IMG/VR virus record: IMGVR_UViG_3300027771_001853
Span: 124,001 to 188,000 of that record
Length of the DNA stretch: 64,000 nucleotides
Direction: 5' to 3' (one strand)
The notes beneath the pieces are model-generated. The model saw only the letters and a list, made by a program, of their open reading frames with translations. It did no database searches and was not told where the DNA came from. This document shows, piece by piece, positions 1-64,000 of this stretch. The position numbers were made by a program, and so were the translations under genes. Within the stretch, counting starts at the first letter, position 1. Every line of letters starts with the position of its first letter.

Positions 1-1
1 C

Positions 2-706
2 ACTGACATTAAAGACGTTTAATTTTGACCTGTATGACGAGGAACCAATACTATAGACTGGTATCTGTGCAGGCATGTTGGTGGTAAAGGTGTATGCTCC
101 GTGAAAGTTTATTTCAACAAACTCCCCTTCATTTAATCCGTGTGGTGCACCACAATGAAATCTAATTAATTCTTTACCGTTTACACTAACATTTTCCACC
201 CTAAACGGTATACCGTCAGAAGCCAGAAAATTTAAAGTGGTATCACCAATTAAGTCACCGTCACTATCTATTTGGTAGGCCATTGGTTCGTCCGGAGCAC
301 ACGAATCTGGGTAACTCACATGGATATTCCAATTAGTTTTATCGGCAGAATACTCATCCATATCATCCCTTACTAAAGAAAATTCTTTGAATTGTGGGAA
401 TCCTGGCCATGGTGTTTGTGGTGGGTCATTATAATATAATTCTTGGAATATCGATGTTTGTGAGGGGTCTGACGTACCAGAGTAAGTATTATTTAACAAA
501 CTGTAAAATTTACCATACACTCTATAAATGCTAGTAGACTGTCTCTCAATGTAAAACCTTTGCGATTGAGCTACATCTACCGTCCTATCCCCTTGGATTA
601 ATTCCCTATATTGTGTCTCTAGTGGAGCATTAACTATAATGTTTTCATCCTGTGAACCAACATATTTCTTACTCCCTACTTGTATTTTTAATTTATTACT
701 ATTCAT
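2..706 (-). CDS. Hypothetical virion structural protein, 3'-truncated by the window edge (not in the ORF track)
   Basis: ATG at 706 overlaps the TAG of the 1144-aa gene. The frame reads MNSNKLKIQVGSKKYVGSQDENIIVNAPLETQYRELIQGDRTVDVAQSQRFYIERQSTSIYRVYGKF... towards the window start. Confidence 0.75.
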   Translation of the reverse strand, partial: MNSNKLKIQVGSKKYVGSQDENIIVNAPLETQYRELIQGDRTVDVAQSQRFYIERQSTSIYRVYGKFYSLLNNTYSGTSDPSQTSIFQELYYNDPPQTPWPGFPQFKEFSLVRDDMDEYSADKTNWNIHVSYPDSCAPDEPMAYQIDSDGDLIGDTTLNFLASDGIPFRVENVSVNGKELIRFHCGAPHGLNEGEFVEINFHGAYTFTTNMPAQIPVYSIGSSSYRSKLNVFNVS

Positions 707-3700
707 CTGTAACCGGTAAATAACGTCTTCTTAGATTATCATAAGCACTTGCACCTCTTCTTAAACCAAAATAGTATTGGTGAAAATGACTTAGTCTATA
801 TTCATTTACCGATGTGTTAGCTGTGAAACCCATATATATGGGGTCAACACCTTGAACAGCAAAATTTCCTGGTTGGCTGAAATCTCCGAATATCTGGGTC
901 ACATTCCAATTATTATCCCAATCACCATAACCTCCTGTACCTGGAAGTTTCCATTGGTAGTACGGTATAGTTTGTGATTTAAGGTACCCTTCCGGTGGGC
1001 CTAGTAAACAATCCCTTAAACTTGGGTTATTTTGTATAAGATTAAATCGTGACCTTCTTTCGGTTACGTGATTACCAGCATTACCTATTAAGTCGAAACC
1101 ATAAGGGACACCACTTGTTGTACCTATAGAGTAGAATGGGTTAGATGGGTTTTCTTGTGGGTTTTCAAATGGAGCGTTACCAAATTCACAATTTTGTGCT
1201 ATTAATTGTGTAATATCACCATCCAATAATCTATTTTTTCTATTGTTACCTGAACCACCCCATATAGGTGAAGGGCCAAACCATCTATTTATATTAGTAA
1301 ATTGTAATTGCCAAAAATCCAGTTTATTTAATTTCCAATTAAATGTATGTTCTATAATTTCAGAAAAGTCTTGGTGGCTACTCGTTCTTATTTCTTCTAA
1401 TAAATAACATTCTGTGTCCCCAGTTAAACATTCTAGACAGTCATTTGTAGCACAAAAAGTTAAAGGACCTAGTTCCACAATTGTTGTTGGGAATAATATT
1501 CTACTTTCTACTATACCACCATTGGTTTTTTGGAACCCGTCGAAAGGTCCATCTAAAGCGGTAAGTAAACTGGTTGAGGATAACATCTCTGCTGGGGTAG
1601 AACGGTAGTAATATGTCCCTCCAGATACTGGTAAAGTAGGGTCTTTCCATATTAAAGAATCACAATATTCTTCGGTTGGGAGACCGTTACTCATATACCT
1701 ATTATTTTTAAAATTAAAGTGGTATAAACTACCTCTTAACCATGTATTAGATAATGTTCCGTTTGGGACTCCTTGACATAACCCATCATAAATATTTCTT
1801 CTTACTCTCCACTCATTTATAGCAAAGAATAATCTAGTCAAATTAGTCATTAATGTTATCATCATTACAATCTTCCCAGCCATAATACCGTAATAAGCCG
1901 TTTGCCATCCAACAGCTGCGGTAAACGGAATAAAAGCTAACGCAGTACATACTACTAAGTAAGCAAACATTGTGTTAACTACACTAGAGGGACCATCACC
2001 ACACATAAAACTATAACACCCTCTAGGTTTTAAAGATTCACCAAGTACACTATTACCATACTGATTCATCCATGAACTTTGGTCATTAAACCCCCACCCT
2101 TGGTCGACGTAAGGGTCGTTGTCTCTTAAAGAAACAACACCACTACAATCTGGTGCATCAACAGTATCATCACCTGTTTCAAATGCCTCATCAGCCATTT
2201 CACCACCAGTATTGAATATGTCGGCAATTATATCTGTTAAAAACCCTACAATCCCTGGTGTTTTAAAAGTATAAAAATCACCACAACTACATGATTCACA
2301 TTCTGGGTAATTCACTAAAGGTAAGTTCCATCTAGTGTTATTTATCACAGCCTGAATCATAATAAAGTTTAAGTTATTAATAACAAATTGTAAGGCTGTC
2401 CATATAATCATTAACGCAAGATTAACGATAGAAGAAACGGCCGCAGCTAAACCTACAACTACAGTCCCAGCCGCATAACTAGCAATTTGTGATAACCCAG
2501 TTAAGATGTCATTCATGTATACCGTAAAAGCGTTATAATAAACAAAGAATACGGTGAAAAAGCTAAAAAATATTGTAACCCCTTGTGCTATGGTTTGGAA
2601 TTGGATGACTGTAAATAAGTAAGTACCACCCCTAAAAGCATCATTAGCTGGTATTTCGTTAGTTGCGTCAGTACATTTAGACTCTATAGATGGGTTTATA
2701 CTTTTTATACCTAAAAATTTCCACCTATTATAATTTCCACCCCCTCTCCATCTATCTATAAAACCACTAACGGTATATACTTTATCGGAATAAAATTCAT
2801 AAAAATAGTCTTTACCTGTAGCTACAACACCAGTTTGCCAGGCGGCGGGTGGTGAACCACAATAATCGTCTATATTATCACTAAAAGCGTAAGAACATCC
2901 GTGTACTTTAGATGATGGGTCAGCAGTTGAGCTAAGTCCCGCCACATTATATTCATGAATGTTAGGTACTAAATATTTCGCTTTTCTTTTACCCCCCACT
3001 GAAGAACTATCAAGACCAATTCTGAATCGGTATTTCCCTCTAGTTGGGATTCCTACGGAATCATCTAAGGAGATAATTTCATCACCAAATTCATTAGTTA
3101 TTATATAATCTAAGTTCATGGGTACTTGTACAGTAAATGCCCCACCACTATCTATAACTTTAGCTGTACCTTCTAAATTAAAATATTCTAAATGTGGTTT
3201 ACCGTCTTCTAACCCAGTAACTGGGTCTTTTCTATTAAAAATAGTAAATCTTACCGATTCTATAGTACCAGGTCCTGTAGTTAAAGAACACATTTCACCT
3301 TGATACCTACTTACTGCACCATTTACGTTTACAGAAGCAGCATTATCATCACTAAATATGGCCCCCATCAAAGTAGATGTAGGTTGTATTTCAACCCCAG
3401 AATCTCTTAAGTCAAAATCAACTCTAGTAATCCCTATATTACATAAATCTTTACTACCCCAAAACGGTGTAATTTCAATAGATTTTTCTTGTATAATAAC
3501 TTGTGGTAAAGTATCTAGGTTTGACGATGCCTTAAACTCCGAATAACTTTTAAATTTATCTGGAGACACTCCTTTTACGATAAAATCGATAGGTTTCATT
3601 GAATGACACCCTATATCACCCACATCCACAGAAAGATGTATTTTTTGTACACCAAGTGGGAGGCCCCATATCATGTAATCACCACTTTTATTTGTTTTAA

Positions 3701-4133
3701 CGGTAAACTTGTAGTATTTGTCATACACCTCTAATAATAGAGGGTCTAGTAAGAACTGTTCTTCTGTTGGTAGGCTTCCTGTTGGTGTATGGCAATTACC
3801 TTGTTTAGCTGAACTAAGTAAGTTATATCTATAACCTAAACCATTCTTATCTGTAGTCTCTTTGTAAGGGTATAATTCTGCAATTAGTGGGTCTGCAGTG
3901 TCTATATCCGATAAAGGGATAAAAATAGCTACTTTAGCGTTTGGGATACCGTACCCACCATTTGCGAGTACCCTACCAACTACAACACCAAAATCAGCAC
4001 ATAGTCTTGAGTATACCTCAGACTGTGTTAGTTTAAGACTTAGAATTTCTAATAAATCAAAATCTTGCTCTAATGTAACATTTATATTTTGGTCAACACC
4101 AGGTGTTGTTCTAATTCTATGGCTTTTCTGCAT
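699..4133 (-). CDS. Large baseplate-associated structural protein with central hydrophobic (membrane-like) helices
   Basis: 1144-aa ORF directly downstream of the gp6-like wedge. Beta-rich N-terminus (GVVVGRVLANGGYGIPNAKVAIFIP), long hydrophobic stretches at about aa 500-600 and 720-770, TATTTAT motif upstream. Confidence 0.55.
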   Translation of the reverse strand: MQKSHRIRTTPGVDQNINVTLEQDFDLLEILSLKLTQSEVYSRLCADFGVVVGRVLANGGYGIPNAKVAIFIPLSDIDTADPLIAELYPYKETTDKNGLGYRYNLLSSAKQGNCHTPTGSLPTEEQFLLDPLLLEVYDKYYKFTVKTNKSGDYMIWGLPLGVQKIHLSVDVGDIGCHSMKPIDFIVKGVSPDKFKSYSEFKASSNLDTLPQVIIQEKSIEITPFWGSKDLCNIGITRVDFDLRDSGVEIQPTSTLMGAIFSDDNAASVNVNGAVSRYQGEMCSLTTGPGTIESVRFTIFNRKDPVTGLEDGKPHLEYFNLEGTAKVIDSGGAFTVQVPMNLDYIITNEFGDEIISLDDSVGIPTRGKYRFRIGLDSSSVGGKRKAKYLVPNIHEYNVAGLSSTADPSSKVHGCSYAFSDNIDDYCGSPPAAWQTGVVATGKDYFYEFYSDKVYTVSGFIDRWRGGGNYNRWKFLGIKSINPSIESKCTDATNEIPANDAFRGGTYLFTVIQFQTIAQGVTIFFSFFTVFFVYYNAFTVYMNDILTGLSQIASYAAGTVVVGLAAAVSSIVNLALMIIWTALQFVINNLNFIMIQAVINNTRWNLPLVNYPECESCSCGDFYTFKTPGIVGFLTDIIADIFNTGGEMADEAFETGDDTVDAPDCSGVVSLRDNDPYVDQGWGFNDQSSWMNQYGNSVLGESLKPRGCYSFMCGDGPSSVVNTMFAYLVVCTALAFIPFTAAVGWQTAYYGIMAGKIVMMITLMTNLTRLFFAINEWRVRRNIYDGLCQGVPNGTLSNTWLRGSLYHFNFKNNRYMSNGLPTEEYCDSLIWKDPTLPVSGGTYYYRSTPAEMLSSTSLLTALDGPFDGFQKTNGGIVESRILFPTTIVELGPLTFCATNDCLECLTGDTECYLLEEIRTSSHQDFSEIIEHTFNWKLNKLDFWQLQFTNINRWFGPSPIWGGSGNNRKNRLLDGDITQLIAQNCEFGNAPFENPQENPSNPFYSIGTTSGVPYGFDLIGNAGNHVTERRSRFNLIQNNPSLRDCLLGPPEGYLKSQTIPYYQWKLPGTGGYGDWDNNWNVTQIFGDFSQPGNFAVQGVDPIYMGFTANTSVNEYRLSHFHQYYFGLRRGASAYDNLRRRYLPVTDE

Positions 4134-4207
4134 ACAAAGTCTTTCCTGATAAATAGTTTATGTCTTAGAATCAAAATTAAATTAAAGCCTACCTATGTAA
4201 ACTATTA

Positions 4208-6049
4208 TTACGATATATTAGTTTGGTCGGCGTTTTTTAATCTAACTACTATGTCTTTGTCTGGATATCTAACTTGGAAAGTTTGATTTGGTTGGGCAAA
4301 TATGGTCTGGTCTATTAAACTAATTTGTCTAGTTGTCGCATTAGAGTAAGGTTGTGAGACTTGTCCATCCGAATATTGACCACCTAATTCATTATATAAT
4401 TCTATTTCAATTATATTAATTACCCCATCTAATTGTGCCAATTCTTTACTTAATTCACCAAGAAAAATGTCTTGACCTAACTCTCTTTTACTCGGTACAA
4501 AGAAATCCGCTGTAGTATTAATCACATTAGTCACTATTTGACCTTGGTTAAACCCTTTATCTGTGTATAAGTAAATTTCTAACCTTAGGTCTATAACTTC
4601 AGCAGAACCCACAGATATATAATCGTTTAACATCCTATAATCAGATAAATAATTAGCTACGTTTTGAGATAGGACACTGGGAACACTAGAAGTTAGTGCC
4701 CCTTCTGGAGTATAAGATAATAACTTAACCAATACTTTATTTTCTTCCTCTACAACCCCCACCTTTGCTGGAGCTCCGAATTCACTAGGCATTTTTCTTA
4801 TCTGGGCGATGTAATCATTAATTGTTACTGCTCTATTTTGTGCTGCAAAATTAAAGGAAACATAATTTCTAACTTCTTCTATGGAAGGCATACTAGCTCC
4901 ACCAATAGCTGCTGTTATATTCGTTACCTTTAAGGAGTTATCTACTGAGTTATTGATATTACCGTTAGGACCATTTAATGAAAAATTATACAACCCTAAT
5001 GTATTAATAACGTTATTACCTAAATTAGTGTTTTTTCCACCACCTACCCTATATTGTATAAAAAGGGTGGTATTAGCTTTAGGTGCTAACCCTAAAGATA
5101 GGTTGTCCATGTATTTGTTTAAATCTAGGTTATAACCAGTCTGATTCATAAAATCATCTAGCGTTGATTGGTTAGAGGATAATCCACCACCAAAAGTTAA
5201 GTAGAAAAAACCTTCTGGTGTATATTCTGTCATATAACGATTATCGGTGGTTATATATTTCCCTACCTTTATACCCGCTTTACCCGTAGGTTTAGTGGAA
5301 TCAACTATAAAAACTTTATCATCTACTAACGCATCCACTTTATACCATTTATTAGGTGATGATATAAATTCACTTGGGTTTGGTAGTGCTTGGACATTAT
5401 TACCGTCTTTTTGTATCACACTAACAACACCAAGAACATTTCTTTCTGGTAAATAAACTTTTAAAAACGGTTTAACGTCAGTATCGGTAATTACCCTTTT
5501 AAATACCTTTGTAACACCATTTACCACAACTTCTCTCTTAGTTAAGGTATAATCTACAATATTCCCGTTTGAGTCGAAATTGGGGACTTTTGTTCTGTTT
5601 GGGAACCCACTTGAGTCGTATGGTGAAGCAAAATTAACATCACTTGCTGTTTCAAAAACCTGTCCAGCCCCCTTACATTGTGCACCTCTTTGTAGGGTAC
5701 CCAAATACCTTGCATCTTCTTTATCACCCCTTACTGGGACATTTATACTAAAGTCCACTACCGACACTGAAGGTCGATTACCTGGTATTTTTAAACCGTA
5801 GGTTCTTGCTATATTATAAAGAGAACTTCTTTCTTGAGCAAATTGTAGAACGGTTTCTTGGACACTTCTATCGATATGATAATGTAAGTTATCCGCTACC
5901 GCAGCATTTAAATCTAAAAATACAGAAAATAATGAAGCGTCGTTAGCGTTTTGAATTAAATCAGGGTAATAGTCGTTTGTGTACCTTAATAGTTCGTTCC
6001 TTAACCCTAAAAAATCTCTTTCAGTGTATGATATTTTTTTCTCTGCCAT
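4208..6049 (-). CDS. Baseplate wedge subunit (T4 gp6 / baseplate J-like)
   Basis: N-terminal YTERDFLGLRNEL...YPD, then YRVGGG and FAAQNRAVTINDY, typical of gp6-like wedges. Adjacent to the gp25-like gene. Confidence 0.85.
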   Translation of the reverse strand: MAEKKISYTERDFLGLRNELLRYTNDYYPDLIQNANDASLFSVFLDLNAAVADNLHYHIDRSVQETVLQFAQERSSLYNIARTYGLKIPGNRPSVSVVDFSINVPVRGDKEDARYLGTLQRGAQCKGAGQVFETASDVNFASPYDSSGFPNRTKVPNFDSNGNIVDYTLTKREVVVNGVTKVFKRVITDTDVKPFLKVYLPERNVLGVVSVIQKDGNNVQALPNPSEFISSPNKWYKVDALVDDKVFIVDSTKPTGKAGIKVGKYITTDNRYMTEYTPEGFFYLTFGGGLSSNQSTLDDFMNQTGYNLDLNKYMDNLSLGLAPKANTTLFIQYRVGGGKNTNLGNNVINTLGLYNFSLNGPNGNINNSVDNSLKVTNITAAIGGASMPSIEEVRNYVSFNFAAQNRAVTINDYIAQIRKMPSEFGAPAKVGVVEEENKVLVKLLSYTPEGALTSSVPSVLSQNVANYLSDYRMLNDYISVGSAEVIDLRLEIYLYTDKGFNQGQIVTNVINTTADFFVPSKRELGQDIFLGELSKELAQLDGVINIIEIELYNELGGQYSDGQVSQPYSNATTRQISLIDQTIFAQPNQTFQVRYPDKDIVVRLKNADQTNIS

Positions 6050-6050
6050 C

Positions 6051-6509
6051 TTATAAATTTATTATTATGAAATCTCTGGTTTCAAATGCACTCTCTGTTA
6101 TTGTAAACTCTATTAATACCTTCGCGGTGTATTCATCAGTACCAGCACCAGCTACCCTATACACCCTATCATCGTTAGTTGTAACTAAAGTCCCTTCAGT
6201 ATCTTCCGCTTCCGCTGCGTGAGTAATTGTTATTTTATCTATTTTTAAATTAGGGATGTATTTTTGAACAGAATCTCTAATTTCAGCTTCTATAGCATCA
6301 AAGGTACGACCATCCATAGGTTCAAAAATGAATTGGTATAGCCTTGTACCAAAATCAGGAAGAAAATACCTTGTACCTTTTCTAGTTAACAATAAATGTA
6401 TAAAATCAGCTCGTATTTCTGCCGCTGGAGATTCTGTCATATCCATATAGTACCCCTTCGCACTATCACGAAAAGGAAAATTTATACCAAATGTACCGTT
6501 AGTTGCCAT
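6051..6509 (-). CDS. Baseplate wedge / sheath initiator, gp25 (GPW_gp25) family
   Basis: GINFPF...LLLTRKGTRYFLPDFGTRLYQFIFEP signature. Confidence 0.9.
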   Translation of the reverse strand: MATNGTFGINFPFRDSAKGYYMDMTESPAAEIRADFIHLLLTRKGTRYFLPDFGTRLYQFIFEPMDGRTFDAIEAEIRDSVQKYIPNLKIDKITITHAAEAEDTEGTLVTTNDDRVYRVAGAGTDEYTAKVLIEFTITESAFETRDFIIINL

Positions 6510-6522
6510 AGTTTATTTTATT

Positions 6523-6529
6523 ATAAATA
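6523..6529 (-). promoter_or_regulatory. TATTTAT putative late promoter motif (representative copy)
   Basis: Same motif on the coding strand at 4149, 6523, 10263, 14779, 26717, 28881, 30393, 31123, 33818, 37310, 39203, 52674, 55636, 57598 and 63557 (minus strand) and 41001 (plus strand), 5-39 nt before start codons. Confidence 0.75.
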
Positions 6530-6539
6530 CCTTAAAGGT

Positions 6540-6770
6540 TTATTCTTTATCTTTATAAGTTCCTATACCTTCCCTTAATTGTGTATTCATTTTTTGGTTG
6601 GGTGGTGAAAAAGGACAATGTCTACACCCACTACCACAACAAGTACCTCTTTTCACATGGTATTGTTCCGTCATTATAACATCTCCGTTTTCTAAATAAT
6701 AATCTTTTTTTGTTTCTAGAAAACAAAACTGGTGATATGAATTTGTTATCAAATCGTCACTTCTTTTCAT
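6540..6770 (-). CDS. Small Cys-rich protein, DUF5522-like
   Basis: DYYLENG...TEQYHVKRGTCCGSGCRHCPF motif. Confidence 0.7.
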   Translation of the reverse strand: MKRSDDLITNSYHQFCFLETKKDYYLENGDVIMTEQYHVKRGTCCGSGCRHCPFSPPNQKMNTQLREGIGTYKDKE

Positions 6771-6972
6771 CTTTTATCTCCTTTATTCCTTCTTTGTACC
6801 CACAATGAGGACATATTAATAAATTAGGTACCTTTTCTTTGTTTTTTGGTACGTCTTTAGAAAAGAAATGGTAGTCAGCTATTGACCACCATTTACTACA
6901 TTCACCACAGTTAAAGTGATATAATGTTTCTTTACTATATTTGTGTTTCACCAATTTCTTTTGTAGAACCAT
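6757..6972 (-). CDS. Small zinc-ribbon protein
   Basis: CGEC...CPHC pairs. Overlaps both neighbours in an operon-like arrangement. Confidence 0.6.
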   Translation of the reverse strand: MVLQKKLVKHKYSKETLYHFNCGECSKWWSIADYHFFSKDVPKNKEKVPNLLICPHCGYKEGIKEIKDEKK

Positions 6973-8854
6973 CTTTACTCAATTCTTTTAAATCAACATC
7001 AATTTCACAACTACCACCTGCACAAGCTAATTCACCAGATAAATCAGTATTATCGTCTAATTCAACAACTCTAGATAAATCTATATCAATTAATGTTTTC
7101 AACATCTCTTTATATTTCTCTTCGGTTATATCTTCGAATGGTGCTTGTATATAAGAACCTCCATCATAAGGTAATACCGATAAACCATTGTAGTGTTTTC
7201 TATTGGCCCACATCCATTCTCCTGCCAAATCCCATTCGTCTTCCTTTAATGATATGGTAGCCGATACATTGTGAGAATTAGAACCTTTTCTATGTCCTGA
7301 CCTTACCCATTCAGTAGCGACTTTTTTTACTCTTTCTAATAAATCAAATGGTGATTCAGTTCTTAGTATGGAATTTTTTGGTGCTTTTTGTGGTATACTA
7401 ATGACTGCTGTGTCATGTGGTCTAAAGTAATCATCCTCTAGAAGTTCTGGGTGATTAATGTTTAAGTAAGAATAAATAGCTTCATTTTTACCCACCCTAA
7501 CTCTTCGAATATAATGTTCGTTATGCCATGCATGAATACCAGATGATGTACCTAATGTTAATGATGTTGTTCCTGCAGGTTTAACTGTTGTGGTTCTTGC
7601 TGCCTGATTTATCCCTAATAACTTAGACACTCTTGTGTTTTCTCTCTTAACCAAACTTGCGGCTTTTTTCATATCATACTTTAATACTTTACCAGAACCA
7701 ATACCCGTCATTGATACACCAATTAAAGCCTCTTTTTCTGTTGTTTCTCTCCACACGTCTCTTAGATAATGAAATTCAGTATACCCTGCTTGTAGTGTAC
7801 CGATAAATGCTGCTGTTTTTACTCTCTCATTTAGGTCTTCTTGGGATTCAATATTTGAGACATTAACTTCACATAGGTTACAGAATTGGTATGGTCTTAA
7901 GGCAATTTCACAACATGGGTTTGTTCCCCAATCTTTGTCATTGTTTAAATAAATTCCAGGTTCCCCTGCTCCAGATAATTCAACCCTCTTCCATAACTCC
8001 ATAAAGAATTCTTTAGTGATTTTATGTCTCATTAAACAAGCTGAGTTGTTTGCTCTACCTCTTTGTGGGTTAAGTTCCCACCAATTACCTGATTTACAAC
8101 CAATCATTGAGTCGTCATCAGCTGAGAATAAACTAATTAGTGCGGCTCTCCTAATACCACCAGCTAATACAGCATCTGCTATATAACAAATAATGTCATG
8201 AACTTCTAATGTAGATAACCTATCCCCATTTTCTTTTTGGGATAGTGTACCTTCAATCTTAACCAGACATTCTTTTAGTGGTTGTGGTCCTGGTGCTTTA
8301 CCTCCTGAGGTAATTAATCTAGCTCCTTTTGGTCTTACGTCCGAATAATCAAATTCTATTTTACTACCACCACCATTCATATATGATTTCATTAAAACTT
8401 TAATTGCGTCTGCCCACCCTTCAATAGAGTCCCCAATCAAAAATCTTCTTTTTTTCTTTGGGTACGGTTTTTGAATTACTGGTAATTTTAATACGTGATG
8501 TCTTTGTACTGAATAACCTACCCCTGTACCACCTAACAATAAGAACATTGTTTCTGAAAATGAATCCACGTGGTCTATAGGTAGATAAGCACAGTTATAA
8601 ATTCTGTTTGGGGATATCTCAATTGGTTTACCACCGAATTGCATACTCCTCATTGATGGTAGAACTTTTTTATTATATACCAATTTATATTTTTCTTCGA
8701 TATCATCCACTAGGTGTGGGTATCTTTTTATATGCATATTTTTATTACGTGTTACCAATTCTTCCCATGTCTCTCTTCTATTTAACTCCGGGATGTACTT
8801 CGCATACTTCATATAAACAGTGATGTCTGATAAAATTTTATTTGATACTTCCAT
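6935..8854 (-). CDS. nrdJ: Class II (adenosylcobalamin-dependent) monomeric-type ribonucleotide reductase
   Basis: KYAKY...RRETWEE, YNCAY, GGIRRAALI, TNPCCEI (radical Cys), FCNLCE, TTVKPAGT and C-terminal LACAGGSCEI. No beta-subunit gene alongside. Confidence 0.9.
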   Translation of the reverse strand: MEVSNKILSDITVYMKYAKYIPELNRRETWEELVTRNKNMHIKRYPHLVDDIEEKYKLVYNKKVLPSMRSMQFGGKPIEISPNRIYNCAYLPIDHVDSFSETMFLLLGGTGVGYSVQRHHVLKLPVIQKPYPKKKRRFLIGDSIEGWADAIKVLMKSYMNGGGSKIEFDYSDVRPKGARLITSGGKAPGPQPLKECLVKIEGTLSQKENGDRLSTLEVHDIICYIADAVLAGGIRRAALISLFSADDDSMIGCKSGNWWELNPQRGRANNSACLMRHKITKEFFMELWKRVELSGAGEPGIYLNNDKDWGTNPCCEIALRPYQFCNLCEVNVSNIESQEDLNERVKTAAFIGTLQAGYTEFHYLRDVWRETTEKEALIGVSMTGIGSGKVLKYDMKKAASLVKRENTRVSKLLGINQAARTTTVKPAGTTSLTLGTSSGIHAWHNEHYIRRVRVGKNEAIYSYLNINHPELLEDDYFRPHDTAVISIPQKAPKNSILRTESPFDLLERVKKVATEWVRSGHRKGSNSHNVSATISLKEDEWDLAGEWMWANRKHYNGLSVLPYDGGSYIQAPFEDITEEKYKEMLKTLIDIDLSRVVELDDNTDLSGELACAGGSCEIDVDLKELSKDGSTKEIGETQI

Positions 8855-8859
8855 ATATT

Positions 8860-10248
8860 TTAACTTTTATTTTTATTAATTATTTGTTCTCTTCTCTGTA
8901 GAGCCTGAGAGACCCTATCTCTATTTCTTTGTTCCTTATCCTCTTCTACACCTAGGAAAGTTTGTGATTGTGCGGTATCTATTTCCAAAAACTCGTTATC
9001 AAACTTACAGTTTTCAAATACGATACCGTCTTGACCTATCCTTGACTTAGTTATTGCAATAGTCGCTAACCCTAATTCTTTTTGTTGTAATGTCTTAGCA
9101 ATAGATATGATTACGTGACCAACTTGTGCTTTTTTTATCGACCCACCCATCATATCTGTCGTTACAACATCAGAACCTATAGAAGTTCTATTTCCTTGTG
9201 CTGCTGTCCAACCCACCATATCCATTTCTGTGCACATAGTTTCGAACTGTCTCATAACTGCCCCCTCACCTTTCCATTCATTTTCAAAACTTTTACTAGG
9301 TATAACACAATCTATATAATCTAAAACTATCACATCAAATTTATTACCTTCTGATACTAATTTTCTTATTTTATTTTTTATGTTATTCATTGTAATACTA
9401 TCTGATGGTAATTTTTCCAATATTAACCTACCTTTTGTCCTACTTTTATCTAATAGTTCTAAAACCTCTTCTTTTTTTGCTGATTGTTGTTTTGATGGTA
9501 TTTTCGTCCAACAAGTTATATGTTTACGTTGTATAATTTTAGGGTTATCTTCAAAAAATATTTGTAATACATTATACCCAGCATTATAAGCTTCATTAGC
9601 TATTTTAGTTAACATTGTTGTTTTACCAACCCCGGTTGGTGCTAAAAAAACACCTATTTCACCTTTAGCTAAACCACCATCTAATAAATTATCTATACCA
9701 GTTATTCCTGTCGGTACTGGGTGTCTAAAATCTTCTTGTAGTGCCTCATCTAACTTAGAAAACACATCCATAGCTCCTTCACCATCCTCACCTACCTGAA
9801 TGGCATCCCTTATATACTCTTCACATTTATCATAGGATTCGAAATCCCCCTTCTCTAAAATTTTATTAACTTTTTTAATAGCTTTTTTTAATTCTTGTTG
9901 TTTACAGAATTTAAGAGATTTTTCTTGTACCCATAAATGGTCTTCATATGATATTTTTTTAATTTCCACCAACATATCAAATATATTTCTTTGTGCCATT
10001 TCAGAAGTCACTTCTATTCTAGTGATTTGGTCTAAAGCCTCGAAAGAAGGTGTGGTTTGATACTTCTCATAGTATTCTTTTACCATCTGCATAATCAATC
10101 TATAATATTGATTATCAAAATAGCGAGAATCTATAACATCGAGAATTATCGCTGCAAATTTTTTGTCGGTTATTATTTGATTAATTAGTTTGAGTTGGAA
10201 GTTATTTCCTAGGTATCCAAAATTTTCATTAGTAGTAGTCATGTGCAT
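8860..10248 (-). CDS. Replicative DnaB-like (T4 gp41-like) helicase
   Basis: Walker A APTGVGKT, VIVLDYID, WTAAQGNR and KSRIG. Confidence 0.9.
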   Translation of the reverse strand: MHMTTTNENFGYLGNNFQLKLINQIITDKKFAAIILDVIDSRYFDNQYYRLIMQMVKEYYEKYQTTPSFEALDQITRIEVTSEMAQRNIFDMLVEIKKISYEDHLWVQEKSLKFCKQQELKKAIKKVNKILEKGDFESYDKCEEYIRDAIQVGEDGEGAMDVFSKLDEALQEDFRHPVPTGITGIDNLLDGGLAKGEIGVFLAPTGVGKTTMLTKIANEAYNAGYNVLQIFFEDNPKIIQRKHITCWTKIPSKQQSAKKEEVLELLDKSRTKGRLILEKLPSDSITMNNIKNKIRKLVSEGNKFDVIVLDYIDCVIPSKSFENEWKGEGAVMRQFETMCTEMDMVGWTAAQGNRTSIGSDVVTTDMMGGSIKKAQVGHVIISIAKTLQQKELGLATIAITKSRIGQDGIVFENCKFDNEFLEIDTAQSQTFLGVEEDKEQRNRDRVSQALQRREQIINKNKS

Positions 10249-10291
10249 CTTTTAGTGTAACAATAAATAGTTTTAGTATGTGTATTCTCTG

Positions 10292-10750
10292 CTAATAATA
10301 GCTAAGTTGTTTACGTGACAAAGTGTCCGATAACTCATTCAAGATTCTAGGTATGATAGGTCTAATGTCCACAGTATATCTTACCTTGGGTGGGTATATC
10401 CCTGCAGGTAAAATTCTGTGGTATACCTCGTTTCCATTTAGCTTTAAAATAAGATGAAATTTTTCATCCCATAATGTAGGTTTATCAACAATAGTCAGTT
10501 TGTCATCAGATTCTTTCTTAAACCGATAAGGGTTATATTCGTCATAAAGTCTGTCAATAGACTTATTTATGAGCTCTTCTTCTAGCCCGCTTGATATGTC
10601 ACACATGGTATCATGCACATCAATACTGTCCATTGTTTTTGAGTTATATTTCCTAACATTGAAGTATCTTTGACAAATAATGTTGTCGTCAATGGTTAAT
10701 AGAAACTCAAATTTTGTTATATCTTTTAAATTATCATTCTTAATTTTCAT
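10292..10750 (-). CDS. Hypothetical protein in the replication operon
   Basis: 152-aa ORF tightly packed between the exonuclease and the helicase. No family recognised. Confidence 0.75.
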   Translation of the reverse strand: MKIKNDNLKDITKFEFLLTIDDNIICQRYFNVRKYNSKTMDSIDVHDTMCDISSGLEEELINKSIDRLYDEYNPYRFKKESDDKLTIVDKPTLWDEKFHLILKLNGNEVYHRILPAGIYPPKVRYTVDIRPIIPRILNELSDTLSRKQLSYY

Positions 10751-10758
10751 AGCATTGT

Positions 10759-11766
10759 TTATTTTAATTTTTTATATTTTTTCTTTTCTGTTCTTCCTAA
10801 TATTATAAAAGGTTGTAAGTATTCTGACCAACCATCGTCTTTTTTTGGTAGAAACCTAAATAACCCATCTTCCATCATTAATTTCATAACGTTTTTCCAG
10901 TGTCTCCCTGTTGGGTCCAGTGGTGAGTTAATCAATTCGTCTATTTCCTTCTTACTTTCTTCTTTTAGTATAGGTTTTTTTAAATCTATTAATTTAGTCC
11001 CCATAGAATAAAAATCCAAACCAAACTCACCTTCTCTACTTTTACCATTAAGGATGTTATTAGCTATAACATTCTTAGGAGATTCATTAATAATTTCCTT
11101 ACTAATATCAAAAATATAATCAAAATTAATGTATTCTTCTACAACTTTTGGAAACATTTTTAATAAAGTTTTTTCACCTAACTTTTCTATACCACCAAAA
11201 TTATCTGAACTATCACCTACCAAAATTTTAACTAAAGGTATATTACATGGTGGTACAGAAATATGTCTTAAAGGTATTTTATCTTTATATGTTAGTTCAG
11301 TTTTTGTAGACGCAAGATACACTTTCACATCTTCCGATATTAATTGTGTTAAATCTTTATCTACAGTATAAATTGTCTTTTTTTCTTCTGGGGAGTTTTG
11401 ACAATAGTACGCTATACAGTCATCTGCTTCCGCATATTCATACTCTCCTTGTCTTATAAATAAATCTTCTAGGTATTCTTTAACTCTGTTGTGTTGGTAT
11501 TGGAAGGATTCACTATCTTCTCTGACCATATCCCGTTTTCTCCCAACTTTATAAGGTGGGTACAGTTCTCTTCGTTTAACATTGTGTTTTTGTCCATCCC
11601 AAAAAACAACAACCTTATCGTATCCATCATCTATCAAACTTTTTTTAATTGTGTTGACAAAATGAAAGATAGCCCCCACATGTTGTTCGTCATTGTAAAA
11701 GTTTTTTACACCATGGAACCCTATTTTAAATAGGGAATTTCCGTCAATAATAAGAGTGTGTATCAC
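10759..11766 (-). CDS. 5'-3' exonuclease / flap endonuclease (T4 RNase H / PolI N-terminal-like)
   Basis: LIIDGNSL, VFWDG, YPPYK, EADDCIA, DKDLTQL and the helix-hairpin GDSSDNFGGIEKLGEKT. GTG start. Confidence 0.9.
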   Translation of the reverse strand: MIHTLIIDGNSLFKIGFHGVKNFYNDEQHVGAIFHFVNTIKKSLIDDGYDKVVVFWDGQKHNVKRRELYPPYKVGRKRDMVREDSESFQYQHNRVKEYLEDLFIRQGEYEYAEADDCIAYYCQNSPEEKKTIYTVDKDLTQLISEDVKVYLASTKTELTYKDKIPLRHISVPPCNIPLVKILVGDSSDNFGGIEKLGEKTLLKMFPKVVEEYINFDYIFDISKEIINESPKNVIANNILNGKSREGEFGLDFYSMGTKLIDLKKPILKEESKKEIDELINSPLDPTGRHWKNVMKLMMEDGLFRFLPKKDDGWSEYLQPFIILGRTEKKKYKKLK

Positions 11767-11796
11767 TGGTAATTTTTTATAGGTTAAACAACATTT

Positions 11797-12792
11797 TTAG
11801 TACAACTCTCCAGTCTCTTCATCAGAGATGTTGAATCCACCTTCACTACCTATAATCCTATTCCAATATGAGGAATTTTGTTCTTTATACGTATCAATAG
11901 ATTCCTTTTCGTCTTTTTTGTCTCTACCTTTTAAAAACCCGTGTGCTACTATTAAAATCTTACCATCGTCGTATCCTAACCCATTAACGTGGTTTTTCAT
12001 AACAGAAACTTTACTTCTAGTAGCAAATTTAATCTTTCTTTTTTCTTTTGTGGCCGTTATTTTCCCTATACCAGCGTTTTTTTGATTCCCAAATAGGAAA
12101 ACTAGAGTTGAGTTTAACCAAAGAGCTTCACCTCCTTTAGCTTTTATTTTTGGTTGACCGAATGGGTTGTCTGGTAGTTCAACCCAGGGTTGATTTACTA
12201 CCACTAGTGTGTTCATGTATTTCGCACTTTCCTTTCTACTCCCTGAAATTCTTTGGTTAATCCCCATGCCCACTTTATCAGCTAATGCGGCCGCGTTATG
12301 CATTTTCCCACCTTTACCTTCAAAAGTCATTTGACAAGGTACAGAACCAACAGAATCCCATAAAAACAATAAGTCGTATTCTAACTCACCTTTAAGTTGA
12401 GCGTCGATAAGTTCGTTAATATAGTCGGTAATCTGTTCTATGTATTGGAAGTCGTTATTAAAGAGGAAAAATCCGTCCCATTCCCCAGTCTCAGTTTTTT
12501 CACAATCTAGACCCATTAATTTAGCGTGGTCGAAATCCCATTTTTGTTCAGTGATTAAAAAAACTGGTAATATGTTTTTTTTCTGGGCATCAACAGCTGT
12601 TTTAACTAATGCTGTGGTCTTACCAGTATCACTATGTCCTAACATCATATTGATGTGCCCCATAGCCGGACCGGGTAATCCGGTCGCGTCTATAAAGGCT
12701 TCACCCAAATCAAAAAACCTATCTGCTTTGTATATTGCTTTCTTAGAAAACTTTTGTTTAATCTCTGAAAAATTCTTTTTCTTTATTGCCAT
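11797..12792 (-). CDS. uvsX: RecA/UvsX-like recombinase
   Basis: Walker A GHSDTGKT, WDSVGS, VVNQPW and KGGEAL. Confidence 0.85.
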   Translation of the reverse strand: MAIKKKNFSEIKQKFSKKAIYKADRFFDLGEAFIDATGLPGPAMGHINMMLGHSDTGKTTALVKTAVDAQKKNILPVFLITEQKWDFDHAKLMGLDCEKTETGEWDGFFLFNNDFQYIEQITDYINELIDAQLKGELEYDLLFLWDSVGSVPCQMTFEGKGGKMHNAAALADKVGMGINQRISGSRKESAKYMNTLVVVNQPWVELPDNPFGQPKIKAKGGEALWLNSTLVFLFGNQKNAGIGKITATKEKRKIKFATRSKVSVMKNHVNGLGYDDGKILIVAHGFLKGRDKKDEKESIDTYKEQNSSYWNRIIGSEGGFNISDEETGELY

Positions 12793-12801
12793 ATCTTTTT
12801 A

Positions 12802-13671
12802 TTAAAATGGTAAATCCTCATCTTGTGGGGAATTACTTTGTGGGTCCGTAATTTCTTTTTCTGTTTCTGTTTGTTTTGTATCAGTATTCATCTCTGTTTG
12901 TTCTGAGCCTGAATACACATATTTTTTAAGTTCACTATCCCACTCTGGTGTTTCACCTTTTGAGATAGCTTCTAAGTACTCTACAGTTTTCTGTGCGTAA
13001 ACATCTTTCCAAACTTCGTCATTACCTAACCACTCTTCCCTTGAAGTCGCGTCATCACTTAATGTTGATGGGTCTTCTGTCATAATAGTACTTACTGACG
13101 TATATGTTACACCGTTTGGTGATTTAACTTGTTTAAGGATTAGTGTGATGTCTCTACCTTCTTTTTGGTCTGTAATATCACCCCTTTTTTGGAATAGTGG
13201 TACTAGTTTATCCATAATACCGTCACCTTTATAATTGTGTTTAAATCTCCAGAATTTAACACCATCTTCTTCATTTTGTCTATCTACAACTTTAACTATG
13301 TAAAACTTTCTAGACCTGTATTGTCTAGCTAAATCTTTATCTTGTGCATTACCAGTAAGTTTTAAAGCCTCTTCAACATCATTTAAAGGACTTCTATCTC
13401 CAGTAGGTGACCCATCTGCGTTTTTACCTGGGTCGTATAATTTTTGCCATCTTCCTTGAATTTGAACTTCATGGAACCACACTTCTTTAAATGGTGATGA
13501 CCCGTCTTTTGTCGGTAGAATTCTTACTTGTTTTTCACCATCTTTTTGTCCTTTAGGTAGGAAAGCGGCAAAGTATTTTTTTAATCTATCTTCGTTACTC
13601 ACAAATTTCTTTTGTGTGTTTGGTGTCTGGTTTTTCTCGTACTGGTTAAGGATTGCGTCTAAGCTACTCAT
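12802..13671 (-). CDS. Single-stranded DNA-binding protein (T4 gp32-like)
   Basis: VRILP...PFKEVWFH, GVKFWRF and GDITD...GRDI, with an acidic tail ending DEDLPF. Confidence 0.8.
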   Translation of the reverse strand: MSSLDAILNQYEKNQTPNTQKKFVSNEDRLKKYFAAFLPKGQKDGEKQVRILPTKDGSSPFKEVWFHEVQIQGRWQKLYDPGKNADGSPTGDRSPLNDVEEALKLTGNAQDKDLARQYRSRKFYIVKVVDRQNEEDGVKFWRFKHNYKGDGIMDKLVPLFQKRGDITDQKEGRDITLILKQVKSPNGVTYTSVSTIMTEDPSTLSDDATSREEWLGNDEVWKDVYAQKTVEYLEAISKGETPEWDSELKKYVYSGSEQTEMNTDTKQTETEKEITDPQSNSPQDEDLPF

Positions 13672-13730
13672 AATTTTGTTTTTTTTTAATTAGTTAATTT
13701 TATATTCGAATTTTTATTTAAAATATAGAC

Positions 13731-13760
13731 AAAAAAAAAGACGAGGTAAAGTCCCCGTCC
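13731..13760 (-). terminator. Rho-independent terminator
   Basis: Minus strand GACGGGG-ACTTTA-CCTCGTC followed by T9, downstream of the 257-aa gene. Confidence 0.75.
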
Positions 13761-13791
13761 AATTATTTTAAATTATTTTTTGTCGAGAATA

Positions 13792-14565
13792 TTATCTAAA
13801 CACTTTTAACTTTCTTTCATAATCGTTTTCATTAGTTTCTTCTTTCTCTGGACCATCTAAACTAGCTTCTATTTCAGCGTCATTATAATTTTCTACGTCT
13901 TCTTGTGTTAAAACATACTCATTTTTTCCTGACTTTTCCATCTCTGGCTTTTTTTCTGCAAAAAAGTCATCTGGTGTTTGGTTAAATGGCCCACTATCCA
14001 ATGACCTCATTTCTAATCTTTCTTTTGGGGTTGGGGGTCTTAGTGATTCAATTTGACCTTCAAGGGCTTCTATATTAGCCATAACTTGGTCCATATCACC
14101 TAATTTAGATTCTAAGTTATCTAATTTAGACAATAAACTATCGATTTTTCCACTTTGTTTATCTATCCCCTCAGATGCTTTACCAGCCTTATCACTTGCT
14201 TCTTTCGCTGTATCCACAATATCAGTAACATCCACTTCTTCGGTACCACCGGAATCGTCAGTAGTTTCAGTCTCCATTTCTTCATCACCACCTTCAACAT
14301 CCATATCCATGTCCATGTCCATTTCTTCGTCACCACCAGGTACTTCTACCGATGACATCTCTAAGTCATCTCCACCTTCAGTATCTTCTAAATCCATATC
14401 TTCTTCAGGAGCATCAGTTTCTTGTTCACCTAATTCAGTTTTACCCCAAGGGTTTGCCGCGGCAAAACCTAAAGTCATTTCGTCTAGGTTGTTTACGTAC
14501 CCACCTATCTCATTAAACCTTTTAATTTCTTCTGTTAAAATTTTATCTACTTTCATATTAGCCAT
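13792..14565 (-). CDS. Acidic, partly coiled-coil protein (possible prohead core / internal protein)
   Basis: D/E/M-rich low-complexity middle, a heptad segment (IDSLLSKLDNLESKLGDMDQVMANIEALEGQI) and N-terminal ILTEEIKRF. Confidence 0.55.
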   Translation of the reverse strand: MANMKVDKILTEEIKRFNEIGGYVNNLDEMTLGFAAANPWGKTELGEQETDAPEEDMDLEDTEGGDDLEMSSVEVPGGDEEMDMDMDMDVEGGDEEMETETTDDSGGTEEVDVTDIVDTAKEASDKAGKASEGIDKQSGKIDSLLSKLDNLESKLGDMDQVMANIEALEGQIESLRPPTPKERLEMRSLDSGPFNQTPDDFFAEKKPEMEKSGKNEYVLTQEDVENYNDAEIEASLDGPEKEETNENDYERKLKVFR

Positions 14566-14764
14566 TTAAAAGAGTCCTACCATCTTCTGTTATCATTGTT
14601 TTATTAACCTTTTCTACTAAGCCATCTTTAGTTTTGATTGTGTGACATTCCCCTGTCTCCAAATCACAAACTTCAGTCATACCATTACCTAGGTTGGTTT
14701 CTTTAATTCTTCTTTTCTCGTTACCAAGAAAATTGTTTAATGTGTTTTCTAATTTTTCTGACAT
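14558..14764 (-). CDS. Small hypothetical protein
   Basis: 68-aa ORF (VCDLETGEC) with TATTTAT 14 nt upstream, translationally coupled to the next gene. Confidence 0.7.
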   Translation of the reverse strand: MSEKLENTLNNFLGNEKRRIKETNLGNGMTEVCDLETGECHTIKTKDGLVEKVNKTMITEDGRTLLNG

Positions 14765-14804
14765 AATTGCTTTTTATTATAAATATACAGTTATTAAACA
14801 AATG

Positions 14805-17800
14805 TTAAGTTATATCTCTTCTATTTTCCCATGTGAAATCCCCATCCTTATAAAACACTGGTTTTGGACTGTTAACGGTCCATCCACCCATAAAAGGTAA
14901 ATAGGTAAATCCGTTATCGGTGTAAAACGACGTAGCTTCCGTCTCATTTAAAGGATTCCCTTTTGCGTCTATTTTCATACTACTATCACCGTAACTTGTT
15001 GTCCAACTAACAGCCGCTGACATATATTCCATAATTTTATTTTGTAAATCAGTACCGAAATTACCATTTAAAGCGTCAGGTACTTTAAAACACGGACATC
15101 TTTTACTAGCGAATTGGTTATGACCATAAATTACTTTCTTTAAATAACTTACTGGTATTGGATTCGTATCAGCTTGTTTGTGTTCTTGGTCAGTATCATC
15201 CGGGAAAAATATCCTTAGAGTTGAACCTGACTCGTCCCTCAATAACCCCGGCATTGCTTGGCCATACACAACAATTAAAATCCTAGATTTAAATAAAAGA
15301 TAAACTAATAGATTAACTAAAGACTCTTTCTGGGCTGTAGTAGCATAAGGGTTAGTACCAGTAGGTGTGGAATCGTATGTACCTTTTTTTGCACAATTCG
15401 CTACCATTGATATCCCATAACTTATACTATTTTTACCTCTAGTGTGTGCCCCTACCTTATCTGAAGGTCTTCCCGCCATAATAACTCCGTCTGGTTGACT
15501 ACCTCCGGTCCCTCTAGATATTAGGTAGTGATAACCTATCCCCGAGAAACCTCGATTTATATGTTGTCGGTTTATCTCTATAACCGGATTAGGTCCATAA
15601 TCTTCTCCCGCTGTAACATGTACAACTATCATTCTAATAGAACCGTTTGGTCCTGGTTTACTTGAACTTGTAAACCCTGGTGGGTCAGTGTATTTTGTAC
15701 CTTCAGGGTTAAATCCACCTTGTGACCTCTCTATCTCTCTCTTTTTCTTAACTCTATTTAGGTAACTTTTGTTAACTCTAGCAACTAGGTTTGAAATGTC
15801 TGGTAATTTATAGAAAGGTGACCTTACCCCCTCAAAACTAGTATTCATATCATTAGGTGTAATACTATGTGTTACTTTTGTTATTAGATATGGACCATTA
15901 AACATTGGTACATGTCTTAACATAAAATACATTGTTGGTTGTATGGTAGCATTACCCATAGCTTCTACTTTACACGTATAAGACCTACTTCTATATACAT
16001 TAAATAAACTAGTACCTTGTGTTGCTATATCTCTACCACTCTGAGAATCTGCGATTTGTTGTGTTAGTGAAAAAGTTTCCGAGGTATTTTGGAAGTCTGC
16101 TTGGTCCAAACTTATTCCTTTAAACATGTTTTGATTCTCCAAACCAAAATCCACAGCAAAAGCTACAACTTTATTACATTTCCCAGGATTGTCACACACA
16201 TTAAATAAAGGGTTATCAGCTGTACGACCTAATAAGAAAGAATCAGTCTTATATCTATATTGGTCTGTTTGCATATCTGGATGTTGTGACCTTTCACCAA
16301 CATACATACAAATAAATTTAGGTCCAGTATCTACCGTATCAACCTCTAAGTGTGTCCCAAATAAACTATTAGCTTCCTCAGTACTAGTAAATCTAGATAA
16401 GGCTTCATTATTTACTGTTTGGGTACCGTAAAAATTAATATAGGTCGGTAGTGGTAGGAATAAGAAATAATTACTATCTAGTAAGGAACCTAATAAGTTA
16501 TAGAATGAGGCACCAGCATTTTCGGGGTTAGTGAAAGACTTTAATGCGTACACATCCATTATGGCTGTGGACCCAATATCTCTATTAGCCCTATCTAAAA
16601 ACATAAAGTCTTCAAAAATAGTTTTATTTTGTACATCAGTACCGGAAATCCATTTATTGTTTAGTGTCTGGAATTGTAGATATAATTCTAATTTTTGTTC
16701 ATCACTCTCCAACATACTTTGAAATTCCCCAACTTTTTCTTCTGGTGTGTCAGGCATTACTTCTTTTACCTTCAAAAAAGTCTCTTCCAGCATTTGTATT
16801 TGTCCTTGGTATAGGTCATCTAATCCAGTACTAAGGTAACCAATAAATTCTGTTCTAGTTATGGGACCATTTAAAGTAACATATGTGATATATTGTCTTA
16901 TAATGGTATACAACCTTTCTATATTAGGTGTTGAGAATTCAACGTCCATAACCCTAAAGAAATCAAACACATACGAACCAGTATCCGAATATTTTAAAAA
17001 GTCGTCACTAAAGAAACCTAGTTTAGTCCTTAAAGCTCTAAACTCTAAAGTGTTACTTGTTTCTGATGCTGCTAATGTAATATCTGGTGGTAAATTATAA
17101 CCATACGTACCAAAATCATAATAATCTGTTTCACCAACAAAAGACCTTAGACTTAGTAAATCTAGTTGGTTTGGGTTGGATAGTCTTAGGGCGACATTTA
17201 TCCCTAAAAATAACTTTAACTTTTCATGTAGTTTCTTGGTTTGTGCATTAGCTAATTGTTTACCAAAATCAGTACTATTATTACTAGGTGCACCTACCCT
17301 ATCTTTCTCTAATATAATAAAACTCCTCATTAGTGACTGGAAGTTTTTTATATCCCCAGACCCAAAGTTACCATATGGTGTCGTAATCGTAGTACCACTA
17401 TTTGGGTTACCAGGATTAAGACCAGCCATATTATTATTAAATTTACTAGAAGATGATGAGAAGTTTAAGAAGTATTCTTCAAAATTATCTAATATGTTAT
17501 CATCAAATATGTCAAATATTTCTTCTATAGTGTCATAACATTCGTTATCGTTTTCACAAAATAATATATCAAAATCATCTTGTGAATTATGCTTTGTGTC
17601 TATTTTTTTAATATATCTATCTGGTGGTGGAAAACTAGTCTCATTATGCTCGAAGAACCCATAAGGTGATAATCCCCACGCGAATCTAGTTGCTCCATTA
17701 TGGGTAGATTTCGACCCATATATTTCTTTTTTTAATGTACCTACGGAATCAAAAAACTCATTTTTAGTTTGAGCGTATTTTAATCCTCCAGTTGAGGGGT

Positions 17801-20800
17801 ATAGTAGGTATGAGGATGAGTGCCCAGAATACAGACTATCTTTTTCCATATCGTAGTAACTATACCAAAACGAACAACTCATATCTCTTTGTGGGTTACT
17901 GGTATCAAAACCAGGATTGGCTAGTATGGTAACACCATCACTTCTTTTAACATTTAATAAGTCATTGTTAATGTAAAAATCTATTTCTGGACTTGTGTAA
18001 TTAGTACTAAATAATAAAGAACCCGTTACGAAGTAATTGGTTAGATTTATCATTTCTGGATAAAACCCTAAATCTATTTTTTCAAAATTACCACCTATAG
18101 GTCTTTCTGAACTGAACAATATTTGTGTTCCACCATTACCTAGACTTAGTGTGTATTGGTGTGATAGTTGTGGTGCTACACTATTAGGGTTAAAGGCTTT
18201 TGCTGCGTCGAAATCTTTCCATACACTAGTTAAAGTATCCGTACCAAAATTAACATGTTGTTTGTATCTATGCCATAATGCACCATACTTTAGAATCCAC
18301 GCATATGGTATTCTGTGTACAGCTGCTAGTTGATTTAGGTTAGCGAAGGCATAATCACCGTAAGTGATTTTTCTGTCATTAATAATATTAACATCATCTA
18401 TAGATTCTAATAATTTTTCTCTAGTTGTCGGTACTGGTAATGAATTTACAAATAAGAAAGCTGCATTTTTGTACGCATATGGCGAGTCATTCATTTCGTT
18501 TATAGTACCCTCTTTTATAGCATTTGTAAAATAAGGAGTATTCAACATAGAAGCTATTTGTGTACCCAATCTAGAAAACTCTGTTTCCACACCTGGTGAA
18601 TCAGTTTCTGGGACACCAGCACCTATCTTATAAGTTATCTTTCCTTCAGTTAAGAACCTCAACTGATTTTTACCCTTTGTGGTATTACCCAATGTGTTCC
18701 ACCCTAAAACAGTATCTTTATAGTATTTCGGCCAATTAGCGTATAACCCTGGGGTTATCAATTCATTACGTCTACTTATTAGACTGGTCCAATTTTTAAA
18801 GAAATTATCAGTATAATATGTGGAGTTTTGTGTTTTGTTACCGTCTATTTTTAATTGTGTATCTGTGAAAAAACCATACTTATTAAACTCTGTATCTATA
18901 TCTATATTTTTATCTATGTTATAAAACTCTTGGTAACTTGGTTTAACATACCCTGATTGTGCTTCACAATTTGCTAAATTATTCTTTATCCAATCACCTA
19001 CCGCTACTTGTGGGTCTAGTGGGTAAACAAAAGGATACGTATCGTATATTTGTTTATCGTTTCTAATTTTAGGTTTAGATATAAACTTTTTTATTAGTGT
19101 CAAAGAATCATCTTCTTTTACTCTATTCCTGTACTTTTTAAAATCATCAATCGAAGTTATACTAAAATTCCTCTCCAAAATCTCCTCCCTAATGTAAGGT
19201 GTACTGTAGTTATTCCTCACCAATAAAGGCCAATTTGTTAATGGTGATATTTCTCTTAGGTAATCTAGAAATGTTTGGTAATCGAAATTTTGGTTTTTTA
19301 ATTTTTCTTGTAAATTATAACTAGTGGTGGATAGTTTGGATATATTGACCGACTCTAAACCCCCTAAAGCTCTCATAGTTAAAAGTGAAGAGTCTGAAGC
19401 TAGTCTTGTGTTAATACCACTAAAGAAAGAACACATTACAGACCTATCATATATCTCATACATAAACGGTGCTTGTGATATATTATCATAAAAATTCTCG
19501 TCTAACCCATACCCTATAGCTGTAACAGGTCCATAACCTGAAGATTCACCACTTTCTTGGTCTAACCCAAGATTTGGTGTTTTGCCCCTTAGGGTTGAAG
19601 CTCGTAAATATTCTTCGACAAACCCGACCTCTGGCCACTTTTCAAATTTATAAGCTTCGGTTTGTCTAATAACACTTCTAGCTGCGGGATATGTTAAAAC
19701 AAAATCTTGTCCCCCATTTTCATTTTCTTGCCTAACGTAATAACTAGGCCATGGATACACAAAATTATCTTTAGGTAGTATAGGTTCCACACTAGTGGTA
19801 CCCATAGTATTAACAACTTCTAACCTTTTTTTATCATCCCTAACAGACATAGAATCCGTATGTACATCATCCATAAGTCTAAGGAATGTATCTACAGACG
19901 CACATAACATCCCAAAAACATTTCTTATGGTTGGGGAAAAACCTAGGCCTTTATCACTTTCCACTATAGCGTTTATTCTTTTAGAAACGTCCTTTTCTAA
20001 AGATTGTCTTTTTTTATTAAATTCTTCATAGATGTTAGCTAATTTTTCATCAAAACTATTAGGGTCCAAAGTAAATAAAAAATATTCTACGTTCTCTGGA
20101 GCACCATCAATAGTGTCCGCACCTAAAAATATATCCTCAAAACTTATATCCACATCTATTTTTAATGTTTGTTTCTTACCATCAATGTTAACTTTTTTAC
20201 CTATCCCAAATGTAGCGTTTTTTTCTAGTCTCCCGACGCCTTCACTTATAATAGTTTTTAGTTCATCTAACGAGTCTTTTCTTTTTTGTGGGTCTTCACC
20301 TATTTTATCTTTCCAAGTATAGTAGAGAGCACCTGTACCAATACTAGTGTAGTTTGGTGGTTCGGTTGTAGCCATATTTCTATAACTCCAACTAGCTGGA
20401 CCGATTATTCTAGCTCTTAAGGAGTCAATATGTGCTTCATAAGATTTTACGTCGTCTAATGAGTCCATCTCAACATCATCTAACCCTTCTTCTATCGCTT
20501 TCTCTAAAGAGTCTATCCTTTGTACTAATTCCGATATTGTAAGTTCTGGTAGAGCGTCAGGTAATATATCTTTTCTTTTATATATCTGATATATTTCTTT
20601 CATTGTTTGGTAACCTCTTGTACTAACCAAACTCTTTTTATTTTCATCATCCTCAGACGCAAAATCATATGTTCTAGAGTACATATAAGGAGCGTTTAAA
20701 ATCTCTGCCGCTGTAATATCAGATAAAAGAGCGTAAGTCCTACCTACAAAATTACAGGTAACTTTATAATTTCCACTTCCTGGGTCAAAACTAGCATTAA

Positions 20801-21422
20801 ATTTATGCATCATTAGTTGATAGGTCACTGCCTTACCATAAAAACCCTTAATAGTTAATAAAAATAAAGGGTAAGGCATATGGAAAAATACAGAGTATGG
20901 TGAGTTAGCACCTTGTTCGAATAAGGTTTTACCTCTAACATCAACAAAATTAATAGTGACAGTTGGTATCCATGCAGAATTCATACTAATTTGTATGCTT
21001 TCTATACCAAATGAACCAGTATCTAATTTATTATCAATCTGTACTCTTGGTACCTGTTGTTGGGTATTTGGGTCTGTGGTGTTAACTACTTTCTGTTGGT
21101 TGACTTCTGGGTTGGTGAATTGTTCTGTCCAATCACTGGTCATGTATTGTCTAGGTTGTCCTGCTTTTTGTTCACGTAAAAAACTAACTTCCCCATCAAA
21201 TAAATCCACAAATGATTCCGCTTGTACCGCATCACCAACTATAATTTTACTTCTAGGTACTATCTTAGCTCTTAAATTAGCGTAGATAACCAAATTTTCG
21301 TGTCGAGCAAGGCGTGCCTCAGGCTTACCATCCTTAACAACCTTATTGGGGTCACATAGTATTATATTATTCTCGTTAAACTCAACAAGAATATTTTCCG
21401 AATTAATTATTTCATCTGCCAT
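14805..21422 (-). CDS. Giant baseplate hub-like protein with C-terminal Zn N-acetylmuramoyl-L-alanine amidase (Amidase_2 / T7 lysozyme-like)
   Basis: N-terminus FGIESIQI...FVDVRGKTLF. Hub-like C-terminal segment YTCKVEAMGNATIQPTMYF...GPYLITKVTHSI, then IVVHVTA, GIGYHYLI, GAHTRGKNSISYGI and GHNQFASKRCP. Confidence 0.75.
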   Translation of the reverse strand: MADEIINSENILVEFNENNIILCDPNKVVKDGKPEARLARHENLVIYANLRAKIVPRSKIIVGDAVQAESFVDLFDGEVSFLREQKAGQPRQYMTSDWTEQFTNPEVNQQKVVNTTDPNTQQQVPRVQIDNKLDTGSFGIESIQISMNSAWIPTVTINFVDVRGKTLFEQGANSPYSVFFHMPYPLFLLTIKGFYGKAVTYQLMMHKFNASFDPGSGNYKVTCNFVGRTYALLSDITAAEILNAPYMYSRTYDFASEDDENKKSLVSTRGYQTMKEIYQIYKRKDILPDALPELTISELVQRIDSLEKAIEEGLDDVEMDSLDDVKSYEAHIDSLRARIIGPASWSYRNMATTEPPNYTSIGTGALYYTWKDKIGEDPQKRKDSLDELKTIISEGVGRLEKNATFGIGKKVNIDGKKQTLKIDVDISFEDIFLGADTIDGAPENVEYFLFTLDPNSFDEKLANIYEEFNKKRQSLEKDVSKRINAIVESDKGLGFSPTIRNVFGMLCASVDTFLRLMDDVHTDSMSVRDDKKRLEVVNTMGTTSVEPILPKDNFVYPWPSYYVRQENENGGQDFVLTYPAARSVIRQTEAYKFEKWPEVGFVEEYLRASTLRGKTPNLGLDQESGESSGYGPVTAIGYGLDENFYDNISQAPFMYEIYDRSVMCSFFSGINTRLASDSSLLTMRALGGLESVNISKLSTTSYNLQEKLKNQNFDYQTFLDYLREISPLTNWPLLVRNNYSTPYIREEILERNFSITSIDDFKKYRNRVKEDDSLTLIKKFISKPKIRNDKQIYDTYPFVYPLDPQVAVGDWIKNNLANCEAQSGYVKPSYQEFYNIDKNIDIDTEFNKYGFFTDTQLKIDGNKTQNSTYYTDNFFKNWTSLISRRNELITPGLYANWPKYYKDTVLGWNTLGNTTKGKNQLRFLTEGKITYKIGAGVPETDSPGVETEFSRLGTQIASMLNTPYFTNAIKEGTINEMNDSPYAYKNAAFLFVNSLPVPTTREKLLESIDDVNIINDRKITYGDYAFANLNQLAAVHRIPYAWILKYGALWHRYKQHVNFGTDTLTSVWKDFDAAKAFNPNSVAPQLSHQYTLSLGNGGTQILFSSERPIGGNFEKIDLGFYPEMINLTNYFVTGSLLFSTNYTSPEIDFYINNDLLNVKRSDGVTILANPGFDTSNPQRDMSCSFWYSYYDMEKDSLYSGHSSSYLLYPSTGGLKYAQTKNEFFDSVGTLKKEIYGSKSTHNGATRFAWGLSPYGFFEHNETSFPPPDRYIKKIDTKHNSQDDFDILFCENDNECYDTIEEIFDIFDDNILDNFEEYFLNFSSSSSKFNNNMAGLNPGNPNSGTTITTPYGNFGSGDIKNFQSLMRSFIILEKDRVGAPSNNSTDFGKQLANAQTKKLHEKLKLFLGINVALRLSNPNQLDLLSLRSFVGETDYYDFGTYGYNLPPDITLAASETSNTLEFRALRTKLGFFSDDFLKYSDTGSYVFDFFRVMDVEFSTPNIERLYTIIRQYITYVTLNGPITRTEFIGYLSTGLDDLYQGQIQMLEETFLKVKEVMPDTPEEKVGEFQSMLESDEQKLELYLQFQTLNNKWISGTDVQNKTIFEDFMFLDRANRDIGSTAIMDVYALKSFTNPENAGASFYNLLGSLLDSNYFLFLPLPTYINFYGTQTVNNEALSRFTSTEEANSLFGTHLEVDTVDTGPKFICMYVGERSQHPDMQTDQYRYKTDSFLLGRTADNPLFNVCDNPGKCNKVVAFAVDFGLENQNMFKGISLDQADFQNTSETFSLTQQIADSQSGRDIATQGTSLFNVYRSRSYTCKVEAMGNATIQPTMYFMLRHVPMFNGPYLITKVTHSITPNDMNTSFEGVRSPFYKLPDISNLVARVNKSYLNRVKKKREIERSQGGFNPEGTKYTDPPGFTSSSKPGPNGSIRMIVVHVTAGEDYGPNPVIEINRQHINRGFSGIGYHYLISRGTGGSQPDGVIMAGRPSDKVGAHTRGKNSISYGISMVANCAKKGTYDSTPTGTNPYATTAQKESLVNLLVYLLFKSRILIVVYGQAMPGLLRDESGSTLRIFFPDDTDQEHKQADTNPIPVSYLKKVIYGHNQFASKRCPCFKVPDALNGNFGTDLQNKIMEYMSAAVSWTTSYGDSSMKIDAKGNPLNETEATSFYTDNGFTYLPFMGGWTVNSPKPVFYKDGDFTWENRRDIT

Positions 21423-21732
21423 AAAAGAAGAAGTGGTTTTCGACTGCCTGCTTATAGTCTTGTAAAGAAGCTACTAGAGGATAAGGAATAATCAATATTC
21501 TTCCGTCAGGAATATTCCACTCTAACCCACCGTATGTAGGGTTAGCTGCCATTATCAACCAACCAAAGTATGGGGAACCGTAATATTCTTCACTAAATTT
21601 ATCCATTCTACTTTTTCCCATTTTATATATAACCTTCTTATCGGTAGTTTTAGATGGTAAAGTAACAAATGGCACTGTTTGTGATTGTCCATTGATGGAA
21701 AATTGTGCGTATCTATTGTAGTATTGTGACAT
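21412..21732 (-). CDS. Small baseplate protein, LysM-like (gp53 / tail-X-like)
   Basis: RMDKFSEEYYGSPYFGWLIMAANP...IPDGRILIIP. Confidence 0.75.
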   Translation of the reverse strand: MSQYYNRYAQFSINGQSQTVPFVTLPSKTTDKKVIYKMGKSRMDKFSEEYYGSPYFGWLIMAANPTYGGLEWNIPDGRILIIPYPLVASLQDYKQAVENHFFFYGR

Positions 21733-24700
21733 TATGGTATATATTTAAAGTTAAAATTATCAGTTGTAGTTTGATTCTCTTCCGCTATTTTTGTTATAGA
21801 TTCTTCACAAGAAGGACTACTGGTAGTTCCATAATTAAATTTATGTTTAGCATCTTCAGCTATTTTCGCTAATTCTGAAGACTCGTCAGGTGTTGTTAAT
21901 CCGTTTGGTACTTTATTGTCTGATGTCACAAATCTATCTTTTAAATTCTTTTCAAATAATTCTAATTGGTCAAACCAATATTTTTCTTGTTTAGGGTATT
22001 CTGTAGACCATAACAGTATCTGACTATCCCAAACATTACCTGACTGTACTTTATCTTTTATAGCTTCCCACACACTATCATCCATATCTACTGCCCAATT
22101 ACCGTCATCACCAAAATACTCACTAGGTGTAATGTCTGTGTCTACTAATTTTTTTCCTATAGTAAGATATAACCCACCAACCGAAGAAAGTGAAGACGAC
22201 CAGTGAAAATCTGGTGAAGTTACCCAAGATGTTGGACTTTGGTAGTTTCCTTCTTTAAGAAACTCTACTGGAGCATAACACTGTGGTGGGTCATCAGAAC
22301 ATAACCCTATTACCCCATTTAATGTGTCTGTGAAGTAATTCATTAAATTAGCTAAAAGTTTATAGTCGTGTCCTAATTCACAATCTGTACTGGTTTGGTT
22401 ACTTGTACTAAACACATCTGTAGTTCCAGATAGTTTATATGATGTGTGGCTACCGTCATTGATAAACCCATCACATAAATTATTAACAGTATTTATTTTA
22501 TCTACTAATTTAGTGTACTCTACTTGTGCCTCATTAATCTTGTATGCACTAGAGTCTAAGTCAAGAATAACACTATCTCTAATTTCTTCTACCTGTTCTT
22601 TTAATAATCGTCTTAACTTTCTTTTTTTACTATTACTAGGAGAAACCTCATTAATGTATGTTGTCTGTATTATAGTACCATCACCTTTTATCGTATCAAG
22701 AACCTCATCGAATAAATTGTTACCTCGTTCTTCCCCCATAATCTTACCTATCAATTTCCCATTAAAAGGTGTTAGTGTAGCGGAACCTGAACTACAATCT
22801 ATACAATCGTAATTACCTGTCACATATTCTCTTTGAGCGAACATTAACTGAACCACACCATACCCGTGGGTCCTTTGTATCATTTTTATCTCATTTATGA
22901 CAGTACTGATGTATCCACCAGCTTTACTAACCATATCGTTAAACACTAGATTATATTCTATGTCACCAGTTTCACCACTAGTGGTTAGGGTTGGGTTCAT
23001 TTTATTACCTATTGGTTGACCATCATTAGGTGTAGTATCTTCATCGGCCACGGCTTCCTGTTCCTCCTCTAATCCATTACCTTGGGTACCTAGATTATCA
23101 TATAAATCCTGTAAGAAAGCTTTTTCATCTGGGTCACTGTCGAAAACAGTAAATTGAGCTCTATCATCAAAGGTTTCTGTATTTGCGTAGTAGTTGAATG
23201 ATAGGGCGTTTTGTAGTCTTTCTACCGGTTGTTTAAGTCCTTGACCCCCAATATATTTAAAGTTCATACTTACATTAGCAATCATTGGTTGAACCCCTAT
23301 ACCTTCTGGGTTTAAATCCCAAACTAGTGGGTCATAACTAATTGATACATTATCTATAATAATTTTAGTATTATAAAAATCACCAATTCTAAGTACACAT
23401 ACTGGTGGTGCACCAAAAGCTGTATTAGATGCTTGTTGATTGGAGGATACGTTATCGTCACTCCCCTTTACTGGTATTGTTTTACCTGGTCTTAAACATT
23501 GTTGTAAAAATGTCAATCTAGTATTAAGACCTTCTGGTGTGGTAGAGTGAAAAGCTGGTGAAAAATACTTTAATTTTTCTTTCATACTCGCAAAAGCTAT
23601 CTCATCTTCACCTCTTATCATTTTAAAATAAGAACATTCATCCACACCTAACACTTGTTTAGTTATTTTTCTACGAAGATTACCCGGTACTTTGTCTTTG
23701 GTTATAGTTGGTCTATATGTAGGTCTCTTTGTTGGTTTTTTTGTTATTGTTACCTTACGTTCAATTTTAATTGTTTCTACGTGTACTCTTCTACAGTAGG
23801 CCGCGTTAATAGAATATACTGAATCTGGTAATGATAAATCAGCTGTACAATTAATTCCGTTTATATTAATCTCTTCTCCTGAAGCTTGGGACTCTGGAAA
23901 CCTTAAATCCGCTTTATCATATGCTTTTCGGAATGGGAACTTACCACCTAGTTGGTAGGCTAGTAACATTTTCCTAACCGAATCTATCCTTCTTTTGGAT
24001 AAGTCCACATTATAATCTTTAGTGTTAGGGGAACTTGCACTCCCAATAAAAGATATATCCACCGTAAACTCACCACTAGATAACACTTCCTCCAATTTAA
24101 CCATTAGTTCTGGGAAATTAACATTATACTCTTCTGTTGCTTCAGTAAAGAATGCTTGTAATGCCTCCTGTTTTTGTGTATCTGGTTGTTTTTGATAATA
24201 TACCTTAAGTGTTCCGACATTTCTATCATCTCCAAGATAACTCCCCCATTTGGAACCACCTGCTTCAGCTAAGCTACTATAAGGTACTGTAGATGTCGTT
24301 CTACGGGTACCTGGGTCTGGGTAATCGTTCTCGAAATAAAAACTAAGATTATCATAAGCTGATAAATCCGGTATTTGACTTCCACTATCTTCTGTAAAAG
24401 TTTCTGGTTGTCCTTCTTGAAAGGCCACGAACTCCAGTTCTTCTTTTATCGGTGGGTTTTGGTTTATTATTGTTAGTATGGTTTCCAACTCTGTTCTATC
24501 AAAATCCGGGTAAGTCCTAGATAAATCAAAAATATCATATTCGTAACATCCAGCAAAAAACGAATTAAGAACCTCATTTTCTTGTTCTGTCGTTAACCCA
24601 CCTAATTCTTTATCCACTATTCTGTTTAATACTGAAGGGTGGTCAACAACCACTTTAAATCTAAGATTTCCAATCCTTTCAGTATAGTTGTAAGTGTATA

Positions 24701-26699
24701 TAGGTTCTGGTCTACCTAAGAAGTTATTAGATGACCAACTAATTGAACTATTATCATCAATCGCGATATCATAAGGTGGGAACCACATTACCCTACCACC
24801 ATTAGGCCCTCTTTCACACACAGCTAAATCACTATACGATAAACCTGGGTCGTTAGATGTTCTCCATGCTAAATTTTCTAAAGAGAACATATATTTTTTT
24901 ACATGTGATACACCCCCATCTTGTGGGTTATTGATTATGTTGGTTGAGTCTTCGTCGTTGTAAGGAGCTATATTTAAATTATATGGACTGTCTAAGACCG
25001 AATAACTTTCTTTTCTAATGTTTTGTTGTGTCTTTTGTAACCTATCGTATGTGTAAAATGGTGTGTCCTTAGTGAATATTCTACAGTATTCCGCTCCTTT
25101 ATAAGAACCATTACTGTCTACGTATTTTCTTACCCTTGACCCTTTAGTTAATTCTTTATACCCATCATTAAAAACTTTAGATACTTGGTCTATGGCGTGC
25201 CCAACATGCCCTAAGCGGGCCCCACCAACTTCAGGTACAGATTCGACCAATCTTTGTGTAACGTCTAAAATACTACCAGGTCTAAATAACTTATCAGTAC
25301 CTGACCTAGAATTATTATATTGGTCATCTGGTAAAGCGTAACTCCTAAAATCCGGATTATTATCTACTTCTTCACCAGCGGATGCACCATTAGGTCCTAC
25401 CGTTTGTCCTGGTCTTGGGTTTTTATCCTTACCGTACCAAGTCCAACCGGCAGATACACCACCCCCATCAGCGATAGCTTTTCCAGCCAAACCAAAATTA
25501 TGGGTTCTCCATGCCTCATTACCATCAAAATTTTCAAACTCTTTAGCTAATGCGTCAGGTCCATATACTGGAGTATTAATTAATTCCCCAAATTCGTTTT
25601 GTGGTAAAGCTTCGTTTGGTCCTGGTATATTTTTTGGGTCATTCTTTCTCGTCCCAACATAGTATTGTCCTTGTGGTGGTTGAGTACCTAGAACTGATTT
25701 TACTACCCCAACACCTACTTGTACCAACCTACCTAGAGAGGTAGAAGCTTCCATTGTTGCGGATTTCCTATATTCAGGTTTATATTTGTTGTATGTTAAA
25801 TTACGAAACATCACCGACTTTTGTCCACTACCCGTAAAATCTATAAGTCTGTCACTCATAGTTAACGGTACCACTGGTCTACGTTGTACCCCTATTACGT
25901 TACCTACTAGTGCTGTTGCATCTTGCCAAATTTTACCCATTAAAGATTGGGCTTCAGGTCTAACGTTTCTCCCTTGTTGTGGGTTAGCTTCTTGACCAAA
26001 GAATTGTCCTGGTATTATAGATACCGGTAAATACAACCCTTGTAGTCTAGCTACAAAATCCAAACCCTTACCCACTAACGTTCTAGGCATCGTGAGTTTC
26101 CATTGTTTTTCTACTAGACTTTCTCTACCTGATAATATACTAACAGCAGCAAACGGGTCTTGGAAGGCATCTAAGACATTAAGTCTACCTACTGTTTCAG
26201 CATAAAGTTCTTGAGATACTCTAGCGTTGTAAGCCTTTTTTAGTTCTCTAGCTGCTAATTGTGCTAGTTGACTATCGTCATCAATTCCAGGTAATAAAGC
26301 TGTGTTTAATTGTCCTTCAGAGTTAACACCTAACAATATACCCATTACGGTATATGTGTTACAATAAAAACCAGAAAAATATGGATAAGCCATTCTTTTA
26401 TCCACTTCCAACCTAATAACATTAATGTCTATACTGTCCTCATAACCACCTGGTGGTCCATACCTATTATCTAGATACCTCTTTTCTATGAATGGAGCCG
26501 CCATTTCTTCAGCGGATAACTGGTTGACTACTTGAAACTCATTTTGTTTACTTAACCTATAGGAGTTTTCACCAAATTGTATTGGTAACGTATCTGAAAC
26601 TTCATATGGACTAGGCAAATTTTTAGTTAAAAGTGTTTCTCTTAACTGATTAGTTGCTATAAAGGATAAAGATGATGCGTCTCTTGGTGCAAGTGCCAT
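21732..26699 (-). CDS. Large baseplate / tube-initiator-like protein with an inserted OmpA-like peptidoglycan-binding domain
   Basis: WFPPYD...FLGRPEPIYTY and PPVCVLRIGDFYNTKIIIDNVSISYDP tube-initiator-like segments flank FYFEND...GSASSPNTKDYNVDLSKRRIDSV...CRRV. Confidence 0.65.
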   Translation of the reverse strand: MALAPRDASSLSFIATNQLRETLLTKNLPSPYEVSDTLPIQFGENSYRLSKQNEFQVVNQLSAEEMAAPFIEKRYLDNRYGPPGGYEDSIDINVIRLEVDKRMAYPYFSGFYCNTYTVMGILLGVNSEGQLNTALLPGIDDDSQLAQLAARELKKAYNARVSQELYAETVGRLNVLDAFQDPFAAVSILSGRESLVEKQWKLTMPRTLVGKGLDFVARLQGLYLPVSIIPGQFFGQEANPQQGRNVRPEAQSLMGKIWQDATALVGNVIGVQRRPVVPLTMSDRLIDFTGSGQKSVMFRNLTYNKYKPEYRKSATMEASTSLGRLVQVGVGVVKSVLGTQPPQGQYYVGTRKNDPKNIPGPNEALPQNEFGELINTPVYGPDALAKEFENFDGNEAWRTHNFGLAGKAIADGGGVSAGWTWYGKDKNPRPGQTVGPNGASAGEEVDNNPDFRSYALPDDQYNNSRSGTDKLFRPGSILDVTQRLVESVPEVGGARLGHVGHAIDQVSKVFNDGYKELTKGSRVRKYVDSNGSYKGAEYCRIFTKDTPFYTYDRLQKTQQNIRKESYSVLDSPYNLNIAPYNDEDSTNIINNPQDGGVSHVKKYMFSLENLAWRTSNDPGLSYSDLAVCERGPNGGRVMWFPPYDIAIDDNSSISWSSNNFLGRPEPIYTYNYTERIGNLRFKVVVDHPSVLNRIVDKELGGLTTEQENEVLNSFFAGCYEYDIFDLSRTYPDFDRTELETILTIINQNPPIKEELEFVAFQEGQPETFTEDSGSQIPDLSAYDNLSFYFENDYPDPGTRRTTSTVPYSSLAEAGGSKWGSYLGDDRNVGTLKVYYQKQPDTQKQEALQAFFTEATEEYNVNFPELMVKLEEVLSSGEFTVDISFIGSASSPNTKDYNVDLSKRRIDSVRKMLLAYQLGGKFPFRKAYDKADLRFPESQASGEEININGINCTADLSLPDSVYSINAAYCRRVHVETIKIERKVTITKKPTKRPTYRPTITKDKVPGNLRRKITKQVLGVDECSYFKMIRGEDEIAFASMKEKLKYFSPAFHSTTPEGLNTRLTFLQQCLRPGKTIPVKGSDDNVSSNQQASNTAFGAPPVCVLRIGDFYNTKIIIDNVSISYDPLVWDLNPEGIGVQPMIANVSMNFKYIGGQGLKQPVERLQNALSFNYYANTETFDDRAQFTVFDSDPDEKAFLQDLYDNLGTQGNGLEEEQEAVADEDTTPNDGQPIGNKMNPTLTTSGETGDIEYNLVFNDMVSKAGGYISTVINEIKMIQRTHGYGVVQLMFAQREYVTGNYDCIDCSSGSATLTPFNGKLIGKIMGEERGNNLFDEVLDTIKGDGTIIQTTYINEVSPSNSKKRKLRRLLKEQVEEIRDSVILDLDSSAYKINEAQVEYTKLVDKINTVNNLCDGFINDGSHTSYKLSGTTDVFSTSNQTSTDCELGHDYKLLANLMNYFTDTLNGVIGLCSDDPPQCYAPVEFLKEGNYQSPTSWVTSPDFHWSSSLSSVGGLYLTIGKKLVDTDITPSEYFGDDGNWAVDMDDSVWEAIKDKVQSGNVWDSQILLWSTEYPKQEKYWFDQLELFEKNLKDRFVTSDNKVPNGLTTPDESSELAKIAEDAKHKFNYGTTSSPSCEESITKIAEENQTTTDNFNFKYIP

Positions 26700-26754
26700 A
26701 TATTTTTTCTTTTTACATAAATAGTTTTGTATATAAAACTATAACATATAAAGG

Positions 26755-28860
26755 TTATGTTGTGGTACCATAGTTTGCGAATGCGTTGCCCCCTTGTGAT
26801 ATCCTTTCTCCCACTTGTGACATTAACCACATTTGGAATTGGTTTTCCCCCATAATTTCTTGTAGTTTCTGTGCTGTAACGTCAGTAGTTATCCCCTTCA
26901 TATCTAATACCGCCCTACCTGTCATATTTAAATTAATATCTATTGGTCCCGTCTTTTGTACTGTTTGGTTATTGGTGTTATTAAACGTGTTAACGGCACT
27001 ATTAACTTCGGTCATTGCTGGCATAGCTCGGAAATTTTGTTCTTTAACTCCAACTACTAAATCATTTGCTGCGAATTTCTCAAATGAACCTGGTCGAGAT
27101 ATAAAATCTTGTGCAATCGGTGCACCACCAGTATTTGTCCCCAGTAATAGTTCTTGTATGACACCATTTAGTAAAGGTAAATCGGTAAGTAATCCCTCTT
27201 CTAAACTTGTCCCTACTTTTTCTAAGTTTTTTGCCAATCTTGTAAATTGTTTTAACATTTCTTCTTCGTTACCACTGATTACAGCCTCAGCGACTCCAGC
27301 ACCTGCCCTTCCAATAGTTGTGGCTAATTCTTTCATTATAGGACCACCTATCGCTTTTTCAACTGTACTTAACATCCCGTCTATGTAACCTCTCATCTCA
27401 CTTCCCTCACCCATAGCACCTAAAGTAACACCACCTATCATAGCTTTAGTGTTGTTAGCTATTTTTTCTTGTTGTGATAACTGACTAATAGCTATATCTT
27501 GTGTGGTCATCCCCTGTTGGTCTTGTAGTTTCCTTAAAGCCTCTAATTCTGATTTTGTGTCTATATCCTGAAGTGCTATTTCCCCTATTTCTGGTAAGTC
27601 AATCATGAATTTACCACCTTTCATTTGGGACATATTGGCAGCAAATTCTTTTAGGTCTTCTCCAGATTTGGGGTCAATAAGTTCTATCCCACCCATTTGT
27701 TTCATGGCCATGGTATGGGATTTAGATTTCTTCGCTGCTGTAACAAAATCTTCCAGACTCATACCTAACTGGTCTGCCATTGCTTTCATCCTTCTTAACT
27801 CTGTTGAGGAAATATCAAATTCTCCTGTCTCATTATTAAACATGACACTAGCTTCGGCAGCACCTACTATCGCGTCTTGTAAACCACCTATATCATTTGT
27901 AGCTAGATACATTAATCTAAATGGGTCAGTTAAATCACCCATAGCTCCACCCATAATTTGGAAATTAGCTGCCATATCTATTGCAGCTTCAGGGTCAAAT
28001 AAATCTGTCGCCATTTTACTTATTTGACTCATATCGAAATGTAATCGTTGAGCTTGTGCAGCCATTCTTGTAAACCCTTGTACACCATCTCTAAACTTAA
28101 AGGTATTTGCCATTTTTAAGTTACCAGCAACACTACCCATAAATTTACTTACGTTAAGACCCATACCTCTAGCGACCTTAGACATTTCTTCAATCTGACC
28201 AGTGGCACCTTCTACACCGATACCCATTATGTCAAATTGTTTAACTAAAGAACTTAAATCTGAAGAAGACATATCTAAACCTACCCTTAAAGCGTCTAGA
28301 CTAGCCATAGCTTTTGGTGATATCTGGAACGCTCTACCCATATCGGAAGATAAGGCTCCCATTGTTTTTGCTAAATCTTCTGAAGTACTTCCCCACTTTA
28401 ATGTCTCTAATTCCGCTTGCATTAGGTCAGCGGTCATCATTTTTGTAGCAACACCGGTAGTGTTAATCTGTTCTATGATGTATTCTCTAGTATCAGCTTC
28501 TTTTTGTAAGAAATCAAAAGCCTCTTGGGCTAAAGCCAACATAGCTGTTCCAGGGTCAGCATTTTGTAACGCATTAAGTGCGTCCTTATAATTTTTAATG
28601 GCCTCGGTTCCTGATTTGAAATTTCTTTCAGCAAACGTCCATAGTTTGGATTGTTCTTTAGTGGATTCGGTAATAGAAGCGTTAAGGTCATCGACACCCT
28701 TATTACCCTTAGCGATTTCCGTCTGGGTTTCTTTTATTTGCTTTTGTAACTTCTTGTATTCAGATGTATTGGCGGCGGTATTGGCCAATATCTCATTTTG
28801 GTGATTTAGAAAATCTGATGCTGAACCGTACGTATTACCATCGGGTGCTGTATATGCCAT
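26755..28860 (-). CDS. Tail tape measure protein
   Basis: 701 aa, A/M/Q/G-rich and helical (AAQAQRL, AMADQLGMS). Lies downstream of the tail chaperones and upstream of the hub genes. Confidence 0.75.
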   Translation of the reverse strand: MAYTAPDGNTYGSASDFLNHQNEILANTAANTSEYKKLQKQIKETQTEIAKGNKGVDDLNASITESTKEQSKLWTFAERNFKSGTEAIKNYKDALNALQNADPGTAMLALAQEAFDFLQKEADTREYIIEQINTTGVATKMMTADLMQAELETLKWGSTSEDLAKTMGALSSDMGRAFQISPKAMASLDALRVGLDMSSSDLSSLVKQFDIMGIGVEGATGQIEEMSKVARGMGLNVSKFMGSVAGNLKMANTFKFRDGVQGFTRMAAQAQRLHFDMSQISKMATDLFDPEAAIDMAANFQIMGGAMGDLTDPFRLMYLATNDIGGLQDAIVGAAEASVMFNNETGEFDISSTELRRMKAMADQLGMSLEDFVTAAKKSKSHTMAMKQMGGIELIDPKSGEDLKEFAANMSQMKGGKFMIDLPEIGEIALQDIDTKSELEALRKLQDQQGMTTQDIAISQLSQQEKIANNTKAMIGGVTLGAMGEGSEMRGYIDGMLSTVEKAIGGPIMKELATTIGRAGAGVAEAVISGNEEEMLKQFTRLAKNLEKVGTSLEEGLLTDLPLLNGVIQELLLGTNTGGAPIAQDFISRPGSFEKFAANDLVVGVKEQNFRAMPAMTEVNSAVNTFNNTNNQTVQKTGPIDINLNMTGRAVLDMKGITTDVTAQKLQEIMGENQFQMWLMSQVGERISQGGNAFANYGTTT

Positions 28861-28888
28861 AAGTCAAATGTTTATATACTATAAATAC

Positions 28889-29047
28889 TTATTTTTTGTT
28901 TTTGGATTTTTCTATGTTTTGTTGACGCTTTTGGAATTCTTCTAGCAGTTTTTCAACATAGAATCTCCTTTCAAAAACAGGCATTTTCATAATGTCACTG
29001 TGGGAAAAATTGGCGTGTCTGACGAGATAGTAAATCTCTTCGAGCAT
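28889..29047 (-). CDS. Small tail / baseplate assembly chaperone (gp51-like); possibly the C-terminal extension of the upstream gene via frameshift
   Basis: EIYYLVRHANFSHSDIMKMPVFERRFYV motif. First ATG at 29047, and the frame stays open upstream across the end of the gp26-like ORF. Confidence 0.7.
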   Translation of the reverse strand: MLEEIYYLVRHANFSHSDIMKMPVFERRFYVEKLLEEFQKRQQNIEKSKNKK

Positions 29048-29054
29048 ACCTCTC

Positions 29055-29810
29055 CTATAATCCGAAGAAAGGACGAAAAAAGGCAGTCCCAAACTGTAGC
29101 TTGGTCTTAACCACACTACCGGACGGTGTTTTTACAGGAATTTCTAAATCTAAACCTGGTTCTGTCTTTGTTATATATTTTCTTAACTCTTGGGAATCTC
29201 TAATAGGCATAGAAGGAATCATTGTAGATATTTTTTCCCTATCTCTCATACCGTCTAGTTCAGTTATAGATAATTCTAAAAATTTAGTTTTTACTGGAGC
29301 GTACTCCAACCCTTTGTAGGCTTTTTCTAAATCCGCGAGTTCTCCAACTTCCTTACCAGTTAATAGTTTAAATTTTACCTTTTTATTGGAAACCGGTAAC
29401 GCAAAACTAAATTCACCATTGTCATCAGGTACAGTATCTATTTTTTTAAAATCTAAAGAAGATAGGTCCACTGTTGTAGGGAATTCTTTTTTTGTTCCTG
29501 GGTCTATTAAGTTAATATCGTATTCCGGACCGTAAGCTGTATTTCTTAAAAACACTAAGATAGCTTCTTTATCACACTCTAACAAGGTATCAACGTTAAT
29601 ATCCCTATCAACTATCTTAGTTCTTATAAGTGTATCTATTAATCTACCAGAATTAATAATATTAGGACTAGTTAATATATTTTCGTCTGAAGCGGTCAAA
29701 TAAGTAACCTTAACACTACTTTTATTAGTAGCGTAGAAAAGTCCCCTTGATGGAAGTTCTACAACATCATAAGGGACTTGTGGTTCATATGTAGGCATTG
29801 TGCTATCCAT
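29055..29810 (-). CDS. Tail / baseplate hub assembly chaperone (T4 gp26-like)
   Basis: VELPSRGLFY, LTASDENIL, LRNTAYGPEY, FALPVS...KFKLLT and C-terminal AFFRP. Located between tube and tape measure. Confidence 0.75.
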   Translation of the reverse strand: MDSTMPTYEPQVPYDVVELPSRGLFYATNKSSVKVTYLTASDENILTSPNIINSGRLIDTLIRTKIVDRDINVDTLLECDKEAILVFLRNTAYGPEYDINLIDPGTKKEFPTTVDLSSLDFKKIDTVPDDNGEFSFALPVSNKKVKFKLLTGKEVGELADLEKAYKGLEYAPVKTKFLELSITELDGMRDREKISTMIPSMPIRDSQELRKYITKTEPGLDLEIPVKTPSGSVVKTKLQFGTAFFRPFFGL

Positions 29811-29865
29811 TTATTACTTTCTTTAACACTAACATACTATGTATTTTGTAATTGTCAACAATATA

Positions 29866-30354
29866 TTAGTAAACTAATATACATCTGTCTGGTCTTAGTG
29901 TTGCTGTAATATCAGCAATACCATCATTACTATAATCTAAATCATTAAAGTTAACATCCGTTAAGAAACACCCTTGTAGTATCCATTTTTCAACAACAAC
30001 ACCTGTAGGGTCTAACATTTCTAGGTCACAATCTTTTTTGTACCCAGCTGCGTAACCCATTCTACCAGTTACTGACTCGGCATGTAATCTAACCCACTCC
30101 ATTAAAGCTTGTGAAGCAGAAGGACCGATTGGGTCCCTGAATGTAACATTTATAGTATTCCAGACAAATCTACCCCCAACATACGTAGAAGTATTAAGGA
30201 AAGGTATCTCCACTGCATTAACTGTAACTTGTGGTCTAGTAGTCGTAGAAACGTACCACTCGTTAATACCAAGTGATGACGGGAATCTCATAATAAACCT
30301 ATTCTTCTTTTTTGGTTCGTAAGGAATAGGCATTTTCATCAATAAATCGGCCAT
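29866..30354 (-). CDS. Tail tube protein (T4 gp19-like)
   Basis: YEPKKKNRF, WNTINVTFRDPI, LDPTGVVVEKWILQGCF and LRPDRC. Confidence 0.9.
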   Translation of the reverse strand: MADLLMKMPIPYEPKKKNRFIMRFPSSLGINEWYVSTTTRPQVTVNAVEIPFLNTSTYVGGRFVWNTINVTFRDPIGPSASQALMEWVRLHAESVTGRMGYAAGYKKDCDLEMLDPTGVVVEKWILQGCFLTDVNFNDLDYSNDGIADITATLRPDRCILVY

Positions 30355-30427
30355 TGTCTAATTTTTTTTTTTAATTTAATCTTTTATTACCTATAAATAT
30401 ACATTAATAGTATTTTTTCCACTAATT

Positions 30428-31117
30428 CTACTTAGCTGTCATAACATAAAGCTTATTTTTTTCTTCATCAGGTAAATGTCTCTTCATTTCCTTTATAGCT
30501 TTTATATTCTTTATGTCGTCATCTATAAATATTATCTGGTCAAATGTGTCTAGTAGCGTTTTAACCACCTCCGCTTTTTTCTCATAGTCTGTACCCCCAC
30601 CTAACTCCTTAACTCTTTCAATATCATTTATGGCAAATACCAAATCTCTCGATAATTTATCACCAATTTTTATTAACTCACCATTTTTATTTTTATACAT
30701 TAAAAATTCTTTTAAACCCTCAAAAACAGTGTCTTCCATCCCTCTAGCAGTCAAAATACCTAACTTATAACCCCTAGTTAACAAATCATCCATAATCTCT
30801 AAATTAGCTACTATTGGTTTTCCTGTGGTTATTGAGTTCTTTATAGAGTCTACGTCTTCAAAATCTCTATAATCATAATACTGTCTAGTTTCTGAACTAA
30901 CGTCTTCTTTAGCGTACTCATGTGGTGTTAAGGATACTTCTTCCTCGTCAGTAGGTAATTGTCTATATATGTAAATGCCTTGTGCGGTCACTAAAGTATC
31001 GTCCACATCTAATAATATCAATCTATTAACTGAAGCTATTTCACTTAGATTTTTTTTATTTTTAATATTTTCTACTAAAAATAACAATTGTTTGTTATTA
31101 ATTACTATGTTTTTCAT
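30428..31117 (-). CDS. HAD-superfamily phosphatase-like protein
   Basis: Motif I LLDVDDTL, motif II ILTARG, motif III Lys (EKKAE) and motif IV FIDDD...N. Confidence 0.75.
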   Translation of the reverse strand: MKNIVINNKQLLFLVENIKNKKNLSEIASVNRLILLDVDDTLVTAQGIYIYRQLPTDEEEVSLTPHEYAKEDVSSETRQYYDYRDFEDVDSIKNSITTGKPIVANLEIMDDLLTRGYKLGILTARGMEDTVFEGLKEFLMYKNKNGELIKIGDKLSRDLVFAINDIERVKELGGGTDYEKKAEVVKTLLDTFDQIIFIDDDIKNIKAIKEMKRHLPDEEKNKLYVMTAK

Positions 31118-31142
31118 CCCCTATAAATATACCAAATATAAG

Positions 31143-31173
31143 TTGTGTATTAAATAAAAATTTATTATCTTTG
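31143..31173 (+). promoter_or_regulatory. Bacteroidota-type primary sigma promoter (-33 TTG / -7 TAnnTTTG)
   Basis: TTG at 31143-31145, a 20-nt spacer, then TATCTTTG at 31166-31173, 30 nt before the ATG at 31204. Confidence 0.65.
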
Positions 31174-31203
31174 TAGTATTAACTAACTAAACCCACAAAT
31201 AAC

Positions 31204-32211
31204 ATGAAAAAACTATTATCACTACTTATTCTCTTACTTTCCTTTAATACCTTAGTTAAATCACAATTTTCCCCCAACCCGATGGTAACCACGGTAACGA
31301 TAAATAATAGTGTTACCTGTGTTGGTTTGGCGGATGGTAAAGTTACTGTTTATTCGACATATGGTGGTGGTGGTGGTTACCATTACACATTAGAAAGATG
31401 GATGGACTCTACCTTCGGTTGGGTACCTTTAGGACAGAGTCCTTTAAGTACTTTGAACCCTAATGGTAGTTTTACTATGAATTTCACATACGATACTGTT
31501 GTTTTTACAAACTTAGGTGGGGACACAAGTGGATTAACCCATTACAGGGTAATAACACACGACAACTATTGGCCTGGGGTATTTGTATCTAATAACGACA
31601 CCAATTATTTTGACATATATGATTTTACTTTAGTTAATAATCTACCCGTTGGACCTCCACCATCACCATATCAATCACATTACGACTGGTGGGTCGACAC
31701 AACTGGTATGTACCCACCTAATACGATTTTATTCGATTCTTGGAACACCAACACTTACAACCCAGATTGGGACCCGTTTGGGTGTTGGACCGTCTGGATT
31801 ATTAAAGACCCAGTTAATGGTACTTTAATTGATAGTTGTTTATCTATTGGTGGGTGTGGGGGTTACTGGTACACATGGCCTACAACTGGACTCTACTTTG
31901 AAGTCTGTGTGGTAACATGTGGTTACTATATTGATTGGTCTTGTGTATACGATTCTACCGGAATTATGATTACTCCACCACAATATTTCACTAGAGATAC
32001 TTTTTGTCTAACTGTTGGTGTGGGTGGTGTCACGAGTATAGTAGAAGACCAGTCGGAAGAGTCTACTGAGTACAACCCTAATATTTATTTTAATGGAGAG
32101 ACTATCCATGACTTATTAGGTAGGAGATATAATTGTTCTTACTTTGACCTACCTAGAGGTACCTACATAATAAAAAGAAATGAGGAAGTGTGGAAAATTC
32201 ACAAAATTTAG
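31204..32211 (+). CDS. Secreted protein with signal peptide and putative T9SS C-terminal sorting domain
   Basis: Signal peptide MKKLLSLLILLLSFNTLVKS|Q, SprB-like VTCVGLADGKVTV...GGGGYHY, and C-terminus TSIVE...IHDLLGRR...LPRGTYIIK...KIHKI. Confidence 0.65.
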   Translation: MKKLLSLLILLLSFNTLVKSQFSPNPMVTTVTINNSVTCVGLADGKVTVYSTYGGGGGYHYTLERWMDSTFGWVPLGQSPLSTLNPNGSFTMNFTYDTVVFTNLGGDTSGLTHYRVITHDNYWPGVFVSNNDTNYFDIYDFTLVNNLPVGPPPSPYQSHYDWWVDTTGMYPPNTILFDSWNTNTYNPDWDPFGCWTVWIIKDPVNGTLIDSCLSIGGCGGYWYTWPTTGLYFEVCVVTCGYYIDWSCVYDSTGIMITPPQYFTRDTFCLTVGVGGVTSIVEDQSEESTEYNPNIYFNGETIHDLLGRRYNCSYFDLPRGTYIIKRNEEVWKIHKI

Positions 32212-32269
32212 TAACCTAACACCAAAAAGTAACGTATAATATAATATAACCCTTAAAACATAAAAAAAA

Positions 32270-32560
32270 ATGGACTACTTAATAGGATACATCATCATCT
32301 CAATACTTCTAATGATTGTTTTTATCGAAATGAATAAAAATGAACTATATCAAGACATGTGTGACATAAACACAAGATATAACAATAGGTTATTAGAACT
32401 AGTAAAAAATGGAGAATTAACTAATTCTAGATATGAAAGAATGTGTAGAAAGGTAGGGTCTGGTTTTAATCTATATGTGGTCGTACATTTTATAAAAGCC
32501 CCCTTCTTTGCTCCAATGATTTTTATCCTATTTCTATATAACGGCGGAAAACTTCTTTAA
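32270..32560 (+). CDS. Small membrane protein (2 predicted TM segments)
   Basis: Hydrophobic N- and C-terminal segments. Followed by a terminator. Confidence 0.6.
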   Translation: MDYLIGYIIISILLMIVFIEMNKNELYQDMCDINTRYNNRLLELVKNGELTNSRYERMCRKVGSGFNLYVVVHFIKAPFFAPMIFILFLYNGGKLL

Positions 32561-32562
32561 AA

Positions 32563-32588
32563 AAAAAAGACCCATAAGGGTCTTTTTT
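32563..32588. terminator. Bidirectional Rho-independent terminator
   Basis: AAAAAAGACCC-ATAA-GGGTCTTTTTT between convergent genes. Confidence 0.8.
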
Positions 32589-32606
32589 ATTATAACTATA
32601 TTTTTT

Positions 32607-33797
32607 TTATGTTCGTGCTCCTGAATTATCTGTAGCTCCGTCATCTCCAGAAGGTAATCCTTCTTCTTCGTCTTCTACATCCATTTCAGTTCCTTCCATA
32701 TTCATGTCCATATCAACCTCGTAAAACTCAGCACTATTTCCATGTTCTTCATAAAATTCTCCACCATCAACGGCTCTTTTTAAACCAGCTTCACTTTCTG
32801 GAGAAGCGTATTCCATACCCTCACCTTCGTCATCTGAGATACCAGTCCCTAACTCTTCATCGTCTTCACCTAGACCAATTTTATCACTCGCTTTACTAGC
32901 TAAAGCTGTACCAAAGGCTGTACCAACTGCATTTCCAACTACTCTTTGCCATTGTTCACTCATTAGTTTTATTTCTTTTTCTACAGATTCGGACATTCCT
33001 TTAGCTGCTTTCTTCATAGATTCTTTTTTGTTACCATCACCATCTAAGTCTAAGTAATCTGGTTTAGGTTTTTTACCTTCTTCCATATCTTCTTCCATAC
33101 CGTCCATATCTTCGTCATGCATTCCATACATTTCTCCCATATCTTCATCAGAACCATCATCTACCATAGACTCTAACATTTCATCATTGTCCATATAACC
33201 CGTTTCATGTTCAGGATAAGGTATGTCTTGTAGAATATCTGAGTCTGGTCTTACACCTCTTTGGTCTTTTCCAGCACCCATAAGTTCTGCAGTCTTTGTC
33301 ATAAAATTAGAAAGTTTTACTATACTATTTTCTAGTTTTTGTTTTGTTGATGGGTCTTTAATATATTCCCACGCTTTTTTAACATGGTTAATTATATTTT
33401 CTATACCTTCTCCAGCTGCAACTCCAGGGTCTCTATTGTATTGTCCTTGCTCTAAAAGTGTGATTTTTTCAGTTTTTATAGCTTCACTAATTAAACTGTA
33501 AGCTTCATTCACTATTTCATCTAATTCGTCTTCTTCTTCTAGACTCAAAACAATTGTGTCATCAACCATTTCTTCACCATCATTGTCTCCACCTTCCATT
33601 CCGTTAGGGTCCATCATCATACCATCTAAATTAGCAAAACCTTCTGGACCACCTAAACATTGTTCCATTAATCTTTCAAATTGTGATTCAGTTACAACAA
33701 TATTTTGTGGTAAGTCGGAGAACGTTTTTTCACCTTCTTGTAATTTTCCACTAGTTTTTTCTACAATTTCCTCTTTTGAGTACTTAAAATCTTTCAT
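32607..33797 (-). CDS. Highly acidic low-complexity protein, probable head-internal / core protein
   Basis: D/E/M/G-rich, with NIVVTESQFERLME, KPDYLDLDGDGNKKESMKKA and many [ILM]-x-E sites. Confidence 0.55.
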   Translation of the reverse strand: MKDFKYSKEEIVEKTSGKLQEGEKTFSDLPQNIVVTESQFERLMEQCLGGPEGFANLDGMMMDPNGMEGGDNDGEEMVDDTIVLSLEEEDELDEIVNEAYSLISEAIKTEKITLLEQGQYNRDPGVAAGEGIENIINHVKKAWEYIKDPSTKQKLENSIVKLSNFMTKTAELMGAGKDQRGVRPDSDILQDIPYPEHETGYMDNDEMLESMVDDGSDEDMGEMYGMHDEDMDGMEEDMEEGKKPKPDYLDLDGDGNKKESMKKAAKGMSESVEKEIKLMSEQWQRVVGNAVGTAFGTALASKASDKIGLGEDDEELGTGISDDEGEGMEYASPESEAGLKRAVDGGEFYEEHGNSAEFYEVDMDMNMEGTEMDVEDEEEGLPSGDDGATDNSGART

Positions 33798-33833
33798 AAT
33801 TTCTTTTTTGTTTACAAATAAATATAAATTAAT

Positions 33834-33862
33834 AAGAAAGAGGGCCTAAGCCCTACTTTCTT
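33834..33862 (-). terminator. Probable terminator after the tail sheath gene
   Basis: AGAAAG(T)AGGGC-TTAG-GCCCTCTTTCTT hairpin immediately after the stop codon. Confidence 0.55.
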
Positions 33863-36800
33863 TTATATATCTTCAAAGTTAGCACCTGTTGGTGTTATTA
33901 AGAATTCTATGTCTATAAATTCTAATGACCTTGTTGGTTTGATATATATTTTACCTGATAGGGTATTTTGGTCTATCAATGATGGGTCATCCGAAAGTAC
34001 AACTCTAAAGTCCGTTAATCCCCTTTCTCTTCTTATAGAGTCTAAAATTGGGTTAACTAAATCTAGGAATTCGTTTCTTACTTGTTCGTCATTTTGTTCG
34101 AATAGTAATCTAACAGCTACTGCCGATATTAATTTTCTAGCTTGTAGTAACAATCTTCTAACATTAATTCTATCTAAAGCTGATTCTCTAACTTGTAGTG
34201 TTTTATTACCCCAAATTATAGTACCCACATCAGAATAAGTAGCGATTGGATTGATTCTACCTTTGTATAATATGTCTCTCTCGTCTAAAGTCAATTTCTT
34301 TCTAGCTTTAACCGCGTTTACTATACCTCTTGTATAACCTGCCGATGCGAACCATGGGAAGGCTATATTATCTGTTAATGCTATATTCCTCATTACGTCA
34401 TACGTTGGTGGGAGATATAACTGAACATTATTATCATTATCCCTAAGTTGTACCCAAGGATAGTAAGTTGCTGTATAGTTTGAATCTATCCCTGTAGCGT
34501 CTAGATTATCTACAGCTTCTTGTGGTTGTACAATATTAGTTACATTAAACGTATTAGCGTTCATACTATAGTCTGGTGTTGTAGTAACATATAACGAATC
34601 TGCTCTATCAGCTTCTATCATTTCTATAGTTTCTTCAACTAAGTTACTATGGTTAATGTAGTCAATACCTGGTGTAGCGAATACATTTATGTTCACAGCT
34701 TCTGGGTTTTGGAATGTATTGATAGCGTCTAAATAAGCGTAGTAATCTGTATTCGCTGCATCTGTTCCTCTAGTTCTAAATATACCCCAACCTGAAGCGT
34801 TTGGATATTGTGACGTTGAACATGCCCCGTAGTTCCATCCACTTTGTGACAACATGTAAGTGTCTTCATTACTTCTTGTTTTTCTGTATATATCCCATCC
34901 ATCAAACCCACCATATGGTAAGAACGTGAATTTACGTGAGAATAAGTTATAGTATGGATGGTTTGACTGTGTAGGTTCTGTAGCTAAAGAAGCGTTACCA
35001 ACTTCAAACATCGATGTTCCAGTTATACTTGCTGGAGCTGGAGAAGTGAATTTAACAACTGTTGCTCCACTATCCATATGATAACCTTTACAAAGCATCG
35101 ACCAATCATTTAATGTCTGGTTTGTACATAGATTACCGTTAGCTGGCATCGGTTTACCTTTATATTGTAAGAAGTCACTATCTATCCCCATATTATCTGA
35201 GAACCCAAGATATATCCTTCTAAACTTATCACCTGAACTATATGTTGGTGCTGCAAATGGTGGGTCCTGAACTAATTCACCTGGTTGGTCGTAGTGGGTT
35301 TTATATATCGGACAAACACCATCACAACCATTAGCTCTAGTTATGTAACCTTTAAACCCTTCTGGTACCGCGTTCCATCTAGTATCATCATCTTCATGAT
35401 AGTCAGCTACTTGTAACATAATGTACCTACTAAGAAGTTCGTACTCCCCATTAGATGTACCTACTCTTTTAGCCACATAAGAGTTAAGTGTTGGGTTCAT
35501 ACTACAACGTGTGTATTTTTCTAATACTATCGGGTTTGCGTCTGTGTCATAGAAATCACGAACTTGTATATCAAACTCTCTTCTTTCTAGACTTATATTA
35601 ATTATAGATATTTTAACTGTTGTGTTAGCTGCGTCACCATCAGGTATTGTAATAACTCTAAATAGGTCATACACATTTGTACCCCTTAATTCAGAAACAA
35701 CATATGGTGTAGCTGGTGTTTGGAATTCTTCTAAGTAGTACCCCATAGAGTTGGAACCACCTTCTTGTACTGATGGTGAAAACAATGCCTCACATCTTAT
35801 TCCTTTAATCTTACCTTGATTATAACTGTGTGTTAACCAATTTGGGTATATTTCTTCAACAAAAATTGGGACTTCTTTTCTATCTTTATCAAAAGGAGCT
35901 CTACCTAACACTCTTGGTAGGTAATCAGCGTTTCCTTGACCCATAGAAACTTTAAAAGCAAAATTAGTTCCATCATCATTCATAACATCCAAACCAAACG
36001 AAGCGAATGGGTTAGATTGTGATGCGTTATATGTACCACCTGTACAATTATACGTTACACCTGTACTAGAGATACCTGGACTTCCAGCTCCACCACCATA
36101 TTTTGGGTGTGCCCAAGCAGCGTTTGTAGGTACTTCATATACTGGACCACCAGAATCTAGACTACTAAGACCACGAGACCTTAAGGTCGCTACTGTCTTT
36201 CCATCAAAATCTTTAAATGAATGTCCAGAGAATGCACATGTTGAGAACTGTACTGTACCTGAGAATATACCTGTTGAACCAGACCAACTACCATCAGTCA
36301 TTCCGGAAACAGACATATTAAACCCTATACCGTCGTAATTACTATCCGAATTATAATTAAATAACCCGTATAACCATGGTTCGGATGCTGTTGAACACCA
36401 ATCGTCACAGTTAGTACTAAGAGCGTTCTGAGCAGTAACACCACTATAGTAAGGACTCATACCACCACCTTGGAATACTTCTTCTAAACTATCACCTGAT
36501 GATGTACAACCAAAAGTGTAAGAGGCTGTAGCAGCACTAACGAATTTATCGTATTGGGGTGTACCCGGTAAATTAATTGGTTGGTTTGGATAATTTGCTG
36601 GGTCACCAGATACTGAAGGGTCGAAACCTCCTGGGTGACTAGCTTCACTACATAACTCATCAAAGAAAGCAGTTATTTCTTTTCTTAATGATGTTGCTCC
36701 CCCATCAGCTAATGGTATGTTATTATCTATACTTCTAGCGATTAGATTCGTAGAATAGTCTCCAGCTGTTGAAGACCCACCACTAAACATCCATAACCAT

Positions 36801-37270
36801 TCATTTATACCAGTATAAATTTTACCGTCACTTAATCCTACCACTGTACATGGTGAACCTGAAAGTACAAATGAAACCGAACTAGCTGAACATGTTAGAC
36901 CAGTTACTGAATTACAATCTACAGCCCCTTGTGTACATAATTGCCACGCTGGACCTGCATCATAACCAGTGTAACCCAATACCCTAGTTACGAATAACTG
37001 GTTGGATTGGGTTAGATAACTCTTTGCTATGTAAGGTAACTCATACTTTGGGAATGTTGTGTCCACATACTTTTCAGCACTTGTAGCACCAAAATAAGAT
37101 GAGAACTCACTCCAATTAGTTATAAAAATAGGTTCAAAAGCTGGACCTCTTAAAGTCTCACCTGCTAAACCTAATGTTGTTACACCAACACTCTGTGCTA
37201 CGAATGTTAAGTCTTTTTCCGAGGTATACACACCTGGAGATACGAATACTCTATTACTGTTACTTGCCAT
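33863..37270 (-). CDS. Contractile tail sheath protein (gp18-like) with large insertions
   Basis: VSPGVYTSEKD, GPAFEP, SNYTATYYPW, PWFASAGYTRG, RINPI, WGNKTLQ...SALDRINVRRLL and IKPTRSLEFI. Confidence 0.95.
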   Translation of the reverse strand: MASNSNRVFVSPGVYTSEKDLTFVAQSVGVTTLGLAGETLRGPAFEPIFITNWSEFSSYFGATSAEKYVDTTFPKYELPYIAKSYLTQSNQLFVTRVLGYTGYDAGPAWQLCTQGAVDCNSVTGLTCSASSVSFVLSGSPCTVVGLSDGKIYTGINEWLWMFSGGSSTAGDYSTNLIARSIDNNIPLADGGATSLRKEITAFFDELCSEASHPGGFDPSVSGDPANYPNQPINLPGTPQYDKFVSAATASYTFGCTSSGDSLEEVFQGGGMSPYYSGVTAQNALSTNCDDWCSTASEPWLYGLFNYNSDSNYDGIGFNMSVSGMTDGSWSGSTGIFSGTVQFSTCAFSGHSFKDFDGKTVATLRSRGLSSLDSGGPVYEVPTNAAWAHPKYGGGAGSPGISSTGVTYNCTGGTYNASQSNPFASFGLDVMNDDGTNFAFKVSMGQGNADYLPRVLGRAPFDKDRKEVPIFVEEIYPNWLTHSYNQGKIKGIRCEALFSPSVQEGGSNSMGYYLEEFQTPATPYVVSELRGTNVYDLFRVITIPDGDAANTTVKISIINISLERREFDIQVRDFYDTDANPIVLEKYTRCSMNPTLNSYVAKRVGTSNGEYELLSRYIMLQVADYHEDDDTRWNAVPEGFKGYITRANGCDGVCPIYKTHYDQPGELVQDPPFAAPTYSSGDKFRRIYLGFSDNMGIDSDFLQYKGKPMPANGNLCTNQTLNDWSMLCKGYHMDSGATVVKFTSPAPASITGTSMFEVGNASLATEPTQSNHPYYNLFSRKFTFLPYGGFDGWDIYRKTRSNEDTYMLSQSGWNYGACSTSQYPNASGWGIFRTRGTDAANTDYYAYLDAINTFQNPEAVNINVFATPGIDYINHSNLVEETIEMIEADRADSLYVTTTPDYSMNANTFNVTNIVQPQEAVDNLDATGIDSNYTATYYPWVQLRDNDNNVQLYLPPTYDVMRNIALTDNIAFPWFASAGYTRGIVNAVKARKKLTLDERDILYKGRINPIATYSDVGTIIWGNKTLQVRESALDRINVRRLLLQARKLISAVAVRLLFEQNDEQVRNEFLDLVNPILDSIRRERGLTDFRVVLSDDPSLIDQNTLSGKIYIKPTRSLEFIDIEFLITPTGANFEDI

Positions 37271-37404
37271 TTAATTTGTTTTTTGTCTAAAAATTTAATT
37301 CTACTTTAGATAAATATTGAACAAAATTCAAAAAAACCGTCTTAAAGTAGGATAATATCTAATAAGTGGGAATTAAATAATACTTTTTTCATACTTATTA
37401 AAAA

Positions 37405-37572
37405 ATGTTAGATTTGAAGACGATAAGAACAAAAAATATTAAAATAAAACCTAGGGTTCACAAGCTCCTAAAAGAGTATTGTGATAAACACGGTCTAAAG
37501 ATGTTTGCTTTTGTAGAAAAACTCATATCTGAAAAATGTGAACAAAAAAAAGATGTATACGGAGATTATTAG
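37405..37572 (+). CDS. Small ribbon-helix-helix-like DNA-binding protein (not in the ORF track)
   Basis: 55 aa, MLDLKTIRTKNIKIKPRVHKLLKEYCDKHGLKMFAFVEKLISEKCEQKKDVYGDY. Alternating beta strand followed by two helices. Confidence 0.65.
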   Translation: MLDLKTIRTKNIKIKPRVHKLLKEYCDKHGLKMFAFVEKLISEKCEQKKDVYGDY

Positions 37573-38663
37573 TCTAAAGTGACTTTAAGTCTCTGTAAAG
37601 CATCTTCCGTAATATCACTTTTAGTTATGTCCATTTGTAGTAAATCACCAGAATTTATATATAATGGTAAACTAACCCCTATTTGAGCACCACCTTGTGG
37701 TTTAATAAAAACATTGTTTATTACACCTATGTTTGAGGCCTCATCTATGTCTATTTTACAAGTAAAATCAAATAAGTAATAAGCCGTAGTTATATTATCA
37801 CCAAAACTCAACCCAATATATATTGTTTTTGGGTTATCACTTTCTGGGACTTTGTGTTTTTCTCCCTTATGTACTTTTGTGTTTACCTCAAATAATGTCA
37901 ATGTACGACTGATTGCTGGACTTATTTCAAACTCATCTTCATCTATCAAAAATCCCTGCATTTGGAATTGGTAGGTTTGACTGTAGAATTTTCTACTTTC
38001 TAAGTCTGTTAGTTGGGAACTGTCTGTTATATTTTCCAATACTATCGGGATGTAGTGCCCTTTAACAAAAGTGTAGGCTTGTCGTGAAGTGAACCTTTGC
38101 ATAACAACCCTGTTAAATAAATTAACTTCTCTCATCCTATTACAAATAACTCTTACGTCGTAAACAATATCTACAGGTACCGGTTGTGGTATCTTATACA
38201 AATCCATCCCTTTTCTTTGTCCGTCCCATGTTGGGACTTTTGCGTAATGAAATTGTTTACGATTAGGTATGGTGTACTTTAATGAAGGATTACTACCAAA
38301 ATTAACATCTGGTCTTCTAACTACCGATATAAAAGGTAACTTAATATTTTTATCTAAATCAGAAAATTTCCAAGTCTGTGTAAATTCACCCCATCTTTGA
38401 GCTGTTAGAATCCTGTCTATTACTGGTATCTCTTTACCATTGATTGTCGACTCTAATTTATCTTTAACGAATTCTAACATCCCTAAATCTAAATCTTCGT
38501 GTAACACACTTTTTGGTAAGAAAGTACCGTCATCTTGTATAAACTCTGCTAATTGTTGTCTTCTTTTTGGCGTAGTTCTACCATCATACCCATGAGGGTA
38601 TTCGTTTTGTCCCTTAACTGTCGGGTACGGATTTAATGTTTTTTTAACTTTTTTTGGTAACAT
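37569..38663 (-). CDS. Tail terminator / sheath-stabilising protein (gp15-like), tentative
   Basis: Likely start is the ATG at 38663 (MLPKK), just after the upstream stop. IKLPFISVVR and PQPVPVDIVYDV motifs. Position between neck and sheath genes. Confidence 0.55.
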   Translation of the reverse strand: MLPKKVKKTLNPYPTVKGQNEYPHGYDGRTTPKRRQQLAEFIQDDGTFLPKSVLHEDLDLGMLEFVKDKLESTINGKEIPVIDRILTAQRWGEFTQTWKFSDLDKNIKLPFISVVRRPDVNFGSNPSLKYTIPNRKQFHYAKVPTWDGQRKGMDLYKIPQPVPVDIVYDVRVICNRMREVNLFNRVVMQRFTSRQAYTFVKGHYIPIVLENITDSSQLTDLESRKFYSQTYQFQMQGFLIDEDEFEISPAISRTLTLFEVNTKVHKGEKHKVPESDNPKTIYIGLSFGDNITTAYYLFDFTCKIDIDEASNIGVINNVFIKPQGGAQIGVSLPLYINSGDLLQMDITKSDITEDALQRLKVTLD

Positions 38664-38664
38664 A

Positions 38665-39183
38665 TTATATTCCTTTAAATTCGTTTTCTGATACTGGGGT
38701 ACAAATAATACTTCTAAAAAAAGCTTTATACCCACCCATAGTATGTGCATTATCATTTTGTATTCTACCATCATCCGCCACCACAAAATATCTCACCCTA
38801 TCTTCTTTTTCTGGATAACCCACATAATCACCATAACTAATATTGATGGACAATTCTTTTAAATGTTTATCATAAACAGAGAATGTTAAATTTCCGGATT
38901 CTTTATACTCCACTAAACCATCCGCGTATGAAGTGTTTTTAGGTGTATCAATCTTTAGGGACCCCACATTAAACTCTACAGGTGGAAAAAACCTTATTTC
39001 CTCTGGTCCTGATTCAGCATACACAGCATCAACATCACTCTTTTTTCTATCAACCCTAAACAACACTAAAGTAAAATTTAAATCACCATCAACATATTCT
39101 TTACCCATATCGATATTAATATCAAAATCTTCTTTAGAAAAAAACTTGTTTAATCTTTTAATTGGTATTTTCTTTTGTTCCAT
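38665..39183 (-). CDS. Neck / head-closure protein (gp14-like), tentative
   Basis: VLFRVD...VYAES...FFPPVEF and ISYGDYVGY. Context next to gp13- and gp15-like genes. Confidence 0.55.
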   Translation of the reverse strand: MEQKKIPIKRLNKFFSKEDFDINIDMGKEYVDGDLNFTLVLFRVDRKKSDVDAVYAESGPEEIRFFPPVEFNVGSLKIDTPKNTSYADGLVEYKESGNLTFSVYDKHLKELSINISYGDYVGYPEKEDRVRYFVVADDGRIQNDNAHTMGGYKAFFRSIICTPVSENEFKGI

Positions 39184-39244
39184 AATTAAATTTATCTATA
39201 TTATAAATAGTTTGTTTTTTAGTCTTGATTAGTTATACTTGGAT

Positions 39245-40999
39245 ATGTCTATAGATAGTAATATACCGGAACATAAAGCGCTAGCTATTTTAAAGGAGTA
39301 TAGTGGTGCTAATAACTACATCTTACAGATGAAGAAAAACCTTTTTACCTATAGTAGATGGAAGATGGGGACAGGTCAAAGAGATTACATACTTACCCAC
39401 CACGAAACAACACCAAAAGTAGCGAAAAAATGGGTAGAGATAGATTCTTATTTTGGTGAGCAGTTACAAGAAACCAGACTACTAACATACAAACCAAAAG
39501 AATTATACATAGAAAAACTTCTAACTCAAACAGATAAAGCTTACCACGTATATGGTAAAGTGTTTTCAGCTGACACACTAAATTGTTTATGGGTACCTAA
39601 ATCACAAATAGTTTCAGACACATCAAAACCTATAGATGTGGATTATGAACCATTTAAACATAGAGAACCTTTTATACACCAAAAAGAAGCTATAGAAAAA
39701 CTAGTAGCGAATGAAAAATATATCCTAGCTGACGATATGGGTCTTGGTAAAACAACTTCAGCTGTAATCGCCTCTATAGTTAAAGAATTTAAAAAAATAT
39801 TAGTAATATGTCCAGCTTCATTAAAAATTAACTGGGAAAGGGAGATTAGGAACTACAGTGATGATTCAATATCACTGGTTGAGGGTAAGAAATGGCAGTC
39901 ATCAAAATACATAATAATAAATTATGACATATTAAAAAACTTTCACTCTATACCTAAAAAAGATGAGGTAGTTACGAGTCAGATATTGGAAGAAGATTTT
40001 GATTTAATCATAATAGATGAAGCCCACTACATTTCTAATGGAAAAGCTCAAAGAAGTAAAATAGTTAATGATATTTGTAAAAAAGTACAACACGTATGGT
40101 TACTTAGTGGTACACCTATGACATCAAGACCAATTAATTACTATAACTTACTAAAAATAGTAGGCAGTAGGGTTTCCGCAAACTGGCGTTCTTATGTACT
40201 AAGGTACTGTGAAGGTAGACAATTTAGAGCTCACGGTGGTAGAAAAATATGGAACGTTAATGGGGCCTCTAATCTAGAAGAATTAAGAGATAGGACCAAT
40301 AATAAAGTATTAAGAAGATTAAAGGAAGATGTGTTAGATTTACCAGACAAAATTATAACACCAATATATCTAGATTTAAAATCTAAAGATTATGAAAAGG
40401 AGGTCGGTGAGTATCTGGATTGGAATACCAGAACTTCTAACCAAAGTATAACCGTTCATTTATCTAAATTAACAAAAATTAGACAAATACTAGCTTGGAA
40501 CAAATTAGACTATACCTGTGAACTTATTGACCAAGCTATAGAGCAAGAAAAAAAAGTAATTGTTTTTTGTAACTTTACTGACCCTTTACTGGAATTAGGT
40601 AGGAGGTATGAAAAAAATTCTGTCCTTTTATACGGACAAATGAGTAAAGAAGATAGACAAAAAAGTGTAGATTCTTTCCAAACTGACCCAAACACCCAAA
40701 TATTCATATCCAACATTAAAGCTGGTGGGGTGGGTATTACTTTGACAGCTGCTGAAGCGGTAATAATGAATGATTTATCATTTGTTCCTTCTGACCATTC
40801 CCAAGCAGAAGATAGAGCATTTAGGATAGGCCAAAAAAAGAATGTTTCTTGTTTTTACCCAATATTTGATAATACGATAGAGAGGGTAATTTATAATATT
40901 CTCGCAAACAAAAAACGAGTAATAGATACGGTTATGGGTGACAATATACCCGAAGAAGACATATTTACTGAGATACTATCGGAAATCCAAACACTTTAG
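39245..40999 (+). CDS. SNF2-family ATPase / helicase (SMARCAL1/HARP-like)
   Basis: ADDMGLGKT, CPASLKINW, IIDEAHY, LSGTP, GVGITLTAA and QAEDRAFRIGQ. The ATG at 39245 is preferred over the TTG at 39239. Confidence 0.9.
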   Translation: MSIDSNIPEHKALAILKEYSGANNYILQMKKNLFTYSRWKMGTGQRDYILTHHETTPKVAKKWVEIDSYFGEQLQETRLLTYKPKELYIEKLLTQTDKAYHVYGKVFSADTLNCLWVPKSQIVSDTSKPIDVDYEPFKHREPFIHQKEAIEKLVANEKYILADDMGLGKTTSAVIASIVKEFKKILVICPASLKINWEREIRNYSDDSISLVEGKKWQSSKYIIINYDILKNFHSIPKKDEVVTSQILEEDFDLIIIDEAHYISNGKAQRSKIVNDICKKVQHVWLLSGTPMTSRPINYYNLLKIVGSRVSANWRSYVLRYCEGRQFRAHGGRKIWNVNGASNLEELRDRTNNKVLRRLKEDVLDLPDKIITPIYLDLKSKDYEKEVGEYLDWNTRTSNQSITVHLSKLTKIRQILAWNKLDYTCELIDQAIEQEKKVIVFCNFTDPLLELGRRYEKNSVLLYGQMSKEDRQKSVDSFQTDPNTQIFISNIKAGGVGITLTAAEAVIMNDLSFVPSDHSQAEDRAFRIGQKKNVSCFYPIFDNTIERVIYNILANKKRVIDTVMGDNIPEEDIFTEILSEIQTL

Positions 41000-41000
41000 A

Positions 41001-41007
41001 TATTTAT
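41001..41007 (+). promoter_or_regulatory. TATTTAT putative late promoter motif upstream of the plus-strand neck gene
   Basis: TATTTAT 15 nt before the ATG at 41023. Its orientation flips with the gene strand. Confidence 0.7.
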
Positions 41008-41022
41008 TAGTAAACAACTAAT

Positions 41023-42141
41023 ATGGCTAATATCGATAGTACAGCAAGAAATAGATTATATACCCAAGCAAAGCATTTATTAGGTGCTCCTATAAGGGGT
41101 ATTGAATTGGAGGAGGAGATGATGGACACTCTACTAGATTTATCTATTTTAGATTATGGGATGTATGTACAGGATTGGTTGATAGAAAATCAATGGGCTG
41201 GGGTAGCTGGTATTAATGTTAGTGAAGTAGATTTAGCTTCGGCATTCCTAACCAGAAGTTTAGATTTTGAAACCTCATTTACTTACGCGTATTCTAAGAT
41301 AGCTGGTTTACAGGCTGGGGGACCGTGGGAATTAAAAAAAGATTTTGTTATGTTATCTCCAGGACAACAAATTTACCAAATACCAAAATGTAGAGAAGTG
41401 AATGAAGTTTTATGGTTTGCTAGGGCCGAACTTGATAGTATGATGATTGACCCGTTTCTTGGTGGGTTTGGTGGAATGGGTGGTATTGGTCAAGGTGGTG
41501 GAATGGGTGGAGCCCAGATGGGTGTTATGGGGTCTTATTATATGATGCCAGCTTTCGATATCCTATTAAGGATGGGTGACCGTAACCTTAAAAATCGTTT
41601 AATCGGTGGTGACTTAACTTATAGAATAACAGCAGGACCTGAAGGTACTAAATTTTTACATCTATATTCCACTCCAGGTGGTAGATTTGATTTCGGTAAT
41701 ATGGAAAGAAACCAATCTAAGGTTTGGTATTGGTATTATGAAACTTGTACTGATAGAGATAACTGTTTAAGTGACAATCCTGATGTGGTGAGATTACCTT
41801 CTGATGTACCTATTGATGACATACAATGGAATGAGTTAAATGCTCCAGCTAGAGCATGGGTAAGACGTTACTTCTTTGCGATGTGTAAAGAAACACTTGG
41901 TAGGGTTAGGGGTAAGTACCAGGGTGCTTTAAAGGTACCTGACGCTGATTTAACCATGGATTGGGACACATTACTTACTGAAGCTAAGGATGAGAAATCA
42001 AAATTAATTGAGGAGCTTATGGCAAGATTAGAAAGATTACGTAATGACAAGATGTTGGAACGTAAGGCTTCAGAAGCTGAAAATTTAAATAAATCTCTCG
42101 GGTACAGACCTATGAATCCGGGAAGTATATACGTGATATAA
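41023..42141 (+). CDS. Neck / head-tail adaptor protein (gp13-like)
   Basis: LLGAPIRGIEL...WVRRYFFAMCKETLGRVRGKY...L.MDWDTLLTEAKDEK, typical of gp13-like adaptors. Confidence 0.75.
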   Translation: MANIDSTARNRLYTQAKHLLGAPIRGIELEEEMMDTLLDLSILDYGMYVQDWLIENQWAGVAGINVSEVDLASAFLTRSLDFETSFTYAYSKIAGLQAGGPWELKKDFVMLSPGQQIYQIPKCREVNEVLWFARAELDSMMIDPFLGGFGGMGGIGQGGGMGGAQMGVMGSYYMMPAFDILLRMGDRNLKNRLIGGDLTYRITAGPEGTKFLHLYSTPGGRFDFGNMERNQSKVWYWYYETCTDRDNCLSDNPDVVRLPSDVPIDDIQWNELNAPARAWVRRYFFAMCKETLGRVRGKYQGALKVPDADLTMDWDTLLTEAKDEKSKLIEELMARLERLRNDKMLERKASEAENLNKSLGYRPMNPGSIYVI

Positions 42142-43010
42142 TGGCATTCAGAACAAAAGCAGATTTTTCAAGACAAATATACCAAAGATGTGGTACAACC
42201 GCTATCATGTCAGGGTCCACCTATATGGGTGATAATTTAAGTGTGGGTTATTTTAGTGGTGAAACTTATAATTTTAGTGTAACCGAAACAACAAGTGGAT
42301 TAACTGAGGTAGCTGGTATCCATACAGGTGTAACCACAGTACTCGCTGTTAATATGGCCCCGGTACTAAGTGGTAGGTCTTCAATACAAATAAACCCAAC
42401 ATCGGTAAGGACTGGTACAGCTCAAGACGATATGACACTAGAAAGTAATGGTGATGTTAGAATTACTGTGTCTTCTAGAAGGTTTAAAACTAACATAGAA
42501 CCACACACTTTTTCTAATTTAGATAATTTATTATTATTAGAACCTAAGCTTTTCAATTACAAACAAACAGGTGAGGAGGACTTTGGGTATATTGCGGAAG
42601 AGGTGGAGGACCTAGGTCTTAAAGATTTTGTAAGTTATGAATTAGATGGGGTAACACCTAGAAACGTAAAATACAAATATCTAGCTATAGGACTTATAGA
42701 GTTACTAAAAAAAGATGTTATTAATTTTAACCAAAATAAGGTTACTAAAGTTATTAGTGGGGAACATACTTCTGAAGGTGAAGACTATATTATAACCAAA
42801 GGAAGTGGTGCCACAATATTGTTAGATGATAAGAAAAATGGTAGGATTTACATAAAATCCATGACCACTACCATGGTAAAACCTTTAAGTGGTTTAATCG
42901 ACGAAAAATGGTCGGAGATTGAATTAGGTGAGGAGAGTAGTGTAGAACTGGTTCACCATGAAAATAACTGGTATATTTTATCTTCTGACGGAATTAAGGA
43001 GTCTAATTAG
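42141..43010 (+). CDS. Fibre-like protein with intramolecular chaperone (peptidase S74-like) domain
   Basis: VSSRRFKTNI...LEPKLFNYK...FGYIAEEVE...VKYKYLAIGLIE. Confidence 0.75.
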   Translation: MAFRTKADFSRQIYQRCGTTAIMSGSTYMGDNLSVGYFSGETYNFSVTETTSGLTEVAGIHTGVTTVLAVNMAPVLSGRSSIQINPTSVRTGTAQDDMTLESNGDVRITVSSRRFKTNIEPHTFSNLDNLLLLEPKLFNYKQTGEEDFGYIAEEVEDLGLKDFVSYELDGVTPRNVKYKYLAIGLIELLKKDVINFNQNKVTKVISGEHTSEGEDYIITKGSGATILLDDKKNGRIYIKSMTTTMVKPLSGLIDEKWSEIELGEESSVELVHHENNWYILSSDGIKESN

Positions 43011-45711
43011 TTATTACTTCTAAGAACGAGTCTTCAGACAACCCCATCTTATCCCAAAATATTTTTTCTTCTTTAGAGACACTCATTACCTCTTCGAACG
43101 TATCTTGGTCAAACTCTCTTCTAGGTATACCTTTTATTAATTCACATTGTTTACTAGTAAAAAATTGTCTATCTTCTGGTTTTTTAACTAATAAAGATTC
43201 TCTAACATCAGGGTGAAAAACAACTAATAATGGTTCCACTCTTTTATTAAATACATTAATGTATCTAGCTATGTTATACTCCCCCGTCAATTCAGGATTT
43301 TTATCTAATTCGTCTTTATCTATCAAATAACACCTTAATAAAATTTCTACACTACCATCTTTAGCTTTTTTTCTTTGTACGTCACCATGAGACATAGCTG
43401 TACCATTATTTATATAATAGATTGTTTGTCCTAAATCTACCTGTACATTTTCTCTAATAACTAATTCCATGTGTGCTTGTCTAGACATAGGGTTTCCAGA
43501 CTTAGTAACCTGTAAACACCTTTTTTTATAATCTGGTATTTTTAATTTAATTCTAGCTTTATTGGCTATTTTAATTAATGGTATCTGTTTATTGTATATT
43601 TTTTCAAAATGTTCATAATAATATTCTATAAAATCTTGACCTTTACCAGCTAAAAGTAACCTTAAACCTTTATCTATAAACTCTTCCAAATACCCTTGTA
43701 GTTTTTTAGATTTTATGGAATTACCTGTCAACTTTACACCACCAGTATCCGTTAATAATGCGTAATTTTTTCTCGCTACATTTATAGCTGCTGGCCAAAC
43801 ACCGTCAGTGTCTAACCCCATTTCGTCTTTCATAAATAAATCATTATACTCAGCTACATGTGCCTCGGTACCCAAATATTCTTTATCTTTCACTACAAGT
43901 TCATTTAACCCCTTCCCTACATATTTTAATTCCGATACGTTATCTGGTGCTGAAAAATTCACACCATCCGTATCCAACACTAATGGTTCGTAACCTCTGT
44001 CATCAAAAAATTTAATCATATGTCTTAGGTATTGTCTACCAGTACATGTGATTTTTTCACCCATATCCATATCACCCCAAGGGAAGACCTGTGGTGCTGA
44101 CAATGAACCAAACATAGAGTTAATAAAGATTTTTATTGGTAGTTGTTTAGCTCCAAACGATTTCGATAGTTTTGGGTCACTCTTGTAGTGTTTTGATGCC
44201 AAATTTTTATACATGATACGAGTATCTCTAAAATATTTTAACATCCCTTTCATAGCCCCCGTAACATCACATTCTGGAAAAACATCGTGAACTAATTGTA
44301 TGGAGGGGTATAGAGAACTAAAATCTAATTTAAGTACGTTAACCGCGTAACCAACCTTTAACAATCTAGATAAACCACCAACAAAAGGTCTTTTTTCTTT
44401 TTTCTTAGGGATAGCCAAACCTTTACCGTACGACCAAGTTAACATTAACATTTTCCATAATGTCGCTGTACCCATTGTAGATACCCTTTCATATGTTGTT
44501 GGTACTAGTCCAGCTAATAAAAATGAAGCCTGGTTATATTCGGCATCAACAACTTGGGTTTCCCACAAATCATCCATAAGGTACCTTTCTACGATATATT
44601 CACCATTAACTCTTTTATATTTATCAGGAAATCTCATTTGTAGATTTTCCAATCCTGGTGTGTCAATATCTTTATACACCCCAGTTTCTGGGTTTAAATA
44701 AAATTCTTTATTTTCTCTGTATGTCGAAGCAATCTTATCCCCTTCTAGATAAATCCTGTTAGGTTTACTAGCTCCAATATATTCTGTTATATACTTTAGT
44801 CCCCAACTTTTTATGTCTGAATTAATGGTTTGAGCTCTCCTTACCGAATGTGCTACATCAATACTATTGTACCCCCATATTTTTATTTGGTTATAATCTT
44901 CTACTTCAGCTCCTAATTTTAACATCCCTGATTTAATCGATATAGGGGTATTTGGGTTTAATGTTTTTGCTATTTTTTTTATGTCTAGACCTAGAATCTC
45001 AGCTCTTTCGAATATCCAATTCCAGTCAAAGTTGGATGAGTTGTACCCACCTATTATTGAGGGTTTTAGTTTGTCTATAGTATCAAAAAATTCTATGATT
45101 CCTTTTCTTTCACTTTCATCGTCAATGGCTTCCACAACCTTTTCAAACCCTCTATTATCCTTCATACCGAACATAAAGATTCTACCATCTTTAGGGTCTA
45201 AAGATGTTGTTTCTAAATCAAATATAAACCTATGTACTTCATCATAATCACTAAAGCCTTTAAATAATCTTTTTTGTTTTTGTATAAGGTATTGTTCTAC
45301 TGGTGTTAGTAATGTTATTGAATCTCTATTTTCCTTTGCCCAAGGGTCCACACCACCTTGTTTAAAAAATGAGACTAAATCCCTATATGTCTTTGTGGAT
45401 TTAACTAAAAATGTAAGTCCTTGTTCTAACCTTTCGTTCCCATGGGTATCCAACTTCTCAATAACTATTCCATATTTGGATATGGCCTCTTTTTGTTGTT
45501 GTTTGTTACCCCTATAAAAATTCTTATCTTTTAAGTCACCAACCCAACAAAACGGGATAAAGGTATCTGAAATTATTTTCTTACCGTGTTCAGGGTCTTC
45601 TATTACTTTATAGATTTTATTGGTTCTCCAACCATACTCTACAGCGACAATATACTTTTCAGGGTCTTTACCTTGTAAAAATTCTTCTATTTCTTTTGGT
45701 GTGGGATTCAT
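43003..45711 (-). CDS. DNA polymerase, family B
   Basis: Exo I FDLETT, Exo II YNSSNFDW, Exo III YLMDD, and polymerase motifs LDFSSLYPS, KIFINSMFG, DTDG and KNYA. Confidence 0.95.
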   Translation of the reverse strand: MNPTPKEIEEFLQGKDPEKYIVAVEYGWRTNKIYKVIEDPEHGKKIISDTFIPFCWVGDLKDKNFYRGNKQQQKEAISKYGIVIEKLDTHGNERLEQGLTFLVKSTKTYRDLVSFFKQGGVDPWAKENRDSITLLTPVEQYLIQKQKRLFKGFSDYDEVHRFIFDLETTSLDPKDGRIFMFGMKDNRGFEKVVEAIDDESERKGIIEFFDTIDKLKPSIIGGYNSSNFDWNWIFERAEILGLDIKKIAKTLNPNTPISIKSGMLKLGAEVEDYNQIKIWGYNSIDVAHSVRRAQTINSDIKSWGLKYITEYIGASKPNRIYLEGDKIASTYRENKEFYLNPETGVYKDIDTPGLENLQMRFPDKYKRVNGEYIVERYLMDDLWETQVVDAEYNQASFLLAGLVPTTYERVSTMGTATLWKMLMLTWSYGKGLAIPKKKEKRPFVGGLSRLLKVGYAVNVLKLDFSSLYPSIQLVHDVFPECDVTGAMKGMLKYFRDTRIMYKNLASKHYKSDPKLSKSFGAKQLPIKIFINSMFGSLSAPQVFPWGDMDMGEKITCTGRQYLRHMIKFFDDRGYEPLVLDTDGVNFSAPDNVSELKYVGKGLNELVVKDKEYLGTEAHVAEYNDLFMKDEMGLDTDGVWPAAINVARKNYALLTDTGGVKLTGNSIKSKKLQGYLEEFIDKGLRLLLAGKGQDFIEYYYEHFEKIYNKQIPLIKIANKARIKLKIPDYKKRCLQVTKSGNPMSRQAHMELVIRENVQVDLGQTIYYINNGTAMSHGDVQRKKAKDGSVEILLRCYLIDKDELDKNPELTGEYNIARYINVFNKRVEPLLVVFHPDVRESLLVKKPEDRQFFTSKQCELIKGIPRREFDQDTFEEVMSVSKEEKIFWDKMGLSEDSFLEVITN

Positions 45712-45737
45712 ATTTGGTTATTTCATTATACTCAGTA

Positions 45738-45766
45738 AGTATAACACAATAACTTCAATACGTCAA
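45738..45766 (-). promoter_or_regulatory. Sigma70-like early/middle promoter of the DNA polymerase gene
   Basis: Minus strand TTGACG-N17-TATACT, 26 nt before the ATG. Confidence 0.55.
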
Positions 45767-46153
45767 TTAACAGGAGCAGTTGCTTTCCACAAAACTATCA
45801 TTAATATTAATAAACAAATCGTCCCTTACCGGAACTATTAATTCTGAACAATCTTCTATAAATTTAATAGCGAACTGTCCTTGGTACCTACCTGTAAATT
45901 CTGTGTCACTAGATTGCCATCTATAGTAAATGTAATACTCTGGTGGGTCTGTTTCATGTATAGTAGTTTTAGCGACTATTCCTGCAGCTTTATTTAAAAG
46001 TACATAAGCTCCATTCTCAACATCCCTCATTGAAAAACGAATATCAGCATTCGCTAATTTATCATGAAAGTGTTTAAAGTCACTTCTCCCATCCTGAATC
46101 AATTGCATCTTCAGTATCGGTTCATTACTATTTTTTCTTACAAAAAATTCCAT
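45767..46153 (-). CDS. Small beta-sandwich structural protein (BppU-N-like), tentative
   Basis: FFVRKNSNEPILKMQL...YYRWQSSDTEFTGRYQGQFAIKF...LIVP. Confidence 0.5.
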   Translation of the reverse strand: MEFFVRKNSNEPILKMQLIQDGRSDFKHFHDKLANADIRFSMRDVENGAYVLLNKAAGIVAKTTIHETDPPEYYIYYRWQSSDTEFTGRYQGQFAIKFIEDCSELIVPVRDDLFININDSFVESNCSC

Positions 46154-46154
46154 T

Positions 46155-47687
46155 TTAGAATGAGCTTAAGGCTGTTCTTTTCCAACCAGCCTGTGTTTTA
46201 ACATATATATAATCTTCGGTCCAACTTATACTTCCTATTGGTGACGTAGGATGGTCATTAGTATACGTTACATTCACAGGATAGGTAATACAAAATAAAG
46301 GTGTTGATGGGTATCCATCTGTTGTTATCTTTACCATACCATTAGGTTGAGTAGGGCTCGGACTGTTAACGGTCATTACAATTACCCCAGCATTCATGCT
46401 AAGAGAGCTTGTTGGATTCCAGGGCGAAGTCTTTCCAATCTGTATATTATCTGCTTTAATCGCAAACTGACTAATATTACTTGTTGGTGGAAGTAACGGA
46501 TAACCTCCCCCTATAGAAATATACCCTCCATTTGTACAAGGTAAAATATCTTGTGTTGATAATTGACATGTTTGTGTAGTTGCTGTCATACCAGTTGACG
46601 ATACCCAAGTAGTCATTCCCGTATTACCACTATAATCACAACAACAATTTTGTGTAAATTGATACGAGGTAGCCCCTGAACAATTAGCACCGAATGCTGC
46701 TATTTGGTCTGCGTAAGCGTTATAACTACCACCTTCTCCTGAGAAAGTTGTTGAACCCCAACATCCAAATGTAGCTAATGGATTGTAATTTATTGCGACC
46801 GTATCTGTACAACCTGAAATACCAAATGTAGCTCCTGTTGTTGTTCCTGTTGAAGCACTGTATTGACAACAATTGTTATAAGCCCAACTCCATTGGTTAC
46901 CTGGGCCGTAACTATAACCACCACAATCAGCAAGTGCAAATGGATTATAATTAAGAGCTGTATTATCTGTACAACCAGTTACTTGTACTGTATTTCCAGT
47001 CATAGTATATGGTCCTGGGTCAATTGTCATCTCTCGGATGGCTTGTTCTCCTATAGCAAAACCAACTTTACTTACTACCTCCCAAACTTGTGGTGGGTTC
47101 GCTTGTTGGTCTCTCATACCATCATAAATCCCTGGGAAACAATTAGAACAACTAGTTGTGTGTTCACCTGCTCTAACACTTCCCTCTACTCCTGGATTTT
47201 CTGATGACCAGTGAGTTAATAAACACTTATAATAAGTTCCTACCTTCGCACCATAATTCCATTTGTTGGTTGAGACATCTTCAGCGTAAACAATATCACC
47301 TACAACATATCTGGTAGCTGAAGCCCATGTAACACCTGAATACAACTTCTGACCTTTGAATTGTTTTTCGTATGTCATCCCACTCCACGTTAATGTCATA
47401 CTAATCCCAGAAGTCATTCCAGAATTTGTAGCTCCAGTCATTTTTATATAACCACCTTTAATTTGTGTTACTTTTTTATCAGAATTATCTGTTAAGTCTT
47501 CTATCTTAACACCATCACTATTGTTAGCCATTGTCATGGTTCTAACATTTGTACCATCAGATGTTCTAAAATAGAGTTGGTCTAACCCATTATCGTTACC
47601 ATTACCCACAAACATTGTAAGTTGGCTGGCCTGACTCGGTGTTGTAATTCCGCTAAACGCTTCTTTTGTAAATTTAATTGCTCCCAT
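46155..47687 (-). CDS. Fibre / decoration-like protein with GCTD..A.NYNP.A repeats
   Basis: Two GCTDxxAxNYNPxA repeats, a carbohydrate-binding-like WASATRYVVGDIV...YYKCLLTH segment and C-terminal GSISWTEDYIYVKTQAGWKRTAL. Confidence 0.55.
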   Translation of the reverse strand: MGAIKFTKEAFSGITTPSQASQLTMFVGNGNDNGLDQLYFRTSDGTNVRTMTMANNSDGVKIEDLTDNSDKKVTQIKGGYIKMTGATNSGMTSGISMTLTWSGMTYEKQFKGQKLYSGVTWASATRYVVGDIVYAEDVSTNKWNYGAKVGTYYKCLLTHWSSENPGVEGSVRAGEHTTSCSNCFPGIYDGMRDQQANPPQVWEVVSKVGFAIGEQAIREMTIDPGPYTMTGNTVQVTGCTDNTALNYNPFALADCGGYSYGPGNQWSWAYNNCCQYSASTGTTTGATFGISGCTDTVAINYNPLATFGCWGSTTFSGEGGSYNAYADQIAAFGANCSGATSYQFTQNCCCDYSGNTGMTTWVSSTGMTATTQTCQLSTQDILPCTNGGYISIGGGYPLLPPTSNISQFAIKADNIQIGKTSPWNPTSSLSMNAGVIVMTVNSPSPTQPNGMVKITTDGYPSTPLFCITYPVNVTYTNDHPTSPIGSISWTEDYIYVKTQAGWKRTALSSF

Positions 47688-47726
47688 ATGTCCTTTATAT
47701 ATTAAATATCATTTAATTGTGTCTTT

Positions 47727-48425
47727 TTACCAAGCTATCTGGTCTAAATATGCTCCCGCACCTAATACTAGTACTCCCGCTCCCACATCAAAAGCTCCAA
47801 CTAGACTTGTATTATGTGTTAGTATGTTATTTTTTGGTATTTCCATAATATCCCCTGATTCCAGAGAATACTTATAATTTCCTTGATTTATAGCTACTTT
47901 ACCAATATCGTGTAACTTATCAATAGCAGCTTCTATATTACCTGTTTGGTACCCTGTCGCTGCTGAAACAGTACCATTGACTGTGACTGTGTACCTATTT
48001 GCCCCGGTTAAAGTATCAACAACAAATGTTGATGCTGATAAACTACTTCTAACTTCAAATCTACCCCTACTAGCGTTTAGATGGTAAAAATTATTAGTAT
48101 TCCCTATGTTAAACTCACCACTTCTATCAATCCCAAATTGTAAATTATGTGTAGTACCAGTAAAATCGTTAGACCATACACTAAAGGCTCTATTATTTCC
48201 ACTATCAACAGATGACCTAATAGTCACAGGAATACCAACACCAGTACTACCAGTTGTGATTGGGTAGGTTTGTGTTTGGGACTCACTTAGATTAGCGTAT
48301 ATTGGTTCTAAAAAATACACTTGACCGGTTTCTGTCCCTCCGGATGTAGGCAAATATAAACCATTCAGACTTTTAAAAGCCTGATTCAAATATTTTACAC
48401 TAACTAAAGAAGAAGTACGTATCAT
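47727..48425 (-). CDS. Putative tail fibre / virion structural protein
   Basis: YLPTSGGTETG fibre-type motif; S/T/G-rich beta sequence. Confidence 0.5.
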   Translation of the reverse strand: MIRTSSLVSVKYLNQAFKSLNGLYLPTSGGTETGQVYFLEPIYANLSESQTQTYPITTGSTGVGIPVTIRSSVDSGNNRAFSVWSNDFTGTTHNLQFGIDRSGEFNIGNTNNFYHLNASRGRFEVRSSLSASTFVVDTLTGANRYTVTVNGTVSAATGYQTGNIEAAIDKLHDIGKVAINQGNYKYSLESGDIMEIPKNNILTHNTSLVGAFDVGAGVLVLGAGAYLDQIAW

Positions 48426-48437
48426 TATTATTTATTA

Positions 48438-49187
48438 TTAACTAGATGTTATTGTCTCCCAAGATGCCGAAGTTTTAATCATTAATTTACCGTTACCGGT
48501 ACCACCATCTGTTGCATAAACAACCATCCCCGCTGTTGGGCCTACTATTGAGTTCATTTGAGCCGTAGTCATTCTAGGTACTGACATTCCTTTTGTTGTA
48601 GACGAAACATCCAGTATACTAGTAACTCCAGGTGATGATGTCCCTATACCGACACTGTCGTTAGCGGCATCAACATAAAACGTATCATTACTGTTTATAG
48701 TTCTAATGACAAAATCTATATCTAAATTATCTTTATTAGCTTCTATCGCTGTTGTTGTAAGAGTTAGGTGTGTTTTATTACCAGCAGAAAAATTAATAGA
48801 ATTAGTGGAAAAAGCTATTTTAGTATCAGTATCACCCAAATGTACGATATCATTTTGGACGTATATCCCTTTACCAAATGTAGCGTATTCAGCGAATCTT
48901 GATGTCGCACTAACCGCTAAATTATCACTAGAACTATTACCTATGGTAACATTCCCATTAAAATCAACATTACCAGCAAATGGTAATCCAGCTGAATTTG
49001 TTATATCATCTTCTATTAACCATTGACCTGCACGTTTTAACGTACCATTATCAAGTTTAAGTGTTATATGGTCATTATAGTCTATTCCTGATACTACGTC
49101 AAACCCTACCATTATAGTAGCGTTGCCACTAGGTGGTGTTGTTATACCACTAGGGTCTTCTTTTTTGATTCTAATAATTGCTGGCAT
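48438..49187 (-). CDS. Putative tail fibre protein
   Basis: HLGDTDTKIAF and VGIGTSSP...ILDVSSTTKGMSVPRMTTAQMNSI..PTAGMVVY, a repeat common in Bacteroidota and phage fibres. Confidence 0.6.
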   Translation of the reverse strand: MPAIIRIKKEDPSGITTPPSGNATIMVGFDVVSGIDYNDHITLKLDNGTLKRAGQWLIEDDITNSAGLPFAGNVDFNGNVTIGNSSSDNLAVSATSRFAEYATFGKGIYVQNDIVHLGDTDTKIAFSTNSINFSAGNKTHLTLTTTAIEANKDNLDIDFVIRTINSNDTFYVDAANDSVGIGTSSPGVTSILDVSSTTKGMSVPRMTTAQMNSIVGPTAGMVVYATDGGTGNGKLMIKTSASWETITSS

Positions 49188-49206
49188 TTTTTCTTATTTT
49201 TATTTT

Positions 49207-49497
49207 TTATACAAAGTCTGTTCCGTAAAGTACTAGTTCACCATCTATACCTAAAGTACCACCTTGATTTATATATTCATCCGCATGAAATGTTTGCATG
49301 TTTTCAAAGATGCAATAGGTGTCCCCAACTTTGAGTGGGGATGGGTGAGCTCCTAGACTTAACATTTTTAGTAAGTCTTTAGTTCCCGCTACAGTGTGAC
49401 ATAACTGAGTTAACGTCACGCTAGAATAGAAAGTAGTTGGTAGGGGTATGTCCCCACCTTGGAAAACTTCTATTATATTTTTACAATTACAACTCAT
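49207..49497 (-). CDS. Small hypothetical protein
   Basis: 96-aa ORF translationally coupled to the 1051-aa gene. Confidence 0.6.
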   Translation of the reverse strand: MSCNCKNIIEVFQGGDIPLPTTFYSSVTLTQLCHTVAGTKDLLKMLSLGAHPSPLKVGDTYCIFENMQTFHADEYINQGGTLGIDGELVLYGTDFV

Positions 49498-52400
49498 TAC
49501 TTATATAGGTTACCTATTAATGTAGCACTCGCTTTTTTATTGGTGTCTACTCTATTAATAATTATTTGCACTATATCGTTTGGCCCAACGCAGAACGGTA
49601 AAGTTTCTACTATAACATCAGTAATTACCGAATTGGGGTATCTCTTGATGGTAAATGCACTTACATTGTCCACTAAAATCGATTTAAATTTAATACCTTC
49701 ATGCTTCGTAACGTCTATATAAGTGTCAAATCCATCAAAATCTAAGACTGTTGTTGGTACTGGAAAGTTTAACATTACGTCAACAGAATCACCTTCAGTA
49801 TAGTATACCGCTCTTCCTTGGTTACACGGTGTTTCACCACACTGACAGTCTATAAGACCATATCTATCTTTTTCTACTAAGAAATTATGTTGTATTTCAT
49901 CCACACCTAAAGGTTTTAAATAATACCTAAACTGTGATATTGCCCCCATAAATGTCCCTGCAAAATTTTCTGTTATACAATCTACCTCGGAATCCACAAT
50001 TATATCACAACCATCACAACCATCAAACCTAAAAGATTCTAATAAACCTTGTGAACCACCACCCCAACTAATATTAAATGGTACCCCAACTTGTAATTGA
50101 TTTGCTGTATTAAGTTGTCTTGGTATCACTTCTTCAAAATTTCTATCCACGAAAACTGGTCTACCATTAACATAAATTGTTAATGTACCCATTCTAAATT
50201 TCTTTTCCTGTACCCATTTTTTTGTAAAATTTAAATAGGTAGGTAGTTCTATATCATTATACCCAAATACCGAATCTACTCCAGGTATCGGTTCGTGTAT
50301 TAAATCATTTACACCACCTTTATTTTCTAAATCACAACAATCCCAACAATAGTCTCTTTCAAATACAGCACTAACGTAAAGCCAAGGTGCTTCTGTTTGT
50401 CCGGTAAAATCACATATAATATCATCACTAAAACGATTTACTACAGTACATGCTGTTATGTAGGTAAAAGCTGTACCACAATTAGGGTTACCAGAACCTA
50501 CTTTATATGGGTGACCACATCTATCGTAATGTATTGTTTCGTCGGTAGTTCCCGTAACAACACAACCACCAGAGAAATATAAAGCCCTATATCCCACCCT
50601 ATAACCTGTTTCACAATCACCACTTAACATTAGAGCAAAATTATTACTACAACAATCAACATAGTAAGGGTACGTTGAAGCTGAAACACAATCTTCATGT
50701 ACGTTCCCACAGTTATCAGTATGGGTACTACATCCCGCAGTTTGTAGTGTTATAGAATCACCGGAACAAGACGGTTCACAAGTTTCTATACAATTTTCTC
50801 CAGAATAGGGTATCCTAAATTTATTCTCAGCTCTTGTACCCATATAAAAGAATATCCCTTTATTTTCTGGGAACAAATCATTTAATGTGTACCCATCACA
50901 TATATTATTACACCTAGGCCTAATAATGGTTTCCACCGTCCATCCACACTCCACTCTTGTTGGTAGTACCTCATATGGGTAACCTTGTAATTTGTAGAAT
51001 CCTTGATAGAACCCACCATTTAATTCATTATAATAACCTTCACAACTACCAGTAGCACTAGTTATACTGTAATTAATATTATAACTACTATAACCAGTAA
51101 CTGGTTTTAATTTTAAACGACAGTCATAATCGTACGGACTATGTGTTAATCCACTTGGTAGTATGGACCATATATTCATTACGTCATTAGCTGTCCTTGC
51201 ACTTTGTGTTACCACATGCACTGTAACGTCAGATTCATAATAACTACAAGTTGTAGTTTCTGTAACTGGTGAAGTTGTTGTGGTTGTAAATGGTGGCCAA
51301 GCGGTTGTTGTCGTTGTTGTTTCCCCTATCCATCCTTGGTCACAATGAGTACAAGAACTAAATACACCAGCAATTATGGTAGCTTGGCTACCTCCCCAAC
51401 CGGTTGTCCCACTAATTACCCTATAACAATCCGTAGAACAGTCAGGCCATCCCGACTCTAAACGATAATAGCTGTCAGCGGATAATGTTATGTCTAAACA
51501 AGATGAACCCGTTAGAACGACTGTAATCGTCCCACCTGTACTTACACATGGTTCTACCTTATACAATAATTTACATGTTGTTGTAGTTGTGGTTGTTGGT
51601 ACTAATGTGGTAGAACTTGTTGTTGTGGTGAGGTGGGGGTTGTATGTCGTGGTTGTAGTTGTTGGACACAAATCCGAACACACCCCACTAGATGTAGGGT
51701 CACAGCACCCACTAAAAGGACCATTAATCACCAACCCTTGGATGTTAGAACCTATAGTTTGCCCACAACCACTAATAATTTGTCTACAGTGTTCTATACC
51801 ATTAGAGTTTGGTGGTGATAAGACCTCGTAATAACTCCCACCTAATAGTGTGGATGCTGATAAAATCTGGTCAAATTGTACGACATTACCGTTCGCTGAA
51901 CAATTTCTCATCGTATAACAATATCCTGTTATCGGAGGTGAGGTTGTTGTGGTTGTTGTTACCGCTGACCATGGCATTGTTGTACATCCAGAACTTAAGG
52001 ACATAAACGTACTAGCTGTACCCCCAGTAAAATCGGTAACAGTTAATTTGACCCTTGATGGTCCTTTGTAAGTTTGTGCGTATGTATTATCAAAAAATCC
52101 GTACACGGTATCCCCTGTACCAACAAATTGGTATGATTGACCACTGTAACCACCCCAAGAATCACTAGAAGTGTATGCGGTACCAAATGTAGCTAGATTA
52201 AAAGTAGTTCCAGTATATGGGTAAGCTTGTTGTTCCCATTCGTAAGTATATGGTCCGGTACCACCACTTGTAACCCCAGATAACGTGTGGGTAAACGCGG
52301 AACCATTAGTATACTCACAGGCCTTTAACCAATGCATGGTACGTATTGCGTGGTCAAATTGGGAGTGTGCTGGTTGACCGAACCTAAGTGTATTCCAATT

Positions 52401-52652
52401 TGCCGCGGAAACATATAGTCCACCATCACCTCCAGTATCACCAGACATTTTTATTGTATCACCAATAAAGTAATATCCTTCATCGAAAAATGGTGGTTGG
52501 TACCCAAATGCGTTACTAGCATTATTGTAAATATAAGTCAGTGAACCCCCTGGTTGTAGTGGGTTTTCTTGGTCTGATGCCCATATAGCCCCCGGATTAC
52601 AGTAATCTGGATTAGCATATAGTGAAACATGTACGTTACCTGTATAGGCCAT
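49497..52652 (-). CDS. Cys-rich structural protein with poly-Thr linkers and a C-terminal LamG/ConA-like region
   Basis: Several T4-T8 runs. C-terminus GWTVETII...GTLTIYVNGRPV...ISWGGG...FMGAISQFRYYLKPL...EIQHNF. Confidence 0.6.
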   Translation of the reverse strand: MAYTGNVHVSLYANPDYCNPGAIWASDQENPLQPGGSLTYIYNNASNAFGYQPPFFDEGYYFIGDTIKMSGDTGGDGGLYVSAANWNTLRFGQPAHSQFDHAIRTMHWLKACEYTNGSAFTHTLSGVTSGGTGPYTYEWEQQAYPYTGTTFNLATFGTAYTSSDSWGGYSGQSYQFVGTGDTVYGFFDNTYAQTYKGPSRVKLTVTDFTGGTASTFMSLSSGCTTMPWSAVTTTTTTSPPITGYCYTMRNCSANGNVVQFDQILSASTLLGGSYYEVLSPPNSNGIEHCRQIISGCGQTIGSNIQGLVINGPFSGCCDPTSSGVCSDLCPTTTTTTYNPHLTTTTSSTTLVPTTTTTTTCKLLYKVEPCVSTGGTITVVLTGSSCLDITLSADSYYRLESGWPDCSTDCYRVISGTTGWGGSQATIIAGVFSSCTHCDQGWIGETTTTTTAWPPFTTTTTSPVTETTTCSYYESDVTVHVVTQSARTANDVMNIWSILPSGLTHSPYDYDCRLKLKPVTGYSSYNINYSITSATGSCEGYYNELNGGFYQGFYKLQGYPYEVLPTRVECGWTVETIIRPRCNNICDGYTLNDLFPENKGIFFYMGTRAENKFRIPYSGENCIETCEPSCSGDSITLQTAGCSTHTDNCGNVHEDCVSASTYPYYVDCCSNNFALMLSGDCETGYRVGYRALYFSGGCVVTGTTDETIHYDRCGHPYKVGSGNPNCGTAFTYITACTVVNRFSDDIICDFTGQTEAPWLYVSAVFERDYCWDCCDLENKGGVNDLIHEPIPGVDSVFGYNDIELPTYLNFTKKWVQEKKFRMGTLTIYVNGRPVFVDRNFEEVIPRQLNTANQLQVGVPFNISWGGGSQGLLESFRFDGCDGCDIIVDSEVDCITENFAGTFMGAISQFRYYLKPLGVDEIQHNFLVEKDRYGLIDCQCGETPCNQGRAVYYTEGDSVDVMLNFPVPTTVLDFDGFDTYIDVTKHEGIKFKSILVDNVSAFTIKRYPNSVITDVIVETLPFCVGPNDIVQIIINRVDTNKKASATLIGNLYK

Positions 52653-52681
52653 AAAGTAATTATTTATTTATATATAAATAA

Positions 52682-53653
52682 TCAGTAAGGTCGTTTCGAC
52701 TCAACGAATCGCTTTATTTCTTCTACATATTTTATTGCACCGAAATCTGGTGAGTAATTTTGGAACTTTTCTGGGTTATTTTTGTACTCTGTGAATGGAC
52801 ATTTATTAATAAATTCACCCTTATAAAACTTTTCTCCTTTCATCTCATCTAGTATTCCAGCTAAATGAAATATGTTTTTTTCTTCATATCTAGAAACTGG
52901 GTCAGTGGCCCAACTAAAAGCCAATTCAGGGTGTAAAGCTGTTTCTTTTTCAAAATACCACATATTCCATAATATGGACCACATTTCCGCAGTCCAGAAT
53001 TGTATGTGAGCGGGAATTGGGTGTTTGTCCCCAAACTTCTTAGTAGCGTCATATATCCTATTACAATCAATATCTACCTTATGCCAAAAATGATAATCAG
53101 TATCCTTTATAAGATATTGTGCTCCCCCAGATTTACTATTATTTTGTTTTATTACATCCACTGATACACCAACCTTATCTGCCATATCTTCCAATAATTC
53201 GATATCACCTAGTTGTGGGTGCTGTGATTTATACCTATCACAACAACCTTTTATGTAATTATAATCTATGTAACCAGGACATTCAGAAACATAACTTATA
53301 TCATCAAGTAACATTGACCCAAAATCCGGTAGTTTCCTAAATAAAATATCTGAATCAGTTAAGAATATACACTTACCATCTTGTGGGTATTCCTTTAAAT
53401 AGTGTTTTACTAAGTGTGGTTTAATACTTGGGATGTACGACCTATTTGTTCTAGTATCTTTATAAAAATGAATATTATCAGGGTAGTCTCTTAGTAACTT
53501 TTTTAACCCTTCACTTGGTTCTTGAGCTCCATTCATTAAACCAAATATAGCTCTACATTTTTTAATAATCCCAAATTTCTCAAAATTAAAGAATAACATT
53601 CTTATTTGCCAATGAAAGTATGGTACGTCTGGTTGTGCACAGATAAAAATCAT
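52682..53653 (-). CDS. GT-A fold glycosyltransferase resembling peptidyl O-glycosyltransferases (SERGT1/HPAT-like)
   Basis: PYFHWQ, YIPSIKPHLVKHYL, DxD motif FLTDSDILF, GGAQYLI, WTAEMWS and IFHLAG. Confidence 0.7.
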   Translation of the reverse strand: MIFICAQPDVPYFHWQIRMLFFNFEKFGIIKKCRAIFGLMNGAQEPSEGLKKLLRDYPDNIHFYKDTRTNRSYIPSIKPHLVKHYLKEYPQDGKCIFLTDSDILFRKLPDFGSMLLDDISYVSECPGYIDYNYIKGCCDRYKSQHPQLGDIELLEDMADKVGVSVDVIKQNNSKSGGAQYLIKDTDYHFWHKVDIDCNRIYDATKKFGDKHPIPAHIQFWTAEMWSILWNMWYFEKETALHPELAFSWATDPVSRYEEKNIFHLAGILDEMKGEKFYKGEFINKCPFTEYKNNPEKFQNYSPDFGAIKYVEEIKRFVESKRPY

Positions 53654-53704
53654 ATATATTTTTTATATAAAATTAAATTGTTTTTACCTATAGTAAATGG
53701 ATTA

Positions 53705-55627
53705 TCAAATAGAAGAATTACATGACGCACAATCCGTGTAAGAAGCGTCTATAGTGTGTTGTATAGGTCTGGTAGTACTTCCTGCATTATAGTAACACTT
53801 GTCATTAACTTTTATATAATTAGATGAGGTAGGAGCTACCACTAAAGAACCATCCCATGAAGAAATGTTTAATTTAGATTCTACCTCATCTATACGATTG
53901 GCAATACCAATAAACCCATTAGGCCAAATACTATTTATATCTCCAGATGAAGCTCCACAACACATATACCTTGGGTAATTACCAGCAAAATTAATTCCGA
54001 CTATTTTTAATGCTCCACCTACACAACATAAAATCGCTGCACCGGAATCACCTCCGACACCAGGAGATGGGTCACCATCACCAGCTGATTTGAATAATAT
54101 TTGTTGGTCGTACATAAAATTAGGGTTACCTAATTTTATATTAGCAGCATTAACTGTTATTATTACTACGTCAGGATAACTCACACTTAAGATGTTACCA
54201 CTACTTCTACCTACTTTATAAACATAACTCCCCACCAACCCATTTACTTCTGCTGTTGTAGCGTGTTGGTATGGTCCCCAAGCTAGACCTAATATAGTTG
54301 TTGTTGGCTCTTCTGTTAATTCTATAAGTGCAGCGTCTACTTTATTTTGTGTGTAGTTATAACATAGTGGGTGGAATCTTTTCACTGAACCCATCTGTAC
54401 TCCCGCACTTGAATTTCCATTATCAGGATAACTAGGTTGTTGTGTTACGTACCCTGTTGACCAATTTGCTCCTTGTAACCCACCATTAGCAGTTGCACCA
54501 GCGGCAGAACCACAATCTATACCAGGATAATTAATTGGGTCCGCGTTTAGCCCAGCTGAAGCAAAATTATAACCTATAACATGATTATTAGTCACACCAA
54601 CTATTTTATCATCGGTATTATCGTAGGCTAACCACCCTAAAGTACCACTACCCGAACCACCCATAGATGGTGGGACTAAGGTTGTACCAATACTAACACC
54701 ACCAGGAATAGCTCTTTGGTTACTACTAGGTGTATAATAAGCGACACCATGGTCTGAACACGCAGGAACACTAATAGATGTTATATTACCACTGCAATAA
54801 CCTAGATTACCTGGACCATAATTAGGACTACATTGTGTACTTTCAGCTAGTATTAAAGCTTTATCATACACACATGTAGAATGTAATACTATCTCACTTG
54901 AAGTTGATATATCTGTTGGGATACCTCCTAGTTCTGACGGCAATAATTCACTATTACTTAATTCACTTAGGTTTTTCTTTTCTATTACATTTAAAGTAAT
55001 ACAATAAATTTCAGTATCCACATTATTTGTAATTTTTCGTCCCACGTACATAGATGTTAGACCTGTGGAAGTGAATGTACCAGAATATTTGTTTACCACA
55101 TAATCATGATAGGATTGGTGTTCAATTCCGTTAGAGTCGGTATAACCAGAATATATAGGGTCACTAGATATTGTGGCTCCTTTAACTCTGACTGTTGGTT
55201 GGACGTTTATAGTCATTTGTATTCTACCACCACCCCCTACGATTGATGGTGTTATAATATTTCCAGGTGTACACCCACTTTGACCATCACATGGTCTAAA
55301 TAATGTAGAAGTTGTTGGTGGTGAGTATGTTGTTGTCGTTGTGGTACCTGGTTGTGTTGTAGTTGTCGTAGTAGCTGGAGCTGCGGTTGTGGTCGTAGTA
55401 GTAGTAAAACAAGTATCGATTATCAAATCAGAACAGCTTGTACATCCAGAAGCATCTATTATTTGTAATCCGTATGTACCACAACATGCTGTAAAATACA
55501 CACAATCGTAATTTGTTGTAGCTACATTATTACACCCAGTTTCACATCCTTGGTTACAAAGACTTACACTATAAGGTGATACCCCACCACCCATACTAAT
55601 TGTTATACCTGTTAAATTACATGCCAT
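53705..55627 (-). CDS. Cys-rich / poly-Thr protein with trypsin-like (S1) serine protease domain
   Basis: GTLG...VTNNHV (His), VDAALI (Asp), KVGRSSG, GGDSGA (Ser) and VGINFAG. Confidence 0.8.
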   Translation of the reverse strand: MACNLTGITISMGGGVSPYSVSLCNQGCETGCNNVATTNYDCVYFTACCGTYGLQIIDASGCTSCSDLIIDTCFTTTTTTTAAPATTTTTTQPGTTTTTTYSPPTTSTLFRPCDGQSGCTPGNIITPSIVGGGGRIQMTINVQPTVRVKGATISSDPIYSGYTDSNGIEHQSYHDYVVNKYSGTFTSTGLTSMYVGRKITNNVDTEIYCITLNVIEKKNLSELSNSELLPSELGGIPTDISTSSEIVLHSTCVYDKALILAESTQCSPNYGPGNLGYCSGNITSISVPACSDHGVAYYTPSSNQRAIPGGVSIGTTLVPPSMGGSGSGTLGWLAYDNTDDKIVGVTNNHVIGYNFASAGLNADPINYPGIDCGSAAGATANGGLQGANWSTGYVTQQPSYPDNGNSSAGVQMGSVKRFHPLCYNYTQNKVDAALIELTEEPTTTILGLAWGPYQHATTAEVNGLVGSYVYKVGRSSGNILSVSYPDVVIITVNAANIKLGNPNFMYDQQILFKSAGDGDPSPGVGGDSGAAILCCVGGALKIVGINFAGNYPRYMCCGASSGDINSIWPNGFIGIANRIDEVESKLNISSWDGSLVVAPTSSNYIKVNDKCYYNAGSTTRPIQHTIDASYTDCASCNSSI

Positions 55628-55659
55628 ATCTTTATATAAATACTTTAATTAATCTTATT

Positions 55660-57570
55660 TTACAAACAACTCCCATCATCTAAATTAGCTCCAGGATAAT
55701 AATTCGATGCTCCAGGAGGACCTATCGGTGAATTATATGAAGGTGCATTTGGCCCACCCATTGGACACAACCCATATACACCAAAGAACCCACCAGTACA
55801 AGTATCACCAACAAGTGGGTCTGGTGCTATACCGGTCGTACAACAACCACCATCCATACAACCATAAATAAAAGCTATACAAGAACCGTCCTCACAAGTA
55901 GCTGATGGGTCATAATTGAATGAGGTAGCGTCTGTACATCCAAATACACATACTGTTGTAGTGGTTGTCACTATAGCACCACAACAAGAAGTATCCCCAA
56001 CATTCCCATTCCATTGCAAAGTATTAATATTCATTTGTAATGCACCAGCACAATCAATATAAAGCCCATTTATCATAGTGGGTAACGATGGTGGTGGTAC
56101 ACCTATTTCTCCAGTGAAATTATAATTAGCACCATTTGGGTCTAAACAATTACAATAACCAAAACAAGTTCCTAAATCTATTTGAGCACCAGCATAGTAG
56201 TTATATGCTTCACAACCAGGGTAAGGTGACGTAAACCAACCAGTGGGGTTAGTACAACTGCCCGCATTTGGACAATTTGTCCCTACACAATTTCCACCAT
56301 CCATACAACCGTATACAAGTGCTACACATGAACCATCATCACATATCGCATTTGGGTCATAGTTACATGCTTGACTATCTGTACAACCGTCAGGTAAAAT
56401 ACATGAACCATCATCAATAATTGCGGTTGGGTCATAGTTACATGCTGTTGGGTCTGTACAACCGTATATACTTGACGTGGTTGAGGTTGTGGTACAAAGA
56501 CATAAATCACCATTCATCCCAGTATCAACCGGTTGTCCAGCTGGTGGTGGTAAGGTTGGTGGGAACCATTGGTATATATCCCCGACTTGGTTACATTCAT
56601 ATTGTGTCAGACAAAGATTACAACCATCAATAGCTCCTGGTTGGGTGGACCACACTGGTGGGGACAAAGTAATTAAAGGAGAACCACTACATGGTGGACC
56701 AATTAGTTTATAACATTCTTGTAACCCAGTACCATTTAAATTATTCCATGATTGAGCCAAAAACACCGTTCCTGGAACCATACCAGATATGATAGCCGTC
56801 CAATCATACGGGAAGTTCACTTCTACTCTATAGATTGAACCGTCACAACACTTTTCCACACACCAATATGGGTTAGGTGGTTGTGTTGTTAGGGTTGTAG
56901 TGGTACACACATCACCAGGTGGAATAGTACAGCTCTTACACGTTACCGGGGTAGGGTTTATAAGTGTACCGTCAGCTTCAGCACATACATAATTCGCTGT
57001 AAATTCTATAATCTCCCAACAAGCTCTATAGTGAGTAATACTACCATCGAAAAAGCTAACATAAGTCACATCCAATTCTAAGATTGTACCAATAGGGTAT
57101 GACCATACTATAGCATATAAGGTTGGTCCACCTGTTGCTGTTGCCATAAATTCTAGTGTCCCAAATTGTGGACACATTTTTACACCCCTATTTACCACTA
57201 TTGTTGTTGTGGTTGTTGTAGTTTGGTTGCATCCATCACAACATCTACAATATAAAGAAACCTCCGAATCACAAGGTGGACCTGGTGTTGAAGAGGTACA
57301 GTATTGACATATCGCGTCTCTGGCTGATGGTAATAGACTTAACCAATAAGAGTAATTACATGGTTCACCTTGGTCTAAACCACCACAACAAGAGTCTAAG
57401 TTACTTGTACCCGGTTGGTTGGCATTGTTACAACAAGACGTATTATCTTGACACAATTGTTGTGTAGCATAAATTGTATTATTAATTGGAGCTATCCCAA
57501 AGACACAACACGGATAAGGTGTTTGTATTGGGTTAGCTAAAGTTAATTCTGTGGGACAGTACCAAGACAT
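55660..57570 (-). CDS. Cys-rich repeat protein (GCTD..A.NYDP.A..DDGSC repeats) with poly-Thr linkers
   Basis: Three near-complete GCTD...DGSC repeats plus GCMDG variants with insertions. Very high Cys content. Confidence 0.75.
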   Translation of the reverse strand: MSWYCPTELTLANPIQTPYPCCVFGIAPINNTIYATQQLCQDNTSCCNNANQPGTSNLDSCCGGLDQGEPCNYSYWLSLLPSARDAICQYCTSSTPGPPCDSEVSLYCRCCDGCNQTTTTTTTIVVNRGVKMCPQFGTLEFMATATGGPTLYAIVWSYPIGTILELDVTYVSFFDGSITHYRACWEIIEFTANYVCAEADGTLINPTPVTCKSCTIPPGDVCTTTTLTTQPPNPYWCVEKCCDGSIYRVEVNFPYDWTAIISGMVPGTVFLAQSWNNLNGTGLQECYKLIGPPCSGSPLITLSPPVWSTQPGAIDGCNLCLTQYECNQVGDIYQWFPPTLPPPAGQPVDTGMNGDLCLCTTTSTTSSIYGCTDPTACNYDPTAIIDDGSCILPDGCTDSQACNYDPNAICDDGSCVALVYGCMDGGNCVGTNCPNAGSCTNPTGWFTSPYPGCEAYNYYAGAQIDLGTCFGYCNCLDPNGANYNFTGEIGVPPPSLPTMINGLYIDCAGALQMNINTLQWNGNVGDTSCCGAIVTTTTTVCVFGCTDATSFNYDPSATCEDGSCIAFIYGCMDGGCCTTGIAPDPLVGDTCTGGFFGVYGLCPMGGPNAPSYNSPIGPPGASNYYPGANLDDGSCL

Positions 57571-57606
57571 ATTTTTATATTATTTTATTCATTAGTGATA
57601 AATAGT

Positions 57607-60600
57607 TTAGAACGGTAGACTTTGGCAGCTAGCTGGAATTGGCACCAACAACCCAGCATTACATTCAGTACAATTTGCCCATGTTTGGTTTAACGTAGTA
57701 TACCCGTCTGTATCTAGGTATGACATAGAGGTAGGTATAACTTGGTAACATTGTGATTGTAATGCGCTACCACCTACCGGTAATAAGATTAATTCTATTA
57801 CCGTACCAACCACAAATGAAGTTAATAAATTTTCTAAATTACTCCCCGTAGTAGGTTTATATTCCTGGTAATAAAGAGTACCTAGTTTTGGACAACACGC
57901 TCTAATTAAAAGATTACTAGATACTGGTTCAGTTGTGGTGGTTGTGGTACCTGGACAACATCCCTCTGCTAACTCAGTATAACCATGACCTGGTGGGTTA
58001 TAACTGATTAAATGGGCACTTAACTGGCTACAAGAATGGGGAGAAGGGTTACAGATAGTAACAAAACTATTAACGTTAACTAAAGTAGTAGCATTACCTA
58101 TAACCTCCACACAAAGAATTTTATCTCCAACCACAGGAATATTGAAGGTACCCGCAAAGGTATCTCCCACATTCAGTCCTTGGATGTATGTTAGTAGTGA
58201 CCCTGTTGCGGTATAGTGTTTATATGGTGCACAACACATTCTAATACCTAATACCACTGCAACTGATGTGGTTGTGGTGGTATTACCTAAACAACAGTCT
58301 GGGTCTGAAGCTGCACCCCAAACCCATAGTGGTGGGTTAGGTACGGTCTGGAGTGATGAACCAGCACTTATTGAACTAGAAGTTACATATATAGGATAAA
58401 TGTCTTTGTCTTGGGTAACACCATAAATGTTTTGGTTATAACAATATAACCCAAAGGTTACAACCCCACCCATATTAACCGTACCTAATAGAACACCAGT
58501 ATTCAAATCATAATAAGCTAATTCACTTCCTGTACTAGTTGCTAAAGCGACTATTAATGTATTACTCCCCGCTAAGTATAATATATCCCCCTGAACAACA
58601 TCACTCCCTGTTAAAGCTATAGAACTAGATAGTACAGCTGTATTGGTGGTTATATCTATGCTACATATATCCCCCATACATGGTGTAGCGTTCCAAGAAC
58701 TACCCCCAATTAAAGTAGTAGAATCTATAGCCGTTAAACCATTACCTATTTGAGCTGGAGTCGTAATCTCTCTGTTCCATGTAACATTACAAGTAACGGG
58801 GTCTATAATATATTCTTGAATTTTTATACTATAATATACCCATATTAGATTACCATACCTTGCTATATCTGCACTATAGCCTAGATTTTGTGTCGCTGTA
58901 AATAATAAATTAGTCTGATTTGTCGTATGGTTATAATTGTAAATGCCTGGTGGATTTGAACCATCTACAAATAATACACCACAAGAATCACATAGAGCTG
59001 TGGTTGTGGTGGTTGTTGTTGGTGACGTGGTGGTTGTGGTAGTTGGGCAACAAGTACCTAAATTATTATTACCAAGGAAAGCATCTAACTCGATACAGTC
59101 ATTCTGCATTGAGTATCCTACCGCGGTATCAACTATAAGACCACTAGGGTTAGTTATGATATTCCAACAAAGATTAGGTGTAGTTACCGAAGCACTACTT
59201 AAACTACCATAAAAGGCTTGGCCTATATTGTAACTTTGAATAAACGCTAATAGGTTACCTGTGACCACATACTGAGTAAAAGGGTAACAACATTCTTCTA
59301 GCCCTAACAAACTTGATGAGGTTGTGGTTGTGGTAGCTGGACAACAACCATTTAAAAGGTCTGGGAAACCATAACCGTTGTAAAGTTGTGTGTTACCATT
59401 TAAATCAGTACAGTCATTTGAGTATACCGTAGGACTAAAAAGCCATTCAAACTGACCCGTTTGTACTTGAGGGGAAGATAAAGGTATATTCATATCCATC
59501 TCCATACAAGCTGTAAGGTCCGTCCCATTAGGTAATGTTATTGTCATTACAAAAGCTCTAGTAAATGGTGGAAGACTATAGTCTATAAGGTTATAAAGTG
59601 AACTATTATAAATTACCTCATATTCCGTATAAGGGTCACAACACAATTTAAGACCAACTAAAGCACTAGTAGTTGTAGTTGTTGTTGGTGGTGAGTATGT
59701 TGTTGTTTCACAACATGGTGTAGCGTTCGCTGATACCAGACAATCTGGTTCGTATTGGTAAATACAGTTAGGTCCTGAACTACAGGGTTGACAAAAACAA
59801 TTAACCGTACAAAGACACAAACGTCCAGCCCAAGATAACATATCGTTAGGTGCATTATTGTGCATTTTTCCTATCACTTGACTCCAGTGGTCACTATAAA
59901 GAAAATCTTGAGGCCATGAATTAGTTGTGTTTATTACATTTAACGCGTCTATTAACATTTCCCAATGAGCGTTAATTGTTACTGGTCCTGATAAAAAATA
60001 TGACCCATTTGATGCGGATGAAACAAAACCGTTAATTTTATAATAATACCCGTCACCATTATATAAAGAACCAGTATTTTCACATATGTAACTTTGACCG
60101 ACAACAATACTAGGGTTTATAAAGAAATAGTTATCGAAGATTTCACTAGTTCCGTATGTAGCAACCAAGTAATCTGTATATATTTGATTATTAGTGTATT
60201 GTCCATTAACTGTCGTAATACCAGGTGGTGTAAGTTCAGTATCACTGCTATCACAACCTATCGCGTCTACACCTGGAACTGGTGTAAGTGACGAAACACA
60301 TTCCCACCACTGTGTTGTAGTTGTTGTTACTGAACATTGAAAGTACCATGGTGATTGAGCAATCCAACTTAAACAGGTAACACAGTTAGGTTGACCTGTT
60401 GTCCAATCGGCGGGTGGGAGTGGTGGTGTTGTAAAACCACCCGTAAGTATTACCCAACTTGGGCAAGAGGTATCTATAATTTTAAAGCAAGAAGTGAAGA
60501 CAACCCCTGCAGGGTCCGATACTGTCAACGCAAGAACCGTTTGTCCTGGAGTGTAAGCAGCATTTGCTATTATAACATATAAAGGACTACCCAATGTGAC

Positions 60601-63540
60601 CGTATATTGGTTGTATGGTGAACAACAATCTTCTAACCCCAGTCTGTCACAAATAATTGTTGTTGTGGTTGTTGTTACTGGTAGACAACATGGGTTTCCT
60701 TGAGCTGCTACATCACATAACACGTAACTACTATAGACACAATTTAATGCAGGTGGTACACAGGGTTGACAAAAACAAGGGTTAAAGCAACCACATTCTA
60801 CAACATTTATTAATAACGTATCTCCAGCGGCATTGTTAGTCATTCTTACAATAACTTGGTCCCAAGTATCTGACGTTACGAAATCTTGAGCCCATCCATT
60901 AGTTTGGTTTATACCGTTTAGAATCGTTATAAGCATAGCCCAAGTAGATAATGTGGTTGTTTGACCTGAGAAGACGTAGGAAATATTAGCATTACTTAAT
61001 TGTATCTCACCCACCTTTTCATGTCTACCTAAACCACTATACAACAAACTTAAATTTTCACAACCAGCTAGTGATAGTGTGGCTGTTGGGTTTATATAGT
61101 GATAGAACATGTATAGTGCTGCAGCACCAAAATTCTGGGTAATATGGTTAACAGCCTCAACTCTATTTTGGTATGGTGTATTTCCACCATTAATCCCGGC
61201 TGGTATAACGTATGTTGTTGGGAATTGGTCCCCACACCAGTTTGCGTCTATACCGGGTACAAGTGGTGGTGGTGTAATACATTCGTGCCAATCATCTGGA
61301 GGACAACACCCTAATTCCATACCTGGAAAATAATACGTTCCTGCCACTATAGCGATATTAAAATCAATACAACCCATATCGGTAGTAGGTGATAACCACA
61401 AAAACCCATTATTTATTACATTTATGGGTGATGGATTATTGATTACTTCAGCACAAGTTTGTATTACCGAACCGTCAGGTAAAGTCAACTCGAATATATG
61501 AGCACTACCAATACTAAGCCCTTGTATTAAACTATATAAGAAATTACCACTAGGGATAATATATTGGTCATAAGGTGGACAACAAAGTTCCACACCTATC
61601 GCTAGTGTCGTAGTTGTGGTTGTTGTTGGTCCTGGTGTTGTGGAAGTTGTTGTTACTGGTTGACAACATGGTATTGCGTTAGCAGCGATATCACAAATAC
61701 TAAAATCATTAAATATACAAGGTGTGACCCCAGGTGTGAAACATGGTTGACAAAAACAAGGTGGTTGGTTACATGTACAAGGTCCCCCATAGGTATTCCA
61801 TGACTCCGACATGTTATTTGACTCCTGTTGTATTAACATAACAACCGTGAATCTAGAATCGATATAAGTAAAAACTCCTGGTGTGATACTATTAAGATAA
61901 TCTATAAACGATTGCCAGTTGTTGATGGCACCACTACCGACATAAAGCACATTTGCAGCGTTAGTTATAATATGTGTAGCTTTACTATAACCCATACCTC
62001 CCTGTGCGTATGGGTTTGTTGATGGAACAGACACACATTGGTTTGCCAAGGTATTCGGTGGAGTACCGGTTTCATGATAAAAGCTGCCCCAGGTTACATT
62101 AATGGGGATATTCCCATTTATTTGTTCATCCATTAAATATTCACACGCTCCAATAATGGAGATAGAAGCATGTGGTTTTAGGGTTAAACTATCACAGGAG
62201 GAACCATTAGTGATAGTTGCTAATGGTGGTGTTATGCATTCGTACCACACTGTAGTTGTAGTTGTTGTTAGTGGTCCGGTAGTGGTTGTTGTGGTTGGGG
62301 TACTAGTAGTGGTTGTGGTTGTTTGACCAGGTAACGTGGTGGACGTGGTTGTTTGCCCTGGACAACAAGGTATACCATTAGCTGATATAAGTGCTATAGA
62401 TAACGCATTACAACCTAGCATATTTATTAGTCCGTTTGATGTTAGGTCCGATTGGGTCTCCACCATATTAGCGACAGGTATACCAACAATAGGGTTACAT
62501 AATGGTTTCCAACATTCATTTTGTACTATCCCACCTGACACTAATAAGTTTGGTATTTGGAAGGCATAATTATCATCACAATTAAGTGAATTAAGTAATA
62601 GTAATAAATTACCTGTGGCCCCATATTGTACTGGTACACCAGTACCCACACAACAACTTTCTATCCCACATGTCACACAAGGGTCACCAGTAGTTGTAGT
62701 GGTACAACAATTATAACATGTGGTTGTAGTTGTGGTTATAGGAGCTACTGTTGTGGTAGTAGTTGTTAGGGGTTGTATTCCAGTTGTAGTGATAGTGATA
62801 ATAGGGCACTGTTGACAATCGACAACACTACCAAGTAGTCCTCTTGTTGGTGGTGTTCCAAAAGTGTTTCCACACTGTCCTCCAACATACCCAGTATGCC
62901 AATCACCACTACCCGGATTATTACTTACATCTATATCATAACTGGTTGGTCTGGGACTGTCACCCTCATAGTACATACATGTACCATCAGATAATTGAAT
63001 AACATCACCCTGACTTATAGGCCCTATAGCAGCAGTTAACTGGTTATGGAATGCCTGATTATTTGTATCAGTATTTGGTAAAAAACATGAACCTAAAGGC
63101 GGGGCCCCTGGTGTAGGAACTACTGGTACTGGATTAAAAGCGAGTGAATTATCACAATAACGCCAAGAATGATTGAGTCCGAAAACGGATGGTTGGGTTT
63201 CACACGCATCACAATCACCATATGGTTCAATAAACCAACCAGAATTTTGTAAAGAATGACCACCAAGATATTCAACATGTATAGCTTCTGGTGTTGCGAA
63301 GTCCCCTATATACTCAAAACAAGTCCAAAATTGTGGATATGGAGTTGAGTATAGTCTAATAAAGTCCCCAGGTACTATTTGATGCCCTGCACTTTGTTGG
63401 TAATAATAATTCTGAAAATGTTCATTGTTAGCTATTGTATTTCCTGGAGGCGAACCGGATTTACCAATATTACAATCGAAAGGGACTGGTACACTAAAAG
63501 GTTCGCTAGTAAAACAAGCTCTATATTTTTTATATCCCAT
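57607..63540 (-). CDS. Giant modular Cys-rich protein with poly-Thr linkers
   Basis: 1977 aa. Seven G[LIV]xxCC.PY.QY modules, three W.EC...CFCQPC...PCC modules and a propeller-like segment (YSADIAR...IGNGLT...VVQGDILY...WGAAS), mostly separated by T-runs. Confidence 0.8.
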   Translation of the reverse strand: MGYKKYRACFTSEPFSVPVPFDCNIGKSGSPPGNTIANNEHFQNYYYQQSAGHQIVPGDFIRLYSTPYPQFWTCFEYIGDFATPEAIHVEYLGGHSLQNSGWFIEPYGDCDACETQPSVFGLNHSWRYCDNSLAFNPVPVVPTPGAPPLGSCFLPNTDTNNQAFHNQLTAAIGPISQGDVIQLSDGTCMYYEGDSPRPTSYDIDVSNNPGSGDWHTGYVGGQCGNTFGTPPTRGLLGSVVDCQQCPIITITTTGIQPLTTTTTTVAPITTTTTTCYNCCTTTTTGDPCVTCGIESCCVGTGVPVQYGATGNLLLLLNSLNCDDNYAFQIPNLLVSGGIVQNECWKPLCNPIVGIPVANMVETQSDLTSNGLINMLGCNALSIALISANGIPCCPGQTTTSTTLPGQTTTTTTSTPTTTTTTGPLTTTTTTVWYECITPPLATITNGSSCDSLTLKPHASISIIGACEYLMDEQINGNIPINVTWGSFYHETGTPPNTLANQCVSVPSTNPYAQGGMGYSKATHIITNAANVLYVGSGAINNWQSFIDYLNSITPGVFTYIDSRFTVVMLIQQESNNMSESWNTYGGPCTCNQPPCFCQPCFTPGVTPCIFNDFSICDIAANAIPCCQPVTTTSTTPGPTTTTTTTLAIGVELCCPPYDQYIIPSGNFLYSLIQGLSIGSAHIFELTLPDGSVIQTCAEVINNPSPINVINNGFLWLSPTTDMGCIDFNIAIVAGTYYFPGMELGCCPPDDWHECITPPPLVPGIDANWCGDQFPTTYVIPAGINGGNTPYQNRVEAVNHITQNFGAAALYMFYHYINPTATLSLAGCENLSLLYSGLGRHEKVGEIQLSNANISYVFSGQTTTLSTWAMLITILNGINQTNGWAQDFVTSDTWDQVIVRMTNNAAGDTLLINVVECGCFNPCFCQPCVPPALNCVYSSYVLCDVAAQGNPCCLPVTTTTTTIICDRLGLEDCCSPYNQYTVTLGSPLYVIIANAAYTPGQTVLALTVSDPAGVVFTSCFKIIDTSCPSWVILTGGFTTPPLPPADWTTGQPNCVTCLSWIAQSPWYFQCSVTTTTTQWWECVSSLTPVPGVDAIGCDSSDTELTPPGITTVNGQYTNNQIYTDYLVATYGTSEIFDNYFFINPSIVVGQSYICENTGSLYNGDGYYYKINGFVSSASNGSYFLSGPVTINAHWEMLIDALNVINTTNSWPQDFLYSDHWSQVIGKMHNNAPNDMLSWAGRLCLCTVNCFCQPCSSGPNCIYQYEPDCLVSANATPCCETTTYSPPTTTTTTSALVGLKLCCDPYTEYEVIYNSSLYNLIDYSLPPFTRAFVMTITLPNGTDLTACMEMDMNIPLSSPQVQTGQFEWLFSPTVYSNDCTDLNGNTQLYNGYGFPDLLNGCCPATTTTTSSSLLGLEECCYPFTQYVVTGNLLAFIQSYNIGQAFYGSLSSASVTTPNLCWNIITNPSGLIVDTAVGYSMQNDCIELDAFLGNNNLGTCCPTTTTTTSPTTTTTTTALCDSCGVLFVDGSNPPGIYNYNHTTNQTNLLFTATQNLGYSADIARYGNLIWVYYSIKIQEYIIDPVTCNVTWNREITTPAQIGNGLTAIDSTTLIGGSSWNATPCMGDICSIDITTNTAVLSSSIALTGSDVVQGDILYLAGSNTLIVALATSTGSELAYYDLNTGVLLGTVNMGGVVTFGLYCYNQNIYGVTQDKDIYPIYVTSSSISAGSSLQTVPNPPLWVWGAASDPDCCLGNTTTTTSVAVVLGIRMCCAPYKHYTATGSLLTYIQGLNVGDTFAGTFNIPVVGDKILCVEVIGNATTLVNVNSFVTICNPSPHSCSQLSAHLISYNPPGHGYTELAEGCCPGTTTTTTEPVSSNLLIRACCPKLGTLYYQEYKPTTGSNLENLLTSFVVGTVIELILLPVGGSALQSQCYQVIPTSMSYLDTDGYTTLNQTWANCTECNAGLLVPIPASCQSLPF

Positions 63541-63575
63541 AGTTTATTATTTAACAATAAATACCCACATCATGA

Positions 63576-63998
63576 TTAAATAGGCGTACATGTAGTTGTC
63601 GTTGTTACTGGACAACATGGTATCCTTAGTGTCGGGTCTTGGTTCTGATAAGGTAACCAAGCTTGGAGACCAGCACACGGTGTTGGTGCTGGTGGTGATA
63701 GTAGTACGGCCCCTGTCACTGTTGGTCCGGTTGGGCTATTTATTATTCTTGCACAAACCGGTACACCACTGATAATAAATAAGTGTGAGGAACCTAAACT
63801 TAAACCATTTATATCAGTAAGTAGTGTTCCAATTGCTACGTATTGTTGGAATACTCCGTTCGTATCAGAACAACACTCTTCCAAACCTCTACCAGTTACA
63901 TTTACAGTTGTTGTTGTTGTGGTTGGGCAACACCCGACTGATTGTCCTTTGTCTTCACATGTGTCACACTGGTCTGTCAACCCGGCTGGCCAAATAGG
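63576..63998 (-). CDS. C-terminal part of another Cys-rich / poly-Thr modular protein (5'-truncated)
   Basis: The frame is open to the window edge (PIWPAGLTDQC...). It contains a GLEECC...QQY module and two T-runs. Confidence 0.75.
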   Translation of the reverse strand, partial: PIWPAGLTDQCDTCEDKGQSVGCCPTTTTTTVNVTGRGLEECCSDTNGVFQQYVAIGTLLTDINGLSLGSSHLFIISGVPVCARIINSPTGPTVTGAVLLSPPAPTPCAGLQAWLPYQNQDPTLRIPCCPVTTTTTCTPI

Positions 63999-64000
63999 GA

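What the first reader, a model, noticed from the sequence alone, without database searches (positions are those of the whole stretch)
49497..64000. Candidate phage-encoded virion O-glycosylation system: a peptidyl O-glycosyltransferase embedded in a cluster of mucin-like poly-Thr proteins
Seen in sequence: a single glycosyltransferase (52682-53653; YFHWQ...SIKPH...TDSD...WTAEMW) is flanked on both sides by five large proteins (1051, 640, 636, 1977 and >140 aa) whose Cys-rich domains are joined by many poly-Thr/Pro linkers (runs of about 4-8 Thr). Established knowledge: this motif order resembles the plant/algal peptidyl-serine alpha-galactosyltransferase SERGT1 (GT96) and hydroxyproline arabinosyltransferase HPAT (GT95) pattern (Y..WQ...N[KR]P...D.D...W..EMY), both of which glycosylate protein hydroxyls. 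Thr-rich linkers are the classic O-glycosylation substrates. Inference: the phage glycosylates its own fibre/decoration proteins to build stiff, protease-resistant, mucin-like appendages or a glycan shield. This would be an enzyme-plus-substrate module rather than DNA glucosylation.
Basis: partly seen in the sequence, partly recalled or inferred. Interest (0 to 1): 0.92.

Follow-up and report, generated by a model that had tools for sequence, protein, structure and literature searches.

The report
Phage glycosyltransferase paired with poly-threonine proteins
A jumbo phage carries one uncharacterised sugar-transferring enzyme inside a block of giant proteins whose domains are joined by runs of threonine, and the same enzyme family sits next to threonine-tailed capsid and tail proteins in many unrelated phages, so it most likely coats phage particles with sugars.

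Summary
All 29 runs of at least four Thr in the window fall in the five minus-strand ORFs that flank the 323-aa ORF; the other 32 ORFs have none.

The 323-aa protein has no Pfam, NCBIfam or PDB sequence match. It models with high confidence as a soluble GT-A glycosyltransferase with an invariant DxD, and it belongs to PHROG 4417 (function unknown).

The main new result is comparative. All nine cultured phages that carry this family have poly-Thr tracts. These are usually C-terminal tails on capsid and major tail proteins, with the enzyme gene adjacent. The hosts are Enterococcus, Lactobacillus, Lactococcus, Staphylococcus, Clostridium and Chryseobacterium. Four matched phages without the gene have no such tracts. 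In metagenomic relatives the poly-Thr runs pile up 1-7 kb downstream of the gene. Of viral loci chosen only for poly-Thr, 6 of 73 carry the gene abutting the tract.

I conclude that this is probably a phage-encoded polypeptide O-glycosyltransferase that uses poly-Thr as its acceptor. It is analogous to mycobacteriophage virion glycosylation but is not detectably related to those enzymes by sequence. The nearest solved folds are GT24, GT8, GT6 and GT31. No biochemical evidence exists.

The parts
52682..53653 (-). 323-aa soluble GT-A-fold glycosyltransferase of PHROG 4417; proposed polypeptide (poly-Thr) O-glycosyltransferase
   Evidence: phrog_4417 at E 1e-65. No Pfam, NCBIfam or PDB sequence hit. 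AF2 pLDDT 94. Foldseek finds GT-A enzymes such as UGGT, WbbM, B3GNT2, GTA and glycogenin at E 1e-6 to 1e-4 and TM 0.38-0.45. D100/D102 and H263 are invariant. No TM segment; maximum KD 0.73.
49497..52652 (-). 1051-aa protein immediately downstream of the enzyme gene: an N-terminal domain, Cys-rich modules joined by six poly-Thr runs (residues 232-460), and a beta-rich C-terminal half
   Evidence: The C-terminal half has more than 800 unannotated homologues. The AF2 model is only moderately confident for residues 512-1051, which are beta-rich. The fold match is inconclusive.
53705..55627 (-). 640-aa protein: Cys-rich N-terminal module, three poly-Thr runs (residues 75-100), and a C-terminal trypsin-like serine-protease-like domain
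   Evidence: phrog_20754 'protease' at E 9.5e-13 over residues 294-556. NNH at 347, DAAL at 431 and GDSG at 526. Poly-Thr runs.
55660..57570 (-). 636-aa, 9.4% Cys protein with three poly-Thr linkers and repeated GCTD..ACNYDP..DDGSC modules
   Evidence: No family match.
57607..63540 (-). 1977-aa bead-on-string protein: at least seven copies of a ~100-aa Cys module and three of a ~200-aa module, separated by 15 poly-Thr runs often preceded by CCP; a beta-propeller-like stretch near residues 1550-1715
   Evidence: Weak PQQ_2/BamB-like hits.
63576..64000 (-). C-terminal end of a 4,512-aa protein of the same modular poly-Thr type; it runs off the window
   Evidence: The gene call on the 297,623-bp source contig. 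34 runs of at least 4 Thr in its last 3,321 aa. The module is homologous to those of the 1977-aa protein.

Best explanation
The 323-aa protein is a soluble, metal-dependent (DxD) GT-A glycosyltransferase made in the infected cell's cytoplasm. It transfers a sugar from a host nucleotide-sugar onto the hydroxyls of consecutive threonines in the phage's own proteins before or during assembly. In this jumbo myovirus the acceptors are the poly-Thr linkers between Cys-rich modules of five giant proteins (about 8,800 aa in all) that surround the gene. In small Gram-positive siphophages the acceptors are poly-Thr tails on the capsid and tail-tube proteins. The predicted result is a mucin-like glycan coat on exposed parts of the particle.

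Shown: the gene arrangement, the poly-Thr restriction, the predicted fold, the conserved motifs and the cross-lineage co-occurrence.

Inferred: that the acceptor is Thr, that this enzyme initiates rather than extends the glycan, that the window's proteins are in the virion, and what the coat is for.
For: (1) Fold and active site. The AF2 model has pLDDT 94. Foldseek matches only GT-A glycosyltransferases. D[SC]D follows a beta-strand, and H263 plus five other motifs are conserved down to 25-36% identity.

(2) The enzyme is soluble and the poly-Thr proteins lack signal peptides, so enzyme and acceptors meet in the cytoplasm.

(3) Nine of nine cultured phages with the family carry T>=6 tracts, mostly C-terminal tails of capsid or major tail proteins, with the gene adjacent. 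They are phiFL1A, iLp84, nattely, bIL285, 1706, SA2, phiCTP1, Semele and Chryseobacterium MA9V-3. That is 33 T>=6 runs in 213 kb, against 0 in 127 kb of four phages without the gene that infect the same host genera (bIL286, phiFL3A, phiFL4A, A2). Fisher p = 0.0014.

(4) In 38 non-redundant IMG/VR loci with the gene, 36 have T>=5 runs. Their density is 0.4-0.9 per kb per locus at +1 to +7 kb, about 0.1 upstream and 0 at +9 to +10 kb. The carriers fall into at least 14 unrelated protein families, so the link is to poly-Thr itself and not to one partner gene.

(5) Converse test. Of 73 IMG/VR loci chosen only for an in-frame poly-Thr, 6 carry the gene, always abutting the tract. P is about 1e-4 even if 1% of viral contigs had the gene. 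Both genome-collection hits also have an abutting poly-Thr ORF.

(6) Family members occur fused to protein-O-glycosylation and glycan-extending domains: O-FucT, PF11397 GlcNAc-T, GT6, GT7C, GT2 and a methyltransferase.

(7) No other glycosyltransferase was found in the window.

(8) Precedent: mycobacteriophages glycosylate capsid and tail tube with their own enzymes (PMC12363180, PMC12619734).
Against: There is no biochemical or mass-spectrometric evidence for any member of the family.

No sequence family or CAZy assignment was found, and the structural matches are distant (TM 0.38-0.45). Donor, anomeric outcome and acceptor are therefore unknown.

Most poly-Thr viral loci (67 of 73) lack this gene within the short fetched flank, so poly-Thr does not require it.

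The IMG/VR relatives share synteny and are not independent observations.

A distant fused member sits in a GC-rich, cell-like glycan cluster with no poly-Thr neighbour.

One poly-Thr carrier in phage 1706 is annotated as a putative holin, not a virion protein.

Virion location of the window's five proteins is not shown, and the 1051-aa model is poor.
Confidence: 0.68

Rival explanations
1. The enzyme glycosylates a non-protein acceptor such as host wall teichoic acid, cell-wall polysaccharide, LPS, capsule or phage DNA. The poly-Thr tracts are plain flexible linkers or tails that merely travel with it.
For: Phage GT-A and GT-B enzymes are best known for DNA glucosylation and serotype conversion (PMC12619734). 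The fold does not reveal the acceptor. A distant fused member lies in a polysaccharide-like cluster with epimerase, sulfotransferase and GT77-like genes. Most poly-Thr viral loci lack the gene.
Against: The gene sits inside late structural operons, between the major tail protein and the tail chaperones or just after the capsid gene, in both lytic and temperate phages. Co-occurrence with poly-Thr is 9/9 against 0/4, and the gene abuts the tract in independently sampled loci. The enzyme is soluble and has no membrane segment, which fits poorly with envelope glycopolymer modification. No DNA-hypermodification genes lie beside it in the window.
Confidence: 0.12
2. The poly-Thr tracts are glycosylated, but this enzyme is not the initiating peptide transferase. 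A host enzyme primes Thr and this enzyme extends the glycan, or it adds a non-sugar group carried on a nucleotide.
For: About 40% of the best-scoring family members carry a second domain. Where that domain is recognisable it is a glycosyltransferase domain or a protein O-GT domain (O-FucT, PF11397), and either partner could be the initiator. The nearest solved folds include glycan-extending enzymes such as B3GNT2, the GT6 family, UGGT and XXYLT1.
Against: In the window and in 36-40 kb siphophages it is the only recognisable glycosyltransferase. The hosts span Firmicutes and Bacteroidota, and a shared cytoplasmic priming enzyme for poly-Thr is not known to me (own knowledge).
Confidence: 0.12
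3. The protein is a catalytically dead GT-A scaffold that binds or chaperones poly-Thr segments during assembly.
For: Its position among assembly genes, and its absence from the structural proteins annotated in phage 1706, would also fit an assembly factor.
Against: The DxD, H263, the GAQ and W.AEMW motifs and others stay invariant across 25-36% identity, which is the pattern of an active site. Fusions to other active-type glycosyltransferase domains point the same way.
Confidence: 0.04

Closest known systems
Mycobacteriophage virion glycosylation (Che8 gp110, Corndog gp38, Myrna; Freeman et al. 2023, as summarised in PMC12363180 and PMC12619734)
   Same: A phage-encoded glycosyltransferase modifies the phage's own capsid and tail-tube subunits at their C-termini. 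The Gram-positive relatives found here have the same layout, with C-terminal tails on capsid and major tail protein and the enzyme gene in or beside the structural operon.
   Different: There is no detectable sequence relation: tblastn of the 323-aa protein hits no Mycobacterium phage among 75 matching records. The acceptor signature here is a pure poly-Thr run. In the jumbo phage the tracts are internal linkers of giant modular proteins rather than tails. Glycans are not demonstrated here.
Retaining-type GT-A glycosyltransferases with solved structures: UGGT catalytic domain (GT24), glycogenin and XXYLT1 (GT8), GTA/GTB and BoGT6a (GT6); also B3GNT2 (GT31) and WbbM
   Same: The same Rossmann-like GT-A core with DxD. 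These are the best Foldseek matches, at E 1e-6 to 1e-4.
   Different: TM-scores are only 0.38-0.45 at 8-12% identity. There is no Pfam hit to Glyco_transf_8, Glyco_transf_6 or any other GT family. It is therefore a separate family.
   Same: Both would be GT-A-like enzymes that put the first sugar on a side-chain hydroxyl in a repetitive, extended peptide.
   Different: Those are Golgi type II membrane proteins (own knowledge); this one is soluble. Sequence kinship could not be tested because no reference sequence or solved structure was available here. The motif resemblance remains a lead from memory.
Mucin-type O-glycosylation by polypeptide GalNAc-transferases (GT27), and O-glycosylated Thr/Pro-rich linkers of cellulases
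   Same: Runs of Thr (with or without Pro) between folded domains act as dense O-glycan acceptors. This gives stiff, protease-resistant linkers, which is the same predicted physical outcome.
   Different: GT27 enzymes carry a ricin-type lectin domain and act in the secretory pathway. No such domain or pathway is present here.
Cytoplasmic glycosylation of serine-rich repeat adhesins by GtfA/GtfB in Gram-positive bacteria
   Same: A soluble cytoplasmic enzyme decorates a long Ser/Thr repeat before the protein leaves the cell.
   Different: GtfA/B are GT-B fold (GT4; own knowledge). The enzyme here is GT-A and is phage-borne.

Membership tests
GT-A fold nucleotide-sugar glycosyltransferases (superfamily level) | Single Rossmann-like alpha/beta/alpha domain | tested here: met
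   AF2 pLDDT 94, pTM 0.92. 152 PDB matches at E<=1e-3, and the 50 listed are all GT-A enzymes. The BFVD matches listed are mostly viral glycosyltransferases or uncharacterised proteins.
GT-A fold nucleotide-sugar glycosyltransferases (superfamily level) | DxD metal and nucleotide-sugar binding motif after a central beta-strand | tested here: met
   D100-S-D102 directly follows strand 95-98. It is invariant in 38 homologues and reads D[SC]D in all divergent members.
GT-A fold nucleotide-sugar glycosyltransferases (superfamily level) | Demonstrated sugar transfer | not testable with these tools
   No paper on this family was found in ten full-text searches.
GT8 / GT24 / GT6 retaining GT-A families | Sequence-profile match to the family (Pfam Glyco_transf_8, Glyco_transf_6, UGGT catalytic domain) | tested here: not met
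   No Pfam hit for the query or for any of 38 homologues at E<=5. One member gave PF03407 at E 0.17. The profile search against PDB sequences was empty.
GT95 (HPAT) / GT96 (SERGT1) | Sequence homology to the CAZy family founders | not testable with these tools
GT95 (HPAT) / GT96 (SERGT1) | Type II membrane anchor (Golgi localisation) | tested here: not met
   The maximum 19-residue Kyte-Doolittle mean is 0.73, and the N-terminus is the first strand of the fold.
Phage virion self-glycosylation systems (mycobacteriophage type) | Phage-encoded glycosyltransferase in or next to the structural genes | tested here: met
   phiFL1A: between the major tail protein and the tail chaperones. iLp84 and bIL285: just after the capsid gene. 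1706 and SA2: after the major structural or tail protein. In the window it lies between giant modular proteins and near tail genes.
Phage virion self-glycosylation systems (mycobacteriophage type) | Acceptor segments at C-termini of capsid and tail-tube subunits | tested here: inconclusive
   Met in the Gram-positive relatives. In the window the tracts are internal linkers, and the capsid gene is not identified in the window.
Phage virion self-glycosylation systems (mycobacteriophage type) | Homology to the mycobacteriophage enzymes | tested here: not met
   tblastn at E<=1e-3 found 75 phage records, none from Mycobacterium phages.
Phage virion self-glycosylation systems (mycobacteriophage type) | Glycans detected on virion proteins | not testable with these tools
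   Needs mass spectrometry or glycostaining.
Mucin-type polypeptide GalNAc-transferases (GT27) | GT2-like catalytic domain plus C-terminal ricin-type lectin domain | tested here: not met
   No Glycos_transf_2 or ricin Pfam hit. The model is a single domain.

The most novel reading that the evidence does not exclude
PHROG 4417 is a widespread, so far unrecognised family of phage polypeptide O-glycosyltransferases that reads poly-threonine as a portable 'glycosylate here' tag. If so, capsids, tail tubes and fibres of many phages carry a self-made, mucin-like glycan coat. This would include phages of Enterococcus, Staphylococcus, lactic acid bacteria, Clostridium and Bacteroidota, and aquatic jumbo phages.
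Probability: 0.6. Interest if true: 0.85.

Novelty: new variant of a known kind. Interest (0 to 1): 0.72.

Why it matters
Virion glycosylation by a phage's own enzyme has been shown experimentally only in mycobacteriophages, where it changes antibody recognition (PMC12363180).

If this unrelated family does the same job, self-glycosylation is a general phage strategy and not an actinophage curiosity. It could then be predicted from sequence by a simple signature: this gene plus poly-Thr tails or linkers.

Several carriers are easy to test or of practical interest. These include dairy lactococcal and lactobacillal phages, the VPE25/vipetofem-like Enterococcus phages and the 6ec-like Staphylococcus phages. 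A glycan coat would bear on adsorption, stability, mucus or polysaccharide adherence, serum clearance and cryo-EM interpretation.

It would also assign a function to a family of about 950 sequence clusters with no current annotation. It would supply a soluble enzyme with a very simple peptide tag that could be useful for glyco-engineering.

Tried and rejected
1. Sequence-family assignment of the enzyme gave nothing. I tried Pfam for the query and for 38 homologues, NCBIfam, PDB by sequence and PDB by profile.

2. megablast of 12.6 kb of the region against cultured phages found no match.

3. Ten full-text literature searches found no paper on this family or on poly-Thr phage tails. The Freeman 2023 paper and the phiFL paper are not held.

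4. Promoter and terminator scans were at shuffle level and uninformative.

5. I tested whether a single conserved partner gene explains the association. It does not. The 1051-aa C-terminal half, the protease domain and the other domains have no homologues in 41 related loci, and the poly-Thr carriers fall into at least 14 families.

6. The structure of the 1051-aa protein was poor (pLDDT 46). Its Foldseek matches (E about 2e-4, TM 0.1-0.27, rmsd about 19 A) were to the lectin-like receptor-binding domains of clostridial neurotoxins. I read this as a generic beta-sandwich resemblance in a low-confidence model and did not follow it up.

7. The genome-collection scan used narrow peptide patterns and returned only two short MAG contigs, so it says little about prophage distribution or host.

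8. DNA-repeat slippage as the origin of the poly-Thr runs is rejected, because the codons are mixed.


Full report
WHAT THE WINDOW IS. The window is part of a 297,623-bp IMG/VR contig, IMGVR_UViG_3300027771_001853. The enzyme gene is 100% identical there, and the same gene order is called on the JGI record. GC content is about 35%. The window encodes T4-like myovirus parts: a tail sheath, a gp19-like tube, gp25 and gp6-like baseplate wedge proteins and a T4 baseplate protein. It also encodes replication genes: a family B polymerase, a DnaB-like helicase, a UvsX-like recombinase and a ribonucleotide reductase. It is therefore a jumbo tailed phage. Neighbours of homologous genes in related contigs carry SprB-type repeats, and a Chryseobacterium phage has the enzyme, which hints at a Bacteroidota host. 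The host is not established.

OBSERVATION. The five ORFs around the 323-aa gene contain 29 runs of at least four Thr, and the other 32 ORFs of the window contain none. By chance about 0.007 T6 runs are expected per 60,000 residues. The runs use mixed codons, so they are selected at the protein level.

The proteins are Cys-rich and Lys-poor and have no signal peptide. The 1977-aa protein is a string of beads. A ~100-aa Cys module occurs at least seven times in it, and also in the 636-aa protein and the edge ORF. A ~200-aa module occurs three times. The poly-Thr runs sit exactly at the module boundaries, often after a CCP motif. The ORF cut by the window edge is the end of a 4,512-aa protein with at least 34 further runs. 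A single enzyme gene therefore sits within about 8,800 residues of poly-Thr-linked modular protein, with intergenic gaps of 29-51 nt on one strand.

THE ENZYME. No Pfam, NCBIfam or PDB sequence match exists for the protein or for 38 homologues. It belongs to PHROG 4417, annotated 'unknown function'. An AlphaFold2 model built on 38 homologues is confident (pLDDT 94, pTM 0.92). Foldseek places it among GT-A glycosyltransferases. The best matches are the UGGT catalytic domain (GT24), WbbM, B3GNT2 (GT31), the GT6 blood-group enzymes, glycogenin and XXYLT1 (GT8). These matches are distant: E 1e-6 to 1e-4, TM 0.38-0.45 and about 10% identity.

D100-x-D102 follows a central strand as in canonical GT-A enzymes. 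Together with H263 and five further motifs, it is conserved in family members that share only 25-36% identity. The protein has no hydrophobic segment. The family has 957 representatives at E<=1e-3 among 1.84 billion cluster representatives. About 40% of the best 150 carry an extra C-terminal domain. The recognisable fusions are to PF11397 (GlcNAc transferase), PF10250 (protein O-fucosyltransferase), GT6, Glyco_transf_7C, GT2, a methyltransferase and discoidin domains. This domain company is what one expects of an enzyme in a glycan-building pathway, and two of the partners are protein O-glycosylation families.

THE DECISIVE COMPARATIVE EVIDENCE.

(i) Cultured phages. tblastn finds the family in 75 phage records. 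I inspected nine from different genera. Every one has T>=6 tracts, and the enzyme gene is adjacent or within the same structural operon.
- phiFL1A: the capsid-like gp45 ends in three Thr runs. The major tail protein gp50 ends in three more, and the enzyme gene starts at its stop codon.
- iLp84: the major capsid protein and the major tail protein both end in T7-SK. A 126-aa, 34%-Thr ORF separates the capsid gene from the enzyme gene.
- nattely, SA2 and phiCTP1: the tail-protein C-termini carry the runs.
- bIL285 and 1706: C-termini of the form T9-10 followed by [RH]HD.
- Semele and Chryseobacterium phage MA9V-3: the two ORFs immediately upstream carry the runs.
In total there are 33 T>=6 runs in 213 kb. 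Four phages without the gene that infect the same host genera (bIL286, phiFL3A, phiFL4A, A2) have none in 127 kb. The Fisher test gives p = 0.0014. The nine are not fully independent, because some pairs share 58-64% enzyme identity.

(ii) Metagenomic relatives. Of 38 non-redundant IMG/VR loci with the gene, 36 have T>=5 runs. The runs are concentrated 1-7 kb downstream of it. The two exceptions are a locus truncated just after the gene and a short contig. The carrier proteins are not one conserved partner. They fall into at least 14 unrelated families, and the window's 1051-, 640- and 636-aa proteins have no homologues in those loci.

(iii) Converse sampling. I drew 118 IMG/VR loci solely by an (ACN)7 DNA pattern. 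Of these, 73 have an in-frame T>=6 run in an ORF of at least 80 aa, and 6 of the 73 contain the enzyme gene, each time abutting the poly-Thr ORF. None of the 45 out-of-frame loci has it. Even if 1% of viral contigs carried the gene, the probability of six or more would be about 1e-4.

(iv) The only two hits in the genome collection are short MAG contigs with GC 32% and 54%. Both have a poly-Thr ORF beside the gene.

INTERPRETATION. The simplest reading is that poly-Thr is the acceptor of this enzyme. The enzyme is soluble and the acceptors are made in the cytoplasm, so glycosylation would occur before or during assembly, as in mycobacteriophages (PMC12363180). In the window and in the small siphophages no other glycosyltransferase is recognisable. 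The enzyme is therefore likely to be the initiating transferase and may add single sugars along the run. Longer family members with a second transferase domain would build disaccharides or more. In the jumbo phage the predicted product is a set of very long, disulfide-stabilised, glycan-stiffened appendages. One of them carries a trypsin-like protease-like domain, and one has a beta-rich C-terminal half.

Their virion location is inferred from three things. They lack export signals. They lie in a block next to an ORF whose precomputed Pfam hit is a domain named PTL_trimer. And the relatives' acceptors are capsid and tail proteins. It is not shown directly.

LIMITS AND RIVALS. There is no biochemical evidence. 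Donor sugar, stereochemistry and acceptor are all unknown. Most poly-Thr loci lack the gene nearby. A distant fused member lies in a GC-rich glycan cluster with sugar-nucleotide and sulfotransferase genes and has no poly-Thr neighbour, so the family as a whole may not be restricted to poly-Thr acceptors. One poly-Thr carrier in phage 1706 is annotated as a putative holin. The rivals are a non-protein acceptor, an extending rather than initiating role, and a dead scaffold. They are scored in the Rival explanations section.

COMPARISON WITH KNOWN SYSTEMS. Functionally the closest is mycobacteriophage virion glycosylation. The absence of a membrane anchor argues against membership but not against a similar chemistry.

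I rate the finding as a new variant of a known kind. The concept (phage self-glycosylation) is known. The enzyme family, the poly-Thr tag and the breadth of hosts appear unreported in the literature I could search.

Noticed in passing
window 63576-64000 and beyond; L217:1-9965: The ORF cut by the window edge is a 4,512-aa protein. Its last 3,321 residues carry 34 runs of at least 4 Thr, with spacings of about 100, 280 or 440 residues, so the poly-Thr cluster extends well beyond the window.
   Followed up: partly
window 53705-55627 (-), residues ~294-556: A trypsin-like serine-protease-like domain (NNH 347, DAAL 431, GDSG 526; phrog_20754 'protease') is tethered by poly-Thr linkers to a Cys-rich N-terminal module. 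A protease on a glycosylated stalk would be unusual for a phage appendage.
   Followed up: partly
window 55660-57570 (-), residues 370-415 and 540-636: Repeated ~25-aa Cys motif GCTD..ACNYDP..DDGSC in a 9.4%-Cys protein. No family or structure match; function unknown.
   Followed up: no
L090 (bIL285 orf50) and L091 (phage 1706 orf10, orf13): Lactococcal phage capsid and major structural proteins end in a near-identical tail of nine or ten Thr followed by RHD or HHD. This suggests a conserved terminal signal beyond the Thr run.
   Followed up: no
L092:11649-11930 (Staphylococcus phage SA2) and L088:6504-6881 (iLp84_8): Small ORFs of 90-130 aa that are 30% or more Thr lie beside the major tail or capsid gene. 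The SA2 one overlaps the 3' end of the major tail protein gene and could be a frameshift extension.
   Followed up: no
proteins P0270, P0272, P0289, P0296, P0301, P0309, P0320, P0381: Family members are fused to other glycosyltransferase domains (PF11397 GlcNAc-T, PF10250 O-FucT, GT6, GT7C, GT2), to a methyltransferase and to discoidin domains. P0289 lies in a GC 67% cluster with epimerase, sulfotransferase and GT77-like genes.
   Followed up: partly
L218 and L219 (genome contigs): Two 5-6 kb contigs binned as a Woesearchaeota MAG and a Geobacter MAG carry the enzyme gene next to a poly-Thr ORF. They look like phage fragments swept into the bins.
   Followed up: no
window 14805-21422 (-) and 21732-26699 (-): Two giant ORFs of 2,205 and 1,655 aa. 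The first has an Amidase_2 (peptidoglycan amidase) domain near residue 1927-2046, which could be a virion-associated lysin. Neither has poly-Thr.
   Followed up: no
window 42141-43010 (+): A 289-aa ORF with a Peptidase_S74 intramolecular-chaperone domain, typical of self-cleaving tail fibre or spike proteins. It lies on the opposite strand to most genes.
   Followed up: no
window 49497-52652 (-), residues 512-1051: The low-confidence model of the beta-rich C-terminal half gave weak Foldseek matches (TM 0.1-0.27, rmsd about 19 A, at most 10% identity) to the lectin-like receptor-binding domains of clostridial neurotoxins. I read this as a generic beta-sandwich resemblance. No catalytic or translocation region is implied, and I fetched no toxin for comparison.
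   Followed up: no
L091:964-1368 (phage 1706 orf3): A protein annotated as a putative holin also carries a T7 run near its C-terminus. It is an apparent non-virion poly-Thr carrier in a phage that has the enzyme gene.
   Followed up: no

What the first reader, a model, noticed from the sequence alone, without database searches (positions are those of the whole stretch)
53880..54715. Intact trypsin-like serine protease tethered by a poly-Thr stalk to a Cys-rich module
Seen in sequence: the complete triad context (TNNHV / VDAALI / GGDSGA) follows an N-terminal Cys-rich segment and a TTTTTTTAAPATTTTTTQPGTTTTTTY linker. The gene has the TATTTAT motif and no signal peptide. Inference: a virion-displayed protease, perhaps digesting host S-layer, gliding adhesins or biofilm protein, or processing the neighbouring giant proteins. 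This is not the gp21-type prohead protease fold.
Basis: partly seen in the sequence, partly recalled or inferred. Interest (0 to 1): 0.65.

Follow-up and report, generated by a model that had tools for sequence, protein, structure and literature searches.

The report
Phage NAL1-type serine protease on stalk
A 640-residue gene of an uncultured marine jumbo phage encodes an apparently active chymotrypsin-fold serine protease of the rice NARROW LEAF 1 (NAL1) type. A poly-threonine spacer joins it to a small cysteine-rich module, and it sits inside a block of giant fibre-like genes; what it cuts is unknown.

Summary
ORF 53705-55627 (-) encodes 640 aa: a Cys-rich module (1-73), a poly-Thr spacer (74-106), and a protease with TNNHV/VDAALI/GGDSGA. 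The given coordinates cover only the protease domain.

- **What it is:** residues 156-601 match rice NAL1 (ATP-binding domain plus serine-protease domain) at Z 26.4 over 320 residues. Streptogrisin and alpha-lytic proteases follow at Z 17-19.
- **Catalytic residues:** His349, Asp431 and Ser528 are invariant in 86 unique relatives. So are Lys217 and Asp239, which align with NAL1 ATP/Mg ligands.
- **Family:** 186 IMG/VR loci carry a relative. None was found in GenBank phages, and a narrow pattern scan of prokaryote genomes found none. Pfam and NCBIfam do not hit this protein; PHROG 20754 ("protease") does.
- **Not the head protease:** the genome has its own gp21-type protease elsewhere.
- **Context:** the gene lies in a ~30-kb island that holds every poly-Thr run in the genome. 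Island proteins have 4-9% Cys against a 1% median. The island also holds a candidate glycosyltransferase.
- **Relatives:** they sit beside fibre-like giants and carry other modules on Thr/Pro/Ser linkers.

Virion display and host-surface digestion remain plausible but untested. Verdict: a new variant of a known kind, of moderate interest.

The parts
53705..55627 (-). Complete CDS, 640 aa (P0001), stop codon included
   Evidence: Orthologues are 76-79% identical and of equal length. dN/dS is 0.215.
55636..55642 (-). TATTTAT heptamer 8 nt upstream of the ATG; candidate promoter element of this phage
   Evidence: The heptamer lies within 60 nt upstream of 17 of 36 ORFs. A promoter role is inferred.
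55409..55627 (-). N-terminal Cys-rich module, residues 1-73 (10 Cys, all conserved)
   Evidence: It is 85-86% identical among orthologues. It was found only in the three orthologues. There is no Pfam hit. The SprB-repeat resemblance is a lead only.
55310..55408 (-). Poly-Thr/Ala/Pro spacer, residues 74-106 (three runs of 6-7 Thr)
   Evidence: It uses mixed ACN codons and is not a tandem DNA repeat. Runs of 5 or more Thr occur only in the island G000 173497-203235.
55163..55309 (-). Residues 107-155, unassigned stretch with two conserved Cys
   Evidence: pLDDT is below 50 in the model. It lies outside the family HMM.
54893..55162 (-). NAL1 'ATP-binding domain'-like domain, residues 156-245, with invariant Lys217 and Asp239
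   Evidence: The structural alignment with NAL1 begins at model residue 50, which is P0001 156, against NAL1 91. The profile alignment puts family K/K/D/V on NAL1 R120/K139/D166/V167. The ligand list comes from PMC12012508.
54731..54892 (-). Cys-bearing connector, residues 246-299 (least constrained part)
   Evidence: pLDDT is low. dN/dS is 0.48.
53837..54730 (-). Serine-protease domain (double beta-barrel), residues 300-597; His349, Asp431, Ser528
   Evidence: PHROG 20754 'protease' scores E 9.5e-13.
54581..54583 (-). His349 codon (aligned with NAL1 His234)
54335..54337 (-). Asp431 codon
54044..54046 (-). Ser528 codon in GGDSG (aligned with the NAL1 GDSGS serine)
53708..53836 (-). C-terminal extension, residues 598-640, shared with the family (consensus NGKTYWQxG); most constrained part
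   Evidence: It is 84-88% identical among orthologues. dN/dS is 0.09.
52682..53653 (-). Downstream neighbour, 323 aa, phrog_4417; candidate glycosyltransferase for the Thr-rich linkers (inferred)
   Evidence: It recurs near the protease in 4 of 34 relative groups.
49497..52652 (-). Island neighbour, 1051 aa, 5 poly-Thr runs, 4.6% Cys
55660..57570 (-). Island neighbour, 636 aa, 2 poly-Thr runs, 9.4% Cys
57607..63540 (-). Island neighbour, 1977 aa, 15 poly-Thr runs, 5.5% Cys

Best explanation
The gene encodes an active endopeptidase of the NAL1 type.

- **Catalytic unit (residues 156-601).** A small nucleotide-binding-like domain is packed against a chymotrypsin-fold domain. Ser528 is the nucleophile, His349 the base and Asp431 the third triad member. 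The GGDSG backbone forms the oxyanion hole.
- **Tether.** An extended poly-Thr spacer holds this unit to a conserved, probably disulfide-bonded or metal-stapled, Cys-rich N-terminal module. The spacer is probably O-glycosylated by the adjacent phrog_4417 protein.
- **Setting.** The protein is one member of a 30-kb island of giant proteins built on the same plan of Cys-rich modules joined by poly-Thr linkers. I take these for the phage's external fibre or adhesin apparatus.
- **Most likely action.** It works outside the cell, either carried on the virion or released with it, and cuts a protein at the host surface during adsorption.

Shown by computation: the fold, the triad, family membership, the architecture, the selection and the gene context.

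Inferred: catalytic activity, glycosylation of the spacer, the anchoring role of the N-terminal module, the extracellular location and the substrate.
For: **Fold and family**
- The model of residues 107-640 matches NAL1 8pmi_B at Z 26.4, rmsd 3.6 A, with 320 residues aligned. Model 50-495 lies on NAL1 91-458, which is the ATP-binding domain plus the protease domain.
- S1E proteases (S. fradiae proteinase 2sfa, SGPB, alpha-lytic, Lysobacter L1/L5) score Z 17-19 and are covered almost whole.
- The family profile hits NAL1 by sequence at E 1e-5. TNnHV lies on NAL1 TNHHV (His234) and GDSGS on GDSGS.
- 8 of 32 members match Pfam NAL1_N, best E 4e-4.
- Atlas structural neighbours include bacterial and plant NAL1_N/Nal1_C clusters.

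**Conservation**
- His349, Asp431, Ser528, Gly526, Asp527, Lys217 and Asp239 are each present in 86 of 86 unique members.
- dN/dS is 0.2 in the protease domain and 0.14 in the ABD-like domain.

**Not the head protease**
- A separate Peptidase_S77 gene exists.

**Context**
- All runs of 5 or more Thr in the 297.6-kb genome lie in seven co-oriented genes at G000 173497-203235.
- Those proteins have 4.1-9.4% Cys against a genome median of 1.06%.

**Family-wide pattern**
- 186 IMG/VR loci carry a relative.
- The gene just upstream is most often a large modular protein with Thr/Pro linkers and Cys modules.
- Tail-fibre PHROGs lie at +1 in 4 groups, and virion-structural and adaptor PHROGs lie nearby.
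- Members carry extra modules on TP/T/S linkers: DUF285 repeats, or a Cys module shared with the neighbouring fibre-like protein.

**Glycosyltransferase lead**
- The 323-aa neighbour has an invariant D-S-D motif, and its nearest named Atlas neighbours are HPAT clusters.
- HtrL_YibB-type proteins lie at -2/-3 in 5 groups.

**Occurrence**
- The gene is near-identical in marine metagenomes from at least 12 studies.
Against: - There is no direct evidence of location. No proteome, no RNA run and no cultured relative are available.
- The N-terminal module has no detectable relative outside the three orthologues, so its anchoring or binding role is a guess.
- NAL1, the closest solved relative, is an intracellular cage protease whose triad is only aligned in the hexamer (PMC12012508). 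That fits an intracellular role as well.
- The models are of middling confidence (pLDDT 57-62, pTM 0.67-0.71). I could not read coordinates, so triad geometry was not measured.
- TATTTAT also precedes a DnaB-like helicase gene, so it does not mark late or structural genes only.
- The glycosyltransferase assignment of the neighbour is a lead only: no Pfam hit and no PDB sequence hit.
Confidence: 0.5

Rival explanations
1. Assembly or maturation protease. The enzyme trims or processes the co-encoded giant poly-Thr/Cys-rich proteins in trans, for example by removing chaperone or pro-segments. It need not stay on the virion.
For: - The gene is embedded in the island of giants, and this synteny is conserved.
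- In relatives the gene directly follows a large fibre-like gene.
- Peptidases linked to structural genes in jumbo phages are generally proposed to serve virion maturation (PMC7824862).
Against: - Fusion of family members to binding-type modules (DUF285, the neighbour's Cys module) suits a targeted, displayed enzyme better than a transient processing factor.
- The 26 Cys, 25 of them identical in all four orthologues, suggest a protein built for an oxidising environment.
- No cleavage-site pattern in the neighbours was sought or found.
Confidence: 0.2
2. Intracellular NAL1-like cage protease. It forms trimers or hexamers in the infected cell and degrades host regulators or defence proteins.
For: - The closest solved relative, NAL1, is an intracellular hexameric cage protease.
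- The ABD-like domain and two of its ligand-contact residues are invariant.
- Patchy phage peptidases have been proposed to target host proteins (PMC7824862).
Against: - The NAL1 N-terminal segment that stacks trimers into hexamers has no counterpart here.
- Cys content is 4.1%, and the poly-Thr spacer is shared only with the fibre-like island.
- Family members are fused to surface-type repeats.
- The oligomer prediction gave no answer.
Confidence: 0.12
3. Cell-wall peptide endopeptidase. It acts like the bacteriolytic alpha-lytic-type proteases L1/L5 of Lysobacter and cuts peptidoglycan peptide bridges during entry.
For: S1E enzymes, including Lysobacter L1 and L5, are the second-best structural class at Z 17-18, covering almost their whole chains.
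Against: - NAL1 matches far better and over two domains.
- The phage already carries an Amidase_2 domain in a 2205-aa protein for wall attack.
- A long flexible stalk is not typical of tail-tip lysins (general knowledge).
Confidence: 0.1
4. Inactive protease-fold module that serves only as a binding or structural head.
For: None specific. Pfam trypsin models do not hit P0001.
Against: The triad, the GDSG motif and the neighbouring glycines are invariant in 86 of 86 unique relatives at ~30% overall identity.
Confidence: 0.03

Closest known systems
Rice NARROW LEAF 1 (NAL1) serine protease (PDB 7Y77, 8PMI, 8PMG; Pfam NAL1_N PF25608 / Nal1_C PF25819)
   Same: - It has the same two-domain unit, an ATP-binding domain plus a chymotrypsin-fold protease domain: Z 26.4, 320 residues aligned, NAL1 91-458.
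- The His and Ser motifs align residue for residue.
- Family K198/K217/D239/I240 stand at the positions of NAL1 ATP/Mg contacts R120/K139/D166/V167.
   Different: - Sequence identity is about 19%, and P0001 itself does not reach the Pfam NAL1 models.
- It has no counterpart of the NAL1 N-terminal domain (1-88) that stacks trimers into the hexamer cage. The contacts R122 and K123 are not conserved.
- It adds a Cys-rich module, a poly-Thr spacer, a C-terminal extension and 26 Cys.
- It is encoded by a phage next to fibre-like giants, whereas NAL1 is a plant regulator of transcription factors.
- Its oligomeric state is unknown.
Streptogrisin / alpha-lytic protease group (MEROPS S1E by my own knowledge; PDB 3SGB, 2ALP, Lysobacter L1/L5 5MRR/5MRT)
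   Same: - It has the same double beta-barrel, covered almost completely: Z 17-19, 173-189 aligned of 181-199 residues.
- These are extracellular, disulfide-stabilised enzymes, and some are bacteriolytic.
   Different: - S1E enzymes have an N-terminal folding pro-region, not a NAL1-type domain.
- The match is clearly weaker than the match to NAL1.
- P0001 has a ~45-residue insert between His and Asp and lineage-specific Cys-Cys pairs.
HtrA/DegP proteases (S1C)
   Same: Chymotrypsin fold at Z 14-15. By my own knowledge, the Asp motif VDAAL resembles the HtrA-type D-[IVL]-A-[LV] motif.
   Different: The matched chains add PDZ-type modules (own knowledge), which P0001 gave no Pfam sign of, and the Z-score is lower.
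T4 gp21-type prohead protease (Peptidase_S77)
   Same: Both are phage-encoded serine proteases.
   Different: S77 has an unrelated fold by my own knowledge. The genome has its own S77 gene at G000 240342-240809, and P0001 does not match it.
PHROG 20754 ('protease') and uncharacterised viral proteins such as A0A7S9XDX3 of Virus NIOZ-UU157
   Same: P0001 residues 294-556 match the PHROG at E 9.5e-13. The BFVD top hit is E 3.2e-22. So the protease unit is already catalogued among phage proteins.
   Different: Typical members are 400-450 aa without the N-terminal Cys module and stalk. No function or link to NAL1 was recorded in the sources I could search.

Membership tests
PA-clan (chymotrypsin-fold) serine protease | Two six-stranded beta-barrels | tested here: met
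   VIA-align gives Z 17-19 to S1E proteases, with 173-189 residues aligned of 181-199, on model residues 199-487. Foldseek gives TMt about 0.7. Model confidence is middling.
PA-clan (chymotrypsin-fold) serine protease | His, Asp, Ser in that order in conserved motifs, plus a GDSG oxyanion-hole motif | tested here: met
   His349 (TNNHV), Asp431 (VDAAL) and Ser528 (GGDSG) are each 86/86 conserved. The His and Ser motifs align with those of NAL1.
PA-clan (chymotrypsin-fold) serine protease | Triad geometry (Ser-His-Asp hydrogen-bond distances) | not testable with these tools
   Model coordinates are not returned, so only fold and alignment ranges are available.
PA-clan (chymotrypsin-fold) serine protease | Match to the Pfam Trypsin / Trypsin_2 models | tested here: not met
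   P0001 has no Pfam or NCBIfam hit even at E<=10. One of 32 relatives hits Trypsin (3e-4) and one hits Trypsin_2 (0.12).
PA-clan (chymotrypsin-fold) serine protease | Peptidase activity | not testable with these tools
   Needs an enzyme assay.
NAL1-type protease | ATP-binding domain packed on the protease domain as one unit | tested here: met
   Z 26.4, rmsd 3.6 A, 320 aligned; P0001 156-601 against NAL1 91-458. The domain limits of NAL1 come from PMC12012508.
NAL1-type protease | Sequence-level relation to NAL1 / Pfam NAL1_N and Nal1_C | tested here: inconclusive
   The family profile hits NAL1 chains at E 1e-5. NAL1_N is hit by 8/32 members (best 4e-4) and Nal1_C by 1/32 (0.12). P0001 alone hits neither.
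NAL1-type protease | ATP/Mg-contact residues (R120, I121, R122, K123, K139, D166, V167) | tested here: inconclusive
   The positions of R120, K139, D166 and V167 are kept as K198, K217, D239 and I240; K217 and D239 are invariant. R122 and K123 are T200 and N201. Binding was not tested.
NAL1-type protease | Trimer / hexamer cage | tested here: inconclusive
   The two-copy complex prediction gave no answer, score 0.00. Three or six copies exceed the size cap.
NAL1-type protease | NAL1 N-terminal domain (1-88), whose strand exchange builds the hexamer | tested here: not met
   The structural alignment starts at NAL1 residue 91. P0001 has a Cys-rich module, a poly-Thr spacer and an unassigned stretch upstream instead.
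T4 gp21-type prohead protease (Peptidase_S77) | Match to PF03420 | tested here: not met
   PF03420 matches another gene, G000 240342-240809, at 90 bits. P0001 has no Pfam hit.
SprB-repeat adhesin module (for residues 1-75) | Match to Pfam SprB PF13573 | tested here: not met
   No Pfam hit at E<=10. The only sign is Atlas feature similarity of 0.82-0.84 to SprB clusters, which is below the tool's own trust level.

The most novel reading that the evidence does not exclude
The phage displays a protease as a 'depolymerase for proteins'. In this reading a NAL1-type serine protease is held on a glycosylated, mucin-like poly-Thr stalk on the virion. It stands among a forest of giant stalked adhesins made by the same 30-kb island, and it clears a proteinaceous surface layer or receptor shield of the host. 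The stalk's glycans, added by the island's own phrog_4417 transferase, would protect the tether from the enzyme it carries. The wider phage family (186 or more IMG/VR loci) would then be a widespread class of virion-borne proteases. It would also be a viral branch of the lineage that gave plants NAL1.
Probability: 0.25. Interest if true: 0.8.

Novelty: new variant of a known kind. Interest (0 to 1): 0.5.

Why it matters
- **Virion enzymes.** By my own knowledge, the well-studied virion-borne host-surface enzymes of phages attack polysaccharide or peptidoglycan. My literature searches found no NAL1-type or chymotrypsin-fold virion protease. If this family acts on host surface proteins, it adds a new class of enzyme to phage adsorption. 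It would also add a source of stable, modular extracellular proteases.
- **Origin of NAL1.** The link to NAL1 gives a family known mainly from a rice yield gene a large viral branch that keeps the odd ATP-binding domain. That bears on where plant NAL1 came from and on what its nucleotide pocket is for.
- **The island.** A contiguous poly-Thr/Cys-rich island with an embedded candidate glycosyltransferase suggests mucin-like glycosylated appendages on a marine jumbo phage. This can be tested.
- **Annotation.** For annotation, the result replaces 'hypothetical protein' with a specific, checkable assignment.

Tried and rejected
- **Family libraries.** Pfam and NCBIfam on the whole protein and on its parts gave nothing, even at E<=10.
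- **PDB by sequence.** The single sequence gave only a chance antibody hit.
- **Cultured phages.** tblastn of P0001 and of two distant relatives against 50,697 GenBank phage records gave no match, and megablast of the 10-kb region gave none.
- **Prokaryote genomes.** The scan of 185,579 species genomes found no relative. It used one peptide pattern only, so this absence is weak. Atlas structural neighbours do include bacterial NAL1-like clusters.
- **N-terminal Cys module.**
  - BLAST and an orthologue HMM found no significant relative elsewhere in the genome.
  - The word search among 5.8 billion proteins found it in none beyond the orthologues.
  - The SprB-repeat lead is not supported by Pfam.
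- **Oligomer.** Complex prediction with two copies of residues 156-601 returned no answer, score 0.00. This is evidence neither for nor against.
- **Neighbour as glycosyltransferase.** A profile of five homologues found no informative PDB chain. The idea rests on a D-S-D motif and Atlas neighbours only.
- **Tandem repeat.** No repeat underlies the poly-Thr stretch.
- **Sequencing runs.** All holders are DNA contigs and none is on record as RNA. The laid contigs were fragmentary, showed no length variation in the spacer and added nothing on expression.
- **Big search not run.** I did not run the search of protein representatives.
- **Antisense ORF.** The + strand ORF 55341-55511 (poly-Val) is the antisense of the poly-Thr stretch, and I rejected it as a gene.
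Full report
**1. What is at the locus**

The reported span, 53880-54715, lies inside a single long ORF on the minus strand, 53705-55627. It encodes 640 aa, stored as P0001.

TNNHV holds His349, VDAALI holds Asp431 and GGDSGA holds Ser528. I checked their codons by translation.

The N-terminal 73 residues contain 10 Cys. Residues 74-106 are the quoted Thr-rich spacer. It is encoded by mixed ACN codons and is not a DNA tandem repeat.

TATTTAT lies 8 nt upstream of the ATG. The same heptamer lies within 60 nt upstream of 17 of 36 ORFs in the window. One of them is a DnaB-like helicase gene, so it is a plausible general promoter element rather than a mark of structural genes.

The N-terminus has no basic or hydrophobic signal-peptide character.

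The only ORF on the other strand, 55341-55511, is the poly-Val antisense of the poly-Thr stretch.

**2. The genome**

The window is bases 124001-188000 of a 297,623-bp IMG/VR virus record, estimated 93% complete.

It is a contractile-tailed jumbo phage. The window holds the following:
- a tail sheath and a T4-type baseplate protein;
- a gp32-like single-strand-binding protein and a family-B polymerase;
- a DnaB-like helicase and a ribonucleotide reductase;
- a protein with a Peptidase_S74 domain.

Its polymerase is only about 25% identical to the nearest cultured phages, which infect Salinibacter. The lineage therefore has no cultured relative, and the host is unknown.

The gene occurs nearly unchanged in marine water, sediment and sponge metagenomes from at least 12 studies.

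**3. Is it a gene under selection?**

Three orthologues of 640-642 aa are 76-79% identical. They sit on contigs of up to 262 kb, and one is from Tara Oceans. Synteny is conserved.

Against one orthologue, dN/dS is 0.215 overall. By part:

| Part | dN/dS |
|---|---|
| C-terminal extension (598-640) | 0.09 |
| ABD-like domain (156-245) | 0.14 |
| Protease domain (300-597) | 0.20 |
| Connector (246-299) | 0.48 |

All 26 Cys are conserved, 25 of them in all four sequences. The Cys-rich module and the C-terminal extension are the best conserved parts.

**4. What the protease is**

Pfam and NCBIfam give nothing for P0001, even at permissive thresholds. PHROG 20754, annotated 'protease', matches residues 294-556 at E 9.5e-13.

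Word-based searches found distant relatives of about 26-34% identity. Most are 400-450 aa, none is named, and none has a precomputed Pfam domain. In alignments of 17 and then 32 sequences the His, Asp and Ser are invariant.

A local HMM of the short relatives covers P0001 187-597. This shows that the family unit begins well before the protease domain.

The structural evidence is as follows:

| Comparison | Result |
|---|---|
| AlphaFold2 model of 280-640 | pLDDT 62.5, pTM 0.71 |
| Foldseek against PDB, that model | rice NAL1 first, E 1.4e-8; then streptogrisin B and alpha-lytic protease |
| AlphaFold2 model of 107-640 | pLDDT 56.8, pTM 0.67 |
| VIA-align, second model against NAL1 8pmi_B | Z 26.4, rmsd 3.6 A, 320 aligned; P0001 156-601 on NAL1 91-458 |
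| VIA-align against S1E proteases | Z 17-19, nearly whole chains |
| VIA-align against HtrA proteases | Z 14-15 |

By sequence, the family profile reaches NAL1 at E 1e-5. The family's TNnHV lies on NAL1 TNHHV, so the invariant His equals the catalytic His234. GDSGS lies on GDSGS.

Eight of 32 members weakly match Pfam NAL1_N. Structural neighbours in the ESM Atlas include phage clusters, bacterial clusters carrying NAL1_N or Nal1_C, and the plant NAL1 cluster.

The more exact identity is a NAL1-type two-domain protease.

I could not measure triad distances, because the tools do not return coordinates.

**5. The second domain**

NAL1 consists of three parts:
- an N-terminal domain, residues 1-88;
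- an ATP-binding domain, residues 89-172;
- the protease domain, residues 184-458.

In NAL1, ATP-Mg is held by R120, I121, R122, K123, K139, D166 and V167. ATP does not change NAL1 activity and is thought to stabilise loops. NAL1 trimers form through contacts between the ATP-binding and protease domains, and trimers stack into a hexamer through an N-terminal strand (PMC12012508).

The profile alignment places family residues as follows:

| NAL1 residue | P0001 residue |
|---|---|
| R120 | K198 |
| K139 | K217 |
| D166 | D239 |
| V167 | I240 |
| R122 | T200 (not kept) |
| K123 | N201 (not kept) |

K217 and D239 are present in 86 of 86 unique relatives, and K198 is K or R in 85 of 86.

The pocket is thus partly conserved. 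Whether it binds a nucleotide is open. NAL1's hexamer-forming N-terminal domain has no counterpart here. A two-copy complex prediction gave no answer.

**6. Architecture**

| Residues | Part |
|---|---|
| 1-73 | Cys-rich module |
| 74-106 | Poly-Thr spacer |
| 107-155 | Unassigned stretch |
| 156-245 | ABD-like domain |
| 246-299 | Variable Cys-bearing connector |
| 300-597 | Protease domain |
| 598-640 | Conserved C-terminal extension, shared with the family |

The protease domain has a ~45-residue insert between His and Asp and two lineage-specific Cys-Cys pairs.

The Cys-rich module has no significant relative in the genome. It has none among proteins of comparable length in the 5.8-billion-protein collection beyond the orthologues.

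Its language-model features resemble SprB-repeat clusters at 0.82-0.84. That is below the level the tool itself calls trustworthy, and Pfam does not confirm it.

**7. Context in this genome**

Runs of five or more Thr occur in only six proteins of the 281 ORFs of the genome. All six lie in one co-oriented block, G000 173497-203235.

Their sizes are 1051, 640 (the protease), 636, 1977, 4512 and 399 aa. A 280-aa Cys-rich protein also lies in the block. Cys content there is 4.1-9.4%, against a genome median of 1.06%.

The one gene in the block without these traits is the 323-aa gene just downstream of the protease, which belongs to phrog_4417. It has an invariant D-S-D motif in five homologues. 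Its nearest named Atlas neighbours are hydroxyproline O-arabinosyltransferase-like and DUF7164 clusters.

I read it as a candidate glycosyltransferase for the Thr-rich linkers. This is a lead, not a result: Pfam and a PDB profile search gave nothing.

The genome has a separate gp21-type prohead protease and only one NAL1-type gene.

**8. Context in relatives**

IMG/VR holds 186 loci with a relative. The best 80 fall into 34 groups at 80% identity. The narrow pattern scan of prokaryote genomes found none, and GenBank phages gave no match.

Around the protease gene in those loci:
- The gene just upstream is most often a large modular protein with Thr/Pro linkers and Cys-containing modules. This holds in 16 of 34 groups.
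- Tail-fibre PHROGs lie just downstream in 4 groups.
- Virion-structural and adaptor PHROGs lie nearby.
- HtrL_YibB-type proteins lie at -2/-3 in 5 groups, and phrog_4417 proteins occur in 4 groups.

Ten groups have family members with extra parts of 60 aa or more. These parts are usually joined to the protease through TP, T or S linkers. They include:
- DUF285 repeats, shared with another protein of the same locus;
- a Cys module 45-48% identical to one in the fibre-like neighbour family;
- a PBP domain.

'Protease unit, flexible linker, small binding-type module' is therefore a recurring plan of the family. The window's protein is the version with the module at the N-terminus.

**9. How it most likely works**

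The identity is secure: an active NAL1-type serine endopeptidase with Ser528, His349 and Asp431. I put that at about 0.9.

The location and the substrate are inferred. Four points favour an enzyme that works outside the cell as part of, or alongside, the phage's fibre apparatus:
- the exclusive sharing of poly-Thr linkers and high Cys content with the island giants;
- the family's habitual place beside fibre-like and tail-fibre genes;
- the fusion of relatives to binding modules;
- the lack of any link to head genes.

The poly-Thr stretch would act as an extended spacer. If glycosylated, it would resist the enzyme it carries. I know this logic from the O-glycosylated linkers of cellulases, and I recall that virion O-glycosylation by phage transferases has been described for mycobacteriophages. 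Both points are from my own knowledge and were not checked here.

I put the composite picture at about 0.5.

The rivals are:
- a trans-acting maturation protease for the giants (0.2);
- an intracellular NAL1-like cage protease aimed at host proteins (0.12);
- a wall-peptide endopeptidase like Lysobacter L1/L5 (0.1);
- an inactive fold (0.03).

**10. Novelty and verdict**

The protease unit is already catalogued as a PHROG 'protease' and as unnamed viral proteins. NAL1 and its bacterial relatives are known.

As far as my literature searches reach, four things are new:
- the assignment of this phage family to the NAL1 type, with the conserved ABD pocket;
- the family's consistent place in fibre-gene neighbourhoods;
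- the stalked modular architecture;
- the poly-Thr/Cys-rich island with a candidate glycosyltransferase.

I rate it a new variant of a known kind, with interest 0.5. The virion display and the proposed substrates remain untested.

Noticed in passing
window 52682-53653 (-): A 323-aa protein of phrog_4417 (E 1.2e-65). It has an invariant D-S-D motif, and its nearest named Atlas neighbours are hydroxyproline O-arabinosyltransferase-like (HPAT) and DUF7164 clusters. It is the only gene in the poly-Thr island that lacks poly-Thr. It recurs near the protease in 4 of 34 relative groups. It is a candidate glycosyltransferase for the Thr-rich linkers.
   Followed up: partly
window 49497-64000 and on to G000 203235 (locus L087): A contiguous ~30-kb island of co-oriented genes holds every run of 5 or more Thr in the 297.6-kb genome. 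Its proteins have 4-9% Cys. It includes a 4512-aa ORF (G000 187576-201114) with 43 poly-Thr runs and a weak Lcl_C adhesin-domain hit.
   Followed up: partly
window 14805-21422 (-): A 2205-aa ORF carries an N-acetylmuramoyl-L-alanine amidase (Amidase_2) domain at residues 1927-2046. It is probably a giant virion-borne wall hydrolase.
   Followed up: no
window, upstream of 17 of 36 ORFs (e.g. 55636-55642, 28881-28887, 6523-6529, all -): The heptamer TATTTAT, often as C/G-TATTTAT, lies 12-46 nt before start codons. It precedes structural genes and also a DnaB-like helicase gene. It is a likely promoter element and differs from T4's late TATAAATA.
   Followed up: partly
protein P0022 (ENA contig of 3853 nt): An 866-aa database protein joins an N-terminal part carrying nucleotidyltransferase-type Pfam domains (PF27444, PF08335, PF01909) to residues ~213-640 of P0001 at 100% identity. 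It is probably a chimeric contig or gene call.
   Followed up: no
window 42141-43010 (+): A 289-aa protein has a Peptidase_S74 (chaperone of endosialidase) domain, the usual self-cleaving tail-fibre chaperone. It lies on the opposite strand to most genes.
   Followed up: no
window 43003-45711 (-): The family-B DNA polymerase is only ~25% identical to its nearest cultured relatives (Salinibacter phages, then Nostoc/Anabaena phages). The phage is a deep-branching, uncultured jumbo lineage.
   Followed up: partly
IMG/VR loci L021, L035, L044, L052, L059 and Atlas row 4: Relatives of the protease carry varied C-terminal additions behind TP/T/S linkers: DUF285 repeats, Cys modules shared with the neighbouring fibre-like protein, Ser-rich tails and a PBP (PF01161) domain.
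   Followed up: partly
window 48438-49187 (-): The orthologue of this 249-aa protein carries a precomputed Pfam PTL_trimer (PF26696) hit. The window's own copy gave no Pfam hit and only weak PHROG hits of unknown function.
   Followed up: no

What the first reader, a model, noticed from the sequence alone, without database searches (positions are those of the whole stretch)
57607..64000. Two uncharacterised Cys-rich domain families shuffled as beads on a poly-Thr string
Seen in sequence: module A (about 100 aa; G[LIV]xxCC.PY.QY...N/S-LL..I..L..G..F...C..[VI]I...C..L...CC) occurs 7 times in the 1977-aa protein, once in the truncated upstream gene and in diverged form in the 636-aa protein (CVEKCCDGSIY). 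Module B (about 200 aa; W[YHW]EC[IV]...W..[FL]I..LN.I...CFCQPC...C.[YF]....C...A...PCC) occurs 3 times, alternating with A. The copies are highly diverged at the DNA level, indicating old duplication and exchange between genes. Inference: an expandable adhesin/decoration family that I do not recognise as a described domain.
Basis: seen in the sequence. Interest (0 to 1): 0.65.

Follow-up and report, generated by a model that had tools for sequence, protein, structure and literature searches.

The report
Novel Cys-rich beads on poly-Thr strings
A marine jumbo phage carries a 30-kb block of giant proteins built from two undescribed cysteine-rich domains strung on poly-threonine linkers; they are most likely exposed virion fibres or adhesins, but that function is inferred, not shown.

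Summary
The 1977-aa protein (window 57607-63540, minus strand) has 7 copies of a ~95-aa module A and 3 copies of a ~205-aa module B, separated by poly-Thr linkers. A also occurs twice in the 636-aa neighbour. It occurs four times, not once, in the upstream gene, which is a 4512-aa giant running off the window.

Trees show each bead position is its own clade across related phages. The duplications are therefore old and the architecture is mostly stable, with occasional gain, loss or reordering (8A/3B; 6A/2B).

The host genome is a 298-kb contractile-tailed phage, probably infecting marine Bacteroidota. The genes belong to a run of minus-strand genes that also holds the major head protein and a ~20-kb glycan-synthesis island.

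An adhesin or fibre role, disulfide stapling and linker glycosylation are all inferences. These are new domain families in a known kind of architecture.

The parts
57607..63540 (-). 1977-aa modular protein (P0001): N-terminal region, then A B A·B A B A A C A A
62791..63540 (-). N-terminal region, aa 1-250. No signal-peptide-like hydrophobic start. Holds two copies of a third short repeat ('E') that is shared with the giant protein.
62689..62790 (-). First poly-Thr linker, aa 251-284. It contains the small CYNCC motif, which is present in all five relatives examined (CHNCC in P0006).
62359..62679 (-). Module A1 (aa 288-394)
61654..62250 (-). Module B1 (aa 431-629)
61300..61608 (-). Module A2 (aa 645-747), fused to B2 without a linker in P0001, P0006, P0007 and P0011 (not in P0008)
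60676..61299 (-). Module B2 (aa 748-955)
60328..60651 (-). Module A3 (aa 964-1071)
59707..60312 (-). Module B3 (aa 1077-1278)
59338..59667 (-). Module A4 (aa 1292-1401)
59044..59316 (-). Module A5 (aa 1409-1499); this copy was the one modelled (pLDDT 91.9)
58282..58998 (-). Domain C (aa 1515-1753), a different bead. Weak beta-propeller-like hits only, both below cut-off: PQQ_2 E 0.003 here, and DUF6923 E 0.003 in an orthologue.
57952..58260 (-). Module A6 (aa 1761-1863)
57622..57921 (-). Module A7 (aa 1874-1973), the most diverged A copy of this protein
63576..64000 (-). C-terminal 140 aa of the 4512-aa giant protein, whose gene runs off the window to genome 201114. Holds its fourth A module (about window 63606-63902).
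55660..57570 (-). 636-aa Cys-rich protein (9.4% Cys). It has two diverged A modules (aa 125-223, window 56902-57198; aa 234-331, window 56578-56871), followed by repeats of a ~25-aa Cys motif.
49497..55627 (-). Rest of the cluster inside the window. A 640-aa protein has poly-Thr linkers and a weak protease-like PHROG hit. A 323-aa protein matches phrog_4417 and has no linkers. A 1051-aa protein has 4 linkers.

Best explanation
Modules A and B are two previously undescribed, independently folding domain families. Each has an even set of conserved cysteines (A: six, pattern CC..C..C..CC; B: twelve).

They serve as beads in very large modular proteins of a lineage of marine jumbo contractile-tailed phages whose hosts are probably Bacteroidota. 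Short poly-Thr runs of position-specific length act as extended spacers between beads.

I infer four further points:
- The proteins are made late, without a secretion signal, and are built into or onto the virion as long exposed fibres.
- The cysteines next to almost every linker form disulfides once the particle is in oxidising sea water, stapling each bead.
- The varied beads (A, B, a propeller-like C, Lcl_C-like and others) bind host-surface or environmental polymers, giving multivalent adhesion.
- The repeat set arose by old tandem duplication and changes only slowly, by occasional bead gain, loss or reordering.

Shown: existence, boundaries, rarity, lack of known relatives, confident models, positional orthology, genome context.
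Inferred: virion location, disulfides, binding function.
For: Repeats and boundaries.

No known family.

Models: A has pLDDT 91.9 and pTM 0.81. B has pLDDT 78.8 and pTM 0.69.

Rarity: only 10 of 1.84e9 representatives match the A profile. B is found only in orthologues.

Conserved synteny and bead order in relatives.

Positional orthology.

Cys at junctions: 37 of 53 linkers have a Cys within 6 aa upstream (background 25%). 21 of 53 have CC within 16 aa downstream (background 9%).

Conserved Cys counts.

Linker lengths are conserved position by position, and linkers use mixed Thr codons.

Phage identity and structural context: tail sheath, baseplate wedge and PolB. The major head protein, a late-sigma-like gene and the glycan island lie on the same strand upstream.

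Marine distribution in at least 14 studies.

DnaK is of Bacteroidota descent.

An adhesin-type bead (Lcl_C-like, below cut-off) occurs in the giant.
Against: There are no proteomic, expression or structural data. No listed holder run is on record as RNA.

No bead matches a proven receptor-binding or carbohydrate-binding family above threshold.

The proteins are made in the reducing cytoplasm, so disulfides are not assured. No thiol oxidase was found, though that search was uninformative.

The cluster is flanked by a DNA polymerase gene on one side, so the neighbourhood is not purely structural.

The fold predictions rest on shallow, lineage-restricted alignments.
Confidence: 0.55

Rival explanations
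1. The fibres are mucin-like glycoproteins. The poly-Thr linkers are O-glycosylated in the infected cell by the phage's own glycosyltransferases, using sugars made by the adjacent ~20-kb glycan island. This would give a glycan-coated fibre layer, as in Mimivirus fibrils or glycosylated mycobacteriophage virions. It refines the best explanation rather than replacing it.
For: The same minus-strand run of genes carries four or five GT2-type genes, two GDP-mannose 4,6-dehydratases, epimerases, a DegT aminotransferase, an AsnB-like amidotransferase and a sulfotransferase. These lie between the major head gene and the Cys/Thr cluster.

Thr runs are classic O-glycosylation substrates (general knowledge).

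Virion glycosylation by phage-encoded enzymes has precedent (Freeman et al. 2023, as cited in PMC12619734). So does virus-encoded glycosylation of giant-virus fibrils (PMC9614988, listed).
Against: No link between these enzymes and these substrates has been tested. Phage sugar islands can equally modify DNA or the host envelope (PMC12619734). Poly-Thr or Pro-Thr linkers also work unglycosylated.
Confidence: 0.2
2. The proteins are not virion parts. They act inside the cell or are released at lysis, and the cysteine clusters bind metals (Zn or Fe-S) rather than forming disulfides.
For: There is no signal peptide and synthesis is cytoplasmic (sequence). The dense C.C...C.C..C cluster in B resembles metal-binding motifs. 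There is no direct evidence of virion association.
Confidence: 0.15
3. The proteins are virion-exposed but act as a shield rather than an adhesin. A dense coat of protease-resistant, disulfide-stapled beads would protect the particle from grazing, enzymes or UV, or increase its effective size, with no specific ligand.
For: The architecture and context are the same as for the best explanation. Bead order and linker lengths are strongly conserved, which fits a structural role more than an arms-race receptor binder.
Against: The diversity of bead types, including adhesin-like ones, suggests binding. No data distinguish the two readings.
Confidence: 0.08
4. The feature is an assembly or annotation artefact: a chimeric repeat assembly or a non-coding open frame.
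For: Contigs from public runs break or cross-join exactly at the linker-coding DNA, so bead order in short-read assemblies can be wrong.
Against: A 6875-nt contig of run X2 (a possible source sample) covers 58313-63540 with no differences. Pieces with almost no differences (at most 2 letters each) occur in marine, sediment and sponge runs from other studies. Three orthologues from other samples keep the reading frame, all conserved Cys and the synteny at 41-60% identity.
Confidence: 0.02

Closest known systems
Phage surface proteins made of tandem small domains (T4 Hoc and other Ig-like/BACON-type decoration and fibre modules)
   Same: Several small, independently folding, mostly beta domains in a row on an accessory phage protein, and an assumed weak multivalent adhesion. 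A's best shape matches in the ESM Atlas are uncharacterised phage proteins.
   Different: No Ig-like, FN3 or BACON match by sequence or fold. The beads are Cys-rich, are joined by poly-Thr spacers, and the proteins are 3 to 10 times longer.
Pro/Thr-rich linkers of secreted bacterial modular enzymes and mucin-type Ser/Thr-rich spacers
   Same: Low-complexity Thr runs, often punctuated by Pro, separate folded modules. Such spacers are commonly extended and O-glycosylated (general knowledge).
   Different: Here the proteins lack secretion signals and are encoded by a phage. The linkers are nearly pure Thr, and their length is fixed position by position across relatives.
Glycosylated fibrils of giant viruses and glycosylated mycobacteriophage virions
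   Same: A virus encodes its own sugar-nucleotide and glycosyltransferase genes next to structural genes (PMC9614988; PMC12619734 citing Freeman 2023).
   Different: Glycosylation of these proteins is untested. The fibril proteins of those viruses are unrelated in sequence.
'Moraphages', aquatic jumbo phages up to 307 kb with predicted Bacteroidota hosts (PMC12619734)
   Same: Genome of 298 kb from marine samples. It has DnaK with only Bacteroidota as best relatives, a glutamine-synthetase-like gene and several glycosyltransferases.
   Different: Lineage membership was not tested by phylogeny. The word search found no 'cysteine' or 'threonine' in that paper.
Small disulfide-rich folds (Kunitz/BPTI) and OB-like beta-barrels
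   Different: All scores are far below the tool's stated background level. There is no sequence similarity and the alignments cover only a minor part of B.

Membership tests
Any Pfam-A / PHROG / NCBIfam family (modules A and B) | Profile HMM match at or near the curated threshold | tested here: not met
   hmmscan of the whole proteins at E <= 1 (Pfam), 0.1 (PHROGs) and 0.01 (NCBIfam) gives no hit on A or B. The only hit is PQQ_2 on domain C, at 17.7 bits against a 27.6-bit cut-off.
Any protein with a solved structure | Sequence or profile similarity to a PDB chain | tested here: not met
   phmmer of P0001 and P0004 finds nothing at E <= 1. Profiles A6 and A5 reach at best E 1.7 and 0.031, both on unrelated chains.
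Ig-like / FN3 / BACON phage decoration domains | Beta-sandwich fold recognisable by structure comparison | tested here: not met
OB-fold | Five-stranded closed barrel superposing on OB domains with a significant Z | tested here: inconclusive
Kunitz/BPTI-like disulfide-rich domain (Cys cap of B) | Three-disulfide alpha+beta mini-fold | tested here: inconclusive
Beta-propeller (PQQ_2 / DUF6923), domain C | Pfam match above the gathering score | tested here: inconclusive
   PQQ_2 gives E 0.003 and 17.7 bits, below the 27.6 cut-off. DUF6923 gives E 0.003 and 17.7 bits, below 27, in orthologue P0008.
Lcl_C / DUF1566 (beads of the 4512-aa giant) | Pfam PF07603 match above 34.9 bits | tested here: inconclusive
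   24.1 bits, E 4.7e-5, at aa 3237-3340.
Moraphage lineage (PMC12619734) | Jumbo aquatic genome; DnaK/DnaJ of Flavobacteriales type; glutamine synthetase; glycosyltransferase orthogroups; placement in the marker-gene tree | tested here: inconclusive
   Size, habitat, DnaK, a GS-like gene and the GTs are present. Phylogenetic placement and absence of RNA polymerase were not tested.
Secreted (Sec/T9SS) bacterial adhesins with PT linkers | N-terminal signal peptide or C-terminal sorting domain | tested here: not met
   The N-termini of P0001, P0002 and P0004 have no hydrophobic signal-like segment (read directly). No T9SS CTD was found by Pfam. No dedicated predictor was available.

The most novel reading that the evidence does not exclude
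This lineage of marine jumbo phages builds a mucin-like glycoprotein coat. Giant fibres of disulfide-stapled beads from fold families found nowhere else would have poly-Thr spacers that are O-glycosylated by the phage's own ~20-kb glycan-synthesis island. That would make it a bacteriophage counterpart of the glycosylated fibril layer of giant viruses.
Probability: 0.2. Interest if true: 0.85.

Novelty: new variant of a known kind. Interest (0 to 1): 0.55.

Why it matters
Modular fibre and decoration proteins help determine how phages find hosts and persist in the sea. For the large uncultured phages of marine Bacteroidota they are essentially unannotated.

This locus defines two clean domain families with confident models and no detectable relatives. 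It also shows a simple design rule: cysteines flank nearly every poly-Thr spacer. Both families are ready to be named and expressed.

About 10% of a 298-kb genome is spent on these proteins, so they matter to the phage. The neighbouring glycan island makes virion glycosylation directly testable in a phage group where it has only been speculated.

The practical lesson is that short-read contigs break at the linker DNA, so such genes are probably under-assembled in viromes.

Tried and rejected
- Back-translated pattern scan of IMG/VR. With the B alignment, 100 pattern matches were found but none was a relative.
- One combined A+B alignment for the single exhaustive search. MAFFT aligned the shared terminal CCP of A and B and stretched the A rows across B, so alignment A3 was discarded.
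- B profile against proteins of 115-364 aa: no hit.
- tblastn of the whole protein against 50,697 GenBank phages: no match.
- hhalign of A against B: unrelated, apart from the six-residue CCP end.
- ESM Atlas feature search. Nothing usable for B. For A, only scores of 0.75-0.80, which the tool says shuffled proteins reach a third of the time.
- Erv1/ALR thiol oxidase search: no hit, but the control rang in no genome, so it is uninformative.
- The precomputed PF26696 label on the 249-aa neighbour of a relative was not reproduced by hmmscan at E <= 0.01.
- The 'joints' in read laying that skip 317-3284 nt all start and end in linker-coding DNA with sides of 20-27 nt. I read them as cross-matches of Thr-codon repeats, not as real deletion variants.
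- Three literature searches for poly-Thr or Cys-rich phage proteins and jumbo-phage fibres found nothing on these domains.

Full report
**What is there.** The window is bases 124001-188000 of a 297,623-bp IMG/VR virus record with an estimated completeness of 93%. Its genes include a 1135-aa tail sheath, a baseplate wedge protein, family-B DNA polymerase, an SNF2 helicase, DnaB, a UvsX-like recombinase, ribonucleotide reductase and a 2205-aa protein with an amidase domain. It is therefore a jumbo contractile-tailed phage. The ORF at 57607-63540 (minus strand) encodes 1977 aa with 5.5% Cys and 13% Thr.

Cutting at the Thr runs gives this order: an N-terminal region, then A1, B1, A2 fused to B2, A3, B3, A4, A5, a different domain C, A6 and A7.

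**Is it more than chance?** Yes.
- BLASTP between excised copies reaches E 1e-12 for A (27-37% identity) and 1e-40 for B (30-39%).
- A profile of A, searched over all six frames of the whole genome, finds 13 copies and nothing else. The B profile finds exactly three.
- The 13 A copies lie in three adjacent genes: seven in the 1977-aa protein, two in the 636-aa protein downstream, and four at the C-terminus of the upstream gene.
- The upstream gene is not a small truncated ORF but a 4512-aa giant (genome 187576-201114).
Its orthologues score about 1e-8.
- At the DNA level, only the Thr-codon stretches and a few motif-coding stretches repeat.

**The wider locus.** Genome 173.5-203.2 kb holds eight consecutive minus-strand genes. 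Seven of them (1051, 640, 636, 1977, 4512, 280 and 399 aa) have 4-9% Cys; six of these (all but the 280-aa protein) also have poly-Thr runs of four or more. That is about 10% of the genome. Segmenting these genes at the linkers gives 50 beads of several families.
- Besides A and B there are two Lcl_C-like beads in the giant, below the Pfam cut-off.
- There is a propeller-like domain C.
- The 636-aa protein has a ~25-aa Cys motif repeated in its second half.
- A third short repeat occurs twice in the N-terminal region of the 1977-aa protein and three or four times in the giant.

A junction rule holds across families. Of 53 linkers, 37 have a Cys within six residues upstream (25% expected) and 21 have a CC pair within 16 residues downstream (9% expected). 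A and B share nothing detectable except this terminal CCP.

**Are the domains known?** No evidence says so.
- Pfam, PHROGs and NCBIfam give no match on A or B. PDB sequences and profiles give none.
- With alignments enriched from relatives, AlphaFold2 models A at pLDDT 91.9 and pTM 0.81. It is a small beta-barrel-like core with two helices.
- B is modelled at pLDDT 78.8 and pTM 0.69, as an alpha/beta body with a Cys-rich cap.
- Foldseek against the PDB gives no E below 0.9 for either model.
- BFVD gives nothing for B.
- In the ESM Atlas, the two best shape matches for A are uncharacterised Uroviricota clusters (TM 0.63 and 0.57). A similar barrel may therefore exist in other phage proteins of unknown function.
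- Weak echoes, OB-like for A and Kunitz-like for the cap of B, remain below any useful threshold.

**Distribution.** The A profile, scored against 1.84 billion cluster representatives, finds 10 proteins at E <= 0.001. Six are orthologues or fragments of the 1977-aa and 4512-aa proteins.

The other four are a second architecture: proteins of 263-374 aa (up to 409 aa among further homologues) with two A modules, no poly-Thr, and in the longer members a Cys-rich tail. They sit next to a conserved B12-type radical SAM gene. One member lies on a circular 298,241-bp contig that shares many genes with this phage at roughly 35-85% identity.

B was found only in the orthologues. The gene itself occurs almost unchanged in marine water, sediment and sponge metagenomes from at least 14 studies.

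**Evolution.** Three full orthologues were recovered: 2062 aa at 60% identity, 1969 aa at 52% on a 301,804-bp contig, and 1449 aa at 41%. The first two keep the gene order giant, this gene, 793-797-aa protein, 641-642, 323, 1052-1058, 96; the 6-kb contig of the third shows only part of it.

Their bead strings are A B A B A B A A C A A (as here), A A B A B A B A A C A A, and A B A A B A C A A.

In maximum-likelihood trees nearly every bead position forms its own clade across phages, mostly well supported (A2 is unresolved). For example A1 is 100/100, A4 100/100, A7 100/97 and B1-type 100/100. The duplications are therefore older than the divergence of these phages.

Linker lengths are also position-specific and conserved, for example five Thr between A3 and B3 in this protein and the closest full-length relative and four in another. 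Only the A1-B1 spacer varies, from 35 to 63 aa. Linkers use mixed Thr codons, with no run of one codon longer than three, so they are not slippage-prone.

There are two signs of shuffling. The extra A in the 2062-aa protein is sister to the giant's second A (89/76). The 1449-aa protein carries a B1-type bead after A3 and a B2-like bead before A2.

Public contigs break at the linker DNA, so an assembly chimera cannot be fully excluded for that variant. However, the A2-B2 pair has no linker in the other phages, so a simple mis-join at linkers would not produce that order.

**Host and lineage.** The phage DnaK has 63-69% identity to Flavobacteriales and Sphingobacteriales proteins, and all 80 best genome hits are Bacteroidota. 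The genome also has a glutamine-synthetase-like gene and several GT2 genes.

These traits, the size and the habitat fit the 'moraphages' described from aquatic metagenomes (PMC12619734). I did not test placement by phylogeny. A word search of that paper found neither 'cysteine' nor 'threonine'.

**How it probably works.** The following is inference. The proteins have no signal-like N-terminus. They lie in a largely co-directional ~65-kb run of minus-strand genes that starts with the major head protein (genome 236753-238591), interrupted only by a few small plus-strand ORFs. That run continues through a glycosyltransferase and a ~20-kb sugar-nucleotide and glycosyltransferase island, a late-sigma-like gene and several large unknown proteins, and ends with this cluster.

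The most economical reading is late expression and incorporation into the particle as long, flexible, multi-bead fibres. Each bead would be stapled by disulfides once outside the cell, the Thr runs would act as stiff spacers, and the varied beads would give multivalent binding to host or environmental polymers.

Whether the Thr runs are glycosylated by the neighbouring island is an attractive but untested extension. Rivals are a passive protective coat, non-virion metal-binding proteins, and assembly artefact (very unlikely). Each is listed in the rivals section with its refuting result.

**Verdict.** The claim of undescribed domains stands up to sequence and fold searches. Old duplication is supported. 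Exchange between genes is only hinted at. The adhesin or decoration role remains a reasoned guess.

I rate this a new variant of a known kind: new domain families and an unusual linker and cysteine design within the familiar theme of modular phage surface proteins. Interest is moderate to good, mainly for phage structural biology and marine virology.

Noticed in passing
window 63576-64000 and beyond; L001:77-13615 (genome 187576-201114, minus strand): A 4512-aa ORF with 45 poly-Thr runs of four or more. It has propeller-like N-terminal parts, two Lcl_C-like beads, internal mini-repeats (a 16-aa two-Cys unit; T6 units spaced by LPGQ or YAIP) and four A modules at the end.
   Followed up: partly
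genome 213-236.8 kb (L009, L010), outside the window: A ~20-kb glycan island directly downstream of the major head gene. It holds two GDP-mannose 4,6-dehydratases, two further epimerases, a DegT aminotransferase, an AsnB-like amidotransferase, a sulfotransferase and at least four GT2-type glycosyltransferases.
   Followed up: partly
window 55660-56480 (C-terminal half of the 636-aa protein): Repeats of a ~25-aa Cys motif (GCTD..A.NYDP.A..DDGSC), seen as a 75-nt tandem repeat at 56326-56465 plus more distant copies. No Pfam match.
   Followed up: no
window 62700-62740 (aa 269-284 of the 1977-aa protein): A tiny CYNCC motif embedded between two Thr runs in the first linker, present in all five relatives examined (CHNCC in P0006).
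   Followed up: no
L005-L008, L092, L093:10001-11230: A second architecture of module A. Proteins of 263-409 aa have two A modules and no poly-Thr. In the five loci with upstream context they lie divergently next to a radical SAM gene (B12-type in the one typed). One lies on a circular 298,241-bp contig related to this phage. This genome has no homologue of that radical SAM gene.
   Followed up: partly
window 59000-59045, 59667-59707, 60656-60678, 61606-61660, 62258-62322, 62719-62760: Contigs of public marine runs end or cross-join exactly at the linker-coding stretches. Such genes are likely to be fragmented or mis-ordered in short-read assemblies.
   Followed up: yes
window 14805-21422 (minus strand): A 2205-aa protein with an N-acetylmuramoyl-L-alanine amidase domain near its C-terminus (aa 1927-2046). 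It is probably a virion-associated lysin or tape-measure-like protein.
   Followed up: no
window 33863-37270 (minus strand): The tail sheath is 1135 aa. Only the last ~320 aa match sheath families; the ~800-aa N-terminal extension is unexplained. The best relative is Microcystis phage Mel-JY01 at 32% identity.
   Followed up: no
window 52682-53653 (minus strand): The one gene of the cluster with no poly-Thr linkers and low Cys content. This 323-aa protein matches phrog_4417 (E 1e-65) and has 34-36% identity to proteins next to the major tail gene in some Enterococcus phages, and to hypothetical proteins in Lactobacillus and a Chryseobacterium phage.
   Followed up: no
genome 252120-253997 (L011) and 57482-57877: A phage-encoded DnaK whose 80 best genome relatives are all Bacteroidota (63-69% identity), and a glutamine-synthetase-like gene. 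Both traits were reported for 'moraphages' (PMC12619734).
   Followed up: partly
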